Shown here: in pieces, positions 1-64,000 of the stretch
Position numbering within the stretch: the first letter of the stretch is position 1
Layout of the letters: every line of letters begins with the position of its first letter
From: a virus
Direction: 5' to 3' (one strand)
Length of the DNA: 64,000 nt
UHGV virus genome: UHGV-0028991
The notes under the pieces: generated by a model
What the model was told of the DNA's origin: nothing
Database searches by the model: none
Seen by the model: the letters and a program-made list of their open reading frames with translations, nothing else
Position numbers and translations under genes: made by a program

Positions 1-650
<650 letters not shown>

Positions 651-659
651 TATAACACC

Positions 660-821
660 TCAATCATCCAAATGCGCCTTTAACCACTCAATGATATATG
701 CATCGATTTTTGCCTTCTTGCCTTCGAGCGTATCATCAACATAATATGCTGGGTCGCAGCCCCATTTGATATATAATTCGTCAATTAAGCTCTGAATTGT
801 TGCGCGAACTATATCATTCAT
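660..821 (-). CDS. small hypothetical protein (53 aa), translationally coupled to the helicase gene
   Basis: ATG 819..821 overlaps the helicase stop codon (ATGA). Open frame MNDIVRATIQSLIDELYIKWGCDPAYYVDDTLEGKKAKIDAYIIEWLKAHLDD. The ORF is below the length cutoff of the supplied track. Confidence 0.35.
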   Translation of the reverse strand: MNDIVRATIQSLIDELYIKWGCDPAYYVDDTLEGKKAKIDAYIIEWLKAHLDD

Positions 822-2332
822 ACTTGTTTCCTCCCATCACATTCAATCAATAGCCCATGCAACCCCTCCACCTGATTGCCGTCCTTGTCCGTAGCAAACC
901 AATCATATGTTCTGCCCGTGCCATAATTGACCTGTTGATATATTTTAATATGTCGTGGGAACTTACTGTTTCTCCCCTTGAGAATATGCGTCACTGTGTT
1001 GCATATAGCGTTTTCATCAATTCCAAGGTTAGGATTGTCTTTAGCCATATTGAATAAATCAAGCTCGTCCTGCTTTGGCGGCAATATAACCATTGTTGCA
1101 TCAGTCTTGCGGATTTGCCCTTTAGACCCGGCTAAGCAAGCCTCGGTCGGATATTTCATTGTGTCCTCCATGCCATTTGTTTGCACAGAGGTCAAAACAG
1201 GAATATCGCACATTCGCTGTACTTGCTTCAGCCTATCCGTTAAAGCAAGCAATACCATATCTTCTCTCTGTGGAATTTTGGTCTCGCCCGCAATTTCACT
1301 TGCAACAAAGCCGTTATTCTGTATGTAGTCAAAACAGGCGAGCTTAATGCCGTGGATGTTTTTGTATTCTTTTATGGTTGAAACAATGCTTGTTGTAGTG
1401 AAGCACGGGTCGTCAACAATGTACAGTTTGCTATCAAGCAATATCTGCGCAGCTCGTTCAACCCGTTCTTCTTCGTCCCCGCAGTAATAGCCGTCCTTGA
1501 TTTTTCCCCTTGATACGCCACTTATCCAAGCAATAATAAGCGGGTCAAGCTCTTTCCGCAAGTCCATTTCGGTATTGATGAATAGTGCGGGACCCACAGC
1601 GGACTTATTAGGAACAAATTGCTTTAACTCATCGTCCCAATATTCTTTGCAACAGCATTTGCACACATCGCCCATAGACTGGACGGACTTGCCAAAGCCG
1701 CTTTTGCCCGCTCTTAAAATCAGTCCGCTTTGACCTCTGTATATGCTGTTCAAATACGGCGACTGAAAAGACGGTCCATAATCGGGCGATTCCTTGAATT
1801 TATTTTTTGTTGCAATGAAATCAGCGCCGGCAAGATACTCTTCTCTTTTTGCCCCGCACTTAAACTCCCTTGAAATTTTTTCAGCTTGTGACAGAAAGTG
1901 GCTTGAAATTTCTTCTTCTGTATATTTGCTTATATCCTGCTCAAACTTAGCCGTGTCAAATCCAGCATCTTTGAACGCATTGATTAAACTGCATTTGCGG
2001 ACGGTCGAATAATACAGGGCAAAATTGTTTATATCTGCAACCTTTGATACTGTCTCAATGAATGCCGACAAATTGTTTGAGTCGAACAACTCTTTTACTG
2101 CTTGATTGCCCCTACAGAGATTATAACATTCCATCGCAGATATGCTATTTGCTCCTCTTTGAGCAAGAGCGTGAATTGCTTGATATAGCCGCAGATGGAA
2201 TAATTGTTCAGAAAAATCTTTTTTGTTGAGCGGATATTTGTCATTCACAGAAAGGTTTGGGCGTTGAATTAAGCATCCCAACAACAACCTTGCCGCTGTA
2301 AAATCATACATTAGGCACCTCAGGCTTTTCAA
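818..2332 (-). CDS. DnaB-like replicative DNA helicase
   Basis: 504 aa. C-terminal RecA-like domain with GLILRAGKSGFGKS (Walker A-like) and ACFDYIQ (DnaB DYLQ-like) motifs. N-terminal DnaB-like helical region. Confidence 0.6.
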   Translation of the reverse strand: MKSLRCLMYDFTAARLLLGCLIQRPNLSVNDKYPLNKKDFSEQLFHLRLYQAIHALAQRGANSISAMECYNLCRGNQAVKELFDSNNLSAFIETVSKVADINNFALYYSTVRKCSLINAFKDAGFDTAKFEQDISKYTEEEISSHFLSQAEKISREFKCGAKREEYLAGADFIATKNKFKESPDYGPSFQSPYLNSIYRGQSGLILRAGKSGFGKSVQSMGDVCKCCCKEYWDDELKQFVPNKSAVGPALFINTEMDLRKELDPLIIAWISGVSRGKIKDGYYCGDEEERVERAAQILLDSKLYIVDDPCFTTTSIVSTIKEYKNIHGIKLACFDYIQNNGFVASEIAGETKIPQREDMVLLALTDRLKQVQRMCDIPVLTSVQTNGMEDTMKYPTEACLAGSKGQIRKTDATMVILPPKQDELDLFNMAKDNPNLGIDENAICNTVTHILKGRNSKFPRHIKIYQQVNYGTGRTYDWFATDKDGNQVEGLHGLLIECDGRKQV

Positions 2333-2702
2333 TGTGCGCCCATTTGTCTGTATTGTCTACAATGTAATTGCGGTCTGCGGTCCACCATACGGGGCATTCA
2401 AACTCCTCGAGCGTTTCATCGTCATTTGTATAATATGCAACCACGCAAGAGCCGTATTCGCCCGACTGCTCATCATAAAAGCAAACAAGCACCTCTTCAT
2501 CCGTGGGCGGAACATCGTCCTTTATACTGCGCCATGTCAGCAATTTAGCATTGCATCCAAATGCGTCCTTTTTTGTTTCAACATTGCAATCATCGTCGAA
2601 TTTATGAAACTGCCCCGTTACCCGGCATTTATATTGAGGCGGGTCAGTCGTATAGCACAGTCCGTCAGTATTCTCGCACAATCCGCATACCTTGTATTTC
2701 AT
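2304..2702 (-). CDS. hypothetical Cys-rich protein
   Basis: 132 aa ORF in a tightly packed minus-strand operon; several CxxC-like cysteine pairs. Confidence 0.4.
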   Translation of the reverse strand: MKYKVCGLCENTDGLCYTTDPPQYKCRVTGQFHKFDDDCNVETKKDAFGCNAKLLTWRSIKDDVPPTDEEVLVCFYDEQSGEYGSCVVAYYTNDDETLEEFECPVWWTADRNYIVDNTDKWAHIEKPEVPNV

Positions 2703-3175
2703 CTGAATACCTCCTCATTCGCATTGCTTTGTTGTATTTTTACGGCAGTATTGTCTGTTTGTTGCCAGCTTGATACTTGTTGTTTCATGCGCTGTTGCCA
2801 TTGATAGAAGTTCTTAGCTGCATCATAATACCACTGAACAAGTCCAAGCCCGTCTCCGTCAAGCTGCATTTTTTCATGTTCTCGCATATACCACAATGTA
2901 TAGTGAATGCCAGCAACCGTCATGCCGTCTTTGCACATACGCTGCACATTAGCCCCGAATTTGACCCATGCCGTATTTGGCGCATAGGACTGCACATAAT
3001 CCGTTAATTTCCGCATTGGGGATTTTTCTGCAACGGGCTTGCTTTTTTGTTCATGTGATAATTGCCATTCATTATAGCACTGCTCAGAGCACACATATAT
3101 TCTCGGCTTGATTTCAATTGCAGTAGATTTATCTACTTGTTTGCCACATTGACGGCATTTAACTTTGGATGGCAT
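2699..3175 (-). CDS. hypothetical zinc-ribbon protein
   Basis: 158 aa with N-terminal CRQCGK...CSEQC zinc-ribbon motif. ATGA overlap with the downstream gene. Confidence 0.4.
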   Translation of the reverse strand: MPSKVKCRQCGKQVDKSTAIEIKPRIYVCSEQCYNEWQLSHEQKSKPVAEKSPMRKLTDYVQSYAPNTAWVKFGANVQRMCKDGMTVAGIHYTLWYMREHEKMQLDGDGLGLVQWYYDAAKNFYQWQQRMKQQVSSWQQTDNTAVKIQQSNANEEVFR

Positions 3176-3247
3176 CTAAGTCCTCCCATTTATTTGTTGC
3201 CTGCATTATATCACATATCAAACAATTTGTCAACCCCTATTTTGGAA

Positions 3248-3886
3248 TTATTTTTCTTCCGAAATAATTTCATATTCAAGCAGATAATTATCAACTTGTG
3301 ATTCGGTGAAACATGAGTCAGTTTCCTCAACAGACTTGACCCATATTCCACCGTCATGCACAAGTACAGTATTGTCTTTTACTGTAAATCCGCAATTATA
3401 GCCGACAGATAACCGACATATTTTGTCGCTTATTCCCACGGGCTTTGGCAAATTAAATATTCTCGGTGAATCATAACAGATATTTAACAATCTATTATTG
3501 TCCACCCACTGCCCGTCAATTTGAATGTCTAATATGTCTTGTTGCGAGGTTGATTGCATAAGACGCATGTATTTGGCATTAAAATACACTGTATTGCTCC
3601 ATTCGTTGATATTCCCACCAACTATAACCCTGCTAATTTCATGCGCTCTACGGCAAAAAAAATAGGGTTTATCAACATTGTAAACAATGCCGTCAACTTT
3701 TGGATGCAGTTTAGGCAACATGTCAAGCGCCGCCTTGCATTCATCTGCATTCCATTTACGGCTGCTTGTCTGTGACGTTTGAATTATTTGCCCGTTTATA
3801 TCAAGCGTTGTTTTTATATTGATATGGGTAGAATAAATGCGGCAGACAAATTCTATTAGCTTTCCACAAGCAACAAATTTGTTCAT
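3248..3886 (-). CDS. hypothetical protein
   Basis: 212 aa ORF; no recognisable motif. Confidence 0.4.
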   Translation of the reverse strand: MNKFVACGKLIEFVCRIYSTHINIKTTLDINGQIIQTSQTSSRKWNADECKAALDMLPKLHPKVDGIVYNVDKPYFFCRRAHEISRVIVGGNINEWSNTVYFNAKYMRLMQSTSQQDILDIQIDGQWVDNNRLLNICYDSPRIFNLPKPVGISDKICRLSVGYNCGFTVKDNTVLVHDGGIWVKSVEETDSCFTESQVDNYLLEYEIISEEK

Positions 3887-3905
3887 ACCGCATTTACCCC
3901 TTTAT

Positions 3906-4340
3906 TTAGTTAAACGGTCTAAAGACCACAATCATAGACGGAAACGGCGCAGAATTCTTACTGTCTCCAAATTTAAGGCGACCTTTGATGAATCGAATTT
4001 CAACATTTGGTTTCTTGTAGATATAGTCATGAAACCACTTGGTATCAGTCCGTGCGGGTAAGAGCATTACAACCGTTGCATCAGCGGATGCGTGCCACGC
4101 TCTGTTTACCCAATTGCCTATCTCCCTACCATAAGGCGGATTACACCATATCGCACCATCGGCAATCCATGGCATTAGCAGCCCGTCTTGCTCTTTGGTG
4201 TAATACTTGTCACACTTGTGGTTGCTTTCGTTTGCACACACATCAAGTTCAAAGCGGAACTCTTTGTCTAATTCGTCAAACAAGTTCTGTGGCGTTGCCC
4301 ATTCATCTGTGGCAGAGGAAAACATTACTTCGGTTTTCAT
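3906..4340 (-). CDS. phage-type N6-adenine DNA methyltransferase (small Dam-like family)
   Basis: 144 aa. EWATPQNLFDEL and CNPPYGREIGNWVNRAW (motif IV NPPY) are typical of the compact phage N-6-adenine methyltransferase family. Confidence 0.65.
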   Translation of the reverse strand: MKTEVMFSSATDEWATPQNLFDELDKEFRFELDVCANESNHKCDKYYTKEQDGLLMPWIADGAIWCNPPYGREIGNWVNRAWHASADATVVMLLPARTDTKWFHDYIYKKPNVEIRFIKGRLKFGDSKNSAPFPSMIVVFRPFN

Positions 4341-4345
4341 GTGTT

Positions 4346-4957
4346 TCAGGCAAAAGGATTAGAATCGGAATCGTCAAACGGATTTGCTTCAGGAGCAGGC
4401 GTTGCTGTCTGAGCAGGAGAATCAGAGAACGGGTCTACGAAATTCTCTTCTTTCTTTGCATTTACAACCTTGCTCGGATCAAGTGTTTTAAGAGCAGGGA
4501 TGGTAAAGTCGCCTTTGCGAATAGAATCAACGGAACGAACGGATTCTACATATGTGCGGGTACGAAGCTTTCCCACACTATTGACAAACTCTTCTTCGCC
4601 CAACACTAATCCAACGATTTTCCCCTTTAATGACTTTTCGTCAAAATTCCACACATATCCAGAATTTGACTTTTCGACGGCAACCGTAAAGCCTTTAAGC
4701 ATCGGCAACGCCTTTTCTTTGTACGAGCGAATAAATGTGCCTGCGTTGGGCCATTTTTTGTCTTCTCTTGTATCGTTTTTGTATTCACTTGCAAAAAAAC
4801 CCTTATTGTCCCCTTCGCACACATCAAATGAAATTCTTAAATATTCCTTCTCTGGAACATCTGTAGCATCAAGCAACTTGACAATATAACCACCAGGTGC
4901 AAGCTTCTTAAACATGCCGCTTTCTTGAATTTTGTCGTACCCGCTAATTTTCTTCAT
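4346..4957 (-). CDS. hypothetical protein, DUF669-like; possible ssDNA-binding protein with acidic C-terminal tail
   Basis: 203 aa. Sits beside the AAA_24-like ATPase, as in many phage replication modules. C-terminus ...NPFDDSDSNPFA resembles an SSB acidic tail. Confidence 0.35.
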   Translation of the reverse strand: MKKISGYDKIQESGMFKKLAPGGYIVKLLDATDVPEKEYLRISFDVCEGDNKGFFASEYKNDTREDKKWPNAGTFIRSYKEKALPMLKGFTVAVEKSNSGYVWNFDEKSLKGKIVGLVLGEEEFVNSVGKLRTRTYVESVRSVDSIRKGDFTIPALKTLDPSKVVNAKKEENFVDPFSDSPAQTATPAPEANPFDDSDSNPFA

Positions 4958-5658
4958 AATACTTTACCTTTCTTTCTTTTTGTTTTACATGGCACTGAGA
5001 AAATTTCCTCAGGAGTCCATCCATTTTTAACCCTCGCTCGTATAGTTTCTTCTGCTATTCCTGTTCGTTTTGAGCACTCTGCAACGGACCATTTTCTTCC
5101 CATATATTGAATCCAAACATTAGAACTTCTGTTACAACATTGTTCTTGATGTGTCACCCATCTACAATTATCGTGACAATAATTTCCGTCGTTGTCTATG
5201 CGGTCAAGCTCAAGTCCTTCTTTATATCCATTCGCAATTGCCCAATCGCGAAATGGTTTATAATCCCTCCATTCAGAGGCAACGCCTATTCCTCTCCCGC
5301 CATATCTCCCATAGTCATGGTCGTGTGGGTTATTACACCTTTTTATCATTGCGCACCAGACATTATATAATTTGCTTTTTGATTCACCGTGCGTTTTATG
5401 GCATCTTTCCTTCTTTATGCATCCGCAGGATAATGTATTTCCGAATCGCAAACCAGTTCCATCTACGATAAACACCCGTGGATTGCCACATGCGCACATA
5501 CATTTCCATCGTACTTTTTTACTGTTTGTTTTTGCAGCTTCACAAATCACGATTATCCTACTGTCTGTAACTCCGTGCTCCCACATTTTCCATCCTGTCA
5601 TATCAATAAAGTTCGATGGATGACATCCCTTTTTCATATCTACATTCTCCTTACTCAA
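4954..5658 (-). CDS. HNH homing-type endonuclease
   Basis: 234 aa, Cys-rich. GRYGGRGIGV...LELDRIDNDGNYCHDNCRWVTHQEQ is an HNH_3-type signature. Confidence 0.6.
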   Translation of the reverse strand: MSKENVDMKKGCHPSNFIDMTGWKMWEHGVTDSRIIVICEAAKTNSKKVRWKCMCACGNPRVFIVDGTGLRFGNTLSCGCIKKERCHKTHGESKSKLYNVWCAMIKRCNNPHDHDYGRYGGRGIGVASEWRDYKPFRDWAIANGYKEGLELDRIDNDGNYCHDNCRWVTHQEQCCNRSSNVWIQYMGRKWSVAECSKRTGIAEETIRARVKNGWTPEEIFSVPCKTKRKKGKVL

Positions 5659-5779
5659 GAAAATTGTTTAGAGTGGGCAAGGCGGAGTAAGCACCTTGCC
5701 CCAAATAGAACAAGTTTGCAACCTCATTCTAACCTCTATTTATATTATATCACGAAAGCATCGAATTGTCAAGCGTTTA

Positions 5780-6412
5780 TTAAAAATCCTTCAGAGCATC
5801 AATTACAAGAGTAATGTCATTAGGAATTTCGTCGGTGTCAAATGCGCCCCGAGGCGTTTTTGCCGTACTGTTCTTTGCCCGTGTTTCAAATACATACTCG
5901 CCATTCTCGTTGATTCGGGATAGTAGCACAGTAGTCATCTTGCTTTCCAAGCAAATCTTGTTTAACTTGCGCCCATTAGTTAGCATACAAGTAAAACCGT
6001 CCTCGCTTGTTTGAGTATGCCCTACAAGAATGACCGTTAAATCATCGCGCATTTTGTTCGCATAGTCTACAATGCCATACACGCTCTGTGCAAGGTCCAT
6101 CCACTTGTCGTATGTCTTTTCTTTGGCTCTTCGCATTTCGTCCGCAACCATGCACCCATTGAGTGTGTCAATGACAAGGAATTTAATTTGTTTTTGCTTC
6201 TCATCAATTTGTTGCATCAAAGAAAAAATTTGCTCGGGCGCATCACATCGAAAATAATTCTTATTCTCCTTGTTGTACTGCGTTCGCCACCCTTTCCAAC
6301 TCAACCCCTTACCATCAGCGTCGATATAGAACGTTTGCTTAGGGTCAAGTTTTTCAAGACTGGTTGTTTTTCCAGAACCGCTTGCGCCAAGAATCATAAT
6401 TGCCCTACTCAT
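5780..6412 (-). CDS. AAA-family ATPase (phage AAA_24-like, recombination/replication associated)
   Basis: 210 aa. Walker A ILGASGSGKTT; Walker B-like FLVIDTLN. Confidence 0.6.
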   Translation of the reverse strand: MSRAIMILGASGSGKTTSLEKLDPKQTFYIDADGKGLSWKGWRTQYNKENKNYFRCDAPEQIFSLMQQIDEKQKQIKFLVIDTLNGCMVADEMRRAKEKTYDKWMDLAQSVYGIVDYANKMRDDLTVILVGHTQTSEDGFTCMLTNGRKLNKICLESKMTTVLLSRINENGEYVFETRAKNSTAKTPRGAFDTDEIPNDITLVIDALKDF

Positions 6413-6415
6413 ATC

Positions 6416-6781
6416 TTATTCGTCCTTCCTTTCCTTAATTCCTAAAAACAATGCCAGCTTGTCCATAAATTCGTCTGCCCTATCAGAATCAATAAAATGT
6501 CCGTATACAATACATTGATTGCCCTTTTCAACACATAAGCACGGCTTCTTTCTATCGGGGAATTGAAATGCGCCAACGCAAACATCTGAATTGTTAGTTA
6601 TCACCTTCGACATGATTATCTGCCTCCGAGCTGCATATGATTGTTTGTCCGAATCCGTTAGTGTATACAGTATTATCGCAAGAAATATGGCTTGGTTGTA
6701 AAGAAACAAACGGGCACATAGCATTTGTGAGCCTGCACAAGCCACAAGGCAAACGAGAAGCACAAGGTTTTGAATATGCAC
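6416..6781 (-). CDS. hypothetical protein
   Basis: 121 aa ORF directly downstream of the ATPase. Confidence 0.35.
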   Translation of the reverse strand: MHIQNLVLLVCLVACAGSQMLCARLFLYNQAIFLAIILYTLTDSDKQSYAARRQIIMSKVITNNSDVCVGAFQFPDRKKPCLCVEKGNQCIVYGHFIDSDRADEFMDKLALFLGIKERKDE

Positions 6782-6850
6782 CTGTGTTTGGCGCTGTTGT
6801 TATAGTATTTGGCAAGTATGTTTTTGTGTTGATTTCGTTAATATTCGTTG

Positions 6851-7111
6851 TCAAGGTTCACCAACCTCCTCATCTGTTTGATGCATTTTTGAGCCACAAT
6901 TGCAACAGTAAAGACCTGCATCGACAATTGAAACATTGCGTCCACATCTACTGCATACTTTACAATTAGCAGAGTTTTCATCATCTTTCCACTCAGCAAG
7001 CTCTAACCGTTTGAAATAAGCACTGTCATTGTCACTACAATCATTTAGCCCATCAATTGTTACGCCAATTACTTTGCCATGTTCGTAATTAACGCCGAGG
7101 ATTCTTTTCAT
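6851..7111 (-). CDS. hypothetical zinc-ribbon protein
   Basis: 86 aa with CKVCSRCGRN...CCNCGSK. Confidence 0.35.
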   Translation of the reverse strand: MKRILGVNYEHGKVIGVTIDGLNDCSDNDSAYFKRLELAEWKDDENSANCKVCSRCGRNVSIVDAGLYCCNCGSKMHQTDEEVGEP

Positions 7112-7365
7112 TGTTTATCTCCCTCCAATATTGGACGTCCACGCCAACAATAAGCCTCATCTGATGTGTAGTCTACCAGCCCATTGCCCATTGTTTCATG
7201 CACGGCGTGGCAGAAAATCGTGCCGCGATATCGGCAATCTTTACATCGCACCACAATCTCTGGAAAGGCACTACTGTCTCGCAGTCTCTTTGCCACAAAG
7301 GTCGCGCCACAGTTCTCAGCGAAAGCAGCAGCCGTATCAGCATCAATCAGTCTCATCGTTGTCAT
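7108..7365 (-). CDS. hypothetical Cys-rich protein (RCKDCxYRG family, paralog A)
   Basis: 85 aa. VVRCKDCRYRG...C...VDYTSDEAYCWRG motif shared with the next gene. Confidence 0.4.
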   Translation of the reverse strand: MTTMRLIDADTAAAFAENCGATFVAKRLRDSSAFPEIVVRCKDCRYRGTIFCHAVHETMGNGLVDYTSDEAYCWRGRPILEGDKQ

Positions 7366-7891
7366 CGCCCTTCATGTTTGTAATCGGGCAACCATTGTTA
7401 TCTGTGAGCACCGCCCAACGCTTCACTTCGTCCCAATGAATATAATCCATATCGCTTGCAGTTTCCCAACATTCAAGCATGGAATTATACTTAGCCACAA
7501 TATAATCTCCATCATTGTATGCATATAATTTGTCATTATCACGGCTTTTTACTTGCAAAATATGATATGCATATTTGTACGGCCAATCCGTTTCGTCAGG
7601 AATCCACATTCCATTTGATTCTTGTATGGGATGCCGCCAATTAAACTTCATAGGCTTAGGTTGTTTCTTTGAATATCCGCGATGGCAAAATCCTTCGTCC
7701 CGAGCAAAATCAACATATTCTCCACTTGGAACCAAATGAAACATCGGGCAATTATGGTCACCACGATATTCACAATCCTTACATCTTACAATTGATACAA
7801 TGTCTGGAACATTATTGAGCAAAATTTTTACTTCGGGGGAACAATCAAGAATTATGCCCTCAAGTGTTTTACGGTTAATATATTCAGCCAT
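7343..7891 (-). CDS. hypothetical Cys-rich protein (RCKDCxYRG family, paralog B)
   Basis: 182 aa. IVRCKDCEYRGDHNCPMFHLVPSGEYVDFARDEGFCHRG. Confidence 0.4.
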   Translation of the reverse strand: MAEYINRKTLEGIILDCSPEVKILLNNVPDIVSIVRCKDCEYRGDHNCPMFHLVPSGEYVDFARDEGFCHRGYSKKQPKPMKFNWRHPIQESNGMWIPDETDWPYKYAYHILQVKSRDNDKLYAYNDGDYIVAKYNSMLECWETASDMDYIHWDEVKRWAVLTDNNGCPITNMKGDDNDETD

Positions 7892-8202
7892 CAGTCATCA
7901 CCATCCATTCTTGTTCCGCAACAAGGACACCATTTGAAGTCTTGTGTGTCATTATCGCAATAATTCCACTGCGCCCCACATTTTGAACAGAACATATAAT
8001 CTTTGTTGTCAATCCATCTTCCATGTTTAACAATTGCAACATTAAGTGGCAATGCTTTACTTACTACACCTATGGCACTCTCAAAGCCAAAAGTATAACT
8101 AACATCCCAGCATTCAGTATCTTTGCATTCATATTTATCGTTAAGGTCTTTAAACAACGCATTTTTATCAATATATTCAGCCATTATTAGCCCTCCTCTC
8201 AC
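7891..8202 (-). CDS. hypothetical Cys-rich protein
   Basis: 103 aa with CSKCG...CPCCG. Confidence 0.35.
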   Translation of the reverse strand: MRGGLIMAEYIDKNALFKDLNDKYECKDTECWDVSYTFGFESAIGVVSKALPLNVAIVKHGRWIDNKDYMFCSKCGAQWNYCDNDTQDFKWCPCCGTRMDGDD

Positions 8203-8374
8203 TCACAGTAAACTCTGGCAATATCATCCATATACTAACAAACCGTAGTAGAGTATAGATACCCACGTTCAATGCGTATAGACTTCACGTTATATACCTG
8301 CGGATTCGTGAAAGACCCAAATTGCCTTTTCATATGTTCCTCAAACTCATCTTTGAAGATAATAGTTAGCTTCA

Positions 8375-8776
8375 TCATTCTACCTCCTGCATCCAAAACT
8401 TGCGGCGGCAATCAGCGCAAATGCCGCTTTCGATGCAGTATGCATTACTTTCGATGCAGTATGCATTACAAGCACCTCTATCATCTCTGTATTCTTTCTT
8501 TAACGCTGCGGGGCAAAGAACAAGCACGCCGGTGCTCTTATCTACTTTTGCCTCGGGGTACTGCTCCAAAAATACACTTTGTCTTGTTTTACGAGGATGT
8601 TCGGCAGACCATTTTTCAACAATGGCGACTTGTTCTTTGTTTTTTGCTAAAGACACCCCATTAGCAAGTATGCAATTCACAGCGATGCCGGACTTGTAAA
8701 AACAAGGGCATTTCGAACATGTTTCATAAAATCTGCACATCCTGTCTTTTTCTTCGAGAAATTTAACAGCATCCAT
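8375..8776 (-). CDS. hypothetical protein
   Basis: 133 aa ORF, Cys-rich. Confidence 0.35.
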   Translation of the reverse strand: MDAVKFLEEKDRMCRFYETCSKCPCFYKSGIAVNCILANGVSLAKNKEQVAIVEKWSAEHPRKTRQSVFLEQYPEAKVDKSTGVLVLCPAALKKEYRDDRGACNAYCIESNAYCIESGICADCRRKFWMQEVE

Positions 8777-9057
8777 TATTCAATCCTCTCATTCCACAAT
8801 TCAATTGCTTTTGCCTGCAGCTCTTCGTCAGTGGCAATTTTATTTCGATATGGCGCTGGAACATCATTTTCGCAATTGCCATAATCCCCAACAAGCCCGC
8901 TTGCAAGTCCACCTCTTGCATAGCACACTCCGCATCGCACAGAATATTTAACACGCTCTATATATTTGTCACCATATGAAAATGTATAAAAGCTGGCGTT
9001 CTTTACAAGCTTAACCTTTGGATTTCCACAGAAAGGGCAGGGCTTTATTTCTTGCAT
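8776..9057 (-). CDS. hypothetical zinc-ribbon protein
   Basis: 93 aa with CPFCGNPK...CGVCYARG. Confidence 0.35.
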   Translation of the reverse strand: MQEIKPCPFCGNPKVKLVKNASFYTFSYGDKYIERVKYSVRCGVCYARGGLASGLVGDYGNCENDVPAPYRNKIATDEELQAKAIELWNERIE

Positions 9058-9392
9058 TATTTTGCCTCCGTATTTTTACTCGGTTCTACAAACGGATCAT
9101 ACTCGCTCTCTTCCGCGCTGTTTGCCCATTTTACCCACGCAACTACTTTTTCTCGCAATTCATCATCGAGTAAAAATGGTTCTTGCACTAAAATGATGCG
9201 TGGATTTTTCTTCATAATGTTTGCGTTATCCACAACTTCTGAATATTCAACTGGATGTTGCAACATTTTTGAATACACTCTGTCCCATTGGTTTGAAGCC
9301 CTACGTGTGGCGCCTGCTTCTCTGAGTTCAAACTTTCTCTTTAGGTGAGGATTCAATTTAAGGTTGTAAACTTGAATATACCCAATCCTCAT
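9057..9392 (-). CDS. hypothetical protein
   Basis: 111 aa ORF. Confidence 0.35.
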   Translation of the reverse strand: MRIGYIQVYNLKLNPHLKRKFELREAGATRRASNQWDRVYSKMLQHPVEYSEVVDNANIMKKNPRIILVQEPFLLDDELREKVVAWVKWANSAEESEYDPFVEPSKNTEAK

Positions 9393-9623
9393 TTATTTAT
9401 CCACCTCCTTAATCACAATATTTTTATCTTTGTTCGGACACACACATTGTTCACTGCCTTCAAACACACAGTCCTCACATTTGCCAGTATTGTACCAACA
9501 GTCCTTGCATGATTTTGGAACGTCAAAGCCCATGTCTGTATACCAATCACATGATTGTGCTAATGCTTGTGGGCATTGTCCTGATATACATTCAAACGCA
9601 CAAAAGCCATAACAATGTTTCAT
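9393..9623 (-). CDS. hypothetical Cys-rich small protein
   Basis: 76 aa with many Cys. Confidence 0.3.
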   Translation of the reverse strand: MKHCYGFCAFECISGQCPQALAQSCDWYTDMGFDVPKSCKDCWYNTGKCEDCVFEGSEQCVCPNKDKNIVIKEVDK

Positions 9624-9649
9624 TTTATTCCTCCAACACCTTAAAACAT

Positions 9650-10345
9650 TTAATTTGAATTACGCCATTCACCAAAATATTTTTCTTCGGCTTCTTTACG
9701 AACTTTAACAGCGTCCTCTATATTAACATATGCTCCTAACGATATGCACTTCTTTCTAACTTGAATGTGTGCTTGCCATTTTTGTTTGCCTTTATACTCT
9801 GTACGTCTAACACCTGTATACCCACTTGTATTATTTTTATGAGTCTTTCGATTCATATTGTTTTCCCAGTTGTCGTATGGTCGTAAATTTTCCTTACGAT
9901 TATCATATCCATTGCCATTTTTATGGTCTATATACTTTCTCCCCATAATAAACCAATGCAACATTATCTCTTTGCCGTTTTGTCTGGAAGATATATACCC
10001 AGCGTTTGTCCGCCAACCCATATCTTTAATTTTTTCATAATCTTCTAAATCAAAATAGAATGGAGCGCCATCGTTTGTGGCAAATCCTATCCCATATTCT
10101 TTAGTTAAATCGTATTCGTTGTATTTTCTTTTTGTTTTGCGGTTAAACTCAGCCGTCGCTTCATGTCTTAAACAGCCACACGATTTAACTCTGCCACTCG
10201 TCAAATCGTGACCTTTAACTTCTTTTATGTTACCACAATCGCATATGCAACTCCAACAAGTACGTCCATCTTTATTGCTTTTAATTCTCTTCAGAACAAC
10301 AAGCTTGCCAAATCTTTGCCCAGTTAAATCTTTAACTTGACTCAT
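9650..10345 (-). CDS. HNH endonuclease with C-terminal AP2 DNA-binding domain (homing-type)
   Basis: 231 aa. HKNGNGYDNRKENLRPYDNWENNMNRKTH (HNH). GYTGVRRTEYKGKQKWQAHIQVRKKCISLGAYVNIEDAVKVRKEAEEKYFGE (AP2-like). Confidence 0.6.
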   Translation of the reverse strand: MSQVKDLTGQRFGKLVVLKRIKSNKDGRTCWSCICDCGNIKEVKGHDLTSGRVKSCGCLRHEATAEFNRKTKRKYNEYDLTKEYGIGFATNDGAPFYFDLEDYEKIKDMGWRTNAGYISSRQNGKEIMLHWFIMGRKYIDHKNGNGYDNRKENLRPYDNWENNMNRKTHKNNTSGYTGVRRTEYKGKQKWQAHIQVRKKCISLGAYVNIEDAVKVRKEAEEKYFGEWRNSN

Positions 10346-10462
10346 ATTGTATTCTCCTTACACAAGAAATATTAAAGTGGAGGGCCGGTGTAAGCAACCC
10401 TCCTAAATAGTAGAGATTAGCTACCTTCTATTAACCTTTATCTAATTATACCATATTTATTG

Positions 10463-13400
10463 CTATTTGTCAAGCACTTTCCAACATTTTATTTCGATGT
10501 TTTTTTCACCTGTCTTTATCCACTTGCCATCAGAATTTTTCGTCCATTTAGGCACATTGTCAAGCACGGCTTTGATTATATCTCCTGATTTGCATTGATG
10601 CCCAGCCCACCATTTTTTATTGCACTTGTATTGACGCTCAACCCCGTGTTGTAGGTTGTATAGCCTTAACCATGCAGTACCGTAATTAGTGGTTTTACTG
10701 TCAAGCACAAGCCAGTCATTTATGTCTCGCTTTGAATCACAACCGTCAACATATCCTAAAAATTCTGCCTGCCATCTCAGCATGTCCACAATGGTCGTCT
10801 TAGGCATACTTTCTTGCTTAAGAATCGCAAGAATCAAAGCATAGTTGTCAATGCCACTTGCCGTCTTATCGGTCATTTTTTCGGCATGTTGCCTTAATAC
10901 ATCTACATTATAGCACATCTCAATCCATTTGTCAAGCTTTATTGTCTTAGATTTATAAAAAAGATTGAAAACGCGCGCGCCCTCAAGCAATGCCCTTGCT
11001 TTACCGAACTCTGAGAAATAGCCGATTTTAATCAATATATCGAGTTGTCGACTATCAGGCTTGACTGGCAAGTATTGCATACAAAACAGAAAATCAATGA
11101 AATTTTTGAATTGCTTATCTCGCAGAAGATACAGACTTTCTGCAACATCTGATGACATATATTTGATTGAGCCCAGTCCTTTATATATACAATTGCTATT
11201 AACATCACAGAGATAGTCAGACCGCGAATGCCTAAACTTAGGGGGGTTGATTGTTATGCCTACTTTATGTGCGTATGCCGTTAATGCATCCGTCTTTTCG
11301 CCGTTGCTTTGATTGATGTTTAGGGCAACCGTTAAGAATTGAAGCGGGTAGTGGTATCGCAACCATCCAGACACATAGCCTTCATAGCTGTATGGTTGGC
11401 TATGGTTTAGGCTAAACAGGTAATTACTGGCATCGATAACAACTTGAATAAAATCAGCAATAACCGCATCCGATTCCTCTTGACTCATATTATATCGCTC
11501 AGACATAGTTTTAGCAAACCCAGCTTTGATTTGAGGTATATCCTTATCTGTGCCTATTTTTTTTGCAAAGTGACGACGTACAACATCTGCCTCGCCCATA
11601 GTATATCCGCAATATTCATGCAAGAATTGAATTATTTGACACTGAAATACTAAGTACCCAAATGTCGGTTTCATGAATTCATCAATCGCCGCATTGCCAG
11701 ATTTGCGAATGACGCCATTGGCAAGGTCATCACGATACGATGCTCCTGCAGGCCGAATAGCACCATTGCCAATGGATAACAATGTCATATAATCAATATC
11801 GGGGTTGAGCGCCTTGAATTTTTGTATATTACTATCCGACAGCAACTGCTTGATATACCTGTCGCCAGTCGCGCCCTCCCACTGAAAAATACAAGTAGTA
11901 TCATCTCGGATGCTATTCCACACAGCGCCGTCATTGATATCAATATTATCTGGGGTCAAACGTTCAATACCTGCCAACTTGCATGTCTCGTTGATAAGTT
12001 CTATCGTATCAAGTTTCAGCAGGTCGAGTTTGACGTAGTTCTGAAGGTCGACCTCTTTCATATTGATTTGACTGATAGGCACATCATCCGTTGATGTCGT
12101 AAACAGTCCCATGCGGTCATCGATAGACACTGGCGAACAAACCAATCCGCAAGGATGGTTGCCCACAGACACCACGCAGCCATTTACGATGTCTACATAT
12201 TTGAACAGTTCAGGATATTTAGAGCGGCACCCATCCTCATCTTGCTCTACCACGTTGCAGATAGCATCGACTTCATCAAGCGGCATACCCAATGCACGAC
12301 CAACATCTCGCACAGCGCCCTTAATCGCTATAGTATTAAATGTCACAATATCAGAGCAATATAGTCCATGTTTGTTGAATATGTACTGCTTGACCTCGTT
12401 GATTCGACTCGGCGGGAAATCCGTATCGATATCGCTCAATGACACACGCTCCGTATTCATAAATCGTTCAAAATTCAGCCCATGCTTGATGCTATTCATC
12501 TCTGTGATGCCGAGTAGATAGGCAATGATAGAGCCATTACATGAGCCACGCCCATAGCCGACAAAAATACCTTGCGTCTTGCACCAAGTAATAATATCCT
12601 CCATTAACAGCATGAAGTCAATGGCTCCATTGTGGATGTATGCTTTCATTTCATACTCAATACGGTCAAGATATTCCTGATAGTTTGGCAGCTTATCAAC
12701 ACCACGCCATTTAATACCGCCAGCAATCTTATCTCTAAGCACCCGTTCACTATCGTCTCCCCACAGATGAGGATACTTGTAGCTATAATCAAGCTCAAAA
12801 GGCTCAATCATATCGGCAACTATATTGGTCATTTCAATGGAATTGAGATACACGTCCATTGGTAAAGCGTCCTGTTGCTTACACAAATCGACCAGTTCGT
12901 TATAGCTCAGCATTTCAAGATGGAATTTGTCCTCGCCGTCAAAATGAATATTTTTGGCTTTTTGCAAAATACTACGACCTTCAACATGTTTAGCGTTCAG
13001 AGCGTGTGTGTCAGTGCACATAAGCAATCGCAAACCAGTTTGCTGAGACAACTTATATAGCAGCTGGTTATATCTTACTTGCTCTTGGTCAAGATGGGGC
13101 TGAATCTCAAGAAAGCATCGGTCTTTATGCCGGGTTAGCCATTTGAGAAAGTCAAGCCGAATATCGTCAGGCGCCTTGTTGAGTACGCCTCCGAGGCAGG
13201 CGGTAGACACAATAATGTTATCGCTTGTGTTTTTTACATCGTCAATTGTAATGCGTGGCACATAATAGAATGAATTGTCATCTCGATTAAAGGATTTGCT
13301 CGACAGCTTGTTCAACTCAAGCACGCCTGCATAATTTTTGGCAATAAGCAAGCAGTGGTAATTATCGCGGATTTTTTCATTGAGCGTGCTGGTCAAATAG

Positions 13401-13636
13401 AACTCTTCTGCCGCTATAAATTTTATGCCGGACTCTTCCATGCAAAGCTTTTTTTTGACCCACTGAAAAACGCTTCCGTGTTCGCTAAATGCCAGCGCCT
13501 TCATACCCCATTTTTTTGCTTGTTTGACATATTCATCATACGATGTCACAGAATCGATGTTGGTTACGCCGTTTGAAAGCATTGTGTGGCAATGTAATAT
13601 CGTATAATTAGACATAAGAAAGACCTCTGTCCGCAA
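10463..13636 (-). CDS. dnaE: DNA polymerase III alpha-subunit-like (DnaE family) replicative polymerase with N-terminal PHP domain
   Basis: 1057 aa. N-terminal ILHCHTMLSNG...AFSEHGSVFQW is a PHP-domain signature. Length and architecture fit the PolIIIalpha family. Confidence 0.65.
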   Translation of the reverse strand: MRTEVFLMSNYTILHCHTMLSNGVTNIDSVTSYDEYVKQAKKWGMKALAFSEHGSVFQWVKKKLCMEESGIKFIAAEEFYLTSTLNEKIRDNYHCLLIAKNYAGVLELNKLSSKSFNRDDNSFYYVPRITIDDVKNTSDNIIVSTACLGGVLNKAPDDIRLDFLKWLTRHKDRCFLEIQPHLDQEQVRYNQLLYKLSQQTGLRLLMCTDTHALNAKHVEGRSILQKAKNIHFDGEDKFHLEMLSYNELVDLCKQQDALPMDVYLNSIEMTNIVADMIEPFELDYSYKYPHLWGDDSERVLRDKIAGGIKWRGVDKLPNYQEYLDRIEYEMKAYIHNGAIDFMLLMEDIITWCKTQGIFVGYGRGSCNGSIIAYLLGITEMNSIKHGLNFERFMNTERVSLSDIDTDFPPSRINEVKQYIFNKHGLYCSDIVTFNTIAIKGAVRDVGRALGMPLDEVDAICNVVEQDEDGCRSKYPELFKYVDIVNGCVVSVGNHPCGLVCSPVSIDDRMGLFTTSTDDVPISQINMKEVDLQNYVKLDLLKLDTIELINETCKLAGIERLTPDNIDINDGAVWNSIRDDTTCIFQWEGATGDRYIKQLLSDSNIQKFKALNPDIDYMTLLSIGNGAIRPAGASYRDDLANGVIRKSGNAAIDEFMKPTFGYLVFQCQIIQFLHEYCGYTMGEADVVRRHFAKKIGTDKDIPQIKAGFAKTMSERYNMSQEESDAVIADFIQVVIDASNYLFSLNHSQPYSYEGYVSGWLRYHYPLQFLTVALNINQSNGEKTDALTAYAHKVGITINPPKFRHSRSDYLCDVNSNCIYKGLGSIKYMSSDVAESLYLLRDKQFKNFIDFLFCMQYLPVKPDSRQLDILIKIGYFSEFGKARALLEGARVFNLFYKSKTIKLDKWIEMCYNVDVLRQHAEKMTDKTASGIDNYALILAILKQESMPKTTIVDMLRWQAEFLGYVDGCDSKRDINDWLVLDSKTTNYGTAWLRLYNLQHGVERQYKCNKKWWAGHQCKSGDIIKAVLDNVPKWTKNSDGKWIKTGEKNIEIKCWKVLDK

Positions 13637-14264
13637 AGTCCTCGCGCATCGGTCTATCGCCTCTAAGCCACGACATCATGGCGCAAGCCTTTACCCCGTA
13701 TTCATATGCGCAGTCAGTTATGCAATCAAAAACAACACCATCACACACAACTTTCTTTGAGCGCGATATTCTCCCACCCTTGCCCTTTAATTTTTTTGAT
13801 ATTTTTTTTCTTGTTTCCTCTGAATGCGTTTTGCCATACATCGGGTTATTCTTCCCAGCCACATTACGAGCGGCAGAGTTCCTTTGTCTTGACATTTTGC
13901 TCGAACTATTTTCTGCAACGGTGCCCCATTTCAAATTGTTTGCACAATTATTGCACTCTTTATCATATTTGAGATTCTTTTCATCCTTATGCATTACGAC
14001 GAAATTCCCATCTGCATGGGGCAAGAACGCTCTCGCCACAAGAACATGAACCCTATATGTTTTTTCCGTTCCACCCTTACTCAAAGCGACCTGCCAATAC
14101 CTTCCTGCAGCGTCGGCATGAGGTGTTAGATATTTCCCCTTAAATCGCACTGCGACCCCGTTGCGCCTTAAAACCGTTCTGTCCAAACTTCGGACTCGCC
14201 CCATATTGCTTACTTGATATAACCCATCATAGCCATGGATATCTTTCCACTCTTCGTTGAGCAT
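13608..14264 (-). CDS. HNH homing endonuclease with NUMOD4/NUMOD3 motifs
   Basis: 218 aa. N-terminal EEWKDIHGYDGLYQVSNMGRVRSL (NUMOD4). NPMYGKTHSEETRKKISKKLKGK (NUMOD3). Overlaps the 3' end of dnaE by 29 nt. Confidence 0.6.
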   Translation of the reverse strand: MLNEEWKDIHGYDGLYQVSNMGRVRSLDRTVLRRNGVAVRFKGKYLTPHADAAGRYWQVALSKGGTEKTYRVHVLVARAFLPHADGNFVVMHKDEKNLKYDKECNNCANNLKWGTVAENSSSKMSRQRNSAARNVAGKNNPMYGKTHSEETRKKISKKLKGKGGRISRSKKVVCDGVVFDCITDCAYEYGVKACAMMSWLRGDRPMREDFADRGLSYV

Positions 14265-14291
14265 AGCATCACCTCCTTTTTATTGTGATAA

Positions 14292-15287
14292 TCAGTTGCT
14301 ATTCTGTTTTTCTAATTCCTTCTGTTTATATGCCGCCCTATATTCATCACGCTTAGCCTCATCACCATCATTCCACCATTTCACATTGATGAAATCAAGG
14401 ACTTTGGCCATACCAAGCCCCTTATCAGGAACCCACTTACCAGATTTATCGTATTTGCCACCACGCATACAATAATCATAGAGTTGTGGGTGAGATACGG
14501 CTAATTGCTGAAATCTATTTGGTTCTTTCTCAAGATGGCATCCATAACCACAAAACACGCAGCCAGTACGTTTGCACTTTGTTGTTGTATATTTGCCATA
14601 CTCATCCAATACAATTTCTCCGTAAACCTCTTTACAATATGGCACATTAAATTTAAGCAGATATTCAAGAACATCCGATTTAGTCCAAAACGACAACGGC
14701 TTAGACACCTTTTTCTTGCCATCAAAGCTATTGCATCCATGTTTAAGCCAATCGGACATGCGAAACATCGATTCTTCCGTCATTGTTCCGACATATAAAT
14801 ATCTGCCTGTTTCGCGCGTGTATCTATCCGTTGGCATCTTTTTCATAATGCTACAACAGTGGTCGCCAATGCGGATATCACATGACGGTTCAAGAAATAT
14901 CTTCCATTTTTCTCTTATCTTGAATCTTCCGCCATTTCCTTCAATTCGCACCTTCTTTAGTTTGTCGCTTTTGGAATTATACATGTCCCAAATAAACCGC
15001 GATTGTTCTTTGCTAATTAACGGGTAGCCATATTGCTTAATTATATCTACAAACGACATTCGTTCGTAGCATCGAGTTTTACGGTTATATGTTTGCGGAT
15101 GTAATATTTCGAGGCGCGCTCTTTTCAGAACAAAATCTCTTAATTCTGGATATTCAAGACCTGTATCACAATACACGTCTGGCACATCAGGATATACTCT
15201 ATGCACTAAATCACTCAGCACGGTTGAGTCAACGCCGCCAGAATTGCTTATTGCAACAGCCCCCCCCCCAACCTTCATGCCATTCAA
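14292..15287 (-). CDS. PP-loop ATPase of the PAPS-reductase / DndC / TtuA-like family, with C-terminal Cys cluster
   Basis: 331 aa. GGGAVAISNSGGVDSTVLSDLV is a PP-loop SGGxDS motif. C-terminal CKRTGCVFCGYGC is a likely Fe-S or zinc site. A G10 tract sits in codons 6 to 9. Confidence 0.55.
   Translation of the reverse strand: MNGMKVGGGAVAISNSGGVDSTVLSDLVHRVYPDVPDVYCDTGLEYPELRDFVLKRARLEILHPQTYNRKTRCYERMSFVDIIKQYGYPLISKEQSRFIWDMYNSKSDKLKKVRIEGNGGRFKIREKWKIFLEPSCDIRIGDHCCSIMKKMPTDRYTRETGRYLYVGTMTEESMFRMSDWLKHGCNSFDGKKKVSKPLSFWTKSDVLEYLLKFNVPYCKEVYGEIVLDEYGKYTTTKCKRTGCVFCGYGCHLEKEPNRFQQLAVSHPQLYDYCMRGGKYDKSGKWVPDKGLGMAKVLDFINVKWWNDGDEAKRDEYRAAYKQKELEKQNSN
15260..15269. repeat. homopolymeric C10/G10 tract within the 5' coding region of the PP-loop ATPase gene
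   Basis: Ten consecutive C on the plus strand, read as gtt ggg ggg ggg gct (VGGGA) on the minus strand, six nt after the ATG at 15276..15278. Confidence 0.9.
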
Positions 15288-15382
15288 TTATACGAGCGGT
15301 GCTTATTTGAATCTTTTCTTCAAGCGTCTTGGCTTGTAATACCCGCAAATCCTCTGTTGTATGACTCATTATTCGTCACCTC

Positions 15383-16018
15383 TCATTTCTTCGGTCTCGC
15401 AGGCATCAACACACCATCACCATTTTCAGCCTCAAAATAAATAGCAGAAACACCATTTCTTGCATAAGCGGTTGCATTAGGCAAACAACCCATAATATTT
15501 GCAAGATAAGCAGGGTTTACATATACATCCAATTCTTCGTCAAGACAGTACAGCTCGTCTTTATTGCAAGTCTTGCAGAATACCTTAATATCAGCAAGGT
15601 CAGGCAGAACGATTTGCTGCGCACCATCGGGCTTCTTAACAATGTGTTTGAGATGAAAAGGCTCGCCTGCTCCATCGGAAATGCGCTCAAGCGGCAATTC
15701 CTTTTTGAATCGAACGGCAGTACATCCATCACATACACAATATACGGTCTCGCCGTATTCATTTTCGTCCTCATACATGCCGTGGATATTGGGCTTGTCT
15801 GGATAGCATTTTTTTGCATTCTTGATGATTGCATTGGCGGCATTATACACGCTCTTTACCCCGCCTTGCTTAGCTGCTACATCCCGCATTTCTTTTTCAA
15901 GAGCTTCTTTCAAAAGGGCGAATTCGGTTGCAACACCTGAACTTAACATTCCGCCACAATCCTTTTTCCATTGTTCTTCCCACTTAGAAATAATCGGATA
16001 AAGCTTTTCTGCTTTCAT
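15383..16018 (-). CDS. hypothetical protein lying between the PP-loop ATPase and cysteine desulfurase genes
   Basis: 211 aa ORF; no recognisable motif. Confidence 0.4.
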   Translation of the reverse strand: MKAEKLYPIISKWEEQWKKDCGGMLSSGVATEFALLKEALEKEMRDVAAKQGGVKSVYNAANAIIKNAKKCYPDKPNIHGMYEDENEYGETVYCVCDGCTAVRFKKELPLERISDGAGEPFHLKHIVKKPDGAQQIVLPDLADIKVFCKTCNKDELYCLDEELDVYVNPAYLANIMGCLPNATAYARNGVSAIYFEAENGDGVLMPARPKK

Positions 16019-16215
16019 GCCTTCACCTCATAATTATACATAAATTTCTGCATATTTATACATTCTCGCTGAACTTCCACGGCTTGTGCGGCGTATTTGT
16101 AACTGTACTTGTTTGCCTTTTTCTCGGATTGTTCGACTTGATAACTGATAAGCAGTATAACCACAATCAGAATCATTAGGATTGCCGCCCACAAATGGTC
16201 TTTCCAATCTCGCAT
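16015..16215 (-). CDS. small hypothetical membrane protein
   Basis: 66 aa with one predicted TM segment (AAILMILIVVILLISY). ATGA-type overlap with the downstream gene. Confidence 0.25.
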   Translation of the reverse strand: MRDWKDHLWAAILMILIVVILLISYQVEQSEKKANKYSYKYAAQAVEVQRECINMQKFMYNYEVKA

Positions 16216-16270
16216 TATTCATGCCTCCTTTGATTTGTTGATTGTATTATACTGCAAATAAATTGATTTG

Positions 16271-17341
16271 TCAATAGGTTTTACAAAAATTTTTGTAAAA
16301 ATCTGAAATTCCTGATACCAGTGCGTCAATATCGGACTTTTTTGTATATCGGCTAAATGAAATTCTGATAGTTTCTTCGGCGGTTTCTTTTGAGTAACCA
16401 TAGCCGTCACACAAAACGCGGTAGTCATGTTTGGCAGAGCATGCCGACGCTCCTGAACCGACATAGACATTTTTTGTAGAGAGATATTGCTGCAATGCGT
16501 CCGCGTTAATGCCAGAAAGATAAACAGCATTGATTGCGTCTGTCTTATTTTCTCCATGTCCGCCAAGTACAAACGCACAATCGTCTGTCACTTTAATAAC
16601 CTCTTTGAGGAAATAATCGACAAATCCCTTATAGGTCGCTTCACGATTGCCCGCAATATCCTGCGCCCATTCAAAGGCAGACACCATGGCAGAAATTGAT
16701 GCAACATCAGGAGTGCCGTGAAGAATGCCATAGTTGTTATTCGGGTCGTCTGACAATTCAAACCTCTTGCACAACTCATCACATAACCACAGCACGCCAA
16801 TATGTGGTCCATGGAACTTATGCCCACTGAACCAACAAGCGTCATATTTAAGTTTCTTCTGCGAACAGTCAACTTTACCAATTGCGGCAGTTAAATCACA
16901 ACCGTTAAAATCATATTCGTCCAGACATGAATCATCTGTTCTTTTTGGCAGGAACCAAGGGTTCTCAAACACATCGCCAGTCATTTGATTAACGCGCTGC
17001 CAAAATCTCAATGACACAAGCCTCAACGGCGATTTCTGAGCGACATCCCATACGCTGTCATGCTCTTTTGCATCGGTGCAAATCAAACCATCCCACAGCC
17101 GTCCGAGCATCTCAACGCTCTCTGTTGCGCATCTTGTAAAGATAAATTTGCCCTTGCCACCTGTGTCAAGCAATTCATGTAGCCGTAAACGGCATTTTTT
17201 TAGCGTCTGACGCTCGTTTATAGCATAGGGTGTATTGGCATTGCCCCACAGGTTGTCGCCCCGTACAGCGAAAAATTTTGGCATTGTCGTTGCGGCGTTA
17301 TCGAGATAAACAATGTTATCTTTCATTTTTCTCTCCTTCAA
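16271..17341 (-). CDS. cysteine desulfurase (class V aminotransferase, NifS/IscS-like)
   Basis: 356 aa. N-terminal IVYLDNAATT; FIFTRCATES; SGHKFHGPHIGVLW, where the SGHK lysine is the PLP-binding residue. Confidence 0.6.
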   Translation of the reverse strand: MKERKMKDNIVYLDNAATTMPKFFAVRGDNLWGNANTPYAINERQTLKKCRLRLHELLDTGGKGKFIFTRCATESVEMLGRLWDGLICTDAKEHDSVWDVAQKSPLRLVSLRFWQRVNQMTGDVFENPWFLPKRTDDSCLDEYDFNGCDLTAAIGKVDCSQKKLKYDACWFSGHKFHGPHIGVLWLCDELCKRFELSDDPNNNYGILHGTPDVASISAMVSAFEWAQDIAGNREATYKGFVDYFLKEVIKVTDDCAFVLGGHGENKTDAINAVYLSGINADALQQYLSTKNVYVGSGASACSAKHDYRVLCDGYGYSKETAEETIRISFSRYTKKSDIDALVSGISDFYKNFCKTY

Positions 17342-17423
17342 TTATCGTCCTCGTATAAAATCGACATAAACAAAAGCCCGAGAATAAAACCAATGACAAT
17401 TGCAGATATAGCATAAAGCGGTG

Positions 17424-17795
17424 TCAAGACAGTCCGACCTCCATAGTATCATTCTCATCCATCGATTCAACCATAAGCAAGATTAAATCGACTTGATGAA
17501 TGGCAACCATAACATCCTCAATTTGCTCTTCTACGAGCAGAATGCGGTCTGTGATAGTCCGCCTATCATCAACTGCGGTCAGTCCGCCCAATACAATATA
17601 TTCCTTGGTTTTCTGTTTTTGCAATTCTTCATTCTGTTGCCACATCAATTCTTTCACGCTACAAACATATTCAAGGTCGAGCTCGGTAAAAGAATCGGGC
17701 ATAGCATATGCCATAAGAAACTTTGCAAGTATGGACTCAGAGTATAATGAAAGCACCGTCATGCCGTTCTTCCGAACAATTACTTCGCCATTCAT
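17424..17795 (-). CDS. hypothetical protein
   Basis: 123 aa ORF. Confidence 0.35.
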   Translation of the reverse strand: MNGEVIVRKNGMTVLSLYSESILAKFLMAYAMPDSFTELDLEYVCSVKELMWQQNEELQKQKTKEYIVLGGLTAVDDRRTITDRILLVEEQIEDVMVAIHQVDLILLMVESMDENDTMEVGLS

Positions 17796-17928
17796 TTCTG
17801 CTCACCCGCCTTATCAAGTTCGTCTACCTTGCATACAAAGCACTTGCCAGAACAAGCAACTCCGCCTGCAACACGCAATTCTGCGCCGACCTGTTCAAAT
17901 TGCTTGCCACAATTGACACATGTGGACA
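17794..17928 (-). CDS. small zinc-ribbon protein (44 aa)
   Basis: MSTCVNCGKQFEQVGAELRVAGGVACSGKCFVCK... Stop overlaps the next ATG. Below the length cutoff of the supplied track. Confidence 0.3.
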
Positions 17929-17952
17929 TATCCGCCGCGACTTTCTTCTTTC

Positions 17953-18186
17953 TCACTTCGTGCTCCGGGCAATCTTTGCATCAGGATTTTGCTCATTATA
18001 TGCCCGAATCAAAGCGGCAACAATATGGCTTTGCCGCTCAGTCTCGACCTTCAATCTCTCATACTTGGCAATTTCATTATACACTTTATTCAGCTTTACC
18101 ATTTCCTGCGTTCCTCCATGCAAAATTGTTCTTATAGTTCGTCCGCTTTTCAGTTGAATATTTATCACAGTTGTCCTTGCCCACAC
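17953..18186 (-). CDS. hypothetical protein
   Basis: 77 aa ORF; partly overlaps 18086..18334 in another frame. Confidence 0.25.
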   Translation of the reverse strand: MWARTTVINIQLKSGRTIRTILHGGTQEMVKLNKVYNEIAKYERLKVETERQSHIVAALIRAYNEQNPDAKIARSTK

Positions 18187-18334
18187 CGCTTGACCGCTTC
18201 ATGCCAGTTCGATACATGAATGCGCAGTATTCAAATTCGCCACCCGAATTTAATCGCTCAAGATATTTGCACCCCTTGCAATTTACGGTCAACGGGTTCG
18301 GCTTAAACAACTCAATATGCACTCGTCTGTCCAT
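18086..18334 (-). CDS. hypothetical protein
   Basis: 82 aa ORF. Confidence 0.25.
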   Translation of the reverse strand: MDRRVHIELFKPNPLTVNCKGCKYLERLNSGGEFEYCAFMYRTGMKRSSGVGKDNCDKYSTEKRTNYKNNFAWRNAGNGKAE

Positions 18335-18339
18335 ACGAA

Positions 18340-18585
18340 TTAAAACTCATACAGGAAAGAGTACAGAAGAGAATGAGCGCGCGGGTCGGTCGGATATTTT
18401 TCTCTGAACTCGCTCATGAGCCGCAGATATTTGTCCCGGCATTTCTTGATCTCTTCCCACTTATCGTTGCGCGTCTGCTCTCTTGCCGCTCTATCCGCTT
18501 GCTCTTTGTCATATGCTCGTTCGGCTTCAAACAGCTTTGTTTCATCATCGAATAGCTTGCACAGTTTGTCGCTATAATATCTCAT
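18340..18585 (-). CDS. hypothetical protein
   Basis: 81 aa ORF, charged and helical. Confidence 0.3.
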   Translation of the reverse strand: MRYYSDKLCKLFDDETKLFEAERAYDKEQADRAAREQTRNDKWEEIKKCRDKYLRLMSEFREKYPTDPRAHSLLYSFLYEF

Positions 18586-18851
18586 AACATGTCCTCCTCA
18601 AAATTAAATCTATCACAGCTTGGACAGAACGCCCCAATATGTGATTCAAATGGAGCGCCGTCCAATTCATAGTGATATTCTTTGTGCTCTTGGTATTCAA
18701 GCTCTTGCCCGCACTTTTGACATCGGTCATTATCCGATAGCCACCTGTGGCAATCTGCATCAATTTCGTCCTTTGATTCCGACAAAATCTCGATCAGCAA
18801 TGCCGCAATTTCATCATACGGTAAATCAAGCTCGTTGATTACGTCCCACAT
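18582..18851 (-). CDS. hypothetical zinc-ribbon protein
   Basis: 89 aa with CQKCGQ...CPSCD. Confidence 0.3.
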   Translation of the reverse strand: MWDVINELDLPYDEIAALLIEILSESKDEIDADCHRWLSDNDRCQKCGQELEYQEHKEYHYELDGAPFESHIGAFCPSCDRFNFEEDML

Positions 18852-18867
18852 ATTGCCTCCTATATCA

Positions 18868-19704
18868 TTAGAATGTCATTGCCGAAACGGCTGCGTTGAC
18901 CGCTTTCTCGTTGGTCTTGATATATCTGCTCGTAGTAGAAATAGACGAATGATGCAGTACATCACGAATAACCGCAACAGGTACACCGTTCTCGGACATA
19001 ATGGATGCACACGCCGCTCTCAGCGAATGCGCAGAAATCTCAAATGGCAACCCCGCTTTTCGCCCAACAACCTTCAGCGTCTTGTCGAAATTGGCGTTAT
19101 TGATTTTGCCGCCCCATGTGGAAGTAAACAAATATTCACCGCCGTCTTTTCTCTTCGGCAGATATTGTTCAATTGCCACAATATTTGCATCGCTGAAGAA
19201 CGCAAAGAATTCCTTGCCGCCCTTACCTGTCATAGCAATCTTGTTCGCACCGTCTTTGCGCATTTGTTCGTATTGCTTAAGAGTGATGCTTGTGAGCTCG
19301 TTGAATCGAAGCCCAGTAGTTGCATAGCAGGAAATCAGCGCCTTATCGCGGGCATTTGTCGCGGCTTTAATAAGCGCAGACACCATATCTGCACTCATAA
19401 ATTCCTTCGGCTTAGAATGAATGCTCGGGCGCTTAACATTCGCCATTGGATTCTTTTCAATCGTCCCGCATTCGCACAGAAACTTGAAATAAGAATTGAG
19501 CGCGTTAAGCTTAATATTGATTGTCGCAGAAGAAGCATCGGACATGCTTTCCATCCATGCGAGAATATCATATTTCTCAACGCGCTCTGCGTCCTTATTT
19601 GCAAAAGCAAAGAAATTTGCAATTGCCTCGGCATATCTTGCGATTGTGTTTGCGGCTTTCTTTTCTGCTCTCAGGCTGATAAGATACTCATTAAACTTCG
19701 TCAT
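18868..19704 (-). CDS. int: tyrosine recombinase / phage integrase
   Basis: 278 aa. C-terminal HSLRAACASIMSENGVPVAVIRDVLHHSSISTTSRYIKT carries the R, H-x-x-R and Y catalytic signature. Confidence 0.7.
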   Translation of the reverse strand: MTKFNEYLISLRAEKKAANTIARYAEAIANFFAFANKDAERVEKYDILAWMESMSDASSATINIKLNALNSYFKFLCECGTIEKNPMANVKRPSIHSKPKEFMSADMVSALIKAATNARDKALISCYATTGLRFNELTSITLKQYEQMRKDGANKIAMTGKGGKEFFAFFSDANIVAIEQYLPKRKDGGEYLFTSTWGGKINNANFDKTLKVVGRKAGLPFEISAHSLRAACASIMSENGVPVAVIRDVLHHSSISTTSRYIKTNEKAVNAAVSAMTF

Positions 19705-19778
19705 TTTATTTGTCCTCCGTCATTTGTTAAGTACATTATACAGCACGTCGAGCGGTTTGTCAATAGCTTTTTGAAAAT

Positions 19779-20060
19779 TTATTTCAACTTTTTTGCAGCA
19801 TCTTTGATATTCTTAGAAAGATTGAATACAATCTTCACACGAGCTGGGGCTACAAGCTGTTCGCCAGTCCGAGGATTCCTTGATTTTCGCGGCTCCATGT
19901 TGCGATATTCTGTCTGCCCCAAGCCATAAATATTCACGCCTTCGCCCGTCTCACAGGCCGTAATCATCAGCCCGAGCACCGTATCAACTGCGGTCTGCGC
20001 TTCATTCCATGTGCAGCTTGTTTCTTCTCTATATCTTTTTGTCAGTTCTTTTCTGTCCAT
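19779..20060 (-). CDS. HU/IHF-family DNA-binding protein
   Basis: 93 aa. GEGVNIYGLGQTEYRNMEPRKSRNPRTGEQLVAPARVKIVFNLSK matches the HU beta-arm region. Confidence 0.65.
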   Translation of the reverse strand: MDRKELTKRYREETSCTWNEAQTAVDTVLGLMITACETGEGVNIYGLGQTEYRNMEPRKSRNPRTGEQLVAPARVKIVFNLSKNIKDAAKKLK

Positions 20061-20077
20061 GTTTATTTGTTTACTCC

Positions 20078-20686
20078 TTACTCTGCGGTCTGAACATCTG
20101 CTGTGTTGCTAAACTGAGACCACAGTACAACACCGTTATCCCAAATGCAAATAAAATAAAATTGGTCCTCAGCTGCATTTCTGTATTCAATGATAAAAGA
20201 CTGGTGGTTGTCTGTTGTTCTGTTGCGGTGCGTTGCAGTATAAGCAAACGGGGCAAAGTCCGCGCCATATGTGTCAACCATATATGCATGTGCAACATCG
20301 AGCAGTGCATCTGCATCCATTGCAGCATCGTCGCTCCATGCGCCTGGCTTGCTCATTGTACGAATAAGTCGACCTTCTTCATTCACGGTGAATTCATTGT
20401 CGTCTTTGTCTTTGTATACTTTCACCTTGTCGCCAACGCCGTTCGTGCTTTCTTCCACAAATGTTAGGTCGGCTGTATCAAATGTGGTATCTGTCGGAAT
20501 TTCCACAAGCCCAGAAGATTCTTCCTCGGTCGGCTCTTCGGTCGTTACAATATCGGATACCCGCTCCTTCAGCGCGTCACGCTCGTTGATAAGGTCGCAA
20601 ATCTTAACCCCGACAAAAATCGTCAGAGCACATAACAGTACAGCAATCAAAGTAACGATAACGGCATACCTTCTTTCTTCTTTCAT
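20078..20686 (-). CDS. membrane-anchored hypothetical protein
   Basis: 202 aa with N-terminal TM segment (AVIVTLIAVLLCALTIFVGV), then an acidic Thr/Glu-rich region. Confidence 0.4.
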   Translation of the reverse strand: MKEERRYAVIVTLIAVLLCALTIFVGVKICDLINERDALKERVSDIVTTEEPTEEESSGLVEIPTDTTFDTADLTFVEESTNGVGDKVKVYKDKDDNEFTVNEEGRLIRTMSKPGAWSDDAAMDADALLDVAHAYMVDTYGADFAPFAYTATHRNRTTDNHQSFIIEYRNAAEDQFYFICIWDNGVVLWSQFSNTADVQTAE

Positions 20687-20702
20687 TTTTTTTGTTCCTT
20701 TC

Positions 20703-21068
20703 TTATTTTACTACAATTTCAATAATTTTGTCTCCGCCAAAGTTTTCTGAATCTCTAATGCCAACCCTATGACCGTCACATGTTTGTCTGAAATCTTCCT
20801 CCGTAATGCCAAGCCTTGTCAGCCCGCTCTTCTTGCACAGATAGCCAACAAGCAATTGTAGCCTTTGAATGTCTGCATGGCTTTTGTTAAGCTGCCTCTG
20901 CAAACCGACCAAATTGCCGTTGATTGCTTCTCTGTATTCCATTGATTTTTTCAGACATTGATTTTCTCGCTCGAGGCTTTCATTAAGCTGCGCCTGTGCA
21001 ATGGCAAATGCAATAAGCTCTTGAGCGGGCAGGCTTGCAATTTTTGCTTTATCTTCTGTTTTAATCAT
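20703..21068 (-). CDS. hypothetical coiled-coil protein
   Basis: 121 aa ORF. Confidence 0.35.
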   Translation of the reverse strand: MIKTEDKAKIASLPAQELIAFAIAQAQLNESLERENQCLKKSMEYREAINGNLVGLQRQLNKSHADIQRLQLLVGYLCKKSGLTRLGITEEDFRQTCDGHRVGIRDSENFGGDKIIEIVVK

Positions 21069-21073
21069 CTTCT

Positions 21074-21304
21074 TTAATCCTCCTTTCTAACAAGAATATA
21101 TTTGCCATTGATTACGGCGGGTTTGTCATAACATTTTGTACAATTTTTTATGTAACAATCTATGAAAGATACATTAAAATCTGAAAATGGATAAGCATTT
21201 GGACAGTTAAGCACACCACCAGGCGCTTTCTCTTTAATGCAATATGGATGGTGCTTTGCCACCCATTCCCGCCGCGTCATAAATCGCATTCGTTTAATTT
21301 TCAT
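21074..21304 (-). CDS. hypothetical Cys-rich small protein
   Basis: 76 aa ORF. Confidence 0.3.
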   Translation of the reverse strand: MKIKRMRFMTRREWVAKHHPYCIKEKAPGGVLNCPNAYPFSDFNVSFIDCYIKNCTKCYDKPAVINGKYILVRKED

Positions 21305-21310
21305 TTTATT

Positions 21311-21544
21311 TCACTTCCTTGGAAACACATATGTGATTCGGTTATATGACATTGCATCTTCGCCTCTCTTCGTTTTGTGGAATCTCGCGCACACAGATTT
21401 GCCCCACTCTTTTATACTCTCTACCTCATTGGTCGTTGTTCTGCGCTCCGTGATTTCTACACGGTTCGGGTAGAAGTATTTCGTAATGATTTTCATAAAA
21501 CCCTCCTCTCTTTCATTACATTTTGTTTTTTTGTTGAAAACCAT
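21311..21544 (-). CDS. hypothetical protein
   Basis: 77 aa ORF. Confidence 0.3.
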   Translation of the reverse strand: MVFNKKTKCNEREEGFMKIITKYFYPNRVEITERRTTTNEVESIKEWGKSVCARFHKTKRGEDAMSYNRITYVFPRK

Positions 21545-21604
21545 TGCTTCCTTTACTGTGATTTCATTATATCATATACAATTCCACTTGTCAATACCTT
21601 TTTC

Positions 21605-21660
21605 AAAAAAATATAAAAAAAATAACTGCTCTGAAATTTCGTCAAATAACAGAGCAGTTA
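21605..21660 (-). terminator. rho-independent terminator on the minus strand
   Basis: Perfect 11 bp inverted repeat TAACTGCTCTG...CAGAGCAGTTA with a 16 nt loop. On the minus strand it is followed by T-runs (TTTTTTTTATATTTTTTTG). It lies downstream of the tRNA-like genes. Confidence 0.6.
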
Positions 21661-21730
21661 ATGTGGACTATGCATCTGTTCACAAATCACGCTATCTGCA
21701 AACTTCTTAATATCGCATAGTCTATCCGAG

Positions 21731-21816
21731 TGAACACTGAAAGACTCGAACTTTCATCCTCCCGTCAGCCTCGTCGCTGAATTTCTATCGGCGCTCTCCC
21801 TTTGAGCTAAGCGTTC
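21731..21816 (-). tRNA. tRNA-like element (86 nt) with canonical acceptor, D- and T-arms but an irregular, long central region; possible type-II tRNA or tRNA pseudogene
   Basis: Minus strand: acceptor GAACGCT/AGTGTTC (7 bp including one G-U pair). D-arm GCTC-AAAGGGA-GAGC. T-arm GAAAG-TTCGAGT-CTTTC with a consensus T-loop. 37 nt lie between the D- and T-arms. No clean 5 bp + 7 nt anticodon arm was found; the best candidate is GCCGA/TAGAAAT/TCAGC with one C-A mismatch. No encoded CCA. Confidence 0.35.
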
Positions 21817-22097
21817 ATTTCAAAATGTTTACGCCTGTCCATAAGCGATTGAATTTTATCACAAAGAATTTTGCGTTGTTTGTGAGCACATTTGATATTT
21901 GCAACTCTCTCAAAGTTCATGACGTAAAATCGCGCCGCTTCGGACAACGAGTAAAATGTCTTTGTGTAAAATCCGCATCCATACAAATATGTGCTTCGAT
22001 ACATTGCAAATACTACCATGCCCGCACCTCTTTTTTTAATATTTACATAAGATTCCCTACACAGTAGACAGAGGTCGTTACTTCTACTCCTTAGCAC
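21807..22097 (-). CDS. hypothetical protein (doubtful ORF)
   Basis: 96 aa ORF whose 3' end overlaps the tRNA-like element by 10 nt; no motif. Confidence 0.15.
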   Translation of the reverse strand: MLRSRSNDLCLLCRESYVNIKKRGAGMVVFAMYRSTYLYGCGFYTKTFYSLSEAARFYVMNFERVANIKCAHKQRKILCDKIQSLMDRRKHFEMNA

Positions 22098-22395
22098 ATC
22101 CTATTTGTAGTAAGACTGTGTTGCTCTGCTACATAATAACTTGTACCACATTAGAATAATTACTATAAACGAAGGAAAGTAATTACTCGCTTCGTGGGTG
22201 TCCCATACAAGGCAGGTCCTTTTAATCTTACTACGTGCCCCTCCAACCCTCGGGTTGTCTTATGTGATTGTGCCTGCTTAGAATCAATCAGCATTACTTC
22301 GCCATCACAATCTGCATATCCGACATGCACTACGCATTATCTATACCGGGCACGCAGCTGATTTGCGCTGAAGCAAATGCTTCAAAATGCCCGTC

Positions 22396-22469
22396 TGGTA
22401 CTGTAAGATAGTGTCGAACTATCGTCTATCGGTTATAAGCCGATTGCTCTTCCGTTGAGCTATTACAGC
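22396..22469 (-). tRNA. tRNA with anticodon UAU (reads AUA; tRNA-Ile-like), CCA encoded
   Basis: Minus strand GCTGTAA-TA-GCTC-AACGGAA-GAGC-A-ATCGG-CTTATAA-CCGAT-AGAC-GATAG-TTCGACA-CTATC-TTACAGT-A-CCA. All four stems pair; the first acceptor pair is G-U. Anticodon loop CTTATAA gives anticodon TAT. Confidence 0.6.
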
Positions 22470-22581
22470 ATATCCTGCGGTTTTACCCGCAGAATAATAT
22501 ATCGAAAAAGGAGGAGAAAAATGAATTCTTGTCAAGCCAGCCACTTGACATTATTTATTATAGCATGGCCAATTTCATTTG

Positions 22582-22917
22582 TCAAGGGTTTTTTGAAAAT
22601 TTCTTTATATCTTTTTGAGTACAAAATCCATCTGGCGCATCAATGCCAATACTTGCGCCTGCCATAGAACATCCAAGCAGTGCAGAAATGCATTCATCAA
22701 TTTTATACACATAAACATTACTTGGATTGTCAATCTGTATATTACCATCTGTGACAGAATAAACAGGAATTTGCTTATCTGTGACGCCTTTAATCCTTGC
22801 AAGAATAGTTTTAATATGCATGTAGCTTGGGCATATAATTGCGCCATTATTCTTGACCGCCTCTTGAATAAGGTTGTCTAAAATATCATCGCAGTAATGT
22901 CCTATAAAAAGTCTCAT
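22582..22917 (-). CDS. hypothetical protein
   Basis: 111 aa ORF. Confidence 0.3.
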   Translation of the reverse strand: MRLFIGHYCDDILDNLIQEAVKNNGAIICPSYMHIKTILARIKGVTDKQIPVYSVTDGNIQIDNPSNVYVYKIDECISALLGCSMAGASIGIDAPDGFCTQKDIKKFSKNP

Positions 22918-23282
22918 TTGACATGCTCTCCATTTCTTGTTTCCTCAAAATATTTTTCAAATGAAAACCATTGGTCTTTGAATAAATTACCAATAGCAAT
23001 AACTTTTCCAAACGGACTATCAAATTTAGCCCTGATGCATTTGCCTTTTAGTTCTTCCCATGATTCAACGCCGACCGTTTTCATGAGTTCGATAATTGCA
23101 CCATAGCCATCGCTCGATTCATACCTGCCTGGCTCTGCACACCATCTGTCAAGAACATATCCGCCATAACCACAACCCCACCCATTGCCTTCCATGATAA
23201 CATAGGCGGTTAAGCATCCGTGATCTTCGCCAAGTTTTGTACTGGTGATTTTGGCATTTAATATCTCATTCATTCTTACCAC
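22914..23282 (-). CDS. hypothetical protein
   Basis: 122 aa ORF; ATGA overlap with the downstream gene. Confidence 0.35.
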   Translation of the reverse strand: MVRMNEILNAKITSTKLGEDHGCLTAYVIMEGNGWGCGYGGYVLDRWCAEPGRYESSDGYGAIIELMKTVGVESWEELKGKCIRAKFDSPFGKVIAIGNLFKDQWFSFEKYFEETRNGEHVK

Positions 23283-23619
23283 TCCTCAATTCATTTACGG
23301 CTTCCACAAGCTCATTGATTTTATCTATAATGGTTGCATGCAATCCGTTAGAGCAATGCGGCAACTCTTCAATTTCTTCTAGTTGTTGTTCTTTTGTAAA
23401 ATCATATTTACCAATACGGTTAAATAAAGCTTTTAATGGTTCGATAGTCCCATTAAAGTTCATCTCGGGATTGCGCGTCGTTTTTACTTTTATTTGATAA
23501 AAAATATCGCCATCGTCATTAAGGCTCTGTCTTTTAATGCTTGTTATGTAACCAACTCTTCCAGATGCTGTTTCTACATAATCACCGACTCGAAAATTAT
23601 ATTCTTTGTTTGCTTTCAT
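23266..23619 (-). CDS. hypothetical protein
   Basis: 117 aa ORF. Confidence 0.35.
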   Translation of the reverse strand: MKANKEYNFRVGDYVETASGRVGYITSIKRQSLNDDGDIFYQIKVKTTRNPEMNFNGTIEPLKALFNRIGKYDFTKEQQLEEIEELPHCSNGLHATIIDKINELVEAVNELRSGKNE

Positions 23620-23638
23620 TGTTGCTTAAGCCTCCTTG

Positions 23639-24043
23639 TTAAATACGAAATGAGACTGGTGCGGTGCGCGAAATCACACTATCAATGCTCCATAAATCAC
23701 AACACGCCTTTTCGTATGCTTCATCAAAGATGTCCTCTTCGATAAAAATCATGAAATACTTACGCGAACGCAATGTCTTAAATGTGCTATATTCATATAT
23801 CCATGCCATTTGTCCGCTTGATGATTGCATTCGCCATTCTCCCTTGCCCTGCCACATTGGACAGAAGCTATATCTGAATTCGAGATATTTCACAATGTCA
23901 TGGACCGACTCTGTGTTTTTACAAACAAATGCAACACAGCTTATAAGTGGTCGTTTGTTGTTATTCTTCATGCGCATTCTCCATGTCCGCAAAATATCTA
24001 TTGACCATTTCGCAAAACACCGTGTTGTGTGAATCGTTCGCAA
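23639..24043 (-). CDS. hypothetical protein
   Basis: 134 aa ORF. Confidence 0.3.
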   Translation of the reverse strand: MRTIHTTRCFAKWSIDILRTWRMRMKNNNKRPLISCVAFVCKNTESVHDIVKYLEFRYSFCPMWQGKGEWRMQSSSGQMAWIYEYSTFKTLRSRKYFMIFIEEDIFDEAYEKACCDLWSIDSVISRTAPVSFRI

Positions 24044-24281
24044 GTTCTTTTAGTCTACAATAGGCACTCTGCTCTTCTTCTTCCGTGTATGGCAGGAGAA
24101 TAAAATCCCCGTCGGATGATATTTTTACCTTTGGAACTACCGTTCTAAGACTGCCAATTTCATTACCCTCATTGTCTAAGAGCGGGCGCTTGCCAACAAC
24201 AATAGCAGTTCCGTCGCTGTTATACACATAAAATGCGCCCTGAAAAAGTTCAAGAATAGAATCAAACGCATCTCTTATCAT
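23961..24281 (-). CDS. hypothetical protein
   Basis: 106 aa ORF. Its 3' end overlaps the previous ORF by 83 nt, so one of the two start sites is probably further internal. Confidence 0.3.
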   Translation of the reverse strand: MIRDAFDSILELFQGAFYVYNSDGTAIVVGKRPLLDNEGNEIGSLRTVVPKVKISSDGDFILLPYTEEEEQSAYCRLKELANDSHNTVFCEMVNRYFADMENAHEE

Positions 24282-24287
24282 TGTTCG

Positions 24288-24599
24288 TCATCTCCCCCCA
24301 CTTCTACAAGCATCCATAAATTCGCACCACTTTAGAATATACTTATCAAGCCCGTCTTCCCAATCTTCCATCAATCGCATGCCGACAGACTCAATTTCCC
24401 AACACGGCTCTTTCTCATTATATCGCAATGTAGCCACGGAATAACACGACCGCGTTGTTACGATTTCTTTCTGCTGAGTAATGCTCAATACTTTCATTGG
24501 TTTATGGTCATACCACTTAATCAAATCAAAGCTGTTTGGGTCAGTATGTCCATCTAAGAATTGTGTTGGTTTAATTTCAAATTTATCTCTGAACAGCAT
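24288..24599 (-). CDS. hypothetical protein
   Basis: 103 aa ORF. Confidence 0.35.
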   Translation of the reverse strand: MLFRDKFEIKPTQFLDGHTDPNSFDLIKWYDHKPMKVLSITQQKEIVTTRSCYSVATLRYNEKEPCWEIESVGMRLMEDWEDGLDKYILKWCEFMDACRSGGR

Positions 24600-24896
24600 T
24601 CAAACCTCCTCTGGCAAGCCACCATAGACATCAACCGATTGAATATCTTGAATGCCAAGAATACGAACATAATCCTCGCCGTCAAGAACATCGTTCAGCC
24701 AACCGACACGCACATCGCCATTTGCTTCAATAAGCGGAAACGCAATCGCATTAAAATTCGACCACAGTTTACCATCGTGTGATGTCTCGAGCATAACAAT
24801 TACTTGGCATGACCCGTGTTTATCCCAAAACAAACGAACATACGAATCAATGCTTGCCTGCATAGACATGCCCCTATGCTGTTTCAATTCAATCAT
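24600..24896 (-). CDS. hypothetical protein
   Basis: 98 aa ORF, contiguous with its neighbours. Confidence 0.35.
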   Translation of the reverse strand: MIELKQHRGMSMQASIDSYVRLFWDKHGSCQVIVMLETSHDGKLWSNFNAIAFPLIEANGDVRVGWLNDVLDGEDYVRILGIQDIQSVDVYGGLPEEV

Positions 24897-24908
24897 TTCG
24901 TCGCCTCC

Positions 24909-26549
24909 TCACTTGAAAATATCGTCCCAGTCAACATTGCCGATATCTGCCTTATGTGAAATTTCAAACTTCCTAACAATCGCCTGAATTTTCTTTTTGC
25001 TCATGTATTCGTTAATGCTCAATTCAAATAGGCACTCAACTTGGCATGAGCCATAAGCATGTGTTTCGGCTTGTTCTGCTATATCATTTGATGCCATGAA
25101 GTACAGAAAATCAAAACCTTCTGATTCAAACTTAATTGTGTTTGTTCTCTTGCGGTAGACGGTCACTTTTGGGCTGTCAAGCACAACATGAAACACGGGC
25201 GCAGGCACATCATTACACATACACTTGGTCTGCTCTAACAAATTTTCGACCAATGCAATATCAATATCTTTAAGTGCCAAATCACAATCACAAAGTTCCA
25301 AAGTATCAGCCAAAAGCTCATTTTGATACTTTGCCCATTCAATGAATTTGTCATAGTCCTGCTTCTTAATTGTGATGCCCGCAGCTGCATCATGCCCTTG
25401 CACCCTACACAACTTGGAAGAATTAAGCAAATCCATGATTTCATTGGGCGCACGCATTGAGCCTGAATATGATTTGTCTGACTGCTCTCGCAAGACTAAT
25501 GTGGGCTTGTGGTAATTGCTCAAAATGCTGTTTGCATACAGCCCGGTGTATGGTGCCCATTGTTTGTCAACAAAGCTAACCATAAACGGTCCCGCTTCTT
25601 CAGGTGGCGAATCTTCAGACATTGCTTTTGTTGCATTTGCCTGTACTGTTTTAGCCGTCCGCCCTGCATGGATTGCATCTGAGAAATCAATCTCGCCAAG
25701 GAACGCCCTGACAAACAACTCAATATCTGAATCTTCAACTCTTGTCAACGCATTAGCAATTGGGGCAATGCTCCATCCGATTGACTTTGCGCTTCGGTCT
25801 CCTTTTGCAAGACGGTCGTATAGAAATTGCAAAAATTCATTTTCAACTCTGTTAAGCCCTGTGCGCAAAATTGCAATATTTTCAATCCCACGAATCGAAC
25901 ACATATCCGAAACAATACTTGCTGCGCCCATATCCCAATAATACGGCGGGATAATATTATTTGCATTGCAATATGCTATAATGAATTTTATTGTTACACA
26001 TGTGCCAGACAAATCACGATTGACTAAATCGTCTTTTTGCAAAAACGGATTTACAATTGTCGCATATGGATTTTTCTTTGTCGGCTTGTGATGGTCGAGG
26101 ACTAAAATTGTGCAACCGCTATTGCACAAAATTTCAGCATTCTTGCTCGGGTCTGTTCCTGCGTCGGGCACAATCAGCAATTCGGTTTTGTAATCCCAAA
26201 TTTGCTTTGCGGCTTCTTTTGTAATTCCATGCTTTTTGCCTTTGTGTGTGACAAGATTAAATTTTACATTTTGCCTTTTCAGAAAATCGCACATGACCGC
26301 AGAGGACAGAATGCCGTCAAAGTCTGCATCGGCTAAAACCGAAATTGTTTTTTGATTTTCAATTGCTGATTTCAAGATTGCAATTCCCTGCTTGGTCGGC
26401 TCATCTAAAATCGGATTTTGAATATCAGACTCGCCCGCTGAAATCCATTTCTCAGGCTCGGCAACTCCACAGGCAATCAAATGTTCAAAAACCAAATTTC
26501 CAAAATCAATTTCAGATTCTAACTTCTTAATTCGCTTTTCAATTTTCAC
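24909..26549 (-). CDS. DHH/DHHA1-family phosphoesterase, RecJ-like ssDNA exonuclease
   Basis: 546 aa. ISVLADADFDGILSSAVM (DxD motif), LVLDHHKPTK (DHH motif), RVQGHDAAAGITIKK (DHHA1 GGH-like motif). Confidence 0.6.
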   Translation of the reverse strand: MKIEKRIKKLESEIDFGNLVFEHLIACGVAEPEKWISAGESDIQNPILDEPTKQGIAILKSAIENQKTISVLADADFDGILSSAVMCDFLKRQNVKFNLVTHKGKKHGITKEAAKQIWDYKTELLIVPDAGTDPSKNAEILCNSGCTILVLDHHKPTKKNPYATIVNPFLQKDDLVNRDLSGTCVTIKFIIAYCNANNIIPPYYWDMGAASIVSDMCSIRGIENIAILRTGLNRVENEFLQFLYDRLAKGDRSAKSIGWSIAPIANALTRVEDSDIELFVRAFLGEIDFSDAIHAGRTAKTVQANATKAMSEDSPPEEAGPFMVSFVDKQWAPYTGLYANSILSNYHKPTLVLREQSDKSYSGSMRAPNEIMDLLNSSKLCRVQGHDAAAGITIKKQDYDKFIEWAKYQNELLADTLELCDCDLALKDIDIALVENLLEQTKCMCNDVPAPVFHVVLDSPKVTVYRKRTNTIKFESEGFDFLYFMASNDIAEQAETHAYGSCQVECLFELSINEYMSKKKIQAIVRKFEISHKADIGNVDWDDIFK

Positions 26550-26990
26550 TTTCTAATTTCCATTTCCGAATTTCAATTTTGATTTTTCATTTTGTATTAT
26601 AGCATTTTAATTTTGCTTTGTCAATACTATTTTCAAATTTCCAAAAATAATTTTTGATTTTCTGTTTTCAAAACTCAAATTCTATTTTCTATTTTGTATT
26701 TCGGTATTTATATATTATTATTCTGCTATTTGATATTTGATATTAGATAGTTGATATTATATATATTATATTTTAATTATAATATTATAATTATATAATT
26801 TAATTTATTATAATAATTATTATATACAATAATAAATAATAAAACTAAATTTATAATTTCTTTTCTTTGGTTCTTTCTTTTCTTTTTTTTGTTTTCTCAT
26901 TTGTAAAATCAAAATCAAAAATCAATTTTCTAATTTTGATGTTGGATACATGCAATTAAAATCGTAATAAACCGTATTATTTTTCACTGT
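26550..26990. repeat. AT-rich (above 85%) low-complexity region with short direct repeats; candidate DNA-unwinding element or origin
   Basis: Runs of ttcaatttt, atttgatatttgatattagatag and ataat repeats, with no ORFs. It lies immediately upstream, in the minus sense, of the RecJ-like gene and next to the replication module. Confidence 0.4.
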
Positions 26991-27228
26991 ATGCATGTTT
27001 TATATCAATAGGGTAGTATCTATGTACCTATATTGTTTCATGCGCTTATAGCTTAAAATAATAGTGTTTATGCATATGCCATATTGTATGTGTATACATA
27101 TATATGTATTATATGGGGATATTCGTGCGCACGCAAAAAAAATAGAGTTCCAGAATTGGCACAAACAGGGTCTGGAGAAAAAGAAAACGCCCTGCTCGGT
27201 ATTTGATAACTGGTCGGTCATTCACTGA

Positions 27229-27270
27229 TTGAAGAAAAAAAAGAAAAGCCCCTGCATCACTGCAAGGGCT
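27229..27270 (-). terminator. rho-independent terminator on the minus strand
   Basis: GC-rich hairpin GCCCCTGCA-tcac-TGCAAGGGC (one mismatch), followed on the minus strand by TTTTCTTTTTTTTCTTC. Confidence 0.55.
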
Positions 27271-27284
27271 TAAGCATCCGCGGA

Positions 27285-27515
27285 TTATATGCAATAGCGG
27301 CGCGCGGTTGTGTCGGTGTAAAAAGGCGTGAGCAGCGCTATAATTTGCGCGGGGTCCTGCTCCCGTGTCTCGGCTATAATGTCGCCTGTATCAGTGCGGA
27401 CAGCTACAAGACGGGAGCCTTCCGGCATTTTTGATAGCATCGGAAACGAGCCGGGCCAACGTGCGGACCCGTAGCGCCGGGCATCCTCTCCGGCTTTACG
27501 GTTTAGTATGATCAT
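27285..27515 (-). CDS. hypothetical protein
   Basis: 76 aa ORF. Confidence 0.3.
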   Translation of the reverse strand: MIILNRKAGEDARRYGSARWPGSFPMLSKMPEGSRLVAVRTDTGDIIAETREQDPAQIIALLTPFYTDTTARRYCI

Positions 27516-27518
27516 TTT

Positions 27519-28328
27519 TTAATCCTCCATTCTATATTTTTCTGTTTTTGTCCAGCCGTCAAACCAGTATAAAACAATATCCGCAGTATTTACGCCGAGC
27601 GCCTTCGATATTTCATTCTTTTCCTGCCCGTATTCGTGCACATAAATATATACTTCCTCGCCGCTTTCGTCTTGTATGCTCCACTCCGTGCCCTCGTTAA
27701 AGTATTCAGCTTCAAAATATTTGAGCTCCTTTACTGTCCATTCGTCCGACGGATAATAAATATAATTCCAGTCAGATTGGCCATAACCATGGATAATTTT
27801 GCAATTCCATTTTTGCCCGGTAACGACCGTAAGAATGGCGCATAAAATAGGATATTCCTCGTGGCTTTTGCACCATGCATATTGCAAAACTAACTTTTTT
27901 AATGCTCCTATGTCTTGAGTGCTATACTTTACTTTTCCCGGCATTTCTGGGGGCAAATATTCCACAATTGCTTCTGTGATATTTTTATACCATTGTTTCC
28001 ATTCGTTGCGATTTTCCAACACTTCCGCCAATTCTCCGACGGAAAGAACGTTATAGACTCGTTCGAATACTTCCGGGCAATGCTCTATATAATCACGATT
28101 GCCGCATACGGCTATATTGTCTGGGAAAAATTCATCGCTTGAAAACAACGGGCTTTCTTGATATTCGGGCGCTACCTGATAAGCTTTGTATTTCATTTTT
28201 GCAATCTCCTTTTTGATTTTTGATTTTTCAATTTCAATTTTCAGCGTTGCGGTTGCGGGCTTGTTTGTCGCTCTTGCGTAGTTCGTGCAGGATGCCAAAA
28301 AACAGGCAACCAGGCACAAAGCCGCCAA
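27519..28328 (-). CDS. putative lipoprotein
   Basis: 269 aa. N-terminus MAALCLVACFLASCTNYARA has a lipobox-like LAS-C after a hydrophobic signal. Confidence 0.5.
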   Translation of the reverse strand: MAALCLVACFLASCTNYARATNKPATATLKIEIEKSKIKKEIAKMKYKAYQVAPEYQESPLFSSDEFFPDNIAVCGNRDYIEHCPEVFERVYNVLSVGELAEVLENRNEWKQWYKNITEAIVEYLPPEMPGKVKYSTQDIGALKKLVLQYAWCKSHEEYPILCAILTVVTGQKWNCKIIHGYGQSDWNYIYYPSDEWTVKELKYFEAEYFNEGTEWSIQDESGEEVYIYVHEYGQEKNEISKALGVNTADIVLYWFDGWTKTEKYRMED

Positions 28329-28406
28329 TTAAACAAAGCGCGAAAAATTCCATTTTGAAAACCTCCTTGAATTCTGAAAACTGATTTTTCAATCTGCATT
28401 TTCGAG

Positions 28407-28841
28407 CTAGTCGAACAGTTCGGAAAGCTCGGGCGTGTCGTCGATGGTGTCAATATAATTTCGATTTTCTAGCATGCTTTCGATGATATAATGATCGAGT
28501 AGCCCGGGATAATCTTTGTAGTCAGCGGATACAAGATTACCGTATCCGTTATATCTGAAATATTCGCGGTTTGGATTGAAAGCGCCGTATTCCCTGTTGC
28601 CGCTTGCGTCTGTTGTCCAGGTCTTTTCATCGTAGCCATAAAAAGCGCGGGAAAGAATTTCGCTCGGCTCTGTACCGTTATAAAGCTCGTCGAGCTCGTC
28701 CATATTATAATAACGATCGTCTTCAAGATATCCGTTGTATGCGTCGAGCTCCTCCGCTGCGGCGTTGTAGGTGTCTTCGTGCTCCTTAAAATATGCAATA
28801 ATTTCATCTATGATTTTTTTGGCTGTACGTGTGTTTTTCAT
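28407..28841 (-). CDS. hypothetical acidic protein
   Basis: 144 aa, rich in D/E/Y. This is the first gene of the minus-strand arm. Confidence 0.4.
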   Translation of the reverse strand: MKNTRTAKKIIDEIIAYFKEHEDTYNAAAEELDAYNGYLEDDRYYNMDELDELYNGTEPSEILSRAFYGYDEKTWTTDASGNREYGAFNPNREYFRYNGYGNLVSADYKDYPGLLDHYIIESMLENRNYIDTIDDTPELSELFD

Positions 28842-28931
28842 TTTCTTGTTTCTCCTCTATCTGTTTTTTTGTTTTTTTGGTGCAGGGGCTCGGGGCGGAT
28901 GCTGTGTCCGCCCCTGCTGTCCTGCTTTGGT

Positions 28932-29033
28932 TTACTGCTTTTTGATTGTCTCGGCAATCTCGGACAGTATCGCGGCAATCATTGCTAGCGTTTCGCGGAT
29001 TGCTGCAAGCTCGCGTTCTGTTTTGGTGCTCAT
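28932..29033 (-). CDS. small ORF (33 aa) with strong ribosome-binding site
   Basis: Minus strand AAGGAGGCGAAAAC-ATG. Encodes MSTKTERELAAIRETLAMIAAILSEIAETIKKQ, predicted helical. Lies at the start of the switch region. Confidence 0.3.
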   Translation of the reverse strand: MSTKTERELAAIRETLAMIAAILSEIAETIKKQ

Positions 29034-30120
29034 GTTTTCGCCTCCTTTCGTTTCTTTCTGGCTTTATTGTATCACCCGCGGCGGGCTGATTCAATGTATT
29101 TTTTATAAACCTTTTGTAAACAGATTCTGAACGAAATGCATAAAATTTTGTATAATTGCATAAAACCACAAGCGTTTTGTGTGTTGATGGGAGGCTGTAG
29201 AAACTATACTATAATATAATTGCATGCATACGCGCGCGAGAATTATAATAGTATAGTCATATATATGATATTATTATTATTGTAACTATACTGTTATAGT
29301 TGATATAGTGCAGTTATAACGGTGCTTTGATATAATGATATAATTATTAAAATTTTTATAGTTTATTTTAATAATTATAGGATCGTGAAAAATGGGCTTG
29401 AGGTTTTTATAACCGGAATAGCGCATTTCCGCGTAATGCGTAAACGTTGTTCACTAAAAACCGCCCACTTTTGATAATATCATTCTTTATCATTTTACCA
29501 GTCAACGGAAATAATGAACGCTCGCTCAGTGTTTCAGCAGTACTGCATCGGATGCAAAGTGGCCGATGTTGCCATAATTGCATCATTGCCAAGAATTGAC
29601 AGTAAATTATACTATATAATACTCATTTTATAGTAAATTTTTCAATTGCTATATGTTCATTCATTCATACAGCCGGGGCTATGTTTCAAATGGCAAGAAA
29701 TGGAAATTTGCTGAAATGCCGGGTAGTATAAGAATATCGCAAACTCAAACTTAAAACTTATAAATAATATATTACTATCAATACAAGCAAACAATAATAT
29801 ATAGCATATATAATTATCATAATAAATTTATAGCTATTATGATCATATAGCTGTATATTATATTATAATACAATATAATAAACATATATAATACAATCTA
29901 TCAAGACAGCATAATAATATAATATTATTAAAATAATATAGTTATAATTTAATAATCATAGTCCGTGATGTCAATAATGATAATGTCCGCTATTATAAAC
30001 AATATAGTCCAATGAGTATATAATAATAAACATCAATACAAAATGACCGAGTTGCAAGGGCGAAGCCCGCAGCAACAAAGCCTTATTATTCGGGCGCAAG
30101 CACGAATAATGGGGCTTAGG

Positions 30121-30150
30121 GGTTGGGGTGTGGGGAGGGGCTTGCCCCTA
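30121..30150 (+). other. G-quadruplex-forming motif (five GGGG runs) followed by complementary C4 runs
   Basis: GGGGcttaGGGGttGGGGtgtGGGGaGGGG with loops of 1 to 4 nt, then cttgCCCCtatCCCC. It is isolated within a region that is otherwise above 75% AT. Confidence 0.6.
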
Positions 30151-30314
30151 TCCCCACTATATAATTATTAAATAATTATGAACGGTTAAATTATATATAT
30201 AGTATAATTTAATATAAATATAGAAAAGCTCAAATGTGAACAAATTGTAAAAAACTTGTCCCAAAATTGGTCAAGTATATATATTCTTTCTTTGGTGCTT
30301 TCTTTCTTAAAACA

Positions 30315-30343
30315 CTTGACATTGCAGAATTAACTTGATATAC
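30315..30343 (+). promoter_or_regulatory. sigma70-like promoter for the first plus-strand gene
   Basis: TTGACA, 17 nt spacer, TATACT, with a TGn extended -10. Lies 40 nt upstream of ATG 30384; a GAAAGGACG ribosome-binding site lies in between. Confidence 0.55.
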
Positions 30344-30383
30344 TCATGCTTGTCGGAGCACTTCTGACAGAAAGGACGATTTA

Positions 30384-31409
30384 ATGAAATTTACAAAAGA
30401 CCAAATTGTCAAGCTTAAAGACCTTGAGGGAAATACCGCGTCATATGCCAATCTATGCAAGACATTGGGCATCAAGCAATCTGGTGGAAATCAAAAGAAA
30501 ACATTTTTCAAAGACCTTGAAGCATACTGTGATTTTGAAAAGGTCGAAGGCGCAGACAGATATAACATTGTCAAAGTTTATGACGAAGCCGCATCTGCCT
30601 TGGTCCAATCTAAAATTACAGGCGTGCCAAAACAGCAGCTTTTGTTTGACGCTGTTTTGTATTCTGCTCTTCTGCCCTACCCCAAAGAATCCCTTTATGT
30701 CAGCAACTTGGAACTGCTTCAATTGTTCGGCGAGGTCAATGATAATTTTAAGTATTGTGTCAATATCGACCGCCTAAAAGAAGTGTCTGATGGTGAGGAC
30801 ATTTTATACATGAACGATATGAGCAAGACTGTTTACCACATTTTGTCAAGATGGACTAAGCGTCGAATTCAAAACATGAACGAGCGGCATGTTATTATGC
30901 ACCGTTATGGCTTTAGGCTATACACAATCATTAAATCGAAAGAGGACGGCATTGAATACAAGATTGCCAAGAATGTTCCAATTGGCTCAAATCTTGAAAA
31001 ACGATGCCAGGCTGTTTGGGGCAGAGCATTAAGAAGCGTCGAGGGCGAAGATTTTCTTATGTCTGACGGCTCACTTGGTTGGATGCCAGAAGAAAAGTGG
31101 CATTTGTTTGAAATCAATCTGCGCAACATGGTTAGAGCCGAGTTTGAAGCTGAGGACTATTCCGACATGCGTGTTGTCAATGTTATCTGGGGCGCAGAAG
31201 AATCTTTCTTGCGCGAAGAAATTAAGCGACTTTATCAGCGCATTATTGCATTAGATAATATTCAAGAGCGGGCGCAAGGTAAAGTCCGCGAGACGAAGCA
31301 ACTCGATGCAGAATTTGAAAAACAAGACCGAGAAGAATTTATTGATTATAACATGACCGATGAGCCGCCAAGATGGTTCGATAAGAAGAAGAACAAGAAA
31401 CGGTCATAA
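30384..31409 (+). CDS. hypothetical protein (first gene of the plus-strand arm)
   Basis: 341 aa ORF with its own promoter and ribosome-binding site. Basic C-terminus (KKKNKKRS). Confidence 0.5.
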   Translation: MKFTKDQIVKLKDLEGNTASYANLCKTLGIKQSGGNQKKTFFKDLEAYCDFEKVEGADRYNIVKVYDEAASALVQSKITGVPKQQLLFDAVLYSALLPYPKESLYVSNLELLQLFGEVNDNFKYCVNIDRLKEVSDGEDILYMNDMSKTVYHILSRWTKRRIQNMNERHVIMHRYGFRLYTIIKSKEDGIEYKIAKNVPIGSNLEKRCQAVWGRALRSVEGEDFLMSDGSLGWMPEEKWHLFEINLRNMVRAEFEAEDYSDMRVVNVIWGAEESFLREEIKRLYQRIIALDNIQERAQGKVRETKQLDAEFEKQDREEFIDYNMTDEPPRWFDKKKNKKRS

Positions 31410-31516
31410 ATACCAAAAATTTTAACCGTATGACGATTAAACAGTATAGGGATAGTAAGTATATACCTAACAAACAAATGCGCTTAAATCGAAAAATAAT
31501 AGCATTTATGGCAATA

Positions 31517-31556
31517 TAAAAAAAATAGGCCGTCAGACCAGTTAAGTCCAACGGCT
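31517..31556 (-). terminator. rho-independent terminator on the minus strand (also a hairpin for the convergent plus-strand gene)
   Basis: Hairpin GGCCGT...ACGGC with a 17 nt loop, followed on the minus strand by TTTTTTTT. It lies 13 nt beyond the stop of 31569..31865. Confidence 0.5.
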
Positions 31557-31568
31557 TTAATTTCGATT

Positions 31569-31865
31569 TTATTTATGTCCGGTTCGGTCTGCCACCTCTT
31601 TTCTGAGGTATTTTAGATAGAACAGCGCTTTATCAATGTCTTGTAGCCCGTTTTTCTTTTTAAAGCGCCATGTATATTTTATTACATTGGCAACACAGAC
31701 GGCTTCAATTCCTTGTTTGTCTACGGTTGCAGCTTTTATTGCGTCAAGACATTCAATTCCGCCTTGCGTGTAATGAGATGGATGCTGCACCATATCGTCC
31801 TTGGGTTTGGTTGTTTCAGATTTTTTCATTGCTTTCCTCCAATTCTTCAAGGTCTTTATTTCCAT
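31569..31865 (-). CDS. DUF3310-like phage protein
   Basis: 98 aa. HPSHYTQGGIECLDAIKAA resembles the HYxxGxIExIDxI signature of the DUF3310 family. Confidence 0.4.
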   Translation of the reverse strand: MEIKTLKNWRKAMKKSETTKPKDDMVQHPSHYTQGGIECLDAIKAATVDKQGIEAVCVANVIKYTWRFKKKNGLQDIDKALFYLKYLRKEVADRTGHK

Positions 31866-32976
31866 ATCGGACTTCTTGTCCGTATATGTTCTTTAATGCG
31901 TCAACTGCCTCTTCAACAGTGATATAGAAGAATTCTCTGTTTGGCGATACGCGCTTAGAGTCGAAATGTGCATGCATCTTAGATTCAATGTCAAATGCAT
32001 CATCACAGAAGCAATAAGCATTAAGCGCAAACGGCTCAGGAAGTGAGGACGAGCTGAGCTCTCGCACGCGCGTATAAGGAGACAATCTCCTTGTAACGCC
32101 AATTTTCTGAATTCTGGGCAAGGACGGTGAAGAAATAACATACACAAATCCCGCTTTTTTATTTCTTGCTCTGTACTGCAAGCTTGCAATTCTGCGGTCA
32201 ATGTTGGTTATGTTTTGCTTTAAGACTCTTGCCTCTTCGTCGTTGAGCGTGCGACCATATGCAAGTTCCATTGATAGGCGTTCTTCTTTGAGCTTTCTTG
32301 TTTCGGCTTCAATTTCAAGTAGCAGTTGTTCCTGTTCTTTTAACAGGCGTTTTTCTTCTCTGAGTTTAATCCGTTCTGCTTTTGCCCGTTCTTTGATAAG
32401 GACATTAAGGCGCATAAGTTCAATGCGTAGGCTTGCATATTTTGAGTTTAATGAAACGCCTACCATTTTTGTTTTGCGTTGTAGAGTATTAAAGCGGTCG
32501 GTTGCATGTTTCATCGCAAGCGCAAGAGGACTTACAGAGCAAGTCTTTTCTTTCTGTTCCACGTAAGCGTTGAATGCATACAGGCACCCAGTCGCAACAG
32601 CCTTTTGCAAATCATTTCCTTTTGCTCTTGAGCCTTCGATAGTATATTGCTCGTCAACTCTCCACAGACCATCTGCTGAAAGTAACTTTCTTGTTGAGTA
32701 ATCACTGCCCGCCAGTTCTTGTATTTGCATTAAGACGGTCGCTTTCTTGCTTTCAAGTTCAGAGCAAGATAAATTACTGGGTATGATAGTCCTAATTCCA
32801 AAGTCTGACAGAACTTCTTGTGTTTCTATTGAATCACGCAGAAGTTTCAGGCGCTCATTGAGCTCGTTGGTTTCGGCGTTTAATCTTGCTTTCGTTGATT
32901 CAAGCGAAGCGACTTGGCGCTCAAGCGTTTTCTTTTCTGTTTTTAATTTATCAAACATTTTATTTCTCCTAACCAT
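31816..32976 (-). CDS. DUF4041 coiled-coil / T5orf172 (MUG113, GIY-YIG-like) domain protein
   Basis: 386 aa. N-terminal two-thirds is coiled coil. C-terminal GFVYVISSPSLPRIQKIGVTRRLSPYTRVRELSSSSLPEPFAL...ESKMHAHF...REFFYIT matches the T5orf172 domain pattern. Confidence 0.6.
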   Translation of the reverse strand: MVRRNKMFDKLKTEKKTLERQVASLESTKARLNAETNELNERLKLLRDSIETQEVLSDFGIRTIIPSNLSCSELESKKATVLMQIQELAGSDYSTRKLLSADGLWRVDEQYTIEGSRAKGNDLQKAVATGCLYAFNAYVEQKEKTCSVSPLALAMKHATDRFNTLQRKTKMVGVSLNSKYASLRIELMRLNVLIKERAKAERIKLREEKRLLKEQEQLLLEIEAETRKLKEERLSMELAYGRTLNDEEARVLKQNITNIDRRIASLQYRARNKKAGFVYVISSPSLPRIQKIGVTRRLSPYTRVRELSSSSLPEPFALNAYCFCDDAFDIESKMHAHFDSKRVSPNREFFYITVEEAVDALKNIYGQEVRYGNKDLEELEESNEKI

Positions 32977-33036
32977 TCTTTGAAAATGATTATATCACAA
33001 ATATGCAAACTTGTCAATAGAAAATTTGAAAAATTA

Positions 33037-33065
33037 TTGACTTTTTATAATTACATCTATATACT
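33037..33065 (+). promoter_or_regulatory. sigma70-like promoter
   Basis: TTGACT, 17 nt spacer, TATACT. Same architecture as the promoter at 30315. Confidence 0.5.
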
Positions 33066-33094
33066 TAGAATATAAAGCAAGAGAGGAGGATATT

Positions 33095-33256
33095 ATGCGG
33101 TTTTATTCCGATAAGTCGCTTGAATTTGAAGAAGAATGGCTCAAAGCAAGAAGGTCGCGGCTTGAAACAACACCAGAAGAAATTGATTTTGACCTTGATT
33201 ACTTTGACATTATAGATGATTTGGGCGATGATATGTATGACGCAGAGGAGGGCTGA
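33095..33256 (+). CDS. small acidic ORF (53 aa)
   Basis: AGAGGAGGA ribosome-binding site, then ATG. MRFYSDKSLEFEEEWLKARRSRLETTPEEIDFDLDYFDIIDDLGDDMYDAEEG. Its stop lies 2 nt before the GTG start of the 855 aa gene. Confidence 0.35.
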   Translation: MRFYSDKSLEFEEEWLKARRSRLETTPEEIDFDLDYFDIIDDLGDDMYDAEEG

Positions 33257-33258
33257 TA

Positions 33259-35826
33259 GTGCCTCTTGAAAAATTTCATTACATCTATTCAATCGGCACA
33301 GACGCATTATATACGCCCGAAGAAAAAGAAGTTCATAAAAAGCTCGTTAAGCTATACAAAATAAGAAAAAGGTGGAATTCCGACACGCAGAAATGGCGAA
33401 AAGCGTGTGTAAACCGCGTTATAAAGAAGTACAAGGCAAAATTGACCGAGCTTTTAGACAGGTCTTTGGAGCAGGACATTCACAGGACGGTTGACCCAAA
33501 TTGTCTGAAAGACAAATTTGTTATCAATCTATTCGATTCTGAATTGACTCGTGCATTGAATATGCCTGATTATCAGCTTAGCGATGAGTTGATAATGGTG
33601 AACGTGTATTTCTTCCAAGTGCTGAAGAGCATAATTTTTAATGGCTTTATATTGAATGGTGAGAAATATGTATTTTATACGGCGTCGGCAGGGCAGATTC
33701 GCACAAAGCGGATGATTGCAATAAAAGAATCCTCTTATAAGAGAATTCAGGGGCGATTGTTTTGTGGGCTGACGGTTGACAAGATAAATGTGCTGGGTGG
33801 CATCAATTCAAATAAATTTGCTGCTTATGCAGCTCTCACAAATTCTGCCACGGACCAATGGGACGGCTTTGATATTCGTCGGGCAATAGTTGTCGATGAT
33901 TTTGAAACAAAATTTTCAGCGCTTGTTGATTACATCAATTATGAGACATATGAGGTCAATCGCAAAACAATGGATGTTGACATCCCGTGTACAGATGGTT
34001 GGGGTATTGTTGATGGCGAGATGACGAGAATGTGCCGGGCACCATGGATTAAGGGCTTGCTTACACAGTTTCCTTTGCAACAGTGGCTAAGAGAAGAATG
34101 CCCGCATGATAAACGGACTGTCAAAGATGCTTGGGGCAAAGAGCACAATCTTGTCGAAGAAAACATTAAGGTTATTTTCTGCTTGAGCCAAATGAAGCTG
34201 AAAAAGTTCTATTCAAGTTGGGACGAATATTGCGGCGAATTTGAGAAGAACGGATGCACAGTCAATTACTGCAACATGGAAGAGGAAAACATAAAGTCCT
34301 CTCGAATCAATTATCAGATGCTTCAGCAATTGTCCTCTATTACGCAAACCGAAATCGACAGGCTTGTGAGACGGTCAAACGAGGACATTGAGAAAATCGG
34401 CGTTGATTATCGCACAACAATGAGGCTGCTTGGTGCAGACGATTGGAACAAGGACAAGAGTAGCTTACAGGAAGCGTTGAATATTTATCCAGAATTGTTC
34501 AGAGACGAGTATTCAAAAGAAATTCTTCGGCAAACAAAGAAAAGCTTGGTTAAGCAGGCAAAGGCGGGCAAGGTTAGAGTAAATGGCAAATATTTGTTTG
34601 TTGCGCCGAATCCACTTCCGTTCTTGCGTTGGATGACGACGGGCGAGAAAAGCCCATATGATGAGTTGGCGGATGGGGATGTGTATACAAATCAATTTTC
34701 CACCGATAGCGAATTGATGTTATTGCGGTCGCCGTCTCTTGGAAAAGAATGGGCAATTAAGAAAAACAGGCGAAACGAATATTTAGATAAGTGGTTGGGT
34801 CAATCAAAATGCATTTACACAAGTAGCTATGACACTGTAAGTAAAATGCTGGCGTTCGATTGCGACGGTGACAAATTATTAGTAATTAAAGATTCCAACC
34901 TACTTAAAGTTGCAAAAAGAACAATGGATGGCGTTGTTCCGCTTTACTACGAAATGAAAAAGGCGCAAGGTGGAGAATTAACGCCCGAAACAATATACCG
35001 TGGAATGTCGCTTGCTTACACATCGGGCAATATAGGTCCGATAAGCAATTTAATTACAATTGTCCATAATAACGATGAGGAAAACAGAGAAGAAGCCGAC
35101 CTTGCTATCAAATGGCTAACAATGGAAACAAACTTCCGAATTGATGGCAGCAAGACACTATTCTTTTTAACACGACCGAATTTTGCCGACAAAATAATCA
35201 AGAAACACACAAAATCAAAGTTGCCAAACTTTTTCATTTATGCCAAAGATAAAATGTATGACCCGAAACATCCTGAGAAATCACAGGTCGAGCCGCCCAA
35301 TCAATCTGCAATGAACAGAATTGCGGCGGCTATTGTTCCGAGCAGATTAAAGTATAATAAAAATTTAGGGCAACTTGATTATCGTATGCTTATGAATGTC
35401 GATGCGGGATTTATGATAAGTGATAATTGCCAAGCAATTAAATCCTACGATTATTGGCAGATGCGGGTTGGAACAATTGAAGTGCCCGAGAATGTATCTG
35501 CGGACGAGGATTTGTATATTTACAGAAAAATTCGCACACAGATACTCAATGAGTGTAGGTGGGATTTAGATTTCGTTGTAAATTCGCTTGTTGCATACTT
35601 ATACACTGTTCGTCCGAACAGTCATAAAAAAATGTTGTGGGCATGCTTTGGCGATGTGATTGTAAGAAATTTGAAAAATAATACAAAAGACCTTGGGCAG
35701 ATTTGTCCGATTTGCGGGCGGCGATTCAAAGCAAAAGGCAACAACAAAGACAAGCAAATTGTGTGTTGTGCCGAGTGTAAAAACAAGTGGGATTCGGCAA
35801 GACGACACGACAGGACAGACGAATAA
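33259..35826 (+). CDS. large protein with a DxDGD motif and C-terminal zinc ribbon; candidate non-canonical RNA polymerase (two-barrel type) or primase-polymerase
   Basis: 855 aa, GTG start with a GAGGAGGG ribosome-binding site. LAFDCDGDKLLVI resembles the universal RNAP Mg-binding motif (NADFDGDQMAV) and also AEP primase motif I. AIVVDDFET is a second acidic motif. C-terminal CPICGRR...CCAECKNKW is a zinc ribbon. Confidence 0.3.
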   Translation: MPLEKFHYIYSIGTDALYTPEEKEVHKKLVKLYKIRKRWNSDTQKWRKACVNRVIKKYKAKLTELLDRSLEQDIHRTVDPNCLKDKFVINLFDSELTRALNMPDYQLSDELIMVNVYFFQVLKSIIFNGFILNGEKYVFYTASAGQIRTKRMIAIKESSYKRIQGRLFCGLTVDKINVLGGINSNKFAAYAALTNSATDQWDGFDIRRAIVVDDFETKFSALVDYINYETYEVNRKTMDVDIPCTDGWGIVDGEMTRMCRAPWIKGLLTQFPLQQWLREECPHDKRTVKDAWGKEHNLVEENIKVIFCLSQMKLKKFYSSWDEYCGEFEKNGCTVNYCNMEEENIKSSRINYQMLQQLSSITQTEIDRLVRRSNEDIEKIGVDYRTTMRLLGADDWNKDKSSLQEALNIYPELFRDEYSKEILRQTKKSLVKQAKAGKVRVNGKYLFVAPNPLPFLRWMTTGEKSPYDELADGDVYTNQFSTDSELMLLRSPSLGKEWAIKKNRRNEYLDKWLGQSKCIYTSSYDTVSKMLAFDCDGDKLLVIKDSNLLKVAKRTMDGVVPLYYEMKKAQGGELTPETIYRGMSLAYTSGNIGPISNLITIVHNNDEENREEADLAIKWLTMETNFRIDGSKTLFFLTRPNFADKIIKKHTKSKLPNFFIYAKDKMYDPKHPEKSQVEPPNQSAMNRIAAAIVPSRLKYNKNLGQLDYRMLMNVDAGFMISDNCQAIKSYDYWQMRVGTIEVPENVSADEDLYIYRKIRTQILNECRWDLDFVVNSLVAYLYTVRPNSHKKMLWACFGDVIVRNLKNNTKDLGQICPICGRRFKAKGNNKDKQIVCCAECKNKWDSARRHDRTDE

Positions 35827-35989
35827 AAATTCTATTTTTGTCGCGGCTGAAATTAGCCCGTAAATCAATTATTATATGAATGTTCAAACATCGGGCGTTC
35901 AAAACAAGACTATTCACTATGGGAAGAAGCCCATTTTGGACGATAAAAATTATGCCATTTGTGGCATTTAAGAAAGGGGTTCAATACAA

Positions 35990-36244
35990 ATGAAAATTAA
36001 CTGGAAGGTCAGACTGAAGAACAAGTATTTTTGGTTGACGATTATTCCTGCCCTGTTCCTTTTGGTCGGTCAGGTGCTTAGAGCGCTTGGCATTGATTAT
36101 GATACGGACGCGGCGAGTGCGGCTGTGGTTGATGTTATCAATGCTATCTTTGCTCTTCTGTCCGCATTTGGTGTTGTGGTCGATATGACTACGCAGGGCA
36201 TTAGCGACAGCGACAGAGCGCTGACTTACGACGAGCCTAACTAA
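35990..36244 (+). CDS. small membrane protein (two TM segments; holin-like topology)
   Basis: 84 aa. TM1 WLTIIPALFLLVGQVL; TM2 VVDVINAIFALLSAFGVVV. Confidence 0.4.
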   Translation: MKINWKVRLKNKYFWLTIIPALFLLVGQVLRALGIDYDTDAASAAVVDVINAIFALLSAFGVVVDMTTQGISDSDRALTYDEPN

Positions 36245-36255
36245 CGAGGTGTTGA

Positions 36256-37449
36256 ATGAAACGGAAAAACGGAGAATCGTTAATCCAGTATGCGGGGAGA
36301 GCTACTGATGCTCTCTCCGAAGGATTGATTGATTATAATGAATGGGCAGGGGCAGTCGTTGGAGACGGCGACATGTATGCCCGTGAAAATTTAAGAAGAT
36401 GCAGTGTGTTCTTCAATCAATTTGTTCAAAATGTTAGAAATGATGTAATTGAAGGATCTGATGAAGATGTTGACGAGCTGAGAGATGCCACAGACGCGCT
36501 TATTAAAGAGCGCAAGAAAATCGAGACGGCAAATCTTGAGCACCAAGAATATTTCAGAAAGGTTGCAAGGCAAGAGCTTCTGACGGAACAGATTGAAGAA
36601 GCAATTGGCAAGTTGCCGAAGATTCAGCCCGTTCACATGGATTATACCTATCCTGCTGAAACAACAGGGCTGTTGATTATTTCTGACGAGCATTTTGATT
36701 CGACCTTTGAAATTAAGGGGCTTTACGGCGAGACCGTCAATAAGTATGACAAAGATGTGTTCAAGACACGAATGTGGCATTTGCTTGCAATGATGGAAAA
36801 CGACCGCTTTGATTACGACCAGTTGTTTGTGGTCAGTGCGGGCGATGCCGTTGAGAACATTCTGCGCATGAGTTCGCTTCAGAAGTTGCGGCATGGAGTT
36901 ATTGATTCTACTATTGAGTTTGCTGAATTTATGAGCCAGTGGCTCGTAGAAGCGAATAAGCGGCTTGGCGTTCCGATTCGGTTCGCCATCATTTCCGGCA
37001 ACCACGATGTGTCAAGAGTATTGACACAGACACCTGAATTTCCAGAAGAATCGCTTGCAAAGATTATTCATGCTTTTATGGATTTGAGGCTTGCTGATGT
37101 TTATGGCGTGAATGTCGAGCCTTACGGTGATGTATTCTTTACAAATCTTTACGGGTCTAATTTGTTGTTTGCTCATGGCGAGACGGGCGACCTTGTAAGC
37201 CTGATAAACTACTATGAAAACCTGTATAATATTGAGATTGATTGTCTGTATGCGGGACATTTGCACAGAAGCGAAACAAAGGCGGCTGGTGTCGGAGCGG
37301 TTGGAGACCGCGAAGTTATTCGTGTGCCGTCAATTTGTGGAACGGACACATACGCTAAGAAGATTCTAAAGAATTCTCGTGCGGGCGCTTACTTTGCATT
37401 GTACAGCGAGCTTGGACGAGAATTGAACAAGATATATTATTTGAATTAA
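36256..37449 (+). CDS. calcineurin-like metallophosphoesterase (SbcD/Mre11-like nuclease fold)
   Basis: 397 aa. VVSAGDAVEN (GD motif), IISGNHDV (GNHD motif), YAGHLHRSE (GHxH motif). Confidence 0.55.
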   Translation: MKRKNGESLIQYAGRATDALSEGLIDYNEWAGAVVGDGDMYARENLRRCSVFFNQFVQNVRNDVIEGSDEDVDELRDATDALIKERKKIETANLEHQEYFRKVARQELLTEQIEEAIGKLPKIQPVHMDYTYPAETTGLLIISDEHFDSTFEIKGLYGETVNKYDKDVFKTRMWHLLAMMENDRFDYDQLFVVSAGDAVENILRMSSLQKLRHGVIDSTIEFAEFMSQWLVEANKRLGVPIRFAIISGNHDVSRVLTQTPEFPEESLAKIIHAFMDLRLADVYGVNVEPYGDVFFTNLYGSNLLFAHGETGDLVSLINYYENLYNIEIDCLYAGHLHRSETKAAGVGAVGDREVIRVPSICGTDTYAKKILKNSRAGAYFALYSELGRELNKIYYLN

Positions 37450-37453
37450 GTTT

Positions 37454-37486
37454 GAAGAGCGGGCTTTCTCGCTCTTCTTTCTTTTG
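37454..37486 (+). terminator. rho-independent terminator
   Basis: 8 bp perfect stem GAAGAGCG/CGCTCTTC with an 8 nt loop, followed by TTTCTTTTG. Confidence 0.6.
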
Positions 37487-37511
37487 CAATTGAATAAATG
37501 GAGGTGGGGCG

Positions 37512-38402
37512 GTGCCGACAGCAAAAAAGAAAGCTCCGACCAAAAGCATTAGGACGGATAGCAGGAATGTGCGGCTGTGCATTGCCTGTGGGTCAAGAAA
37601 GCCAATAAGCGATTTTTACTCAACGACATCCGTTCCCAACATGCAATTTTTTGTGTGCCGCAGGTGTGGCAAAAGATTACTTAAAGACCACACAGATAAG
37701 GTAGAAAAGCCGATGGCAGCACTGTGGCTTGTTTTGGCGCAAATGGGCGTACCGTTCATTTTAGAGGCGTGGTACGCCGCTTCGGAAATGTATGAAAACG
37801 ACAAAACGGGTGATTTAATTACATTCTACTTGATTTCGCTTGCTAACTTAAATCGCGTATATGAGGGCTTTTGGCAATCAGATGCCATGTTGTCCGACAT
37901 GATAAAGACGGGCGTTGGTGGCGAAGTTAAGGATATTGACCGCCATCTCGCAGACGCAAACAAGTATAGAGCGCGTTGGGGCGATTATACAGCCGATGAT
38001 TGGGATTGGCTTGAAAGAGAATATTTAGACTATACGCGCGACCTCGAAGCCATATCTGTTTCGGCGGAAAAGGCATATAGGTCTTTATGCAAATGCAATT
38101 TGCGCTTTAAGAAAGAAAGCGAGGCAGGCGAAGAAACAAAATCTACAACTGATGAAATCCTGAAATGGATGAAATTGTTGCGCATAGATGATTTCAGAGA
38201 CAATACAAAATCGGACGAAGATAGATACATAGACCACTTGGCATGGAAATTTGAGAATACTGAGCCTGCTGAATTGACGGATGAGGAGCGGTATAAGGAT
38301 GTTAAGGGCTATGAGAAAATATATAATGATTGGATGCGGTCAATGCAGAATATGATTGCGGGGACGAAGAGCTACCCCAATATTCCTAAGGAGCAGTTGT
38401 AA
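37512..38402 (+). CDS. putative terminase small subunit / DNA-packaging accessory protein
   Basis: 296 aa. Lies directly upstream of the terminase large subunit; N-terminal zinc ribbon CIACGSR...CRRCGK. Confidence 0.35.
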   Translation: MPTAKKKAPTKSIRTDSRNVRLCIACGSRKPISDFYSTTSVPNMQFFVCRRCGKRLLKDHTDKVEKPMAALWLVLAQMGVPFILEAWYAASEMYENDKTGDLITFYLISLANLNRVYEGFWQSDAMLSDMIKTGVGGEVKDIDRHLADANKYRARWGDYTADDWDWLEREYLDYTRDLEAISVSAEKAYRSLCKCNLRFKKESEAGEETKSTTDEILKWMKLLRIDDFRDNTKSDEDRYIDHLAWKFENTEPAELTDEERYKDVKGYEKIYNDWMRSMQNMIAGTKSYPNIPKEQL

Positions 38403-39286
38403 TGCCGACCGCAAGAGAAAACGAACAATTCCGCAAGTCCGAAAATGTCAAAAAGTGGATAACTTATTATCGCAGGAATTGGGACTTATTTGCTGAAGAA
38501 GTTCTTGGCATTAAGCTATATCCTGTGCAGAAGCTGAAATTGCACATGATAGGTGTTGCCGACGAATATTGGGACTTTTCGTCTCGTTCAACGGCGAAGT
38601 CTTTTATTGTTGGTGTTGCCGCATTTTGTGCAATGAGTTTATATCCGCATTCAGAAATTGTTGTTACATCATCTTCTATCCCGCAGTCTGCAAGACTTGT
38701 AAGAGATAAGATGATAAAAGAAATCATTAAGAAATATTCGCCATATTTGAAGTATTTGTATGAGAAGGGCTATTTGACAGTTAAAATGCTTGATGAGGGC
38801 GTTTTCGTCTTAACGAACACATTAAATGAATCAACGACAACGGTCGCTGTGTGTTCTGAAAATGCTCGTGGTATGCGTTCCACATTTACGATATATGAAG
38901 AGACGCGATTGCTGAAGAAGTCAATTCTCGACTCTGTATTTGAGCCGATGGGGCACGAGCGTCCTGCGCCGTTTACACTTGACCCTAAGTATAAAACAGA
39001 CAGGTGGATAAAGGCGGCAAAATCTTGCTATATTTCATCTACTCGGTATGAGTGGGAATGGTTTATCAGAGAATACAGAAAATGCGTTGAGGGCTATTAT
39101 ACATCAAAGCACGAGAAGTACATTCCTATGGCAGAGGACATTTATACTGCAATTCAAGAAGGAAGCCGAACATGGGCGGACTATCGAAAGGCAAAGAAGA
39201 AAATGTCCAAAGCGGATTTGAAAAGGTTCGCATTAAACATATTGAATTGCTGGAATACCCTTAGAGTTTTATCAGCTACAACATAA
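38402..39286 (+). CDS. terL: terminase large subunit, N-terminal ATPase segment
   Basis: 294 aa. LYPVQKLKL, SSRSTAKSFIVGVAAF (deviant Walker A, compare T4 gp17 SRQLGKT) and ARGMRSTFTIYEETRLL (Walker B region, compare T4 gp17 ARGNSFAMIYIDE). Confidence 0.6.
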   Translation: MPTARENEQFRKSENVKKWITYYRRNWDLFAEEVLGIKLYPVQKLKLHMIGVADEYWDFSSRSTAKSFIVGVAAFCAMSLYPHSEIVVTSSSIPQSARLVRDKMIKEIIKKYSPYLKYLYEKGYLTVKMLDEGVFVLTNTLNESTTTVAVCSENARGMRSTFTIYEETRLLKKSILDSVFEPMGHERPAPFTLDPKYKTDRWIKAAKSCYISSTRYEWEWFIREYRKCVEGYYTSKHEKYIPMAEDIYTAIQEGSRTWADYRKAKKKMSKADLKRFALNILNCWNTLRVLSATT

Positions 39287-39613
39287 GCATGAAATAAGGC
39301 TAAGTGTGATATGCGAGAAAATGATAGAAATTGGGCAATCAGCAGCGAAGCCTCGAATAGAGGAACGTTCAACGACTATCCCGCAAGGGAGTACACAACA
39401 AGCGATTGGTTGTGGAAGTGGTATGCCTTTGCACAAAAGCAAAGTGAAGATATAGTCTTATCTGCGCGGAAACGCGCAGTCTTTCAAAAAAATGAGAGAA
39501 ACGAGGAGTAGCGACCTATGCTTAAAAGAGTAAATGGGGGACAGCAAGTTGCAAATTGTTTTTGTTTGTCTGCAAACAAACAAATTACCCCATTTGTTCT
39601 TGAATAATAATCT

Positions 39614-40474
39614 TTGTTGCAGGAAGGATTTTATAGCATGAATATTTTTGAGGTTAATGATAAAAATAAATTCTCTTTTAGTTGTATTTATTTATGGCAA
39701 AATCTAATAAATGGGAAGGTTTATGTTGGGCAGACGGTGGATTTTTATGCCCGCATGAAACAATATTTACGCGAAGACACAAGTAGGCGTATCTGCATGG
39801 CTATTAAAAAGTATGGATTTGATAACTTTAGTGTTGAAGTGTTGGAAAGAGACGTGTCGCACCAAAATTTAACACAACGCGAGCAGTATTGGATAGATTT
39901 TTATGATAGTGCCAACGAAGACGTCGGATACAACATATGTCCGGTAGCGGAAAGCACAAGAGGATATCACCACAGAGAAGAAGACAAGAAGAGAATGAGC
40001 GAAATAGCCAAAAAACGTTTCAAAGAACACCCAGAACAAATAAAACGCGGGAAAGAGAATCACATGTTCGGCAAAAAACATTCCGAAGAGACAAAAAAGA
40101 AAATAAGCCAAAGTATAATGGGCAACCAAAATGTAAAAGGCAAAACATGGAAGCTTTCGGAAGAAATATGTCGTCGTAGGTCGGAGAGGATGAAAGGTAA
40201 GAGGAATGGAGTGGGGCACAAATGTCCAGAAAGCGTAAAAGAGCATCTTAGAAGATATAATAAAAATCGAATCTGGACAGAGGAGATGCGAGAGCAATCG
40301 CGGATTGCACATCTTAACATTGGCGGGAAGAAACTGATGTGTGTCGAAACGGGAGTCACTTATGAATCCGTGGCTGAAGCGGGTCGTGCCTTGAACAAGG
40401 ACCCGTCCTCAATTTCTAAGTGTTGTCGCGGGCAACAACGAATCGCATATGGATTTCACTGGCAATATATATAA
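39614..40474 (+). CDS. GIY-YIG homing endonuclease with NUMOD3 repeats
   Basis: 286 aa. FSCIYLWQNLINGKVYVGQTVDFYARMKQY (GIY-YIG). HMFGKKHSEETKKKISQS (NUMOD3-like). It lies between the two terminase halves. Confidence 0.65.
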   Translation: MLQEGFYSMNIFEVNDKNKFSFSCIYLWQNLINGKVYVGQTVDFYARMKQYLREDTSRRICMAIKKYGFDNFSVEVLERDVSHQNLTQREQYWIDFYDSANEDVGYNICPVAESTRGYHHREEDKKRMSEIAKKRFKEHPEQIKRGKENHMFGKKHSEETKKKISQSIMGNQNVKGKTWKLSEEICRRRSERMKGKRNGVGHKCPESVKEHLRRYNKNRIWTEEMREQSRIAHLNIGGKKLMCVETGVTYESVAEAGRALNKDPSSISKCCRGQQRIAYGFHWQYI

Positions 40475-40502
40475 TTAACCTCAAAAAAAATAGTTTAAAA
40501 AA

Positions 40503-41483
40503 ATGTTTTCAATGGAGATGGAAAATGAAACACAGGGTAGTCCCGAAGGTGCATTCTTTAGCCTAAAGAATTTTAAGGACAATCAAGAAATTCCAGAGGC
40601 ATATGTTCCGCCTACCGATACACAAGTGTTGGCGAACACAAAGCCGCCGTTCAGAGAAAAACAAGCGGACGAAATACGGCTTGTCGGCGTTGACTACGCA
40701 TTTGCGAACACAACATTTAAGACGGGATACGGCAACGATAATACAATTATTGAGTGCTGGTCGGCTGTCTGGAAAAACGGTCGGTTCATTCGTAGTCTTG
40801 AATATATGGAACAATGGCCCGCATCGGACAGTACAGGCGCACAATGGCGCGTTCGTGAGCTGTTTTGGGACTATAATGCGGACTTCATTGTAAACGACCT
40901 TAGAGCAGGCGGAGAAACACTATATAACCTTATGACCGAAAAAAGGACGCATCCAAGGCGCGGCTATATGTGGGATTCACGAGGATTGACAGTCGCTCAG
41001 AATTTTAACTATCACCTCGTAACAGAATCAAAGCTTGCCGACTTGCGTATGCGGACGGTCGATAAGGATGCTGTTCCGTGTATTATTCCTGCTCAGGGCT
41101 CGGCACAAAAGAATGGTGTTTGGTGGCTTGCACTTAGAAAGCATCTTGAATGCAATGACATAAAGATGCTTATATCTATGGCAGACAAGCAGCAAGAGCT
41201 TGAAGATTCGGGCGAGTATTTCAAATTGACCTCAGAAGAATTGGCAGATAAGCTTGCCCCTTATGGCGAGACAGACCTGCTTATTCAGGAGGCAATCAAA
41301 CTTAACACAGAAATAAAGGGCGATAACTTATATCTTAAAGAAGACAACAAGGCGACTAAAGACCGTGTTGTTGTTATGTCTTATGTCAACATTGTAATTG
41401 ATAAAATCGAAATGGAATGGAATAAACGCCTGACCAATGACGATGAAGATTATGATATTGACGATTTACAACTTGTATATTAA
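40503..41483 (+). CDS. terL: terminase large subunit, C-terminal nuclease segment
   Basis: 326 aa. IRLVGVDYAFANTTFKTGYGNDNTIIECW matches the start of the terminase RNaseH-like nuclease domain (GxDxA...D.T). Confidence 0.55.
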   Translation: MFSMEMENETQGSPEGAFFSLKNFKDNQEIPEAYVPPTDTQVLANTKPPFREKQADEIRLVGVDYAFANTTFKTGYGNDNTIIECWSAVWKNGRFIRSLEYMEQWPASDSTGAQWRVRELFWDYNADFIVNDLRAGGETLYNLMTEKRTHPRRGYMWDSRGLTVAQNFNYHLVTESKLADLRMRTVDKDAVPCIIPAQGSAQKNGVWWLALRKHLECNDIKMLISMADKQQELEDSGEYFKLTSEELADKLAPYGETDLLIQEAIKLNTEIKGDNLYLKEDNKATKDRVVVMSYVNIVIDKIEMEWNKRLTNDDEDYDIDDLQLVY

Positions 41484-41504
41484 CGGACAGAAAGGAGGTG
41501 CGGT

Positions 41505-43073
41505 GTGAACGGAAAAGAAAGGCTTGAAAGAGAAGAGCTTGAGGACATTATAAAGTTTTCTGAGGGGCTTGCCTTTATGGATTCTAATTACTATTCGCCA
41601 TTTTTATCAAATGAGCTTTTGCAGAATTTGAACACAATTAAGGGCGTGCCGTCTTATGATGCCATTCAAAAGGCATTGGTTGATTTTAATTCGTGTCCTG
41701 AAAATCTGCAAATGTATAATGAGTTCGCGGCTCAATTCAACATGATATTCAGGCGCACCCTGTATTCTTATGTAAATTCTTTGGCGCTTGATCTGTCTTA
41801 TGTGTGTACAAATGCATATACAAAGGCGGACTATGAAAGCGCTGAATATGTAAAAGATAAAGCGCGGGTCGAGGACTTTCTTCTTAACTTTGATTACAAG
41901 AAAGAATTCCATAATGTCTTGATGAATGTCATGCGGCGCGAAACATATTTTACATGGTTTCGCAAATCAAAGCCTGGTAATGGCAACAAGAAAATGCGGT
42001 ATGCATTGCAGATGATGCCACAAGACAGATGTATGATTACGGGCTATTGGGAAAAGGGTTTGCTTTACTCAATGGACATGACATACTTCATGCAGCCGGG
42101 CGTTGATATTGGTGAATTTGACCCCGCTATACGCAAGATGTATGAGCGGGTTATGGAATCTCCAGGCATTGATTATAAACCGTCTGCGCCATTAAATAAG
42201 CGAACTGGCACATATGCATTGTGGGCAGATGCGTCACCTGTTCTCGGAGCCTATGCTTTCAAAATGGACCCATCAACATTTTCGCCCGTGCCGTTCTTGG
42301 CATCTTTTGTTAAGAATATTATTCGGGACGAAGAAGTTGAGCGCTTGCAATACAATAAAGACCTGATTTCGGCATATGCAATTCTTGTCGGAACAATTCG
42401 GCTTTATGATGGTGCAAAATCCGGTGAACAAAAAGACCAGTTTGCAATTAACCTTAAACTGCTTGGGCAGCTTATGGCAAAGGCAAAGGCGGGATTCGGT
42501 TCTCTTGTTAAATTGGGGGCAATGCCTACCGAAGACAATAAACTGTTCCAGTTTGAGGATAAAAACGGCAACATGTATAAAGACCAAGTTGCGACCACTG
42601 CTGCAAGTGGCACTGGCATTAGCCGCGTCATTTATTCTACTGATAGAGTAAGCGCGGCGGAGCTTGAGGCTCAGCAGAACGAAGTTTATCAAACCATGCG
42701 CCCGATGTATGCGCAGTTTAATAACTTTATGGATTTCTTTGTTAATCAAATGACAAAGAAGTATAAGTTCAAGTTTACATTTGACGGCGCGACATATAGA
42801 TATGATCGCACTCAAAGATTTGACCAAATTAACAAATTGGCAGACAGGGGCATTGTTTTGCCGCCATCTGCTTGGGCATCTGTTTTAGGGCAGAACCCCG
42901 CATTGTTTGAGGCGGCTTTGAGAGAGAGCAAGAACACTGGATGGCTTGAGCAATATAGCCAACTTATGGTAAACATCAATACAACTTCGCAGGAATCAGA
43001 AGGTGGCAGACCGCGCGAAGAAGGAGCGGTAGATGCTGCGACCGAGGCAAGCCGCGAATTGTATGCCGATTAA
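41505..43073 (+). CDS. portal protein (putative)
   Basis: 522 aa. Position immediately after the terminase and size typical of portals; acidic C-terminus. Confidence 0.45.
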   Translation: MNGKERLEREELEDIIKFSEGLAFMDSNYYSPFLSNELLQNLNTIKGVPSYDAIQKALVDFNSCPENLQMYNEFAAQFNMIFRRTLYSYVNSLALDLSYVCTNAYTKADYESAEYVKDKARVEDFLLNFDYKKEFHNVLMNVMRRETYFTWFRKSKPGNGNKKMRYALQMMPQDRCMITGYWEKGLLYSMDMTYFMQPGVDIGEFDPAIRKMYERVMESPGIDYKPSAPLNKRTGTYALWADASPVLGAYAFKMDPSTFSPVPFLASFVKNIIRDEEVERLQYNKDLISAYAILVGTIRLYDGAKSGEQKDQFAINLKLLGQLMAKAKAGFGSLVKLGAMPTEDNKLFQFEDKNGNMYKDQVATTAASGTGISRVIYSTDRVSAAELEAQQNEVYQTMRPMYAQFNNFMDFFVNQMTKKYKFKFTFDGATYRYDRTQRFDQINKLADRGIVLPPSAWASVLGQNPALFEAALRESKNTGWLEQYSQLMVNINTTSQESEGGRPREEGAVDAATEASRELYAD

Positions 43074-43089
43074 GAAGCAGGGGTAAGAT

Positions 43090-43275
43090 ATGATTATTCT
43101 TGGAAGTCCAAAAGACGATGAACTTGACCAGTATATCTGTCTCGACGGACCTATTGCGAATGGTGCACATGCCGCAGGAATCCCGCCTAAGTATAAAGAC
43201 GCTGACGGCTTTCTGTGGTTTAAGCGCACTAAAAAGTTATTGAGGTTTTTAGCGGATATTAGTTATGAGCCTTGA
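43090..43275 (+). CDS. small hypothetical protein (paralog 1 of LWFKRTKK family)
   Basis: 61 aa. ...YICLDGPIANGAHAAGIPPKYKDADGFLWFKRTKKLLRFLAD. Confidence 0.4.
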   Translation: MIILGSPKDDELDQYICLDGPIANGAHAAGIPPKYKDADGFLWFKRTKKLLRFLADISYEP

Positions 43276-43342
43276 TATATTAAGGAAAGCGAAAAACATC
43301 AAAAGGTTTTATTTGGGAATATGCAAGCCGTGAGATGCTTGA

Positions 43343-43870
43343 ATGAGGATGAATAATATGATTGTATCTAAGAATACGCAAGATGCGCTGATGGAGCTTA
43401 TTAAGCAGTGTTTTGTCGAGAACCGCAAATTCGACCGCATGGTGTCTGTGCTCGGCGTCAAGTTTGCCATGAACCAAACTGCCGACCGCATTCATCATGG
43501 TATTGCACATTGGTTTCCTGCACTGAGTGACCTAATTGGCGAGCGCACGTTGGAGCGTTATAATATCGCCGTCATCTATGGCGAGACGCCAAGTGGCGCT
43601 GAGGATTATGACAGAGCCGGCGACATTATTGCTGAGGTTGAACGACGTGTCATTGATTTCCAGATGATGTTTATGGGCGTATGCAAAATTGCGCTTGATA
43701 ACAACGACATCCATGTTTATGCCGATTTGCTGGATATGTTGGAGGATGTAAATGAAATCGTCGAGCAGGTAATTTTGCTCAATGATAAGATGGTCATTTA
43801 TGGCGATGAAAGAATCGGCGCTTATGACCACGATGTTCCTGACTTTTGGATTCTCAAGGAGTCCAACTAA
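43343..43870 (+). CDS. hypothetical protein
   Basis: 175 aa ORF between the two paralogous small genes. Confidence 0.4.
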   Translation: MRMNNMIVSKNTQDALMELIKQCFVENRKFDRMVSVLGVKFAMNQTADRIHHGIAHWFPALSDLIGERTLERYNIAVIYGETPSGAEDYDRAGDIIAEVERRVIDFQMMFMGVCKIALDNNDIHVYADLLDMLEDVNEIVEQVILLNDKMVIYGDERIGAYDHDVPDFWILKESN

Positions 43871-43871
43871 C

Positions 43872-44060
43872 ATGATTCGACTTGGCACACCTGCAGATGT
43901 GAGTAAATATGTATGCCTTGATGGCAATTTGGCGTTTATGGCGCATCATGCAGGTAACATTCCTGGGTGGAAAGATGATGATGATAGCTTGTGGTTCAAG
44001 CGCACTAAAAAGATTAAAAAGATGTTGAAGTTCTGTGCTGATAACGGCATTGAGCTTTAA
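43872..44060 (+). CDS. small hypothetical protein (paralog 2 of LWFKRTKK family)
   Basis: 62 aa from ATG 43872. MIRLGTPADVSKYVCLDGNLAFMAHHAGNIPGWKDDDDSLWFKRTKKIKKMLKFCAD. A 21 nt stretch is near-identical to paralog 1. Confidence 0.4.
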   Translation: MIRLGTPADVSKYVCLDGNLAFMAHHAGNIPGWKDDDDSLWFKRTKKIKKMLKFCADNGIEL

Positions 44061-44065
44061 TATAT

Positions 44066-45757
44066 TTGCTATCCTTGAGGAAAGGAGGTAAGGAATTGCA
44101 GAGAGAATATAACTTTGCAGTAGAGGAAATCAAGCGGATTGAATTTTCCGATTATGACGAGCAGGAGTTCAGCATTGCCAGATTGGGCTTTATTTCTACT
44201 CGCCCTAACAGCCATGGTATTGGCATTGATGAGGATTGCTTGCGGGCATCTGCGCCGTCTGCGCTTGGTATGTGGATTGTGGCTAAGATGTTTATGGGTG
44301 ATGCGACCACGCATGAAGCCGATGAGCATATTGTGGGCATGATTCCCAAAGACCAAGACATTGAGTTCGTTGAAGATAACAACGGTTATCTGCGGGCATA
44401 TTGCGACGCTATCATTAGTAAGCGATATGCGGCTGATTTCTGTGAGATTTTTGAGAAAGACAATGAACGCGCAGTTAGCATCGAGGCGAAATTCACTATG
44501 AAGCCAGATGATGAAAATGAGGCCGAGTCGTTTAGTATCAAGGGTGTGACTGTGTTGGGTAAACGTGTTAAACCCAGCTGTCCTGAGAGCGATATTGCAT
44601 TTGTGCGGTTCAGTGAAAGCGACGCCGAGGATTATTATCGTGCGCGTCATGGCGATGCCGTATCTAATCTAACCAAATTTGTTGAAACGAGGAAACAATC
44701 TATGGCTGAAAAGAAATATGTATCTCATCCCATCAACACTTCTAAAGACGCCGTTTATACTGGTGAGTGGGATGGAAACAAGGCCAAGCAAGATTTGATT
44801 AAAGAGAAGAATTATAAATCTCTCGCACCAAAGGTCTGTCTCAATCTTGAGGAAGGCTGGGAGGACAGAGAGGTGACTAAGCTTGGCTACCCCGTAATGG
44901 GGTTGTTCGACGGCGAATGGCGTTATTCAACTCGTGCTCTTGCTTCTGCTTTGGCTTATGCTAAACAGAATGACGAGCAGGAGGTTTTGAATAAATTAAA
45001 AGAAATCTATGATGAATTAGATTTGAATGAAAAGGGAAAGGAGGACGATGAAAAAATGAGCAAAGAAGTTGCATTTGCGGCTGTTGACCTCAATCTTATG
45101 TGGACGAAAATCAATGATGAGCTTCGTGCAAGAAATTATGATTGGCGTTGGTACATTGACGGCATTTTTGAACAGGACAATAAAAAGTTCGTGATTATCA
45201 GAAATGATGACGGCGACAGATTCCGTATTAATTTTAGCTATACGGAAGATGGGCTGTTCATGGACGATGAAATGGTCAAAGTTGACATTGAGTTTGTCGA
45301 AACCGATGATATTAAGCGGTTCTCTTGCCCTGAAGAGTTCAAACATCTCATGGGTGAAGAGGGCAAGTCTGAAGATGAGCCCGACGAAAAAGACGCAATT
45401 ATTATGCAGAAAGATGCCGAAATCGACGAGTTGAGAAAAGAGCTTGACGAACTGAAAGCATACAAGGCGGCGATTGAAGAAAAAGAGATTGCTAAGCGCG
45501 TTGAAGATATTTTGGATGAAGTCAAGGATTATCTTGATACCGACAAATATCAGGAACTGCGTGCCGAGGGACTTGCTTGTGGCAAGGACGAGATTGATGC
45601 TTTTGGTAATAAGGTTAAGGCACAGTGCTTTAATGCGTTCAAAAAGGCGGCAAAGAAAGACGCAGATAAAATCTTCGCTTTCTCTAAACCGATTGAAATT
45701 CAAAAGAAAGATATGTCTACCATGAATGTATGGGACAGAATCAAAGAAAATTATTAA
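44066..45757 (+). CDS. putative head scaffolding protein, possibly fused to prohead protease
   Basis: 563 aa. Lies between the portal and capsid genes. C-terminal third is a charged coiled coil (DAEIDELRKELDELKAYKAAIEEKE). Weak prohead-protease-like N-terminal features. Confidence 0.3.
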   Translation: MLSLRKGGKELQREYNFAVEEIKRIEFSDYDEQEFSIARLGFISTRPNSHGIGIDEDCLRASAPSALGMWIVAKMFMGDATTHEADEHIVGMIPKDQDIEFVEDNNGYLRAYCDAIISKRYAADFCEIFEKDNERAVSIEAKFTMKPDDENEAESFSIKGVTVLGKRVKPSCPESDIAFVRFSESDAEDYYRARHGDAVSNLTKFVETRKQSMAEKKYVSHPINTSKDAVYTGEWDGNKAKQDLIKEKNYKSLAPKVCLNLEEGWEDREVTKLGYPVMGLFDGEWRYSTRALASALAYAKQNDEQEVLNKLKEIYDELDLNEKGKEDDEKMSKEVAFAAVDLNLMWTKINDELRARNYDWRWYIDGIFEQDNKKFVIIRNDDGDRFRINFSYTEDGLFMDDEMVKVDIEFVETDDIKRFSCPEEFKHLMGEEGKSEDEPDEKDAIIMQKDAEIDELRKELDELKAYKAAIEEKEIAKRVEDILDEVKDYLDTDKYQELRAEGLACGKDEIDAFGNKVKAQCFNAFKKAAKKDADKIFAFSKPIEIQKKDMSTMNVWDRIKENY

Positions 45758-45775
45758 GATAGGAGATTAAATAAT

Positions 45776-46327
45776 ATGGCTAAGAATCATGGCATTCTGA
45801 TTTCCTCGCACTTGATGGCGTGGGACAATGATGCGCTGACTATGTGCGGCGTATATGCAGACGGCGACCTTGATAATGGTCAGCTTGTCACTCTTGATGG
45901 CATTCGCAAGAATGCAACTACTGGCGCAGTGCAGGGTTACGACTATGCGGTTAAGCCCGCAACGGCTGGCGCTGATAATGTTTGGCTCGTTGAGAGCCCC
46001 GAGCTCGGTTATACGCTCGAGACGCAGATTCACGACGACCCGCGCTACTTCTACAATGAAGCTGGCAAGCCGATGAGCCTGCGGGCTGTCATGGGCGGTG
46101 TTGACTGCTTTGAAATCACTAAAGAACTGTTTGCCGCTGGCACTCTGCCCGCAGTTGGCGACATCGGCAAGTATGTTGCTCCTGCTGCTGACGGCAAGTA
46201 TGCAGCGCCCGCAGCTGCTGCTCCTGAGTCTGGCGCTTACTTCCGCATTGAGGGTCTGACGACCATTAAGTGCGGTTTTGAGGAAGTTCCCGCTGTTCTC
46301 CTGCGCTGCATGGCGAACTATCACTAA
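45776..46327 (+). CDS. hypothetical head protein (decoration or minor capsid candidate)
   Basis: 183 aa. GC-rich codon usage like the capsid gene; Ala/Pro-rich linker APAADGKYAAPAAAAP. Confidence 0.35.
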   Translation: MAKNHGILISSHLMAWDNDALTMCGVYADGDLDNGQLVTLDGIRKNATTGAVQGYDYAVKPATAGADNVWLVESPELGYTLETQIHDDPRYFYNEAGKPMSLRAVMGGVDCFEITKELFAAGTLPAVGDIGKYVAPAADGKYAAPAAAAPESGAYFRIEGLTTIKCGFEEVPAVLLRCMANYH

Positions 46328-46337
46328 TTAAGAGACT

Positions 46338-47399
46338 TTGAAAGGAGAATATTATAATATGCTGACGAATCAAGAACTGATTAAGTTTGCTGCTGGAAAC
46401 ACTGATTTCTATGAAGCAGCAATGTCTTATGTTGTAGATAAAGAGCGTTCCTCTGAGAAGAAGGGTCTGCTTCAGACCGCTTTCATGTCCGAGGTTGAGC
46501 GCAAGTCCGGCGTTGCACGCGAAGGTCTTGAGCAGGATGCGTGGATTAACCATCCGTCTGTTCAGTGGGCTGCACTTTCGATTGCAAATGCGACCGTCCG
46601 TGCAATTATTCCGCAGACCATTCTGCCGCAGTTTAACCTGTTCGCTGATATGCGCACTGAGAACGCTGGCGATGTAGTCAAGTTCCGCGTGCCTGCAAGA
46701 GGTTACTATCTTGTGAGCAAGGGCGGTCGTTCTGAAAGAACTTCCTTTAGACAGCACGGTTATTCCACCGATGTGACTGTTGCTCCCGAGGAACGCATTG
46801 TTACCGTTTTTGCTAAGATGTACAATGTTCTCGCAGGCAAGGAAGATATCGGCGAGATGCTGATGTGGGTTGTGGCATCTATCAACGCCGCAATGTATGG
46901 CGACGCGCTGAATATTCTGACCGCTGGTCTGGCTACCATTCCTGCAGGTGCTCTGAGCGTTACTGGCGCATTCGACATCAAGACGCTTGTCAAGATGGGC
47001 GAAACTGTGCAGTATCGTAATGGCGGCGTGCGTCCTGTATTTGCAGGTTCTGCTACTGCTCTTATGAATGTTGTCCCGGACAGCACTTCTGGATATCGTC
47101 TGAATGTTGATGGCGAAGGCGACGGCAAGGTTGAGCTTATGAGAAGCATTATGGGCTTTGATGTGCTGAAGCTTGACAACGCTGTTGGCGCTGATGGTCA
47201 GCTCGTTCTGCCCGACAATAAGATTTATGTTGTTTCTCCGTCTCAGGACAAACTGCTGAAAGGCGTTCTGTCCACGAAACTGACGAACAGCAATGATTTC
47301 TATATGAATGCCGACATCACCAGCAACTTCACGCAGAGAATCAGCTATGCATTTGCATATGCTTCTTCTGCTTACGCTGGCGTTTACACCATTCAGTAA
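46338..47399 (+). CDS. putative major capsid protein
   Basis: 353 aa. Position after the scaffold gene; highest-GC, codon-biased gene in the window; followed by a terminator. Confidence 0.45.
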   Translation: MKGEYYNMLTNQELIKFAAGNTDFYEAAMSYVVDKERSSEKKGLLQTAFMSEVERKSGVAREGLEQDAWINHPSVQWAALSIANATVRAIIPQTILPQFNLFADMRTENAGDVVKFRVPARGYYLVSKGGRSERTSFRQHGYSTDVTVAPEERIVTVFAKMYNVLAGKEDIGEMLMWVVASINAAMYGDALNILTAGLATIPAGALSVTGAFDIKTLVKMGETVQYRNGGVRPVFAGSATALMNVVPDSTSGYRLNVDGEGDGKVELMRSIMGFDVLKLDNAVGADGQLVLPDNKIYVVSPSQDKLLKGVLSTKLTNSNDFYMNADITSNFTQRISYAFAYASSAYAGVYTIQ

Positions 47400-47411
47400 G
47401 TAATGCATTGT

Positions 47412-47448
47412 AGGGGCGGGCTTAATAGTCCGCTCCTATATATTTAAG
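47412..47448 (+). terminator. putative rho-independent terminator after the capsid gene
   Basis: Stem AGGGGCGG/CCGCTCCT (one mismatch) with a 10 nt loop, followed by ATATATTT. The U-tract is weak. Confidence 0.35.
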
Positions 47449-47474
47449 AATAAATGGAATAAAAGGAGATAAAC

Positions 47475-48113
47475 ATGGCAGGAAAAACCAATGGGTCTAA
47501 CAAGCCCAAGACTACGAACAAAACCGCCAATGACACATCTGCCCTGCTTGAAAAACAGGTAAAGGAATTACAGTCTCAAATTGCCGCAATGCAAGAAGCG
47601 CTTAGGGCTCAGTCTGTGCCAGTTGCTTGCGAATCGCAAATAACCAAGGTGGCACATAAGCCGAAAGCTAAGACCATTCGATTTGTTAATCTTGTGCCCG
47701 GAACGCTTGTTCTGCGCGGCACGATGATTTGGAAAATCGAAGGACAGTTCAACTATCGAGACTTTCTTGAGACCGAGGCAGCAATCATTGTAAACAATAT
47801 GAGCGAATGTATTAGAAGCGGTAGTGTTTATATTGCTGACGCAGAATTTGTTGAAGAGCACAATCTGACCGAAGTATATAGATATTTGCTTTCTGACGAG
47901 CAGTTGTCTCATCTGTTTGAATTGGACGCAAAAAGTGTGATTGAAACATACAAGAATTGCTCGGACTCTCAGAAGAACATCATTGAAAATATGATTCTTG
48001 AAAAAGTCTCGAATGGCGAAGAAATTGACGCGAATATTACGCAGCAAATCGGTAGGCTGTGTAAAATTGATTTCTTGGCAGATGTTGGAGCGGACGAGAA
48101 CGAGGTGAAATAA
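47475..48113 (+). CDS. hypothetical structural protein
   Basis: 212 aa ORF with an AAAGGAG ribosome-binding site. Confidence 0.4.
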   Translation: MAGKTNGSNKPKTTNKTANDTSALLEKQVKELQSQIAAMQEALRAQSVPVACESQITKVAHKPKAKTIRFVNLVPGTLVLRGTMIWKIEGQFNYRDFLETEAAIIVNNMSECIRSGSVYIADAEFVEEHNLTEVYRYLLSDEQLSHLFELDAKSVIETYKNCSDSQKNIIENMILEKVSNGEEIDANITQQIGRLCKIDFLADVGADENEVK

Positions 48114-48545
48114 TTGACCTCATTTGACACGATTGAGACCCGCGCGCTTGCAGTCATTGAAGATTATAAGCTAAAAAAGCTATTTGATTCAAGCATTGAC
48201 GGGTTTGAAAAATATTGCGATGGATTGCTTATGGTTGCGGTCCCGCAGTTCTATGAATGCTTAAAGTCTTTGCAATATAACGAGGAAGCTCGGATATTTA
48301 TTGCGGACCTGGATGAGCAGGAAGTTTCTATTCTTGCCAACTTCTTTGTCATTACTTGGTGGCAGAGAGAAAATAATAATGCTGCGCAGATTGCCTTGAA
48401 ATTGAAAACTTCGCAGGCATTCCAATTTAACAGTGAAGCCCAAAACTTCAAAGAGAAGCAGAATGTTATTGATAAGCTGCGTGAAGAAAACGCAAGACAA
48501 ATTAACGCATATCTTGCAGCAAATTTAGACAGCATAGATTTATGA
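48114..48545 (+). CDS. hypothetical protein (head-tail connector region)
   Basis: 143 aa ORF with a TTG start immediately after the previous stop. Confidence 0.3.
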   Translation: MTSFDTIETRALAVIEDYKLKKLFDSSIDGFEKYCDGLLMVAVPQFYECLKSLQYNEEARIFIADLDEQEVSILANFFVITWWQRENNNAAQIALKLKTSQAFQFNSEAQNFKEKQNVIDKLREENARQINAYLAANLDSIDL

Positions 48546-48554
48546 GGAGGCGTT

Positions 48555-48797
48555 ATGAGCAAAGATAAAAGAGCAGACGCTTTCTATAAAATTTTGGGGC
48601 TGTTTGAAGACGCTGACACAGATGAAAAATTTGTGGCATATTTGAAGTATTTGTCGCGCCTGTGTGTAAAGTTGCGCGGGCAAGGTGATTTAGAGTCTTA
48701 TGCGACCGTTCGTGGGTTACATGAAATGGGGCACGATGTTTCGCATGATACTGTGAGGGCAGTAGTCTTTCATTTGATTGGCGATAGGGAGGTGTAA
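48555..48797 (+). CDS. hypothetical protein
   Basis: 80 aa ORF. Confidence 0.3.
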   Translation: MSKDKRADAFYKILGLFEDADTDEKFVAYLKYLSRLCVKLRGQGDLESYATVRGLHEMGHDVSHDTVRAVVFHLIGDREV

Positions 48798-48800
48798 TGC

Positions 48801-50078
48801 ATGGCATTGCAGTATTACACAGCCACGCCGAACAATCAATATAGGGACTTAATGCAGGCTTTTATTGACGACCAGTGGGATAATACATCTGCTTTATCGC
48901 CCGCAAATGGCGGAGCTTTGCTTGAACAGTGGGACATTGGTTCGGAAGATTTCTGTCCTATTGAGGCGTGGATTGACACTACGGTTGACGATGTAACAAG
49001 TGGTGCAAGAGACGCTCGTGATTTCTTGAAGCTCATTTTTAAGGATATTTATCACAGAGTACCACGCGGATTGCAATACAAGTTTGACGGAAATACATGG
49101 CTTGCTACAAGCTCTAATCCATTTGGTGGGTTGCCTAAAGCGGTGAATATTCGCAGATGCAATAACGCGCTTAGAATTATTGACCCGCTGAACGGCGCTG
49201 TGGTTAGCATGCCTTGTATTGTTGAATATGATGCTGGCTCTCCAATGAATCAGGTCGGCAGATATGTTATTACGCCGAACAATCACTTAACTGTTATGGT
49301 GCAGGGCTCTGAAGAAACTTGGCGGCTGTTAAGGCTGAATACAAGATATATTATCGGTGCTCGTGTATTTAAGCTTAATGCGTATCAAAATGCACTGAAT
49401 AATGCAGATGAGGGTATTCCTTCGCTGCTTTATTTAGACCTTTATCTCGATGAGTTGCATGATGGAGATAATATTGACACGCAGATTGCAGACAATGGTA
49501 AGTTTGATTACAGTATTTCTATCAATTCTGATGATATTTCGGTCGTGACTGGTGCAGGCGCAAAATTGACCGCGACAGTCGTGCTGAATGGAGAAGAAGT
49601 TGAGCGCAACATCAAATGGTCGTCCAGCAACACAAGCGTTGTTACAATTGACGAGAACGGGCAATATGCTGCCGTTGGCGCAGTGGGCGACTCTGCCACT
49701 ATTACGGCGCAGCTCAGTGGCAATGAAAATGTGTCGGCATCTATCACTGTGATGATAGCCGATATTGAAAAACAATCGGCAAACATTGTTATAAACCCGC
49801 TGTTTGAAAAGATTCGGCAGAATGATAATATTTCGTTTAACATTGCTGTTGAATATGCTGGCGTGACAAGAACGGACTTAGAAGATGTGGTCGTTGCAAT
49901 TGCTGATGCAGATAGAGAATTTGTTGCTATTGATAAAATCGATGATTTGAAATATCTTATGGTCTGCAAAAAGATTGCAAAGCAACCTATCGAAATGACC
50001 GTATCGGCAAAAATCACGGGAACGGACATTTCCGCCGAGAAAGTTTTTGCCGTTAAGACCGTAGGAATGTTTGGATAA
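48801..50078 (+). CDS. structural protein with bacterial Ig-like (Big_2) domain
   Basis: 425 aa. VTGAGAKLTATVVLNGEEVERNIKWSSSNTSVVTIDENGQYAAVGAVGDSATITAQL is a Big_2 signature. Confidence 0.5.
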   Translation: MALQYYTATPNNQYRDLMQAFIDDQWDNTSALSPANGGALLEQWDIGSEDFCPIEAWIDTTVDDVTSGARDARDFLKLIFKDIYHRVPRGLQYKFDGNTWLATSSNPFGGLPKAVNIRRCNNALRIIDPLNGAVVSMPCIVEYDAGSPMNQVGRYVITPNNHLTVMVQGSEETWRLLRLNTRYIIGARVFKLNAYQNALNNADEGIPSLLYLDLYLDELHDGDNIDTQIADNGKFDYSISINSDDISVVTGAGAKLTATVVLNGEEVERNIKWSSSNTSVVTIDENGQYAAVGAVGDSATITAQLSGNENVSASITVMIADIEKQSANIVINPLFEKIRQNDNISFNIAVEYAGVTRTDLEDVVVAIADADREFVAIDKIDDLKYLMVCKKIAKQPIEMTVSAKITGTDISAEKVFAVKTVGMFG

Positions 50079-50089
50079 GGAGGGGTTAA

Positions 50090-50668
50090 ATGTTTAATAG
50101 TTTAGCTGCATTGCCGCCTTCATTATACAACATTATCAATTATCTTGCAATAGATAAATCGGTCGAAGCCGAAAATTTGTGGAAGATGCTAAAATACAAC
50201 GATTATGATGCGCTGAACAAGCCAAATTTAACAACAAGTGAAAAGCTTGACATGCTTTGGCGAAGTGGTCCGCAAGAAAAGTATAGCATTTTTCTAACAA
50301 ATTTGATTGAGGACGCATTACCTCAATCAAAATGTGTGTTCAAACTGTATGACTATATGGTTCAGCCCGAGGGGGCGTATGTATCCTCTGTTATTTATGC
50401 CTTTGATTTCCTTTATGGCGGGCAAATGTCGTTGGTCGAATATAACGGCATTCCTGTTGCAAGGGGTGATGTTTTTATCAATTCCATCTTGTCCGTACTT
50501 AATGGCGTGACAATTGGCGGGGTTGGCAAACTTATGCTTGACGATGATTTATCTCGCTATTGCGGGGCAAAGTCTGTGGTCGGAAATCAAAAGACATTCA
50601 CTGGCTATGTACTGTATTTGGCAACGAATATGGGCGATACAGGCATAGACGAGGGCTGCGATGATTGA
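50090..50668 (+). CDS. hypothetical structural protein
   Basis: 192 aa ORF. Confidence 0.35.
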   Translation: MFNSLAALPPSLYNIINYLAIDKSVEAENLWKMLKYNDYDALNKPNLTTSEKLDMLWRSGPQEKYSIFLTNLIEDALPQSKCVFKLYDYMVQPEGAYVSSVIYAFDFLYGGQMSLVEYNGIPVARGDVFINSILSVLNGVTIGGVGKLMLDDDLSRYCGAKSVVGNQKTFTGYVLYLATNMGDTGIDEGCDD

Positions 50669-51506
50669 CCGCGAAATATTGCGGGAACAATACTTTCAAT
50701 TTGATGAGCCTGTTCCGTATGATTTGGGCGATGGCAAAGAAGTTCTTATTACGCCAGTCAAGATGAAGCACAGTGAATTATTTACAACTTGCGCGCAGAT
50801 TCTTATGATTGATAAAAACTCAAGCCCGTCTGTTGAAATAATTCAGATGCCTTATTTGAAATTTTTGACAGATATTTTATTCCCACAATCGAATGTCTAT
50901 CCCCTTAATTTGGGGACAATTTGTGCGATTTGTTTAGGGATGAAAAATCCGCAGATTATATTGGATAAAAGGGGCAAGCCCGCAATACGCGATAGTGATC
51001 TTGACATAACTATCAGTTGCCAACAGTTTGACGACATTTCAAAAATAATTTTATATCAAAACTTCGTTGATTATGACGATAGATACATTGACCCAGATTT
51101 TAAGAAGGCTATGCGCGAGACTGACGAATTAAGGAATAAAAATCTTGAAATTCCGAACACTGAGCGCAAGATGGCGATTCTAACATCACACACAGGGATT
51201 AAACGCGCCGACATAAAAGAAATGACTATGCGGGAATTCTCGCTGGTTTTTGCCGAAGTTGTCGGTGAAGTGCAATATATCGCAACGACCTCCATAGCGG
51301 CTTTTGGTGGTGGAGATATTGACCACTGGGTCTATCGGAAGAAGCGCGGGGCATTTGATTCATATATTACCGATGTGGATGCTTACACACGGTCTATGGG
51401 TGGCAGTTCGGCAATACGAACCGTTACCAACGATGCATCTTATGGAAATGAGATGCAAAGCAAATTTGACAATTTCCTAAATAAAAATAATATAGGAGGA
51501 ATATAA
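50661..51506 (+). CDS. hypothetical structural protein
   Basis: 281 aa ORF overlapping its neighbours. Confidence 0.35.
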   Translation: MIDREILREQYFQFDEPVPYDLGDGKEVLITPVKMKHSELFTTCAQILMIDKNSSPSVEIIQMPYLKFLTDILFPQSNVYPLNLGTICAICLGMKNPQIILDKRGKPAIRDSDLDITISCQQFDDISKIILYQNFVDYDDRYIDPDFKKAMRETDELRNKNLEIPNTERKMAILTSHTGIKRADIKEMTMREFSLVFAEVVGEVQYIATTSIAAFGGGDIDHWVYRKKRGAFDSYITDVDAYTRSMGGSSAIRTVTNDASYGNEMQSKFDNFLNKNNIGGI

Positions 51507-52564
51507 TGGCTAAGAAATTTCTTGCTGGGGTTGCAAGAGCATTGCTGTTTGCAAACAATGAGCTGATTGCAGTATGCAAGACGCTTACCGAAAGCACATT
51601 CAATTTCGCCATTGAGAATGAGGAAGTTAGAGCAGGAGCTGCCAATGGGCTTTGGGGCAAATACTTCCATGACAGCGCTCTGAATCTGACGATTACTGAC
51701 GCTATGTTCTCGCTTGAATACATGGCGCTTAACCTCGGTGTTGATATCAACCAAGGCGGCATTACTCTTTATGAGTCTGCTGCTACTGGCGAAACTGTTG
51801 CTGCAGGCGGAACGATTACTCTTGCAAATGCGCCCGTTGCTTTTGACGGCTCTGTTATCGCATGGTATAAAAAGCCTGCTGATGCCAACTGGACCATTGG
51901 TACTGTTACAGGTAGCACTCTGACCATTGGTGGCGCGCAAGCTGGCGACAAGTATTGTGTTAAGTATTTCTATCAGAATGCAAACGCGCGTTCTCTTAAA
52001 ATCAAGACACAGTATGTGCCGAAGGTTGTGCACATTGTGCTTCTGAACGACCTGTTTAGCGGCGAGACTGCTGACGTTGGTTCCGCCACAAAATATGGCA
52101 GACTGATTGTTGACATTCCGAGCTTCCAGTTGGATGGCTCGAACGAGATTTCTCTCACGTCTTCTTCTGTGGGTAACATTTCTCTGTCCGGCTCCGCGCT
52201 TGCAGTTGACGAAGGCGACAGCTGCGAGGAAGACCCGTACTATGGCACTATGACTGAGGAAATCTTCGGCGCAGACTGGAAAGCGAATGTTCGCGCACTT
52301 GCGCCCGTTCCGTCTGATGTTACCATGAAAGTCAGCACGAGCACGACCATTGATGTTTATGGCGTGTTTGGTGGCATGACCGCATCTAAGAAATTGAATA
52401 ACGCAGACCTGACCTTTACGGTCGATTCTGGCTCTGCTGTTACTGTTGGGGCAAACACTGGCGTTATCACCGCTAAAGCAACTGCGGGCGATGCAGTTGT
52501 CAGTGTTAAGCTTACTGGCACGGAAGTTGACCCCGCATTTGTGCATATTACTGTTGAGCAGTAA
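51506..52564 (+). CDS. putative major tail protein with C-terminal Ig-like domain
   Basis: 352 aa. C-terminal TFTVDSGSAVTVGANTGVITAKATAGDAVVSVKLTG is Big_2-like. A strong terminator follows. Confidence 0.45.
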   Translation: MAKKFLAGVARALLFANNELIAVCKTLTESTFNFAIENEEVRAGAANGLWGKYFHDSALNLTITDAMFSLEYMALNLGVDINQGGITLYESAATGETVAAGGTITLANAPVAFDGSVIAWYKKPADANWTIGTVTGSTLTIGGAQAGDKYCVKYFYQNANARSLKIKTQYVPKVVHIVLLNDLFSGETADVGSATKYGRLIVDIPSFQLDGSNEISLTSSSVGNISLSGSALAVDEGDSCEEDPYYGTMTEEIFGADWKANVRALAPVPSDVTMKVSTSTTIDVYGVFGGMTASKKLNNADLTFTVDSGSAVTVGANTGVITAKATAGDAVVSVKLTGTEVDPAFVHITVEQ

Positions 52565-52572
52565 ATAAAATA

Positions 52573-52612
52573 AGGGAGGGGTTATTATAAATAATTCCTC
52601 CCTATTTTTTAA
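52573..52612 (+). terminator. rho-independent terminator
   Basis: 7 bp perfect stem AGGGAGG/CCTCCCT with a 17 nt AT loop, followed by ATTTTTT. Confidence 0.55.
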
Positions 52613-52614
52613 TT

Positions 52615-52914
52615 ATGTGCGAATTTAATAAAAAAGATATGTGTTTAGCCCGAAATGACAAATGCCCATTTGTTTATTTTTGTGATAAAATACAGGATTA
52701 TAAGCCCATGAAATCAATGCCAAAAGATTGCAAGGTCAAGATGAACGCAACTGCGCCAATTGGCTATAACAAGGTGGCATATGAGCGCAAGGGTTATTTG
52801 TATGTTTATCTTGACGCGGACACTGTTATTAAGGTTAAAAACACATTAGATAAAATTCCGCCATATGTAAAGCTCAGAAAAACAAGTGGTGGGGAATACA
52901 AAATAGGAAAGTGA
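52615..52914 (+). CDS. hypothetical protein
   Basis: 99 aa ORF. Confidence 0.3.
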   Translation: MCEFNKKDMCLARNDKCPFVYFCDKIQDYKPMKSMPKDCKVKMNATAPIGYNKVAYERKGYLYVYLDADTVIKVKNTLDKIPPYVKLRKTSGGEYKIGK

Positions 52915-53276
52915 CGGTTGCCAACATGGAAGATTTGGAACGGCGGCTCGGGAAAGTAGAAAATCGGGTCACGGCTCTTGAAACGGCACAACCGTATTTG
53001 GGGCAGTTGCTCGATAAAAATATTCAGGTCTGCGACGACTTGAATAAGGCGGTATCTTCTTTGCAGATTACAATGACAAAAATCAGCGACTCTTTGGCAA
53101 CACAAGGACAACAAATCAGCGACATTAAGGGCGATGTTGATACATTGACAAAAGCTATTAGGCGTGTTGATGATAAAGGCAAGCTCGACGCGGTGTTGTG
53201 GATAAAAGAGCATTGGATTCAGATTGCGTCACTTGTAGCTGCGACAGGAGCGATTATTACCGCCTTAGTTAAATGA
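52911..53276 (+). CDS. hypothetical coiled-coil protein with C-terminal TM anchor
   Basis: 121 aa. C-terminal IQIASLVAATGAIITALVK. Confidence 0.35.
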   Translation: MTVANMEDLERRLGKVENRVTALETAQPYLGQLLDKNIQVCDDLNKAVSSLQITMTKISDSLATQGQQISDIKGDVDTLTKAIRRVDDKGKLDAVLWIKEHWIQIASLVAATGAIITALVK

Positions 53277-53298
53277 ATTAAACGGGAGAATGGAATAA

Positions 53299-53661
53299 AT
53301 GGAATATAATATTACAAAAGAATACTTGACATATGCGGAGATTCAGAACATTGTGGACCAAGTGGTTAAAAGCAATGTGTGGAGCGACAGACAACAGATT
53401 ATTGATATGCTTATGCTTTTCTATTGCACCGATATTGGGCAAGATAAGATTGCTGAGGTCGGGCATGAGCGGCTGTTGATTGATGGCGTGATTGATGATG
53501 TGCGCGGACAGGTAAAGAATTATTACCAGATTCGTCAGGCATTGCAATACACCGAATCGACTGCACGGGCAATTATGCAGTTGTCTACCGAATTTCTGCC
53601 GAAATTGCAGAAGGCTCTGAAAGCTCCCAACGATACCAAAAAGAAGGTTAAAAAGGGTTGA
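53299..53661 (+). CDS. hypothetical protein (possible tail assembly chaperone, upstream frame)
   Basis: 120 aa. Ends ...KKKVKKG within an AAAAAGG run that overlaps the next ORF. Confidence 0.35.
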   Translation: MEYNITKEYLTYAEIQNIVDQVVKSNVWSDRQQIIDMLMLFYCTDIGQDKIAEVGHERLLIDGVIDDVRGQVKNYYQIRQALQYTESTARAIMQLSTEFLPKLQKALKAPNDTKKKVKKG

Positions 53662-54170
53662 GCCAAACCGTAAACACATTTGGTGCATTGCGCGCCGAGA
53701 TGAAAGAGCGCCTAAAGCCCGTGCTTGAATATGTAATAGAAAAAATTGCGGACTATAACAAAAATGCAATAAGCTTCTCTGTATATGCTAAGGGAAATCC
53801 AGATGTATACGAGCGGACATTTGAATTTCTTGATGCATGGTCAACTGAAGAAAAATTTGAGTCCGACGCATTATATAGCACGCATTTTTATGATTCAAGC
53901 AAAATTAGGACAAGAGGCCGTGGGCAACATACATCTGCCATAGACGGTACAGATATTGCCTATGCGCTTGCCGACATTATCTTTGAAGGCAAGGCGGGCA
54001 GAATATTTGGTCGCGGATTTTGGACTAAACGCAGAAATGCATGGGGCATGCTTGACAAATATGTAAGCAAGCGGCGCCTAAAACAATGGGTTGAGGAAGG
54101 AATGAGACAAGCGGGGCTTGCCTATAAATTCACGGGCAAATACCCCGAGCAATCTCACTATGAAGTATGA
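53658..54170 (+). CDS. hypothetical protein (possible tail assembly chaperone, -1 frame)
   Basis: 170 aa with a TTG start. Its frame would be reached by a -1 shift from the previous gene. Confidence 0.35.
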   Translation: MSQTVNTFGALRAEMKERLKPVLEYVIEKIADYNKNAISFSVYAKGNPDVYERTFEFLDAWSTEEKFESDALYSTHFYDSSKIRTRGRGQHTSAIDGTDIAYALADIIFEGKAGRIFGRGFWTKRRNAWGMLDKYVSKRRLKQWVEEGMRQAGLAYKFTGKYPEQSHYEV

Positions 54171-54664
54171 TCACATTATCACTGGATTGCAGCACATCTT
54201 GCACGGGATATGCGGTTTTCAATGAAGATAAGCTCATTCATTATGGCTGTATTAAGCCCGAGGGAGATAGTTGGCGAGAAAGGCTGACACATGAAGGTGC
54301 GCCATTGTCTGAATTGATTAAGACCTATCGACCCGATAGGTTAATCGTAGAGGAAGTGCCGTTGAAGGCGGCAAATGTTAAAGTGTTGATGATTCTTGGG
54401 GCTGTTCAAGGATATGTTCTTGGGATAGCCGCATCTCATCATGTACCGATTCAATTTGTACTTCCTCAGAAATGGCGTAGCGATATAGGAATTTTTGACG
54501 GCACAAGAGATGGCACGAAGCGAGATGTTCTTAAAAGGAAGTCCGTGGAGAAAGCCAACGAATTGTTCGGACTGGACTTGAATTGGGTGTCTCCGTCAAG
54601 CAGTAAGAACGATGATGATATAAGCGATGCCATTCTTTTGGGTTGGAGCCAAATTCATAAATAA
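54167..54664 (+). CDS. ruvC: RuvC-like Holliday junction resolvase
   Basis: 165 aa. ITLSLDCSTSCTGYAVF aligns with RuvC ILGIDPGSRVTGYGV. DRLIVEEVPL aligns with DYFAIEQVF. C-terminal DISDAILLG aligns with DAADALAIA. Confidence 0.6.
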   Translation: MITLSLDCSTSCTGYAVFNEDKLIHYGCIKPEGDSWRERLTHEGAPLSELIKTYRPDRLIVEEVPLKAANVKVLMILGAVQGYVLGIAASHHVPIQFVLPQKWRSDIGIFDGTRDGTKRDVLKRKSVEKANELFGLDLNWVSPSSSKNDDDISDAILLGWSQIHK

Positions 54665-54678
54665 AAGGATGGTGAATT

Positions 54679-55107
54679 ATGGCGAATAAAAACACGAGCT
54701 GGAATATTGGCGTAGGTATTGAGATAAAGACAAGCACAAGCGAAATTCAAAAGAAATTGAATGAAGCGGCGAAAAATGTCAATATCAATATCAAGGCAAA
54801 AGGGGCTAAGGAAGCATCTGACGGAATAAGCAATCTGTCAAAGAACATGAACGAAGCCTCGTCCAGCGCGAAGAATTTTGAATTAACATATCAAGCGGCA
54901 AACATGATTATGGAGAAGAGCATAGAAATTATTAGGTCTATGGTCTCTGAAGTCTATACTATGAATGCCGCGCAGGTCGAATTAGCAAAGGTCACAGATT
55001 TGTCCGGCGAATCAATGGACGAATATGTGAGCAAGTTGACCGACATGGGAGCAGAAGTTGCTAAGACGGGTAAACTATGGACGGGAGCCCGTGTGATGGG
55101 ATGGTAA
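54679..55107 (+). CDS. tail tape measure protein, coding segment 1
   Basis: 142 aa. Typical N-terminal region of a tape measure protein (...ELAKVTDLSGESMDEYVSKLTDMGAEVAKTG); ends at a stop. Confidence 0.45.
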   Translation: MANKNTSWNIGVGIEIKTSTSEIQKKLNEAAKNVNINIKAKGAKEASDGISNLSKNMNEASSSAKNFELTYQAANMIMEKSIEIIRSMVSEVYTMNAAQVELAKVTDLSGESMDEYVSKLTDMGAEVAKTGKLWTGARVMGW

Positions 55108-55398
55108 ACCAGCACAGAGAATTGTTCAAAACCCAGTAAAACCTAAAGCCTGTTTAACTACAACATGGGGATGAAATAAGCCCAAGTGTGAATGTGGGAA
55201 ACTGTTAAAAATAAGCAGGATGGCATATGGTCGAAAGACCTAAGTGCAATTTATCCCGAATATTATACATTATTTGGGACAAACAATGGTAGATTGGGCG
55301 CGAAGTCCCGAACAGGGATGTGTCAAGAGACTCTATAAGTTCGACCCCTCCAAATTAAACAGGGTGAAGAAATAGTCCAGAATATTTTGAAAAAGGTA

Positions 55399-55427
55399 TT
55401 GACAATCTAAAAGTTATGTGTTATAAT
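55399..55427 (+). promoter_or_regulatory. consensus sigma70 promoter inside the first tape-measure intervening sequence
   Basis: TTGACA, 17 nt spacer, TATAAT, with a TG extended -10. Followed by an AAAGGTGG ribosome-binding site and ATG 55445. Confidence 0.6.
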
Positions 55428-55444
55428 GGCATCAACAAAGAAAG

Positions 55445-55690
55445 GTGGGCTTGATTATGTTGTTAATTGCAGTTCCTTTGATGATGCTTTATTGCGTCTG
55501 TTATGGCATTGCTTGTTTCTTCAGGCATGTTGTTTTGGGCATCCCTTTTGATAAGGACGTTGCCAAGAAAAACAATCCCGAGCAATATAAAAAATGGGAA
55601 GAAGAAGATAGGCAGGCTGCAGAGCAGTACAGAAAAGAAGAAAAAGAGCATAACGATTGGGGATTTATTGATTACTCCAAGAAAGATTGA
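55445..55690 (+). CDS. small membrane protein with highly charged C-terminus (holin-like or moron)
   Basis: 81 aa. MGLIMLLIAVPLMMLYCVCYGIACFF spans one or two TM segments; the C-terminal K/E-rich tail follows. It is driven by the promoter above. Confidence 0.45.
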   Translation: MGLIMLLIAVPLMMLYCVCYGIACFFRHVVLGIPFDKDVAKKNNPEQYKKWEEEDRQAAEQYRKEEKEHNDWGFIDYSKKD

Positions 55691-55703
55691 ATAAAAGTCC
55701 CAG

Positions 55704-55910
55704 ATGGTGGAAAGCGCTGCCCAATTTGCGAAAGCTGGATTTAATGAAACCGATGCTGCGCAATTAGCGAAAGTTTCCTCCATGTACCAAAACATTGCCG
55801 ATGAGCAACTTTCGGCGGGCGAAGCATCTGAGTTTATTATTTCTCAGATGAAAGCATTTAATATTACTGCTGAGGAAAGCTTACATATTGCTGATGCGGT
55901 TTACTTTTAA
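55704..55910 (+). CDS. tail tape measure protein, coding segment 2
   Basis: AAQFAKAGFNETDAAQLAKVSSMYQNIADEQLSAGEASEFIISQMKAFNITAEESLHIADAV matches the start of the TP901-type tape-measure core. Confidence 0.45.
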   Translation: MVESAAQFAKAGFNETDAAQLAKVSSMYQNIADEQLSAGEASEFIISQMKAFNITAEESLHIADAVYF

Positions 55911-56277
55911 TTGGCCGCTACGAGGTGAATTGTCGGGGACGAGGGTTCAGCGCCCTATCTGCGCAATTTTATGCGTGGATGCCTAAAGATTTGAACACCA
56001 ACCTATCATGGTGACATAGATGGGGGCTTAGAGTAATTAACTAAGGCATGGTAAAAGGTTCAAATATATATGGTCAATCCGCAACTAAGCGTCTGCATTG
56101 CAGATGAAAGCTCACAGACTATCCCATAGGTCTTAACAGACAATAGGAGTACGGCCCAAGCCAAGGGTGGGTGAGAACCCCTTAAATGGAAGCGCCTCGC
56201 TTTGGTATTTTACCAAGGAAGATATAGTCGGGTCTTATAAGAAATTTATAAGCGTTTGAATATTCAAACGGTCGTAG

Positions 56278-56424
56278 TTGGCGGCTACGGCAAACTTATA
56301 TCGCAATAACGTATCAAATAATATGTCTGTTTCTTCAGCAGATTTAGCTCGAAACCTCGGAAATATGTCCGCCGCAATGTCTGTCGGCGGGAACACGATG
56401 GAAGAGAGCATTGGCTTAGGTTAA
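56278..56424 (+). CDS. tail tape measure protein, coding segment 3
   Basis: Open frame ...NVSNNMSVSSADLARNLGNMSAAMSVGGNTMEESIGLG continues the tape-measure core motif; flanked by stops. Confidence 0.4.
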   Translation: MAATANLYRNNVSNNMSVSSADLARNLGNMSAAMSVGGNTMEESIGLG

Positions 56425-56695
56425 TAGGTCAATTAAAAACCTATAAATTGACGGGAAGTTCCTTAGAGCTCTATATACTAAACCGTATTAGTAATAATGC
56501 GGCGGAGCAAGTAATGACTGCTGTATAGTAACAAATATAGAGATTGGATAATCCGCAGCAAGTTATCAATAGGTCATTGATAACTGTTCAACGACCAGTA
56601 AGCCCTACTAATTCAGTAGGCATACTCGCAAGCGCGGGGAAACATAGGTGAAAAAGATATGGTCTAATCTCTGTCGAAAGGCAGAGGGCTAATAA

Positions 56696-59686
56696 AGCCG
56701 TTTAGAGAGTAGCGTCTCTAAGCAAATAAATTATGTATTAACTGGCATTACCGAGATTACTCGTTCAGCGGCATCCGCATCTCGTGCATTAGTCACAATC
56801 CAAAGCAGATTTAATCAGATTGTAGATGAATCTTCAAGCACTGGTCAGAATCTGTTAAAATGGTACACAAAGCACGGAATTGCAGTTAAGGATGATGCTG
56901 GGCAGTTAAGGTCGCTGTATGATGTTATGTCCGACCTTGCGCCTAAGTGGAACTCACTTACCAAGAATGAGCAATCTTATTTCATGCAACAGGCGGCGGG
57001 TGCCCGGCAATCTCAAAATCTCGCCGCATTGCTTTCTAACTTTAAGGGCGTTCAAGAAGCAACTGCCCTTGCATATGATTCTTCAGGTTCGGCAGCAGCA
57101 GAAAATGCAAAAGTCCTTGAATCTCTTGATGCAAAAACAACCGCATTAAAAGCAACATGGCAAGATTTTGCAAACAAAACCATTGACAGCGAATTAGTTA
57201 AGTCTTTGCTTAACTTGGCTAATGGCGCGTTAAAAGTATTGAACACCGAAGCAGGCAGAACTTTAACACAATTTGTTTTGCTGAGCGGCGTTTTCACTGG
57301 GCTCGGCGGAATTATTGCGCAGGTCATTCCGGTCGCAATAAAATCGATAAAAGCATTTACATCTGTTTTGGCTGGCGCGACAACTGGCGTAAAAGCATTG
57401 CAGGCGTCTGTGCCTGTCATTGGCATTGCAATGGCGGCGCTAACGGTTATGATAGGGCTTGTTAAAGATGCTTATGATGCGCAGTATGGCACAATCAACA
57501 AGATAAACAAGTCCATAGAAACAATTAACGCCACCTATACCGATGCCACAAATGTTGCTAAGGCAAATGCCGAACAGGCAAAATATTTGGTTGGGGTAAT
57601 TTCAGACCTTAACAAGGTTGAGAATATGTCTACGAGTGAGGCGTATAAGTACAAAAGCGCTGTAGACCAACTTAATAAAATTTACCCCGACTTGAATCTC
57701 AGCATTGGCGAACACACTGGCAAAATCCAAGAAGATACTGGTGCAATTTATAAACGCATCGAAGCGATGAAGCAAGAGGCGCTTCAAGCGGCGTTGCAAG
57801 AAAAGCAAGCGGCTTATTATGGGCAAATAATAGAGTCAAAAGCATCTCGCGAATCTGCAGGCGATGAACTACGCGCTGAGATACAAGAGCTCCAAGAAAA
57901 GCTAAAACAACTCAGAGACGCGTTCGGATTCGATATAACGGGACTCGGAGAAAACCTTGATGTCGATGTCTCTTTAATGGATACGGATAGTCTGATTCGC
58001 TTTTACGAGAATTTCCTTCGATATGGAACATTCCCGAGCTATATGTCAAAAGAGATTAGCGCTACCATTGAAGAAATAAGGCAGTATGACGAGGCGATTG
58101 AAAACGCGGAAGGAAAATTAGAAGGAGCTAATGATGCGGCTCAATCGCTCGGGGAAACTGTTGTAAACCTTAACACCCAAGCAGGCAAAAATGCAGGAGC
58201 AACAAAAACTCAGCGAGATAATGTTGACAATCTCGTAAAAGCACAAAATGCATTAAACAAGGCAATTCAGGACTACAATGCTTATGGCGGTTTGCAATCT
58301 GAAACGCAAGAAGCATTAGACGAAGCGTTGCCTGGTCTAAACGAACTGCTTTATGACGAAACAGGCGCGTTGACGTCTGCTGGTAAAGCCGCGTTGCGCG
58401 GAAGCAAGGAATTGGCGCAATTCGTTCTGTTGCAAAAACAAGAGGAATTACAGGCTCAGAAAACGGCATTGTCGCACGCCGAAGCCGCAAAAGCAGAGGC
58501 GCTAAGATTCAGGACAAGGCAGAGTTTAATGGGGCAAACACAGCTTTTGTCAATAGCTGAAGAAGCCGAAGCTGAAGCAGCCCGACAGGATGCATTAGCA
58601 ACCGCTGCAGAACAGAACATAAAAAATATCGAAGATGAGATTGCGTGGCTGGAACAACTGCTCGCAACATACAGCTCTGGTTCGAGTGCCGCATCTTCCG
58701 CCGCCGACGCTTACAAAAAAGCATTTACAGACTGGCTTGCATATAAAGACCATCAACTTGCAATGGACGAAATCACAGAAGAGCAGTATTATGCTGAGCT
58801 TACTGAAATGGTCGATAAATTCTTTAAGGGCAGAGCTGAATATCAAGAAGAATATTGGCAATACTCTGAAAAGATTTATGCGTATGAAAAGAAGCGCATG
58901 CAAGAGCTGGTCGAAGAATCGACTAAGGCGGTCGAGGACGCAGTTGATAAAATCAACGAAAAGTACGATTCTGAGTTGTCGCGGCTTGAAGAAGTCAACG
59001 ATGCCCTGTCCGACCAAATTGAATACGAGAAACTGCTCGATGAAATGGCTAAGGCAAGGGAGCAGAAAAAGCTTGTATACAAAGACGGTCGATTCCAGTA
59101 TGTGCAAGATGTGGATGCAATATCTGCCGCGCAGGCTAAGCTTGATGAATATAATCGCAACAAGGGCTTAGAAGCAAGTAAAGCTGATATTGAAGCCCGC
59201 AGAAAAGCAGAGGTCAGACAGACCATTCTCGACAAGATGCAGGCTAATAGCGCAGCATGGGCAACATCAAGTAGTCCCGCTGAGCGTGAGGCATTGCATA
59301 ATGCAAATGTTGAGCTGGCGAAACTGCTTGAAGATAATTCGACCTATGATGCCGCAACGGGCAAATGGTCAAGCTATGCGGGCGGCACACTTGGTGCGGC
59401 TGGCGGAATGAGCCTTGTCGGAGAGAATGGTCCCGAAATGCGTATTCTTAATCGCGGCGACGGCATACTCACAAGTGGCGTTACTAAGAATTTGTTCGCA
59501 TGGGGCAGCACGTCTCCGAGCGATTTTGTATCTGCACTCAAGGGCTTAATGGGCTTTAAGCTTGGCAATTCCAGCAACACTACTGTGAATGTCAGCAACC
59601 TTGAATTGCCCAATGTAACAAATGCAAGAGAGTTTGTAACCGGGCTGAAAAATCTTGCACTTCAATATGCTTACGAGAGGGGATAA
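56696..59686 (+). CDS. tail tape measure protein, main coding segment 4
   Basis: The frame is open from 56696 (...LTGITEITRSAASASRALVTIQSRFNQIV...DDAGQLRSLYDVMSDLAPKW) with no in-frame start before M at 56927. Long coiled-coil body; C-terminal GGTLGAAGG. Confidence 0.55.
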   Translation, partial: SRLESSVSKQINYVLTGITEITRSAASASRALVTIQSRFNQIVDESSSTGQNLLKWYTKHGIAVKDDAGQLRSLYDVMSDLAPKWNSLTKNEQSYFMQQAAGARQSQNLAALLSNFKGVQEATALAYDSSGSAAAENAKVLESLDAKTTALKATWQDFANKTIDSELVKSLLNLANGALKVLNTEAGRTLTQFVLLSGVFTGLGGIIAQVIPVAIKSIKAFTSVLAGATTGVKALQASVPVIGIAMAALTVMIGLVKDAYDAQYGTINKINKSIETINATYTDATNVAKANAEQAKYLVGVISDLNKVENMSTSEAYKYKSAVDQLNKIYPDLNLSIGEHTGKIQEDTGAIYKRIEAMKQEALQAALQEKQAAYYGQIIESKASRESAGDELRAEIQELQEKLKQLRDAFGFDITGLGENLDVDVSLMDTDSLIRFYENFLRYGTFPSYMSKEISATIEEIRQYDEAIENAEGKLEGANDAAQSLGETVVNLNTQAGKNAGATKTQRDNVDNLVKAQNALNKAIQDYNAYGGLQSETQEALDEALPGLNELLYDETGALTSAGKAALRGSKELAQFVLLQKQEELQAQKTALSHAEAAKAEALRFRTRQSLMGQTQLLSIAEEAEAEAARQDALATAAEQNIKNIEDEIAWLEQLLATYSSGSSAASSAADAYKKAFTDWLAYKDHQLAMDEITEEQYYAELTEMVDKFFKGRAEYQEEYWQYSEKIYAYEKKRMQELVEESTKAVEDAVDKINEKYDSELSRLEEVNDALSDQIEYEKLLDEMAKAREQKKLVYKDGRFQYVQDVDAISAAQAKLDEYNRNKGLEASKADIEARRKAEVRQTILDKMQANSAAWATSSSPAEREALHNANVELAKLLEDNSTYDAATGKWSSYAGGTLGAAGGMSLVGENGPEMRILNRGDGILTSGVTKNLFAWGSTSPSDFVSALKGLMGFKLGNSSNTTVNVSNLELPNVTNAREFVTGLKNLALQYAYERG

Positions 59687-59935
59687 TTGGGTATAATGGA
59701 CGAGCATAAAGAATTATTCGATGCAATTACAATTCTGATTGACAAGAAAATGCAGAAATGCACACAAGTATTCAATGGAATTGTGACCCTCTCTTTAAAT
59801 ACAAATGTCACTGTCAATGGCAAGGCATATAAATTGCCCGTGTATGGCGGGAACGTATCTGCCCTTGTCGATAGCACCGTTGTTAAAGTAATCGTCCCAC
59901 AGGGCGATTTTTCGCAAGCATTCATACTTATTTAA
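59687..59935 (+). CDS. hypothetical protein
   Basis: 82 aa ORF immediately after the tape measure gene. Confidence 0.35.
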   Translation: MGIMDEHKELFDAITILIDKKMQKCTQVFNGIVTLSLNTNVTVNGKAYKLPVYGGNVSALVDSTVVKVIVPQGDFSQAFILI

Positions 59936-59956
59936 GAATAAACGGAGGTAATAGTT

Positions 59957-60838
59957 ATGGCAAACATGAACGCAATTGATGTTTCGTTGTATCAGACTAT
60001 TTATGACGCGAACGCACTGAAGCAGGACGGCATTAAGCTGTGCATGATTAAGGCTTCGCAGGGCAGATATTTGAACGGCTATGGTAGCTTCTTCAAAGAC
60101 AGAAAAATGGACGAGCACGCACAGAAATGCATTAACGCCCATTTGCCAATTGGCTTCTATCATTTTCTTTGCGCATTTAATGTACAGGAAGCCAAGCAGG
60201 AAGCCAAGAAGTTTTTGAAAGCAATTAAGCCGTATGCGCAGTATGTGTCTTATGTGGCTCTCGACTGCGAGAATTATAACAACACGGCGTTGTTGTGTCA
60301 GAATAGAACGCAGTTGACCGAGTCTTGTAACGCATTTATGAAAATTTGCGAAGACGAGGGCTATCTGCCCATGCTGTATACAAACCCCGACCATCTGAGA
60401 AACAAGCTTTATGCCGAGCGCATTAAGTACCCGCTGTGGGTAGCACTGTACGGTGAGGCTAAGCCGCAGTATGACGCAATGATTATGTGGCAGAAGGGTC
60501 CTGTTAGTCCGAACGGTGTGACGGCTAATACTGACGGAAACATCTGCTATATTGCGGATGCCGCACTCGCTGTTGTAGAACTTGCAGAAAAGGGATTTAT
60601 TGCATCTCCGACATATTGGATTAACCAACTTGATAATGTTAAGTGGTTGCCTGAATTGTTTGTTCAGGTAAACGGCGTGTTTAATTATCGCATTGGTCGT
60701 TCTAAGACGGTCGATGAAGCATGCAACTATATGAAAGAGCAGGGCGCAATGAACAGCCCTGAATACTGGATTGCACAGTCCAAAAAGGTCAAGCACCTTG
60801 CCGATTTGCTGAAGAACTTTGGTGGCGGCAGAAAATAA
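59957..60838 (+). CDS. GH25-family muramidase (endolysin) with C-terminal repeated cell-wall-binding motifs
   Basis: 293 aa. IDVSLYQTIYDANALKQDGIKLCMIKASQG...GFYHF is a GH25 signature. The C-terminal repeats are YWINQLDNVKWLPELF and EYWIAQSKKVKHLADLL. Confidence 0.6.
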   Translation: MANMNAIDVSLYQTIYDANALKQDGIKLCMIKASQGRYLNGYGSFFKDRKMDEHAQKCINAHLPIGFYHFLCAFNVQEAKQEAKKFLKAIKPYAQYVSYVALDCENYNNTALLCQNRTQLTESCNAFMKICEDEGYLPMLYTNPDHLRNKLYAERIKYPLWVALYGEAKPQYDAMIMWQKGPVSPNGVTANTDGNICYIADAALAVVELAEKGFIASPTYWINQLDNVKWLPELFVQVNGVFNYRIGRSKTVDEACNYMKEQGAMNSPEYWIAQSKKVKHLADLLKNFGGGRK

Positions 60839-60856
60839 TATATATAATGTCCAACG

Positions 60857-60885
60857 AGGGCGGGCATAGTCTCGCCCTTTGTTCG
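60857..60885 (+). terminator. rho-independent terminator
   Basis: Stem AGGGCG/CGCCCT with a 10 nt loop, followed by TTGTT. Confidence 0.45.
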
Positions 60886-60907
60886 GGCTTATGAAAGGAG
60901 CAATTAA

Positions 60908-61819
60908 ATGATTTCTTTTTTGGGGTATAATTTTTGCTCCGATGGGAATAGCATAGACCCTATTCCGACAGATGTAAATAATGTTATAAAGACGCAAATT
61001 CAAGCAGGCACATTTTCGCATCTGCATGTGTCTAAGAACATAGACAAAGAGCCAATATTTGATATTCCGCTCGAATGGGATGTTGATACAATCATGGACT
61101 GTGATTTCGATAATAATATTTCGGCGGGCAGCGTTACTAGGATTATTTCTGATATTGACAAGATGATTATTCGTCGCGCCCCTGTCGGAACATATGATTG
61201 GATTACAATTAAAGTCATTGATATTAAGAACGACCCGTCCTCACTTGGCGGGGCATTCATTGATGCATTGACCGCAAATGGCATTGAGTATGAGTACCAA
61301 TTCATTCCTGTGTCGGGAAGTACAGAAGGAACGCCAATTACAGAGACAATTCTTTCTAATTTCAAAGGTGTATTTTTGTGTGATTCCAATACTGCCTTTC
61401 GCATGTATTACGGCGTATCTTTTGGTGAAACAACCACAAATCAGCAGATAGGCACATTTACACCTTATGGCAGAAGATACCCTGTGGTTGTGTCTAATGC
61501 ATTGACCAATTATCAGACGGGCTCAGTATCTACAAGAGTTGTGCCCGCCGATTTTGAAGAGACCAGATATATGGACGGTCGTAAGGTGGCACAGGCAGAA
61601 AAAGTGCTACAGGCATTCTTAACCAACAAGAAGCCGAAAGTGCTAAAAGATGATAATGGCAGAGAATGGCTGTGCATTATCACGACCCCGCCGACAATTT
61701 CATACGACAACAACTATGGCAGAGGGGCAATTACGGTTGATGCAGGATGGACTGAAATTGGCGATGCTAATTCAGAGGACGACTTGCAGGGTGCGGGGCT
61801 GATTGCAAAGGAGGGTTGA
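60908..61819 (+). CDS. putative distal tail protein
   Basis: 303 aa. Position after the tape measure and lysin genes. Confidence 0.35.
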   Translation: MISFLGYNFCSDGNSIDPIPTDVNNVIKTQIQAGTFSHLHVSKNIDKEPIFDIPLEWDVDTIMDCDFDNNISAGSVTRIISDIDKMIIRRAPVGTYDWITIKVIDIKNDPSSLGGAFIDALTANGIEYEYQFIPVSGSTEGTPITETILSNFKGVFLCDSNTAFRMYYGVSFGETTTNQQIGTFTPYGRRYPVVVSNALTNYQTGSVSTRVVPADFEETRYMDGRKVAQAEKVLQAFLTNKKPKVLKDDNGREWLCIITTPPTISYDNNYGRGAITVDAGWTEIGDANSEDDLQGAGLIAKEG

Positions 61820-61822
61820 TAT

Positions 61823-63286
61823 ATGGCGATTGATATTAAGAGCGAAGATTATGATATCTTAAAGCAACCATATATCAACAAATACCTGAGAGTTGACCTG
61901 CTTGATTTTGATTACAATGTTATCAGAGATATTACAGGGCATTTGACCAAATGTTCTGTTTCGGTCGATGCTGATAGTGATTTAAGGCGCAACTGTGATG
62001 TGTCTATGGTTATAACCGACGATACGGTAGATATTTCGCCTGAGGGCGGCATTTGGCTTAATAGGTATATACAACCATATGTTGGCTACGAAAACGCATA
62101 CACGGGCAAAATACAGTGGTATAATCAAGGCATATACTTAATCAACGAGCCGACATGGCAGTATGATGCATCGACAAACGAATTATCGTTTAAGGGCGTT
62201 GACCTTATGGCAAAAATGACGGGGATTAGAAACGGCAATCTTGAGGGTGTTCCTACAGTTGTGCCGCAAGGCTTTGATGTTCGTGGGGCAATCATACAAT
62301 TGCTTGAAATGAGCGGCTTTACAAGCTATATTGTAGATGAATGTGTAAATGACCTCGGTGGCGTACAAGAAGTGCCGTATGATATACAGGTCGAACAGGG
62401 CGGAACAGTATACGACATGCTTTCAAAGTTGCGGGATATTGTTCCTAATTATCAAATGTATTTTGATGTAAACGGAACGTTCCATTACAACAGAATTCCA
62501 AGTGGAGCAAATGAAGCAATCTCCGTTACTGATGATTTGTGGGACGATATATTGATTTCCGAATCAAACGATGTTTCGTTTGAAGAGGTCAAGAATACAA
62601 TTGAGGTGTATGGCAAGACGCATTCGACCGATAACTATCCGACTGAAATAACCGCAACAGAATCAGAGGGGACTATCGCTCTAACGATACCATCATTGTC
62701 TGATTCTACATTGCCCGAATATACATTGATTGCATTTAATCTTGAGTCCGCATTTGAGCCGCCCAATGTTTGGGGTGGTATTAGGGTTAGCGTCACTAAC
62801 TCTAAAGACCCAAGAGAGTTCTATATAGTCAATGGCGCGGACGAGAATATTTTGCGACTTGAAGCGGGCTATCATGTGATGCATATTCATAAATTTGCGG
62901 GCAACTGGTATTGGCTGTATTTAGGCGGACTTCAGGCTCATGCCGTAGTGCGGGAAACCAACAGACAAAGTCCGTTTAATATATATGACAATGGTATTAT
63001 TCGAGTTGTGTTGTCGGGTGGCGATTATGACAATATTACTTCGGACGAATTGGCAAAAGAGCGGGCGCAACTTGAACTATACTGGAAATGTAGACTTAAA
63101 GATTCGGTCGCATTATCTGTAATCCCTATTCCTTGGCTTGATGTGAATATTCTTGTTTCTCACGCATTAAGAGATGAAACAGAAGAAAAGCAATGGATGA
63201 TTAAATCGTTTTCGGTCGATTATGGCGAGATTTCAGAGATGAAAATTGAAATGATTGCATATTATCCGTATTATGAGGAGGTGTAA
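61823..63286 (+). CDS. putative tail-associated / baseplate protein
   Basis: 487 aa. Gene order: follows the putative distal tail gene. Confidence 0.35.
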   Translation: MAIDIKSEDYDILKQPYINKYLRVDLLDFDYNVIRDITGHLTKCSVSVDADSDLRRNCDVSMVITDDTVDISPEGGIWLNRYIQPYVGYENAYTGKIQWYNQGIYLINEPTWQYDASTNELSFKGVDLMAKMTGIRNGNLEGVPTVVPQGFDVRGAIIQLLEMSGFTSYIVDECVNDLGGVQEVPYDIQVEQGGTVYDMLSKLRDIVPNYQMYFDVNGTFHYNRIPSGANEAISVTDDLWDDILISESNDVSFEEVKNTIEVYGKTHSTDNYPTEITATESEGTIALTIPSLSDSTLPEYTLIAFNLESAFEPPNVWGGIRVSVTNSKDPREFYIVNGADENILRLEAGYHVMHIHKFAGNWYWLYLGGLQAHAVVRETNRQSPFNIYDNGIIRVVLSGGDYDNITSDELAKERAQLELYWKCRLKDSVALSVIPIPWLDVNILVSHALRDETEEKQWMIKSFSVDYGEISEMKIEMIAYYPYYEEV

Positions 63287-63289
63287 TAT

Positions 63290-63610
63290 ATGGCTACAAA
63301 ATTTCCTAACGACATTGATACATTCCCGACAATGCAAGACATTACGGCGGCGGACGCAAGCAAGCTAAGCCAATTTCAAGCGCTTATGCAGACGGGCAAT
63401 TTTGCAGAAGCAAGAAACATTCTCCTGCAAATTACGGACTATGACAAAAAGATTGTTACGGCAAGTTTGTTGAATGATATGCTTGATGCGCTTACCGCGC
63501 TTGAAAAATATTATGCAGACAGATGGTCGCCCGCAATTATTTGTTCTGAAACAAAGCCTCTTGGGCAAGAAGATGGTGATTATTGGTTCCAGATTGTAGG
63601 TGAGGCTTGA
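63290..63610 (+). CDS. hypothetical tail protein
   Basis: 106 aa ORF. Confidence 0.35.
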   Translation: MATKFPNDIDTFPTMQDITAADASKLSQFQALMQTGNFAEARNILLQITDYDKKIVTASLLNDMLDALTALEKYYADRWSPAIICSETKPLGQEDGDYWFQIVGEA

Positions 63611-64000
63611 TGGTAAAATATCAAGACATAAGTTTCACGAATAAACAGGCGCGAGACAAATTTAAGAACAAGTGGATTGCCGCCGATTATGCTACGGCAA
63701 TTGCTATGCTGTCTGATACTGCATTAGATGACAAGGTTGTTAATGCAAGTGTATTTAATGACCTTGCCACAAAGATAGTTGAAGCCGAAGAGCGAGAGGA
63801 CATTAACTTTCCAGAGTATAGACTTGATGAGCCGTCGTTTCAAGTACCGACATCCGGGAAAAAAGGTAGCTTGCAATTTGTTTATACCAATTGGCAGAGC
63901 GGCGATTTTCAGTCTGTGCAGCTATATGAGTATGATGGCACACAATGGAACCCGTGCTACTTCAAGATTTCGCCCAAAGTTCAAGCAAAGATTGATGCAC
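63610..64000 (+). CDS. hypothetical tail protein (5' partial; continues beyond window)
   Basis: ATG overlaps the previous TGA. Open frame MVKYQDISFTNKQARDKF... runs to the window edge. Confidence 0.4.
   Translation, partial: MVKYQDISFTNKQARDKFKNKWIAADYATAIAMLSDTALDDKVVNASVFNDLATKIVEAEEREDINFPEYRLDEPSFQVPTSGKKGSLQFVYTNWQSGDFQSVQLYEYDGTQWNPCYFKISPKVQAKIDA

Follow-up and report, generated by a model that had tools for sequence, protein, structure and literature searches.

The window, a 64 kb stretch of phage DNA, contains minus-strand open reading frames (ORFs) at 14292–15287 (PP-loop), 15383–16018, 16015–16215 and 16271–17341 (desulfurase). The PP-loop and desulfurase ORFs were read in the initial annotation as the core of a sulfur module. 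The features of the locus and its surroundings are:

13608–14264, minus strand: HNH/NUMOD homing endonuclease (Pfam NUMOD4, NUMOD3, HNH_3)
14292–15369, minus strand: PP-loop ATP pyrophosphatase of the PAPS-reductase superfamily, phage phrog_424 family, split by a +1 frameshift
15260–15269, minus strand: G10 homopolymer (C10 on the plus strand) over conserved Trp-Gly-Gly codons of the PP-loop gene
15383–16018, minus strand: protein of 211 aa; a region of three helices at the N-terminus and a single domain resembling DnaN (beta sliding clamp)
16015–16215, minus strand: single-pass membrane protein of 66 aa, an ORF with noise-level Pfam matches only
16271–17326, minus strand: cysteine desulfurase, shortened NifS/IscS class (group I), 351 aa, ATG at 17326
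21730–21816: tRNA-Phe(GAA)
22396–22469: tRNA-Ile(UAU)

The desulfurase ORF, taken mechanically, begins at TTG 17341; its start is most likely the ATG at 17326, which gives 351 aa as in P0001. It has the YLDNAATT and FSGHK motifs and matches Pfam Aminotran_5 at 3e-21, in agreement with the NifS/IscS-type assignment made initially. PADLOC models for DndA and SspA match at 5.7e-24 and 7e-24, respectively. When the family profile is compared with the PDB, the best match is the T. maritima NifS-like protein 1ECX (8e-46), and the same search finds IscS (1e-29 to 1e-33), DndA 3VAX (9e-21) and SspA 6M4J (1.5e-20). The catalytic residues are kept: H94 (EHD), D149, S172, H174, K175 (the PLP lysine), T210, C301 (the catalytic Cys in SAC) and R326 are invariant among 17 divergent homologs, as is an Ala at the position of IscS Q183. 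About 25–40 residues are missing relative to cellular NifS. The gene is in the replication module of all of the 24 related phage loci carrying it that were compared, always with DnaB-like, RecJ-like, beta-CASP, AAA_24, Toprim-like and Pol III alpha genes as neighbours. In 14 of the 24 it is intact with no PAPS-like gene within 6–10 kb. It thus has a second role independent of the PP-loop enzyme, and is not solely that enzyme's servant.

The PP-loop gene was first described as encoding a 331 aa ATPase with an SGGVDS motif and a C-terminal cysteine cluster. The ORF and motifs are present (SGGVDS, a CC dyad in IGDHCCSIMKK, and CKRTGCVFCGYGC), with matches to Pfam PAPS_reduct at 3.8e-14 and to phrog_424 at 5e-37. 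However, phage and metagenomic homologs align from an upstream Met in ORF 15229–15369; the 331 aa ORF is therefore only the 3' part of a gene of about 358 codons, and the 46 aa upstream ORF is its true N-terminus. Residues invariant in the family are SGG(K/V)DS, DTGLE.PE, C171, C172, E199/S200/R203, C212, RTGC270xxC273 and C300. The CC...CxxC arrangement is the pattern of [4Fe-4S] APS reductases, and C212 and C300 are two further conserved cysteines. An AF2 model of P0121, an intact relative with 94% identity, has a pLDDT of 91; its best PDB fold is the [4Fe-4S] APS reductase 2GOY (3.5e-8), followed by CysH. HMMER aligns the dyad (CCxxMKKxP) opposite the 'YNDINKVEP' segment of the cluster-less E. 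coli CysH, which is presumably where the cluster-binding CC of APS reductases is located.

The enzyme falls outside all curated CysH, DndC and TtuA models. Its sequence is no closer to DndC than to either CysH or CysD, which counts against a DndC-like relay. TIGR03183 (DndC) matches only 2 of 44 family members, at best with 2e-4, and identity as a DndC orthologue is rejected. Defence-system models match more widely: BrxP in 43 of the 44 members (best 1e-20), SspD in 41 and DndC in 16, these being the three DNA-phosphorothioation enzymes matched by the family. BrxP and SspD are the best-scoring of these models, with matches that cover mainly the PP-loop region (profile positions 134–175 of 779 in BrxP). 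PAPS-like genes are rare in phages (38 of 50,697 GenBank records with the window query). Proteins of Ruminococcus, Clostridium, Enterobacter and Vibrio phages share 27–45% identity with the window protein across more than 90% of the latter.

Two genes listed initially as unknown are located between the desulfurase and PP-loop genes. The 66 aa gene keeps that description; its stop shares 4 nt with the start of the gene for the 211 aa protein. Its occurrence is confined to the closest relatives (L004, L005, L031–L033), and the other Aminotran_5-bearing loci do not have it. The 211 aa protein is beta-clamp-like by PHROG and fold comparison. The C-terminal part has a match, at 0.003, to phrog_947 ('DNA polymerase processivity factor'), and its AF2 model (pLDDT 92) has bacterial beta clamps as all 50 of its 50 best PDB folds (best 7.8e-4, TM 0.43–0.49). 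It has a conserved C-terminal motif, VNPxYLxNxMxCLP...GDGVLLPxR. L016, L034 and L037, which lack a PAPS-like gene here, have a homolog flanked by the desulfurase on one side and Pol III alpha on the other. A part in sulfur chemistry is rejected for this protein; it is probably a replication accessory factor inserted between two sulfur genes. Both intervening genes are later insertions outside the proposed relay.

In the window, a homing endonuclease gene separates the PAPS-like gene from that of Pol III alpha. A 100% identical protein is present in L004, where it abuts the site of the missing PAPS-like gene, and it is missing at the corresponding position in L005 and L032.

The two enzyme genes do form a linked pair, as first claimed. 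A PAPS-like gene is directly after the desulfurase gene in 9 of the 24 loci, the window counted; it is 5 kb off in a tenth and absent from 14. In seven of the nine adjacent loci the genes abut within a few bases, with a stop/start overlap of 4 nt in L006, L014, L026, L028 and L030 and gaps of 3 and 13 nt in L015 and L023. Adjacency persists over desulfurase identities of 29–90%. The desulfurases of the window and L028 share 29% identity and their PAPS-like genes 65%, whereas the corresponding values for the window and L013 are 90% and 63%. This disagreement between the identity matrices implies that PAPS alleles have been exchanged while the position after the desulfurase was kept. L065, from a different phage lineage, has a full-length NifS gene 4 kb from a PAPS-like gene. 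The reported absence of DndD and DndE is supported: neither DndE nor an NTPase of the DndD, SspC or BrxC type was detected beside the pair or among ten large window proteins.

The G10 tract is the sole G or C run of at least 7 in the 64 kb window, where about 0.016 runs of at least 10 are expected from base composition. The PP-loop gene is in frame with a tract of G6 or G9 and out of frame with G7 or G10; it is OFF in the window genome (G10, +1). In L032 the tract is G7, and the rest of the gene differs from the window gene at 1 of 1068 nt. G10 is also seen in L033, which belongs to a second lineage; the intact sister there, P0246, encodes W-G-A. L031 has an interrupted tract, GGGGAGGGG, that is in frame. 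At the homologous site elsewhere, L023 has G6 and is out of frame and L021 has G8 and is in frame. Tract lengths among near-identical genomes are G6, G7, G10 and an interrupted 9-mer, with independent changes in three lineages. The tract is hypermutable and sets the reading frame of the gene. The initial suggestion of switchable activity agrees with this length polymorphism, but the gene is out of frame here. Inactivation is also seen as a TAA nonsense codon, together with a Gly-to-Arg change in the PP-loop, in L030 and as a clean deletion in L004, in addition to the G7, G10 and G6 frameshifts.

Such a gene, out of frame through G10, looks like a dispensable counter-defence accessory rather than a housekeeping function. 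It is optional and repeatedly lost or broken, yet under strong purifying selection (dN/dS 0.09 between OFF and ON alleles), which fits a costly gene useful on some hosts only. A contrary reading, which is doubtful, is that the gene is dead in the window: G10 would be a loss-of-function lesion that has become fixed and precedes deletion, not a regulatory switch, and the module would have no function in this genome. The uninterrupted-tract alleles of the window haplotype found so far are all out of frame (G7 on 10 contigs, G10 on 3 contigs and the window), irreversible loss has occurred in L030 and L004, and no convincing ribosome-binding site precedes the internal ATG. However, both pieces of the split gene are open with all catalytic motifs kept, secondary lesions are absent, and the window and L032 are almost identical outside the tract. 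A G10 run by chance is very unlikely, and the repeated, independent length changes also argue against a fixed lesion.

By sequence and by its PP-loop and CC...CxxC motifs, the window protein is a member of the phage 'PAPS reductase' family (PHROG 424), the presence of which is accessory and variable among phages. Its homologs in cultured phages are solitary genes, many of them within head or packaging modules or beside methyltransferases, which counts against a relay; DNA methyltransferases are the commonest neighbours of PAPS-like genes in 80 viral loci. In contrast, the window and 8 further related loci have the gene directly after a phage-specific NifS-like desulfurase, and the window lineage has a frame-setting poly-G tract in it. 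Hypermutable poly-G tracts that switch genes in and out of frame were reportedly described in Campylobacter phages by Sorensen et al. in Cell Rep in 2021; those are in receptor-binding genes, whereas the window tract is in an enzyme gene.

The pair resembles DndABCDE in combining a NifS-like desulfurase with a [4Fe-4S] PP-loop ATP pyrophosphatase with a cysteine dyad. Unlike that system, it is carried by a phage and not by a cellular defence island, it is without the DndD ABC/SMC-type ATPase, DndE and DndB, and its PP-loop enzyme, of about 355 aa, has at most weak matches to DndC models. SspA-SspD of SspABCD and the desulfurase-BrxP pair of BREX type 4 likewise handle sulfur with two enzymes, but the phage pair has no SspB nickase, SspC, BrxC, PglZ or BrxL. 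The DUF4007, Mog1p-like and ferredoxin-like extensions of BrxP (PMC12839542) are also absent from the phage enzyme.

Sequence comparison and gene order lead us to a tentative reading, with a likelihood somewhat short of even, of the pair as a two-enzyme sulfur relay within the replication module of an uncultured 60–90 kb gut phage, the host of which is probably a member of the Clostridia. The alternative that the two genes are functionally independent is rather unlikely. The desulfurase would then be a conserved replication-module gene providing host or phage proteins with sulfur or Fe-S clusters, or working for host thiolation enzymes. The PAPS-like gene would be an anti-defence 'moron' of no relation to it, drawing on host IscS/NifS or needing no sulfur at all, that merely lands at a permissive junction after the desulfurase. 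Retention of the desulfurase among replication genes in the 14 loci lacking the partner favours independence and counts against a relay, as does the presence of a NifS-like gene near only 4 of the best 80 PAPS-like viral loci, about 95% of which are without a phage desulfurase. The next gene also overlaps the desulfurase stop in loci without a PAPS-like gene (e.g., a 140 aa zinc-ribbon protein in L009), and two unrelated genes separate the pair in the window. Against independence, genes so rare in phages nevertheless fill the slot after the desulfurase in 9 of 24 loci, mostly abutting it and five times by the 4-nt overlap, and alleles have been swapped with the position kept. Firmicute desulfurases are typically beside a dedicated acceptor, e.g., YrvO-MnmA and NifZ-ThiI of B. 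subtilis, where a specialised NifS-type desulfurase is beside, and works with, one PP-loop sulfur-inserting enzyme. The phage acceptor differs from these in being of the PAPS-reductase family and not MnmA or ThiI, and the phage desulfurase is also conserved without it. Cellular DndC often works with housekeeping IscS (PMC12914056, PMC10853773), which again favours independence. Bacteria with a PAPS-reductase gene but no DndD/SspC/BrxC-type NTPase had no phosphorothioate (PMC12914056), and the functional core of Dnd systems is said to be DndD-DndE (PMC10853773); these reports, with the absence of such partners here, count against the relay.

Sulfate assimilation and tRNA thiolation are both poorly supported as roles of the pair. 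An auxiliary metabolic module, in which a CysH-type APS/PAPS reductase makes sulfite and the desulfurase redistributes cysteine sulfur, is very unlikely. Assimilatory APS/PAPS reductases are the best fold and sequence matches; the CC...CxxC cluster motif, the PP-loop-like N-terminal motif and DTG..PE are common to both, and the family is routinely annotated as metabolic (PMC11318856, PMC10945359). However, the NCBIfam CysH, APS-reductase and PAPS-reductase models score 20–35 bits against cut-offs of 154–254. In alignments read directly, the ECG(L/I)H C-terminal catalytic motif of sulfonucleotide reductases is absent from the family, the Cys of GCHLEK is not conserved, and TMTEES..R stands in place of the Arg-rich loop. 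The phage enzyme is also about 100 residues longer, including a conserved C-terminal domain (GGKYDE.G.W.PDKGLGMAKVLD.I.VKWWNDGDE). The neighbourhood is one of replication and DNA modification, not metabolism, and repeated inactivation is typical of conflict genes. Thiolation of phage or host tRNAs by a TtuA/NcsA/TtcA-like enzyme is extremely unlikely, although TtuA, TtcA and NcsA likewise combine a PP-loop, a [4Fe-4S] cluster and a desulfurase, TtcA (21 of 44 members, best 3e-5) and TilS match weakly and locally, and the phage encodes two tRNAs. The TtuA/NcsA identity suggested initially is rejected: there is no ATP_bind_3 (PF01171) match, TtuA matches over the PP-loop only (E 0.013), its structural match (E 2e-4) has an rmsd of about 15 A, far behind the APS/PAPS reductases, and its terminal zinc fingers are absent. 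The tRNAs are 5–7 kb away in another gene block. They include the U34 anticodon noted initially, but s2U34 occurs in Lys, Glu and Gln tRNAs, and Ile(UAU) and Phe(GAA) presumably fall outside that class. The sequence observations of the initial annotation are confirmed, with the corrections given above, and its interpretation is partly supported.

In the relay that we tentatively favour, the desulfurase would take sulfur from cysteine as a persulfide on Cys301, as its fully conserved catalytic residues suggest. This sulfur may build the [4Fe-4S] cluster of the PP-loop enzyme, become the substrate sulfur, or both; the gene coupling and the DndA/DndC, SspA/SspD and BREX-4 precedents point to such a transfer, and DndA both assembles the cluster of DndC and donates sulfur (PMC10853773). 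The PP-loop enzyme would then act on a nucleic acid, probably the DNA of the phage, adenylating an oxygen and putting sulfur in its place. The purpose would be to evade host defence based on phosphorothioates, or to mimic it. Among Bacillota and Bacteroidota of the gut, phosphorothioation by Dnd, Ssp and BREX-4 is common (PMC12914056), and a phage PAPS reductase that counters Dnd is attributed to Piel et al. (2022, Nat Microbiol) in the passages of PMC13551039 and PMC10945359 that cite it. The reading as a whole, a DndA/DndC-like relay that is an optional, phase-variable accessory probably acting on phage DNA, is a possibility that we put a little below an even chance. The PP-loop enzyme would then be an accessory against host defence, the role reported for its vibriophage homolog, a 'PAPS reductase'.

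Four co-directional genes on the minus strand are flanked by a tyrosine-recombinase block on one side and the DNA polymerase III alpha gene (10463-13636) on the other. The genes and the homopolymer run within the last of them are:

16271-17341, minus strand, desulfurase, a class V aminotransferase-fold protein (Pfam Aminotran_5, 3e-21)
16015-16215, minus strand, membrane protein of 66 aa (open reading frame)
15383-16018, minus strand, protein of 211 aa (open reading frame)
14292-15287, minus strand, PAPS_reduct-domain protein (Pfam PAPS_reduct, 3.8e-14)
14292-15369, minus strand, full PP-loop gene, with which family homologs align from the upstream Met
15260-15269, minus strand, G10 run within the PP-loop gene

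The motifs quoted in the initial annotation are all present, i.e., YLDNAATT and FSGHK in the desulfurase and SGGVDS and CKRTGCVFCGYGC in the PP-loop protein, which also has a CC dyad. The observation itself is confirmed with the corrections described here, and its interpretation is partly supported. No match for 12 kb of the window was found in GenBank phages by megablast; there is no sequenced close relative there.

Group I (NifS/IscS) desulfurases are characterized by a class V fold, a PLP lysine (SxHK), a PLP-stacking His, a pyridine-N Asp, a Cys in an SSGSAC-type loop and a substrate Arg, and the phage protein has the fold and the residues of this group. It is predicted to release alanine and form a persulfide from cysteine. 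An alignment of 17 sequences, with homologs 37–46% identical to the window protein, shows invariant K175 (PLP Lys), H94 (stacking), D149 (pyridine-binding), S172, H174, T210, C301 (the catalytic Cys, in a GSGASAC loop) and R326 (substrate Arg). The position of IscS Gln183 is an invariant Ala in the phage proteins. Over its whole length the family profile aligns with the T. maritima NifS-like protein 1ECX (8e-46) and also with IscS, DndA (9e-21) and SspA (1.5e-20), with a deletion of 25–40 residues after the EHD motif relative to cellular NifS. Translation probably begins at the ATG at 17326, which gives 351 aa, the same length as the relative P0001. Because its score stays below the curated NifS/IscS equivalog cut-offs (77 vs 531 bits), the protein is best classed, judging from its sequence, as a divergent and shortened branch of NifS/IscS and not as an orthologue.

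A total of 682 family members were detected, most of them on contigs of 60–90 kb, and no relative of more than 26% identity was found in GenBank phages or in 185,579 GTDB species genomes. It is specific to one uncultured phage group. Without a GTDB relative above 26%, assignment of a host via prophages failed. The gene is always among replication genes, which encode a DnaB-like helicase, a RecJ-like exonuclease, a beta-CASP nuclease, AAA_24, a Toprim-motif protein (assigned by eye from an EGEKS motif, with no Pfam match) and Pol III alpha. One related locus, L030, has two NifS-like gene copies (10001-11095 and 18667-19704) about 8 kb apart, in addition to a PAPS-like pseudogene. In six loci without a PAPS-like gene, the place after the desulfurase is taken by a 140 aa zinc-ribbon protein (CxCPHCGC...CPNC), whose gene overlaps that of the desulfurase by 4 nt in L009 (9011-9433); homologs are present in L018–L021 and L024. 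It could be an alternative desulfurase partner in these loci.

The PP-loop protein belongs to phrog_424, annotated as phosphoadenosine phosphosulfate reductase (PHROGs, 5.3e-37, residues 5–282). A tblastn search matched 38 phage records, 32 of them with a query coverage of 80% or more; in plasmid records the PAPS-like matches were all distant. Across 44 homologs the invariant elements are SGG(K/V)DS, DTGLE(Y/F)PE, C171-C172, E199/S200/R203, C212, RTGC270xxC273 and C300, and these are nearly kept once members from cultured phages join the alignment. The protein thus combines a PP-loop, [4Fe-4S]-type cysteines and a dyad, as in DndC, and cluster binding is predicted. HMMER pairs the dyad (CCxxMKKxP) with 'YNDINKVEP' of the cluster-less E. 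coli CysH, the only such enzyme aligned here; in [4Fe-4S] APS reductases the cluster CC is presumably at the same position. The AF2 model of P0121, an intact relative that is 94% identical, is confident (pLDDT 91). Among PDB folds it is closest to the [4Fe-4S] APS reductase 2GOY (3.5e-8) and next to CysH; TtuA matches only at 2e-4 with an rmsd of about 15 A.

None of the named enzymes accounts for the protein. Assimilatory APS/PAPS reductase is not indicated, as the curated CysH, APS and PAPS reductase models score 20–35 bits vs cut-offs of 154–254. Alignments A3 and A4 also lack the ECG(L/I)H tail that sulfonucleotide reductases use for catalysis. The proposed DndC identity is not upheld either: TIGR03183 matches two of the 44 family members (best 2.4e-4) and the PADLOC DndC model 16 (best 3e-5), and neither matches the window protein. 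PADLOC models for BrxP (43/44, best 1e-20) and SspD (41/44) match mainly over the PP-loop. TtuA, NcsA and TtcA are defined by a PF01171 domain, flanking zinc fingers and three cluster cysteines; no PF01171 (ATP_bind_3) match is present at E <= 0.1, and the TtuA PDB profile match (E 0.013) is restricted to the PP-loop, so that the suggested TtuA-like identity was dropped. QueC was rejected, with weak local PADLOC matches only. Since it fits no curated model, the protein represents an unclassified, putative Fe-S branch of the PAPS-reductase superfamily and not an orthologue of CysH, DndC or TtuA.

The G10 tract is the only G or C run of at least 7 in the window; the expectation from base composition for runs of at least 10 is about 0.016. 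A 46 aa open reading frame (15229-15369), upstream of G10 in another frame, starts MSHTTEDLRVLQAKTLEEKIQISTARIIEWHEGW. This peptide is the conserved family N-terminus, and Ruminococcus-phage and metagenomic homologs align from residue 1; thus the real PP-loop gene is 14292-15369. With a tract of G9 the gene would encode an unbroken protein of 358 aa. G10 shifts the frame by +1, and the PP-loop enzyme is off in the window genome. The 90%-identity protein cluster consists of intact members of 351–356 aa and N-terminally truncated calls. One intact member, L031, has an interrupted tract, GGGGAGGGG. The tract is G7 in L032, where the gene otherwise differs from that of the window at 1 of 1068 nt, and G10 in L033, which is of a second lineage and whose intact in-frame sister P0246 encodes W-G-A. 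At the homologous Trp-Gly-Gly codons, L023, an approximately 50% identical phage, has an out-of-frame G6 and L021 an in-frame G8. With these differences in length, the tract is genuinely hypermutable, and it has the properties of a contingency locus: a coding homopolymer that varies in length between near-identical genomes and sets the reading frame.

The initial annotation proposed that the tract makes the activity switchable. This agrees with the variation in length, but in consensus assemblies every uninterrupted allele of the window haplotype is so far out of frame (G7 on 10 contigs, G10 on at least three), and no in-frame allele of this uninterrupted-tract haplotype was found among 15 cluster members. 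Source read sets include ERR7738581 (G7), SRR24884107 (G10) and ERR12340806 (interrupted tract). That G10 is due to sequencing error alone was rejected, since G7 recurs on the 10 contigs and G10 on the three or more from independent samples. The dN/dS of 0.09 between out-of-frame and in-frame alleles, together with the lack of secondary lesions, argues against an old pseudogene. Outside the tract, 14292-15369 of the window and 2910-3984 of L032 differ at the single position, and the surrounding 4 kb have 51 differences (98.7% identity); the greater conservation of the PP-loop gene could reflect a recent transfer or sweep.

Linkage of the two genes was compared across 24 loci that contain the desulfurase, drawn from IMG/VR and ENA/Logan contigs and including the window. 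The PAPS-like gene is directly downstream of the desulfurase in nine (the window, where the 66 aa and 211 aa genes lie between, L013, L006, L014, L015, L023, L026, L028 and L030), 5 kb away in L021, and absent within the 6–10 kb flanks of 14. The desulfurase stop and the PAPS-like start overlap by 4 nt in five loci; in L015 and L023 they are separated by 3 and 13 nt, respectively. The identities are incongruent. Desulfurase and PAPS-like proteins, respectively, are 29% and 65% identical between the window and L028, 90% and 63% between the window and L013, and 34% and 78% between L015 and L026. This implies that PAPS alleles have been swapped between lineages while the slot after the desulfurase was kept. 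Viewed from the PAPS-like gene, a NifS-like gene is within 6 kb in 4 of the 80 best viral loci, homologs in cultured phages stand alone in head or packaging modules, and the commonest neighbours overall are DNA methyltransferases. Neighbour clusters in the 24 related loci comprise replication genes and methyltransferases. From the 9/24, 14/24 and 4/80 counts, the linkage is real but one-sided: the desulfurase is core, and the PP-loop enzyme is an accessory that is coupled to it when present. One of these four, the unrelated viral contig L065, has PAPS-like, dCMP-deaminase-like and normal-length NifS (383 aa) genes within 5 kb (1289-2242 and 6431-7582), an independent co-occurrence of the two enzyme types. 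Literature searches found nothing specific to a phage pairing of desulfurase and PAPS reductase.

The PP-loop gene is also dispensable. In L030 it has a CAA-to-TAA nonsense codon and a Gly-to-Arg change in the PP-loop; recoding of TAG or TGA was rejected, as the codon is TAA and open reading frame lengths do not improve under alternative codes. In L004, where the desulfurase is 93% identical, the gene is cleanly missing, with 18 bp in place of about 1.1 kb. Repeated loss, allele exchange, strong purifying selection when present and a contingency tract form the pattern of a conflict (anti-defence) gene and not of a metabolic one.

The L004 junction is abutted by an HNH endonuclease gene whose protein is 100% identical to that of the window, where flanking genes are 91–96% identical. 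This HNH/NUMOD homing endonuclease gene (window 13608-14264, minus strand; L004 9970-10650) overlaps the start of Pol III alpha, and it is missing at this spot in L005 and L032. The element may be mobile and may have been involved in the L004 deletion. In several relatives Pol III alpha is broken into two or three open reading frames with an HNH-type frame or other insert (L006 14068-16833; L015 and L023, about 14300-18100; L032 4012-6984), and L006 has a DNA methylase with Hint/intein domains. In this phage group, introns, inteins or homing endonucleases seem to have made heavy inroads into the replication genes.

Only the closest relatives encode the 66 aa membrane protein. The 211 aa protein, described initially as unknown, is of a small family (35 members) and is weakly beta-clamp-like. 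Its C-terminus, VNPxYLxNxMxCLP...GDGVLLPxR, resembles the end of DnaN, and there is a weak match to a PHROG for polymerase processivity factors but no Pfam DNA_pol3_beta match. The model is confident (pLDDT 92), and its 50 best PDB folds are all bacterial beta clamps (E 8e-4 to 1e-2, TM about 0.45). It consists of a three-helix N-terminal region and about one DnaN-like clamp domain; a canonical beta sliding clamp has three per subunit. Homologs lie between the desulfurase and Pol III alpha in L016, L034 and L037, which lack the PAPS-like gene there. We read the protein as a replication accessory. A sulfur carrier was rejected, as the protein is clamp-like and travels with Pol III alpha. It is an unusual, much-shortened processivity-factor-like protein that is kept beside Pol III alpha in several lineages.

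Several other features were noticed in the window. A 386 aa T5orf172/MUG113 protein (31816-32976, minus strand; Pfam) matches the anti-phage defence protein PD-Lambda-1 near full length (PADLOC, 7.9e-41), which suggests that the phage encodes a function in defence or superinfection exclusion. An unusually long, 87 nt tRNA-Phe(GAA) is called at 21730-21816 and a tRNA-Ile with a UAU anticodon at 22396-22469 (minus strand). A UAU-anticodon tRNA-Ile is rare in bacteria, where AUA is normally read by a lysidine-modified CAU. Three consecutive small open reading frames at 7108-8202 (minus strand) have a repeated 'RCKDC.YRG' cysteine motif; these and other small Cys-rich proteins (2304-2702, 8375-9057, 9393-9623) may be metal-binding.

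The pair resembles DndA/DndC, SspA/SspD and the BREX type 4 desulfurase/BrxP, which share the chemistry of a desulfurase and a [4Fe-4S] PAPS-reductase-like PP-loop enzyme (PMC12914056, PMC12839542, PMC10853773). These systems also need an operonic P-loop NTPase, DndD, SspC or BrxC, with DndE in addition in Dnd, whereas none is detected beside the phage pair. Consistent with the initial annotation, no match to DndD, SspC, BrxC or DndE was found in the four region genes or the ten large window proteins, small proteins such as DndE being covered in part. Gut isolates that have a PAPS-reductase gene and lack such an NTPase showed no phosphorothioate (PMC12914056). According to two papers that cite Piel et al. 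2022, a vibriophage PAPS reductase counters Dnd (PMC13551039, PMC10945359). Vibrio phage homologs of the window protein have 28–30% identity over 91% of its length, and the gene tested by Piel et al. may be one of them.

As to function, the two enzymes are best read, tentatively, as a sulfur-relay pair, the likeliest target being DNA and the likeliest purpose anti-defence. The initial reading of a sulfur module retains the linked desulfurase and PP-loop genes, but the clamp-like 211 aa protein and the out-of-frame acceptor do not fit it. Firmicutes have dedicated desulfurases beside PP-loop thiolases (YrvO-MnmA, NifZ-ThiI), which makes a dedicated phage pair plausible. The main rival, in which the desulfurase acts in some other way, linked to replication or to the supply of sulfur, and the PAPS-like gene is a moron independent of it, is less probable; the desulfurase without its neighbour in 14 loci can be set beside the retained slot and overlapping genes in others. 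There is a comparable chance that the window allele is a fixed lesion and not a switch, which is compatible with either a relay or independent genes; the uniformly out-of-frame alleles and the low dN/dS both bear on it. Sulfate assimilation is quite improbable as the role of the pair: membership in phrog_424 stands beside the low reductase scores and the missing catalytic tail. The phage has tRNA-Phe-GAA and tRNA-Ile-UAU genes 5–7 kb from the sulfur genes and a PP-loop protein without the TtuA-type domain, and tRNA thiolation is even less probable.

A more specific form of the relay is speculative and rather unlikely as it stands: a minimal two-enzyme phage system for DNA sulfur modification that dispenses with a DndD/DndE-type scanning ATPase and is switched by poly-G. 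The pair would write a phosphorothioate or other thio-mark onto replicating phage DNA, and its location in the replication module may reflect coupling to the replisome of the phage. The tract would toggle the enzyme as the phage passes from hosts that have phosphorothioate immunity to hosts that lack it, or back. Dnd, Ssp and BREX-4, which provide such immunity, are frequent in gut bacteria (PMC12914056).

That a large group of uncultured gut phages keeps a NifS-like gene in its replication module merits follow-up, and the putative poly-G switch in a phage enzyme gene is a further interest of this locus. Phage "PAPS reductases" are widespread and are usually dismissed as sulfur-metabolism genes, with one report, as cited by others, linking them to Dnd escape. 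Coupling to a phage-specific desulfurase argues that this family performs sulfur-transfer chemistry, and the pair offers a compact, testable two-gene handle on what phage "PAPS reductases" do. If true, a poly-G-switched phage counter-system would represent a clear contingency-locus logic in a viral anti-defence gene.

Follow-up and report, generated by a model that had tools for sequence, protein, structure and literature searches.

The window, the whole 64,000-nucleotide (64 kb) stretch of phage DNA analysed here, carries a PAPS-reductase-like PP-loop gene on its minus strand. As its homologs define it, the gene spans 14292..15369 and encodes 358 aa with a G9 tract and 359 aa with G12. In the assembled sequence, a G10 homopolymer splits it into two frames. 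The run was read directly at 15260..15269 as ten uninterrupted G residues on the coding (minus) strand, C10 on the plus strand, in agreement with the earlier note on this DNA. It occupies the codons of the conserved turn W34-G35-G36-A37, which links the N-terminal helix to strand beta-1; this structural place was taken from the AlphaFold prediction for P0001, a protein with 94% identity. The PP-loop motif SNSGGVDS (15225..15248, minus strand), with the ATP pyrophosphatase signature SGGxDS, lies four codons downstream of the tract. Throughout the 64 kb window, G10 was the only G/C homopolymer of at least 7 nt, and the longest A/T runs were 8 nt. Runs of G6 lie at 11241..11246 and 24294..24299. 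A first-order Markov model gave an expectation of 0.007 G/C runs of at least 10 nt per 64 kb. The length of the run was well beyond chance expectation. GGG was the rarest glycine codon, with 14.6% of the Gly codons in the long ORFs of the window, and the probability of two consecutive GGG codons was approximately 0.02.

The predicted protein was compared with known enzyme families. It matched PF01507 with 53.2 bits against a cut-off of 22.5 bits, and the best PDB matches of its model were CysH (6vpu) and APS reductase (2goy) (Foldseek; E = 2.5e-7, probability 1.0, TM 0.55-0.6 normalised to target). The SGGxDS signature, the PF01507 domain and the modelled fold were all found, placing the predicted product in the PAPS reductase / PP-loop ATP pyrophosphatase superfamily. 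The invariant CC...CxxC cysteines resemble those of APS reductase, and the enzyme probably carries an Fe-S cluster. However, it shared only 15-19% identity with CysH and was approximately 100 residues longer at the C-terminus. The PP-loop SGGxDS motif and PF01507 are also shared with DndC, SspD and BrxP of DNA phosphorothioation, and the phage operon holds a DndA/SspA-like cysteine desulfurase. PADLOC gave weak matches to BrxP (1.2e-13, residues 26-78 only) and SspD (5.6e-6), which were at the superfamily level and not orthologous. No match to DndC was obtained in PADLOC or NCBIfam. Membership in DndC was dropped, since there was neither a DndC match nor a partner NTPase nearby.

The cysteine-desulfurase-like gene (aminotransferase class V; 16271..17341, minus strand) lies two genes upstream in the same orientation. 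It matched PF00266 (3e-21) and, in PADLOC, DndA (5.7e-24) and SspA (7.1e-24); its NCBIfam matches to NifS, IscS and DndA were all under the curated cut-offs. Judged from these matches, it is the probable sulfur donor. In one relative (L151), the desulfurase-like gene directly adjoins the PP-loop gene. Between the two genes of the window is a conserved gene of 211 aa (15383..16018, minus strand), which had no match in Pfam, PHROGs, NCBIfam or PADLOC. It was also found upstream of the PP-loop gene in L019, L144-L147, L152, L153 and L155, and the 90% cluster of its protein has 286 members. A partner NTPase is reported to be required for phosphorothioate synthesis (PMC12914056). As in the Dnd, Ssp and BREX type 4 systems, a desulfurase-like gene was present in the phage, but an adjacent partner NTPase was not found. 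No NTPase of the DndD, SspC or BrxC type was found nearby; the adjacent 211-aa and 123-aa proteins were without matches, and ten other proteins scanned between 2.7 and 21 kb included only one ATPase, AAA_24 at 5780..6412. The phage also carries an integrase at 18868..19704. We infer a role of the PP-loop gene in DNA modification from the neighbouring genes.

The start of the gene was examined using its homologs. A 35-residue N-terminal segment, encoded upstream of the tract in the other frame, was conserved in 117 of 120 homologs, with the consensus MSHTxEDLxxLQSKxLEEKIQISTARIIEW(Y/H)ExWGG. As assembled, this segment (15229..15369, minus strand) runs from ATG 15369 to TGA 15229 and encodes 46 aa, MSHTTEDLRVLQAKTLEEKIQISTARIIEWHEGWGGG followed by nine out-of-frame residues. 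The first 34 residues of this ORF agreed with the family consensus. K19, R26, I27 and W30 of the segment were invariant, and S43, G44, G45, D47 and S48 of the PP-loop were invariant in 56 homologs. A Shine-Dalgarno-like GAGAGGTGA (15376..15384, minus strand) is located 6 nt upstream of ATG 15369, and relatives carry AAGGGGG or GAAGGGGG at the same site; no Shine-Dalgarno was found before ATG 15278. The homologs were 345-365 aa long and covered 99-100% of the G9 reading. The phrog_424 alignment began at residue 13 (E = 6.8e-38), and in the predicted model (pLDDT 95.2) helices 5-12 and 16-33 run into beta-1 and the PP-loop. The homologs indicate that the gene starts at ATG 15369, 91 nt upstream of ATG 15278, and this start places the tract at codons 34-37. 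The earlier note had placed it at codons 6 to 9, just after a start codon; the string that it quoted (atg aag gtt ggg ggg ggg gct) is present, with its ATG at 15278. The ORF of the gene callers (14292..15278, minus strand) likewise runs from this internal ATG (or from TTG 15287) to the stop. It encodes 328 aa and lacks both N-terminal helices.

Length variants of the tract were translated to follow the frame. G6, G9 and G12 gave proteins of 357-359 aa. G7, G8, G10 and G11 broke the frame, with a stop after 39-46 aa. Among the variants from G8 to G12, the full frame was regained by G9 or G12 only. With G10 as assembled, the frame from ATG 15369 gave 46 aa and then TGA at 15231..15229. The full-length enzyme is therefore not encoded in the assembled copy, which is OFF; it had been called in frame (ON) before. 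In tblastn, the gene was recovered in two pieces that met at the tract, residues 1-37 (15369..15259) and residues 35-358 (15266..14295). No second, compensating paralog was found in the window by tblastn.

Tract length was compared among close relatives. In the cluster of at least 90% identity, G6 and G9 alleles were in frame and G7 and G10 alleles were out of frame. An interrupted tract, G4-A-G4 (GGGGAGGGG), was found at the same codons and was in frame. Relatives with another length or an interruption at these codons, for which the earlier note had suggested looking, thus exist. Mixed glycine codons, which it would have counted against a switch, were present in only some relatives, whereas others carried runs. 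The window (G10) and L144 (G7) were 99.3% identical over 1400 nt, and the sole indel was 3 nt inside the tract. Similarly, in a pair of G10 against G6 (L146 and L147), the two were 99.4% identical, and the sole indel was 4 nt inside the tract. Near-identical phage genomes differ in run length. The alleles are carried by public samples, namely ERR7738624, the ENA assembly ERZ28613879 and SRR24884107 (G10), ERR7738581 (G7), SRR24884100 (G6), and ERR10754268 and ERR5192243 (G9). In the lineage of the window, both alleles, G7 and G10, were in one and the same broken phase. G7 was found on 10 contigs and G10 on 4, and each of four close alleles had one tract length. Exact protein look-ups gave no G6, G8, G9, G11, G12 or G13 version of the window's allele and no swapped background. 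Across the four close alleles, such look-ups covered 29 hypothetical products in total, either length variants or swapped backgrounds, and none was found. Tract length per strain looks stable at the consensus level, and the absence of these variants weakens the case for rapid consensus-level switching. Rapid switching may nevertheless occur, since the look-up responds only to products identical over their full length, and a single consensus length is compatible with both the presence and the absence of minority variants. There is no cultured close relative. When the 1.9 kb surrounding the gene were searched by megablast in 50,697 phage records, no match was obtained, the best DnaE match was 49% (Clostridioides phage pCD1602_4), and pattern searches for the exact flanks of the window's allele found none in IMG/VR and GTDB genomes.

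The comparison was extended to the family, using a survey of alleles that is a sample. A metagenome scan with a loose pattern gave at least six loci with real homologs among 120 stretches listed; these held eight gene copies, three of them in L126. Among the matches listed, a run of at least G6 was present in 20 distinct alleles, 13 of them out of frame, whereas none of the 14 alleles with at most G4 was out of frame (Fisher p = 1.6e-4). This share, 65% among the matches listed, was close to the 2/3 expected for random phase. Runs of G6-G7 were out of frame in six of eight cases among the matches listed. The phases at the site were 0, +1 and -1, and members without a run were all unshifted among the matches listed. 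Repairing the tract alone gave a complete ORF of 284-359 aa in all 11 out-of-frame alleles tested, and no second lesion was found. In the other two, L150 and L151, the downstream ORF was otherwise intact (323 and 334 aa). The N-terminal peptide was intact and near the family consensus in all 13. OFF alleles that are otherwise intact would be the signature of a reversible or short-lived state and not of an old pseudogene. In L126 the gene occurs as three tandem paralogs. Every copy has a run of its own at the tract codons, which leaves one copy in frame and the other two out of frame. Uninterrupted runs were recurrent in many divergent lineages, and most family members were without any tract. 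In approximately 380 kb of related phage DNA, G/C runs of at least 7 nt were nearly all the tract of the PP-loop gene; one of the few exceptions was a G8 in the Dam gene of L013.

Several features of a contingency locus were found together, namely a slippage-prone uninterrupted repeat within the ORF, polymorphism confined to the repeat, toggling of the frame and OFF alleles that are otherwise intact. Judging from these sequence features, we consider it fairly likely that the G10 tract is a contingency locus, which by slippage-driven phase variation would control an accessory sulfur-transfer function. During replication, the polymerase would slip on the G run and gain or lose G residues, and the gene would be toggled reversibly between intact and broken. 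The locus would then act as a bet-hedging switch for this function, possibly a nucleic-acid modification carried out jointly with the neighbouring cysteine desulfurase. Such a switch would parallel the repeat-controlled Dam methyltransferase of the same genome. A slipped-strand tract of the ON/OFF type had been proposed in the earlier note. Its slippage-hotspot behaviour and the confinement of length differences to the tract held up, while the gene boundaries and the ON/OFF calls did not. ON, OFF and interrupted, locked-ON alleles are present in near-identical genomes from public samples, which amounts to a natural experiment. Because these alleles coexist publicly, tract counts and modification assays could probe both switching and the function of the enzyme.

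A slippage on/off switch in phages is of a kind only recently described. Reportedly, polyG tracts in ORFs of Campylobacter Fletchervirus give rise to ON/OFF subpopulations by slipped-strand mispairing. Receptor-binding and other structural genes are said to hold most of these tracts, with both host and phage rich in polyG. The present tract is likewise a poly-G run within a phage ORF. In contrast to Fletchervirus, it lies in an enzyme gene of a replication/modification module and is the sole long G run in 64 kb. The Fletchervirus polyG work (Sorensen et al. 2021, Cell Rep 35:109214) is cited in PMC12823448 and PMC10877375. In phage T2, the A9 repeat of agt (alpha-glucosyltransferase) was experimentally shown to be a reversible contingency locus (Gomez, Barrick and Waters, bioRxiv 2025, PMC12633550). 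Its reversion rates were measured at approximately 1000-fold above a SNP, and its ON and OFF states were favoured by different host defences, McrA/BC and TgvAB (PMC12633550). In both cases a phage accessory gene has a mononucleotide repeat within its coding region, and in T2 the frameshifts were made and repaired by slippage of +/-1. T2 agt modifies the phage's own nucleic acid, and the same logic had been proposed earlier for the phage of the window. With T2 agt as the precedent, the locus is a probable contingency locus. However, T2 agt is an A run in a lytic coliphage, whereas here a G run lies in a PAPS-reductase-like enzyme gene of an uncultured gut Firmicute phage. Runs at the same codon position in many divergent homologs and tandem paralogs are a further difference from T2 agt. 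Reviews cover the phasevarions, which are phase-variable DNA methyltransferases, and the polyG contingency genes known from Campylobacter, Haemophilus and Neisseria (PMC11868660, PMC4235727). As in phasevarions, the simple repeat of a modification-type gene lies toward its 5' end, ON/OFF depends on frame and close strains are polymorphic in length. Phasevarions are bacterial and chromosomal, with demonstrated switching and regulons, whereas the present gene is phage-borne and its modification is putative. If the switch is real, uncultured gut phages would share a bet-hedging device very recently shown in T-even and Campylobacter phages. This device would be applied to a widespread, uncharacterised PAPS-reductase-like family whose members are usually labelled auxiliary metabolic genes.

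The tract could instead be a mutational hotspot that is non-adaptive, and the accessory gene around it could be dispensable. A frameshift would then be the first step of recurrent gene loss, with no switch selected. We consider this unlikely. A run arises easily from W-G-G codons (TGG GGN GGN), the 13/20 share among the matches listed is the random expectation, one length is stable in each strain across its contigs and the tract is missing from most of the family. In addition, G6-G7 runs slip much less than G9-G10 runs and were nevertheless out of frame in 6/8, which fits fixed frameshifts as well as switching. However, a second lesion was seen in 0/13 (11 repair-tested; L150 and L151 with an intact downstream ORF), and the N-terminal peptide was kept near consensus in all of them. 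Runs also recurred in divergent lineages despite GGG being the rarest Gly codon, three tandem paralogs of L126 each retained one, and in-frame G6, G8 and G9 alleles stood alongside broken ones in close relatives. It is still less probable that the frame is corrected at expression, by RNA polymerase slippage or a ribosomal +1 shift giving some full-length protein from G10. The shift in the genome would then be programmed, or tolerated at the least. This would imply a peptide spanning ...EWHEGWGGAVAISNSGG... from the G10 allele. The phases vary (0, +1, -1) and most homologs are unshifted, 116 nt from the tract region showed no downstream RNA structure compared with shuffled sequence (z = -0.15), and runs of G6-G7 lack the length for efficient transcriptional slippage. 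The run of 10 nt equals or exceeds the RNA-DNA hybrid in length, and the N-terminal coding segment was perfectly kept in out-of-frame alleles, both of which fit correction. The +1 phase was found in 8 of 13 broken alleles among the matches listed, but its excess over -1 was not significant (8 vs 3 when tested, p = 0.23). Published examples of transcriptional slippage are mostly A/T runs. Slippage on long homopolymers is documented, and transcriptional frameshifting rescues the interrupted tssM of Citrobacter (PMC4256274, PMC6260861, PMC5009743). A programmed ribosomal frameshift was rejected on the varying phases together with the lack of downstream structure.

The choice of start also bears on the OFF state. 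If ATG 15278 (or TTG 15287) were the true start, G10 would be in frame and the 328-aa protein would be the functional ON product, which is very unlikely. This ORF is intact and was chosen by gene callers (P0121), its product is on record as an exact match on the 4 contigs read, and both alleles of the lineage (G7 and G10) hold the same frame. L010 carries an in-frame deletion of the entire N-terminal segment and the rest of its gene is intact. This persisting gene means that loss of the N-terminus may not always abolish function. However, 117/120 homologs begin approximately 30 residues further upstream and have invariant residues there, a Shine-Dalgarno is found at the upstream start only, and ATG 15278 lies inside the translated upstream ORF. 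ATG 15278 follows automatically from the conserved H/Y-E codons (yAT GAr); the E-W codons likewise make an ATG in the third frame. The shorter product would also miss two helices that are well packed in the predicted model (pLDDT 91-99). For such alleles, gene callers give an N-truncated protein of 326-331 aa and the frameshift is missed. It is hardly credible that the true genome has G9 and that the observed run length arose as an artefact of sequencing or assembly. Homopolymers are classic sites of indel errors, and coverage was low on some surveyed contigs (L049, 2.3x; L103, 3.3x). However, the identical G10 was assembled independently on 4 contigs by several runs and pipelines (ENA, Logan, NCBI), and the sister G7 on 10. 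The differences were 3-4 nt and not one-base miscounts, and accurately sequenced G6-G7 runs were out of frame too. In an unsystematic look, 0 of 26 A/T runs of 7-8 nt in the window were seen splitting a gene. Sequencing error was rejected on the independent assemblies of the same length, the 3-4 nt differences and the out-of-frame G6-G7 runs.

Returning to the contingency locus, a broader and more speculative scheme was considered, which we regard as improbable. A gut Firmicute phage clade would use two repeat-driven genes as 'epigenetic dice' on its own nucleic acid, in which poly-G toggles a sulfur-inserting PP-loop/Fe-S enzyme alongside the Dam repeat switch. The PP-loop enzyme and the phage cysteine desulfurase would form a possibly new minimal DNA thio-modification without a DndD/SspC-type NTPase. 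The Dam (AG)n or poly-G repeat would pick between two N-terminal modules, each read in its own frame, so that two states would be ON and one OFF. Mixed progeny could hedge against modification-sensitive and modification-dependent host defences, and in some relatives the dice would be extended by tandem paralogs with their own switches.

The other simple repeat was present as the earlier note had described, within a gene of this phage for a DNA methyltransferase. It is an (AG)14 repeat, (CT)14 on the plus strand, in the Dam (MethyltransfD12) gene at 499..526 on the minus strand. This gene had been called out of frame (OFF). With n = 14, however, ATG 592 (MRYLGGK...) and the Dam body share one frame, and an ENA scaffold that matched exactly over the 400 nt compared has the Dam gene called intact, as a 239-aa MethyltransfD12 protein. 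Dam repeats were also found in relatives, where the same position carries (GA)11 in L009 and G8 in L013.

An uninterrupted run of ten guanines was present in the PP-loop gene at 15260..15269 on the minus (coding) strand, and it was read as C10 on the plus strand. The earlier note had reported the run at these coordinates within the string atg aag gtt ggg ggg ggg gct, which was found with its ATG at 15278. No other G/C homopolymer of at least 7 nt was present in the 64-kb window, and the longest A/T runs were 8 nt. Chance accounts very poorly for the run, since first-order Markov modelling of the window gave an expectation of 0.007 G/C runs of at least 10 nt. Of the glycine codons in long ORFs of the window, GGG was the least used (14.6%). 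Almost every G/C run of at least 7 nt in related phage DNA (about 380 kb) was the W-G-G tract of the PP-loop gene.

The gene was assigned to the PAPS reductase family (PF01507, 53 bits with a cut-off of 22.5 bits; phrog_424, 6.8e-38). A 46-aa ORF at 15229..15369 (minus strand) overlapped the run in another frame, just upstream of the PP-loop ORF, and a good Shine-Dalgarno sequence, GAGAGGTGA, stood ahead of its ATG at 15369. A run of G9 or G12 joined the two ORFs into a protein of 358 or 359 aa starting from ATG 15369. The N-terminal segment MSHTxEDLxxLQSKxLEEKIQISTARIIEW(Y/H)ExWGG opened 117 of the 120 best homolog clusters, directly before S-x-S-G-G-x-D-S, and the clusters with this segment were 345-365 aa long and covered 99-100% of the G9 reading. 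K19, R26, I27, and W30 were invariant within the segment, and the phrog profile alignment began at residue 13. When the repaired protein was compared with the window using tblastn, two pieces in different frames were obtained, meeting at the run. The AlphaFold model of P0001, a full-length relative with 94% identity (pLDDT 95), showed N-terminal helices at 5-12 and 16-33, followed by the W34-G35-G36 turn, beta-1, and the PP-loop. This turn was the stretch encoded by the run. Since the homologs, the invariant residues, the phrog profile, tblastn, and the model all supported ATG 15369, the run was placed at codons 34-37, and the longer reading is the normal form of the family. As assembled, G10 had one G too many; the conserved frame closed after 46 aa, so that no full-length enzyme was encoded. 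The gene had been described as carrying the run right after its start codon and in frame (ON), but the run is internal and the assembled state is OFF. No Shine-Dalgarno sequence was found upstream of ATG 15278. This ATG arose automatically from the conserved His/Tyr-Glu codons (yAT GAr), and the adjoining Glu-Trp codons yielded another ATG in the third frame. Because internal ATGs arise from conserved codons in this way, gene callers give N-truncated proteins for out-of-frame alleles.

Close alleles (a cluster of at least 90% protein identity) were read at the DNA level. The earlier note had proposed a comparison of tract lengths among relatives, and the same codons indeed carried G6, G7, and G9 as well as an interrupted tract, GGGGAGGGG. 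The out-of-frame alleles were G10 of the window (identical in contig L145; 4 contigs from Logan, ENA, and NCBI), G10 of L146, and G7 of L144, which was found in 10 contigs with identical flanks. The in-frame alleles were G6 of L147 (W-G-A), G9 of L154 and L155/L156, and GGGGAGGGG of L019 and L152/L153. Over 1400 nt, the window and L144 shared 99.3% identity, with a single indel of 3 nt that lay within the run. L146 and L147 were 99.4% identical, and their sole indel was 4 nt, also within the run.

In more distant homologs from IMG/VR and metagenomes (20-65% identity), the runs among the matches listed fell precisely on the W-G-G codons. The runs were out of frame in L013 (G10), L015 (G6), L022 (G8), L049 and L083 (G9), L136 (G8), L150 and L151 (G7), and two L126 paralogs (G6), and in frame in L021/L023 (G7), L096 and L103 (G8), and one L126 paralog (G9). 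When close and distant alleles among the matches listed were pooled, 13 of the 20 distinct alleles with at least G6 were out of frame, compared to none of the 14 with at most G4 (Fisher p = 1.6e-4). This 65% matched the two-thirds expected for random phase. A change of run length alone gave a complete ORF of 284-359 aa in all 11 out-of-frame alleles tested, and the downstream ORF was otherwise intact in L150 and L151 (323 and 334 aa). The unbiased best 120 homologs included three N-truncated ones, and both of those checked at the DNA level were run frameshifts. L126 carried three tandem PAPS-reductase-like paralogs at 7437..10388, each with its own G run on these codons, in the order G9 in frame and then two G6 out of frame; G8 (or G5) would repair the latter. 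Two further variants were observed. L006 had TGA at a conserved Trp codon (IKE*YEHW, ~6075..6085) in an otherwise intact gene, which is either recoding (read as Trp) or a nonsense mutation. L010 had an in-frame deletion of the N-terminal helix region and beta-1 at 6001..6050 (MSHTK|SGGVDS...), and the gene was intact beyond it (64% identity), making it a natural variant without the N-terminus.

Sequencing error was very unlikely as the origin of the broken frames. Many independent assemblies agreed on the length, sister alleles were 3-4 nt apart, and G6-G7 runs, which are sequenced accurately, were out of frame too. A conserved programmed ribosomal frameshift was unsupported, as homologs occurred in all three phases, mostly without a shift, and the RNA downstream of the run folded no better than shuffled sequence (z = -0.15). 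An old pseudogene was disfavoured because no broken allele showed a second lesion. What remained was a homopolymer whose length evolves faster than substitutions accrue in the surrounding sequence.

A contingency locus, that is, a selected and reversible switch by run length, is a probable reading. Although GGG codons are rare, runs recurred in many lineages, and in-frame, out-of-frame, and interrupted alleles stood side by side in near-identical genomes. All three L126 paralogs kept the run, one in frame and two out. However, each close allele was met with a single tract length, 29 exact look-ups of other length variants of these alleles gave no match, and the short G6-G7 runs were often broken too, all of which argued against rapid switching. 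The tract may instead be a recurrent mutational hotspot with short-lived broken alleles. Less probably, RNA polymerase slips on the ten Gs and the frame is restored in the transcript, for which there are precedents (PMC4256274, PMC5009743). At the sequence level, the locus qualifies in every respect for the slipped-strand contingency class. The earlier note was right in its observation and plausible in its general idea of switching, but its gene model and both ON/OFF calls were wrong. Such loci are classical in bacteria (PMC11868660), and polyG tracts of Campylobacter phages have been described as contingency loci (Sorensen 2021, cited in PMC12823448 and PMC10877375). In T-even phages, a 2025 preprint described an A9 run in the T2 DNA-modification gene agt, which reverts ~1000-fold faster than a point mutation and hedges McrA/BC against TgvAB (PMC12633550). 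The locus here differs in repeat type, gene family, and host group, and also in that it recurs throughout a large family of genes. The literature yielded no account of such runs in PAPS-reductase-like genes of phages.

The Dam gene, whose ORF ran off the left window end, carried (AG)14 on the minus strand between the Y-x-G-G-K and FxGxG motifs. This repeat had been called out of frame (OFF) as (CT)14. As assembled, it was in frame with ATG 592 (MRYLGGK...), and the ENA scaffold that matches the window has Dam annotated as an intact MethyltransfD12 protein of 239 aa, which meant ON. The broad idea of two repeat-controlled genes was supported for the phage clade, with the states reversed. Within 499..650 (minus strand), two homologous N-terminal modules lay in different frames upstream of the repeat, the first being MQYMGGKFRIAKQISEVLNN from ATG 650 (duplicated) and the second MRYLGGKSRISRPIAKVLNSVL from ATG 592. 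The second module was joined to the catalytic body at n = 14, 11, or 17 and the first at n = 12 or 15; at n = 13 or 16 neither was joined and there was no start. The repeat allows two possible ON forms and one OFF form. Differing repeat types recurred at this linker position among relatives. L009 had the same two-module design (~7780..7950), and its (GA)11 kept the second start in frame; L013 had an in-frame G8 (12465..12472). Dam of L001, L003, and L014 had a single N-terminus and no repeat in the linker. L149 (Logan contig, ERR7738624) ended exactly at (AG)14 (1796..1823), which fits an assembly break at a repeat too long for the assembly word length or heterogeneous in the reads.

The nearest solved structures to the PP-loop protein were CysH and APS reductases (6vpu, 2goy); TtuA and LarE, both sulfurtransferases, came next. 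C171, C172, C270, and C273 formed a family-invariant CC...CxxC pattern, which provides the Fe-S cluster ligands in APS reductases. A cysteine-desulfurase-like gene lay two genes upstream (PADLOC DndA, SspA ~6e-24). In L151 (1..1805), the desulfurase, the PP-loop gene (G7, out of frame), and Dam were directly adjacent in this order, which strengthens the tie of the PP-loop gene to nucleic-acid modification. The reductase likeness, the cysteines, the desulfurase, and the L151 order make a role in sulfur transfer plausible, possibly with nucleic acid as the target. Matches to BrxP and SspD were weak, and among the proteins scanned near the gene there was no match to DndC and no partner NTPase, which is reported as required for phosphorothioation (PMC12914056). 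Membership in a phosphorothioation system was not established.

Over the part compared, the window was identical to a human-gut scaffold in ENA (ERZ28613879 scaffold_186; 183,572 bp), and relatives were contigs of ~75-100 kb. DnaB, DnaE, and a tyrosine integrase were found in the replication module. Among cultured phages, those of Clostridioides and Bacillus gave the nearest DnaE matches (41-49% identity); these matches and the starts led by Shine-Dalgarno sequences point to a Firmicute host. The tyrosine recombinase/integrase gene was located at 18868..19704 (minus strand; PF00589, 7e-28), ~3.5 kb upstream of the PP-loop locus. Relatives were ~80 kb long, compared to 183.6 kb for the source scaffold. 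The element may be a temperate one or a phage-plasmid, or the assembly may have joined it to other sequence. An HNH/NUMOD homing-endonuclease gene (13608..14264, minus strand) lay between the PP-loop gene and DnaE. It was missing from this site in L144, L147, and L154, where DnaE was directly next, and an AP2-domain gene took its place in L146 and L155, so this gap looks like a hotspot of mobile endonuclease insertion. DnaE was a single ORF of ~1055 aa in the window and L147. In L144 (1412..1784) and in L152 and L153 (1406..1671), it was called as a 44-aa PHP fragment and a 987-aa protein, a split that a further frameshift or a small insertion may explain.

What the first reader, a model, noticed from the sequence alone, without database searches (positions are those of the whole stretch)
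38402..41483. Terminase large subunit split into ATPase and nuclease halves by a 1.2 kb insert carrying a GIY-YIG homing endonuclease
ORF 38402..39286 has the terminase ATPase signatures (deviant Walker A SRSTAKS, Walker B ARGMRSTFTIYEE). ORF 40503..41483 starts the RNaseH-like nuclease domain (LVGVDYA...DNTII). Between them lie 327 nt of non-coding sequence with a perfect 8 bp hairpin (TTTGTTTG-tctg-CAAACAAA) and a GIY-YIG/NUMOD3 endonuclease gene. This is the arrangement expected for a group I intron with an intron-encoded homing endonuclease, or for a free-standing endonuclease that has split terL into two genes. Either way the packaging motor is produced in an unusual way.
Basis: partly seen in the sequence, partly recalled or inferred. 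Interest (0 to 1): 0.6.

Follow-up and report, generated by a model that had tools for sequence, protein, structure and literature searches.

The report
Group I intron in phage terminase gene
The phage's DNA-packaging motor gene (terL) is interrupted by a 1288-base group I intron that very probably splices itself out of the RNA and that carries its own homing endonuclease gene, a well-known kind of selfish element in phage terminase genes, so the motor protein is almost certainly made whole.

Summary
Window 39218..40505 (1288 nt) is a group I intron. It scores 77 bits against Rfam RF00028 (gathering score 50, E=5e-19). All core helices P1 and P3-P9 are present, together with the P7 pseudoknot, IA-type P7.1/P7.2, a U.G pair at the 5' splice site, a terminal omega-G and a 7-bp P10. 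Removing it joins 38402..39217 to 40506..41483 into a 597-aa ORF. This ORF aligns without gaps to uninterrupted genes of close relatives (88.8-96% nt identity) and to 16 more distant ones. Its predicted fold matches solved large terminases (T4 gp17, Sf6, D6E, HK97). A 95%-identical copy in another phage contig shows compensatory changes in P9 and P9.1 and an intact endonuclease ORF. Close relatives lack the intron, and the same intron lineage sits at two other terL sites in related phages. The split-gene alternative is rejected. terL introns with homing endonucleases are already documented (LL-H, Moonbeam, Bastillevirinae), so this is a new member of a known kind. Splicing itself was not tested.

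The parts
38402..39217 (+). terL exon 1 (codons 1-272, ATPase domain; Walker A-like SRSTAKS res 61-67, Walker B TFTIYEE res 161-167)
   Evidence: It ends at a codon boundary (...MSKAD). It is colinear with uninterrupted homologs. K66, E167 are invariant and E166 is nearly invariant in the 41-sequence family alignment.
39218..40505 (+). Group I intron (1288 nt), IA-type, containing a homing endonuclease gene
   Evidence: Rfam RF00028, 77 bits (GA 50), E 5e-19 over 39210-39479. Deleting exactly this span gives a 1794-nt ORF that aligns without gaps to the intron-less genes in L001, L003 and L004.
39212..39231 (+). P1 hairpin: exon GCGGAU (39212-17) pairs with the internal guide GUUCGC (39226-31). 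U39217.G39226 marks the 5' splice site. 39218-39224 (UUGAAAA) is the P10 part of the guide.
   Evidence: 6/6 and 7/7 pairs. P10 duplex energy is -4.4 kcal/mol with this allele's exon 2, against -2.0 with intron-less exons.
39238..39479 (+). Ribozyme core. P3 39238-44/39419-25; P4 39248-53/39339-44; P5 39258-60/39333-35; P5a 39267-73/39323-29; P6 39345-46/39367-68; P6a 39351-54/39360-63; P7 39374-79/39452-57; P7.1 39379-82/39387-90; P7.2 39395-99/39409-13; P8 39427-32/39439-44; P9 39462-68/39473-79 (GAAA loop). There is no P2.
   Evidence: every helix is fully paired. Compensatory differences against the CB457P2 intron occur in P3, P7.2, P8 and P9; two double-compensatory pairs in P9 against L006.
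39480..39601 (+). Peripheral 3' extension: P9a hairpin (39480-85/39494-99) and a long P9.1-like stem (14 bp, 39526-39/39588-601).
   Evidence: MFE fold, z = -4.4, 0 of 200 shuffles as stable; 14/14 and 9/9 pairs, and CB457P2 has an equivalent 13-bp stem of different sequence. U39567-A39578 becomes C-G in L006.
39604..39637 (+). Translation-initiation region of the endonuclease gene (SD AGGAAGG 39621-27). It is predicted to be partly sequestered in a hairpin.
   Evidence: prediction only.
39638..40474 (+). I-TevI-like GIY-YIG homing endonuclease gene (278 aa): GIY-YIG domain, NUMOD3, C-terminal NUMOD1/I-HmuI-like DNA-binding region
   Evidence: It aligns to the I-TevI catalytic domain (1LN0/1MK0) with the equivalents of Y6, Y17, R27, E75 and N90 conserved. 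The ORF is intact in L006, with 27 synonymous and 16 non-synonymous codon differences.
40475..40505 (+). Intron 3' tail ending in omega-G (G40505). The final AUG was mistaken for the start codon of the second terL ORF.
   Evidence: G40505 is the only boundary placement compatible with a terminal G.
40506..41483 (+). terL exon 2 (codons 273-597: FSMEMENE... linker, then the RNase H-like nuclease domain with invariant D335, D403, D558)

Best explanation
terL is a single gene interrupted by a mobile IA-type group I intron (39218..40505).

How it most likely works. The gene is transcribed as one pre-mRNA. The intron RNA folds into the ribozyme: P1 holds the 5' splice site at U39217.G39226, and the core consists of P3-P9 with the P7 guanosine-binding pseudoknot and P7.1/P7.2. 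An external guanosine attacks after U39217. The 3' splice site lies 1 kb downstream, after omega-G40505, and is brought into place by the 7-bp P10 pairing between the guide sequence UUGAAAA and exon 2 UUUUCAA. The exons are then ligated to ...GCGGAU|UUUUCAAUGG..., which encodes an ordinary 597-aa large terminase (...MSKAD|FSMEMENE...).

The intron also encodes an I-TevI-like GIY-YIG endonuclease, looped out 3' of P9/P9.1. During mixed infection this enzyme would cut intron-less terL alleles near the insertion site, and repair from the intron-containing copy would spread the intron (homing).

What is shown and what is inferred. Shown here: the ribozyme signature and helices, the precise insertion, the TerL fold of the spliced product, conserved endonuclease catalytic residues, selection on both the RNA helices and the endonuclease ORF, presence/absence polymorphism among close relatives, and the same intron lineage at other terL sites. 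Inferred: actual self-splicing, endonuclease activity and its target, and homing.
For: (1) Rfam RF00028 full-length hit, 77 bits against a gathering score of 50, E 5e-19 and 8e-18 over the whole window.

(2) Every canonical helix is fully paired, including the P7 pseudoknot GACUAU/AUAGUC that the Rfam model does not encode, plus the U.G pair at the 5' splice site, omega-G and a 7-bp P10.

(3) Exons 38402..39217 + 40506..41483 total 1794 nt. That is the same length as, and aligns without gaps to, the uninterrupted genes in L001 (88.8% nt), L003 (96.3%) and L004 (89.1%). Sixteen uninterrupted homologs at 47-97% aa identity run through the junction without a gap, with a nearly invariant D|F.

(4) The spliced protein models at pLDDT 85 with a continuous helix across the junction. 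Its top 38 PDB fold matches are all large terminases, covering both the ATPase and nuclease domains.

(5) Covariation. Against the 79%-identical Enterocloster phage intron, P3, P7.2, P8, P9 and P9.1 differ by compensatory pairs. Against the 95%-identical L006 copy, P9 has two double-compensatory pairs and the P9.1 tip has one, and the other substitutions at paired positions keep or restore pairing; a 1-nt deletion in the P9.1 stem leaves a single bulge.

(6) The endonuclease passes the Pfam GIY-YIG and NUMOD3 cut-offs, hits phrog_314 at 7e-41, has the I-TevI catalytic residues conserved, and is intact with a synonymous excess in L006.

(7) Mobility signature. Intron-plus alleles (window, L006) and intron-minus alleles (L003, L004, L001) coexist at 89-96% nt identity. 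An ORF-less group I intron occupies the identical D|F site in L048/L049. Introns 80-87% identical in the core sit at terL sites 222 and 403 in other relatives and in the Enterocloster CB phages.

(8) There is no SD sequence before the second 'ORF'.
Against: No RNA or protein data exist, so splicing is inferred. The intron lacks P2, which its relatives CB457P2 and L048 have. The 3' splice site lies about 1 kb from the core, and I could not identify a P9.0 or other pairing beyond P10 that brings it in. One guide nucleotide (G39225) is left unpaired between P10 and P1. Subgroup assignment (IA2-like) rests on P7.1/P7.2 and on similarity to phage introns, not on subgroup-specific models. The endonuclease's target and activity are untested.
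Confidence: 0.9

Rival explanations
1. Split gene. A free-standing GIY-YIG endonuclease gene inserted into terL, and the phage now makes the ATPase part (294 aa) and the nuclease part (326 aa) as two separate polypeptides that assemble into the motor.
For: Both halves are open reading frames with start and stop codons. The intron's last three bases happen to be an in-frame AUG directly abutting the first conserved exon-2 residue.
Against: A complete ribozyme lies between the halves. There is no Shine-Dalgarno sequence before ATG 40503, whereas terL, the endonuclease gene and the portal gene all have one. The 22-residue tail of ORF1 has no counterpart in any homolog. The RNA helices are maintained by compensatory change, which would be pointless if the RNA did not fold and splice.
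Confidence: 0.03
2. Decayed intron. The element descends from a group I intron but no longer splices efficiently (P2 lost, remote 3' splice site), so this genome is a defective or poorly packaging phage, or needs a host or phage factor to splice.
For: P2 is absent here and in L006 but present in related introns. No tertiary or P9.0 contact for the distant 3' splice site was identified. The window comes from an uncultured source, so viability is unknown.
Against: The same P2-less intron is kept in two diverged genomes (about 95% identical), with only structure-preserving substitutions at paired positions and three double-compensatory pairs. All catalytic-core helices, P10 and omega-G are intact. 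The surrounding packaging and head genes are intact.
Confidence: 0.05
3. The intron splices but is no longer mobile. The endonuclease is inactive, or has been retargeted or domesticated (for example as a repressor or maturase), and the presence/absence pattern reflects ancient gain or loss rather than ongoing homing.
For: The nearest intron-less allele (L003) differs from the intron-plus alleles in a tight cluster at -9..-7 and +4..+9 around the insertion site and is identical elsewhere within +/-75 nt. This could mean that surviving intron-less alleles are cleavage-resistant variants. Amino-acid changes between the window and L006 enzymes are confined to the N-terminal, catalytic-domain half.
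Against: The catalytic residues are conserved. The ORF is intact in both copies with a synonymous excess. The lineage has reached several sites and genomes, which argues for recent mobility.
Confidence: 0.15

Closest known systems
Group I introns with embedded homing endonuclease genes in phage terminase large-subunit genes: Lactobacillus phage LL-H, Bacillus phage Moonbeam (two introns), Bastillevirinae such as SIOphi (PMC4299906; PMC11878797)
   Same: The same host gene (terL), the same element type (IA-like group I ribozyme plus a looped-out HEG), and the same logic of targeting a conserved motif in an essential late gene. Multiple insertion sites per gene family are also reported there (5/52 terL genes, some with 2-3 introns).
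   Different: A different phage clade: uncultured relatives of Enterocloster bolteae phages, 41% aa identity, with SPbeta-like terminases at about 25%. The endonuclease here is GIY-YIG/I-TevI-like, whereas the terL introns tabulated for Bastillevirinae carry VSR-type or 'HNH'-cluster nucleases. The insertion site (D272|F273) has not been compared with theirs.
Phage T4 td / nrdD(sunY) introns and I-TevI/I-TevII (the classic IA2 phage introns)
   Same: IA-type core with P7.1/P7.2. The GIY-YIG enzyme has I-TevI's catalytic residues and a modular NUMOD DNA-binding tail. From my own knowledge of the T4 literature, the sunY intron likewise carries its ORF in the 3' peripheral region, so that the 3' splice site lies far from the core. 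A CNNNG motif (CAAAG) lies 22-26 nt upstream of the insertion site in all alleles, near where I-TevI cuts its target. This is a weak lead from memory, not a test.
   Different: The host gene is different (a nucleotide-metabolism gene in T4, terL here). There is no P2 here. Only about 25 bits of similarity to the I-TevI catalytic domain (E 1e-4). The cleavage site is untested.
Introns in terL of Enterocloster bolteae phages CB457P1/P2 and CB473P1-3 (GenBank OP172753-57; the endonuclease is annotated 'ITEVIR intron-associated endonuclease 1', the terL pieces only as hypothetical proteins)
   Same: The closest sequence relatives of this intron: about 79% nt identity over the core and the start of the HEG, Rfam 95.9 bits. 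The architecture is the same (core, P9, long P9.1 stem, I-TevI-like HEG, short 3' tail) and the gene family is the same.
   Different: It is inserted at a different terL position, after ...IVLD, equivalent to residue 403 in the nuclease domain. It has a P2. Those phages carry a further ~270-nt insert just before Walker B. I found no paper describing these introns.

Membership tests
Group I self-splicing intron (Rfam RF00028) | Covariance-model score at or above the curated gathering score, full-length match | tested here: met
   77 bits against 50, model positions 1-253, E 5e-19. Reproduced on the whole window.
Group I self-splicing intron (Rfam RF00028) | P1 formed by the 5' exon end and an internal guide sequence, with a U.G wobble at the 5' splice site | tested here: met
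   GCGGAU (39212-17) x GUUCGC (39226-31), with U39217.G39226.
Group I self-splicing intron (Rfam RF00028) | Conserved core P3-P8 including the P3/P7 pseudoknot (G-binding helix P7) | tested here: met
   P3, P4, P5, P6, P7 (GACUAU/AUAGUC) and P8 are all fully paired.
Group I self-splicing intron (Rfam RF00028) | Terminal omega-G and P10 pairing of the guide with the 3' exon | tested here: met
   G40505 precedes exon 2. UUGAAAA (39218-24) x UUUUCAA (40506-12), 7/7 pairs.
Group I self-splicing intron (Rfam RF00028) | Removal restores an uninterrupted host gene colinear with intron-less homologs | tested here: met
   A 1794-nt ORF that aligns without gaps to L001/L003/L004. Seventeen uninterrupted homologs are colinear through the junction.
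Group I self-splicing intron (Rfam RF00028) | Helices supported by compensatory substitutions | tested here: met
   Against CB457P2: P3, P7.2, P8, P9, P9.1. Against L006: three double-compensatory pairs, and the remaining helix substitutions preserve pairing. This is a small sample of hand-built comparisons, not a statistical covariation test.
Group I self-splicing intron (Rfam RF00028) | GTP-dependent self-splicing of the RNA | not testable with these tools
   Needs in-vitro transcription and splicing, or RT-PCR.
Subgroup IA2 (phage-type group I introns) | P7.1 and P7.2 between P7 and P3', plus subgroup-specific model assignment | tested here: inconclusive
   P7.1 (UCCC-GCAA-GGGA) and P7.2 (ACAAC/GUUGU) are present. 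No subgroup-specific covariance models were available. P2 is absent.
GIY-YIG homing endonuclease, I-TevI-like | GIY-YIG catalytic domain above the Pfam cut-off, with catalytic Tyr, Tyr, Arg, Glu, Asn | tested here: met
   PF01541, 42.9 bits against 22.6. The alignment to I-TevI 1LN0/1MK0 conserves the equivalents of Y6, Y17, R27, E75 and N90.
GIY-YIG homing endonuclease, I-TevI-like | Modular C-terminal DNA-binding region (NUMOD repeats / HTH) | tested here: met
   NUMOD3, 35.1 bits against 20.4. NUMOD1 and I-HmuI_NUMOD-like fall below their cut-offs. The C-terminus matches PDB 8b6e at E 2e-4.
GIY-YIG homing endonuclease, I-TevI-like | Cleaves the intron-less allele and promotes intron homing | not testable with these tools
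   Indirect evidence only: intron-plus and intron-minus alleles at 89-96% nt identity, and the lineage present at several sites.
Large terminase subunit (TerL) | Two-domain fold: ASCE ATPase plus RNase H-like nuclease | tested here: met
   AF2 pLDDT 85. The Foldseek top 38 PDB hits are all large terminases: T4 gp17 at 2e-14, Sf6 gp2 with TM 0.59, and separate ATPase-domain and nuclease-domain entries.
Large terminase subunit (TerL) | Sequence-profile membership (Pfam terminase families) | tested here: not met
   No Pfam hit for either half or for the spliced protein. Only 2 of 41 family members reach TerL_ATPase and 1 of 41 reaches Terminase_6C. The PDB profile search was negative. This is a divergent TerL clade recognisable by fold, by gene order (portal immediately downstream) and by annotated relatives (PMBT24 'terminase large subunit', SPbeta-like 'terminase').
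Large terminase subunit (TerL) | Conserved Walker A Lys, Walker B acidic pair, nuclease acidic residues | tested here: met
   K66, E167, D335, D403, D558 invariant and E166 nearly invariant in 41 sequences. Assigning them to catalytic roles is by analogy.
Free-standing HEG / split gene | No ribozyme, and independent translation signals for the downstream half | tested here: not met
   A ribozyme is present. There is no SD sequence before 40503.
Intein | In-frame insertion translated with the host protein | tested here: not met
   A stop codon occurs at 39284-86 in the exon-1 frame, and the endonuclease is in its own ORF with its own SD.

The most novel reading that the evidence does not exclude
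A single IA-type intron lineage is actively changing sites within the late-gene module of this clade of uncultured Clostridia-type phages. Cores 80-87% identical sit at three different terL codons (222, 272, 403) in different relatives. In some the HEG is 3' of P9.1, in some it is inside the core, and in some there is none. One genome (L006) carries pieces 100% identical to its own terL intron inside an insert in its portal gene, paired there with a different, VSR-like nuclease. The window's tape-measure gene carries up to three further group I-like inserts. If real, and not an assembly artefact, this would be a natural system for seeing how group I introns reach new sites (reverse splicing, or ribozyme/HEG reshuffling) on short evolutionary timescales.
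Probability: 0.3. Interest if true: 0.5.

Novelty: new member of a known kind. Interest (0 to 1): 0.3.

Why it matters
The practical value is for annotation. In this phage and its relatives, including the deposited Enterocloster phages CB457/CB473, terL is called as two or three 'hypothetical proteins'. Recognising the intron restores a single 597-aa terminase, the key marker gene for phage classification and packaging-strategy prediction.

Biologically it adds a gut-phage clade to the list of phages whose terminase genes are colonised by mobile group I introns. It also supplies matched intron-plus and intron-minus alleles, plus same-lineage introns at other sites, which could be used to study homing-site choice by an I-TevI-like enzyme. 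It does not reveal a new mechanism.

Tried and rejected
- Sequence-based TerL assignment failed. Pfam found nothing on either half or on the spliced product, and a 41-sequence profile against the PDB found only a spurious ORC6 match. I switched to structure prediction and Foldseek, which was decisive.
- A three-way MAFFT of the two junctions against the intron-less gene was uninformative. I replaced it with an ungapped comparison of the spliced exons.
- The sandbox did not receive locus L002, so I pasted its sequence instead.
- My first by-eye helix coordinates were off by 1-2 nt for P5, P6, P7, P7.1, P9 and P9a and were corrected by string anchoring.
- Rfam gave no group I call, even at E<=0.01, on the other terL-family inserts. 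BLAST then showed that L044, L046 and L054 are nevertheless homologous to this intron. For L044 and L054 the likely reason is that their ORF splits the core. L046 has no ORF, and its miss is unexplained.
- I considered a slid splice boundary. The intron starts UU and exon 2 starts UUUU, so three placements give the same mRNA. Only 39218..40505 ends in G, so I rejected the others.
- I considered the intein and split-gene readings and rejected both (see the membership tests).
- I looked for a P9.0 or other long-range pairing between the 31-nt 3' tail and the region after P9. I found only a 4-bp GAGG/CCUC possibility, which is not convincing.

Full report
**1. The observation**

The three ORFs exist exactly as reported: 38402..39286 (294 aa), 39614..40474 (286 aa from TTG) and 40503..41483 (326 aa). 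The motif strings and the 8-bp hairpin at 39561-39580 are in the sequence. The middle ORF passes the Pfam cut-offs for GIY-YIG (42.9 bits against 22.6) and NUMOD3 (35.1 against 20.4), and hits PHROG 314 'homing endonuclease' at 7e-41. A portal gene (phrog_2739, 6.5e-29) follows at 41505..43073. Neither flanking ORF hits any terminase family in Pfam, and both hit only function-unknown PHROGs. The 'terL' label was therefore unproven at this stage.

**2. Is there an intron?**

A sensitive Rfam scan of 38000-42000 gives a full-length match to RF00028 (group I catalytic intron) at 39210..39479. It scores 77 bits against a gathering score of 50, with E 5e-19, and it is reproduced over the whole window. 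The hit begins inside ORF1, so the 5' splice site must lie upstream of ORF1's stop codon.

Reading the P1 hairpin, the exon bases GCGGAU (39212-17) pair with GUUCGC (39226-31). The last pair is U39217.G39226, the hallmark of a group I 5' splice site, and it falls exactly after codon 272 (...MSKAD). At the other end, G40505 (the G of ORF3's 'ATG') can serve as omega-G. Exon 2 then starts UUUUCAA, which pairs over 7 bp with the guide segment UUGAAAA (39218-24) to form P10.

**3. Test of the predicted junction**

The predicted spliced product (597 aa) was searched against the large protein collection. The best hit, P0001, is 597 aa, 97% identical and covers 100% of the query, and there are about 200 further relatives of roughly 612-627 aa. 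In an alignment with 16 of them (47-97% identity) the junction ...MS.aD|F.ME..NE... is gap-free, and D|F is nearly invariant.

At DNA level, exon 1 plus exon 2 is 1794 nt. That is the same length as the uninterrupted genes on contigs L001, L003 and L004, and it aligns to them without gaps at 88.8%, 96.3% and 89.1% identity. The insert is therefore exactly 1288 nt, 39218..40505. Three slid placements give the same mRNA, because the intron starts UU and exon 2 starts UUUU, but only this one ends in G.

It follows that ORF1's last 22 codons are intron read-through and are absent from every homolog, and that ORF3's ATG belongs to the intron. No Shine-Dalgarno sequence precedes that ATG.

**4. Is the host gene TerL?**

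Sequence methods failed. Only 2 of 41 family members reach Pfam TerL_ATPase and 1 of 41 reaches Terminase_6C, and a family profile found no terminase in the PDB.

An AlphaFold2 model of the spliced protein, built from the 41-sequence alignment, has mean pLDDT 85 and a continuous helix (residues 270-277) across the junction. Its top 38 Foldseek matches in the PDB are all large terminases: T4 gp17 at 2e-14, D6E, Sf6 gp2 with TM 0.59, HK97, T7, the P74-26 ATPase domain, and the Sf6, RB49 and G20c nuclease domains.

The family alignment keeps K66 (Walker A-like S-R-x-x-A-K-S), E166/E167 (Walker B IYEE; E167 invariant, E166 nearly so), and D335, D403 and D558 invariant. The nearest annotated relatives are Enterocloster bolteae phages at 41% aa identity, where PMBT24 is annotated 'terminase large subunit'. 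More distant ones are SPbeta-like Bacillus phages and Clostridioides phages at about 25%, annotated 'terminase'. TerL is thus established by fold, by conserved motifs, by gene order and by annotated relatives.

**5. Anatomy of the intron**

- P1: 39212-17 with 39226-31.
- P2: absent. The Rfam alignment deletes it, while relatives have one.
- P3: 39238-44 with 39419-25.
- P4: 39248-53 with 39339-44.
- P5, P5a, P5b: an extended arm.
- P6 and P6a.
- P7: 39374-79 with 39452-57 (GACUAU/AUAGUC), the pseudoknot helix.
- P7.1: UCCC-GCAA-GGGA.
- P7.2: ACAAC/GUUGU. P7.1 and P7.2 are the signature of subgroup IA.
- P8: 39427-32 with 39439-44.
- P9: 39462-68 with 39473-79, GAAA loop.

All of these are fully paired. 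Downstream come a P9a hairpin and a 14-bp P9.1-like stem (39526-39 with 39588-601). The whole 3' region folds with z = -4.4, and none of 200 shuffles folds as well.

The endonuclease gene follows. Its SD, AGGAAGG, lies at 39621-27 and is predicted to be partly buried in a hairpin. The CDS runs from ATG 39638 to TAA 40474. Only 31 nt then remain before omega-G. The ORF is therefore looped out of the 3' periphery. From my own knowledge of the literature, the T4 sunY/nrdD intron is arranged in the same way.

**6. Evidence that the RNA and the enzyme are under selection**

The closest database relatives of the intron are in Enterocloster phages CB457P1/P2 and CB473P1-3. They share about 79% nt identity over the core and the start of the HEG and score 95.9 bits in Rfam. 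Compared with that copy, P3 (3 pairs), P7.2 (2 pairs), P8, P9 (4 pairs) and P9.1 differ by compensatory pairs.

A second phage contig, L006, carries the same intron at the same site. The intron is about 95% identical (66 differences), within a region that is contiguous with the window and 96.3% identical overall. Among the 66 differences:
- P9 has two double-compensatory pairs (G-C to A-U, and C-G to U-A).
- The P9.1 tip has one (U-A to C-G).
- All other substitutions at paired positions keep or restore pairing, and a 1-nt deletion in the P9.1 stem leaves a single bulge.
- The endonuclease ORF is intact, with 27 synonymous and 16 non-synonymous codon differences.

The enzyme aligns to the I-TevI catalytic domain (1LN0/1MK0) with the equivalents of Y6, Y17, R27, E75 and N90 conserved.

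**7. Evidence for mobility**

- Intron-plus alleles (window, L006) and intron-minus alleles (L003, L004, L001) coexist among phages whose terL is 89-96% identical.
- Against the closest intron-less allele (L003), the +/-75 nt around the site are identical except for a cluster at -9..-7 (AAA against GTC) and +4..+9 (TCAATG against CGCGCA). The downstream cluster lies in the P10 partner. P10 is predicted at -4.4 kcal/mol with the intron-plus exon and -2.0 with intron-less exons. The intron-plus alleles carry Ser274 where the family consensus is Arg. This pattern fits exon/guide co-adaptation or co-conversion, or resistance of the surviving intron-less alleles. The data cannot separate these.
- L048 and L049, whose TerL matches are 42-50% identical to this one, have a 249-nt ORF-less group I intron (Rfam 68-71 bits) at the identical D|F codon boundary.
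- The inserts at terL site 222 (L054) and site 403 (L044, L046, and the Enterocloster CB phages) are 80-87% identical to nt 17-206 of this intron. One lineage therefore occupies at least three terL sites.

**8. Comparison with what is known**

Group I introns with embedded homing endonucleases in phage terminase genes are documented:
- Phage LL-H, and phage Moonbeam with two introns (PMC4299906).
- 5 of 52 terL genes in Bastillevirinae, some with two or three introns, mostly IA2/IA3-like and with loop-encoded nucleases (PMC11878797).
- The review PMC3984707 names terminases among the typical targets, and GIY-YIG enzymes as typical of phage introns.

I found no paper describing the introns of the Enterocloster phages, and no close relative of this phage among 50,697 deposited phage genomes. 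The finding is therefore a new member of a known kind.

**9. Verdict**

The intron interpretation is supported with confidence about 0.9, the remaining uncertainty being the lack of RNA or protein data. The split-gene alternative is rejected. Interest is modest (0.3). The value lies mainly in correct annotation, and in a possibly useful natural series of same-lineage introns at several sites.

Noticed in passing
window 54679..59686 (inserts about 55108-55703, 55911-56277, 56425-56926): The tape-measure gene appears to be broken into four pieces (ORFs 54679..55107, 55704..55910, 56278..56424, 56927..59686) by three ORF-less inserts. Each insert overlaps a group I intron hit: 56365-56686 at 51.5 bits (above the gathering score), 55848-56251 at 34.6 bits, and 55242-55399 at 22.5 bits. 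Short segments resemble the terL intron. The splice sites were not mapped.
   Followed up: partly
L006 5771-6916 (equivalent to window 42239/42261, inside the portal gene): A close relative has a 1146-nt insert in its portal gene, with a 284-aa ORF that looks like a VSR/PD-(D/E)xK nuclease. The 5' part of the insert is made of two abutted pieces 100% identical to that genome's own terL intron, but it lacks P4', P6 and the 5' strand of P7 (Rfam only 33 bits). It is either a degenerate intron in an essential gene or an assembly chimera across the repeated core. The window's own portal gene is intact.
   Followed up: partly
L007 342-622; L042 2433-4000; L043 2798-4000; L051 2767-4000; L002 (CB457P2) about 2935-3215: terL relatives also carry inserts at residues ~65, ~159 (just before Walker B) and ~183. 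Rfam does not call these as group I introns even at E<=0.01. The viral-contig inserts (L007, L042, L043, L051) show no similarity to this intron; the CB457P2 insert was not included in that comparison. Two of them (L007, CB457P2) are only ~270-280 nt with no ORF. Their nature is unknown.
   Followed up: partly
L002 (Enterocloster phage CB457P2, OP172754) 2380-5822: In the deposited Enterocloster CB457/CB473 phage genomes terL is annotated as three separate 'hypothetical proteins' around an 'intron-associated endonuclease 1', and the gene is not recognised as terminase. A canonical U...omega-G splice there would give ...IVLD|NGGE..., two residues shorter than the family consensus, so the exact 3' splice site is unresolved.
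   Followed up: partly
window 39638..40474 compared with L006: All 43 differing codons between the two copies of the endonuclease lie in the N-terminal ~155 residues. The C-terminal DNA-binding half is identical even at synonymous sites. This suggests recombination or a recent sweep of that half.
   Followed up: no
window 21730..21816 (-) and 22396..22469 (-): There are two phage-encoded tRNA genes: tRNA-Phe(GAA), unusually long at 87 nt and not reported by Rfam at the gathering threshold, and tRNA-Ile(TAT).
   Followed up: no
window 37512..38402 (+): The ORF immediately upstream of terL overlaps it by one base (TAATG). It has an N-terminal Cys-rich, zinc-ribbon-like segment, hits phrog_3314 at 1.6e-27, and its L001 ortholog carries a weak YonG_N (SPbeta) Pfam hit. 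It may be the small terminase subunit of this SPbeta-like packaging module.
   Followed up: no
window 39192..39196 (CAAAG, 22-26 nt upstream of the insertion site): A CNNNG motif sits at about the distance where I-TevI cuts its own target, and it is conserved in all five intron-plus and intron-minus alleles. The comparison with I-TevI is from memory and the motif is short, so this is only a lead for mapping the cleavage site.
   Followed up: no
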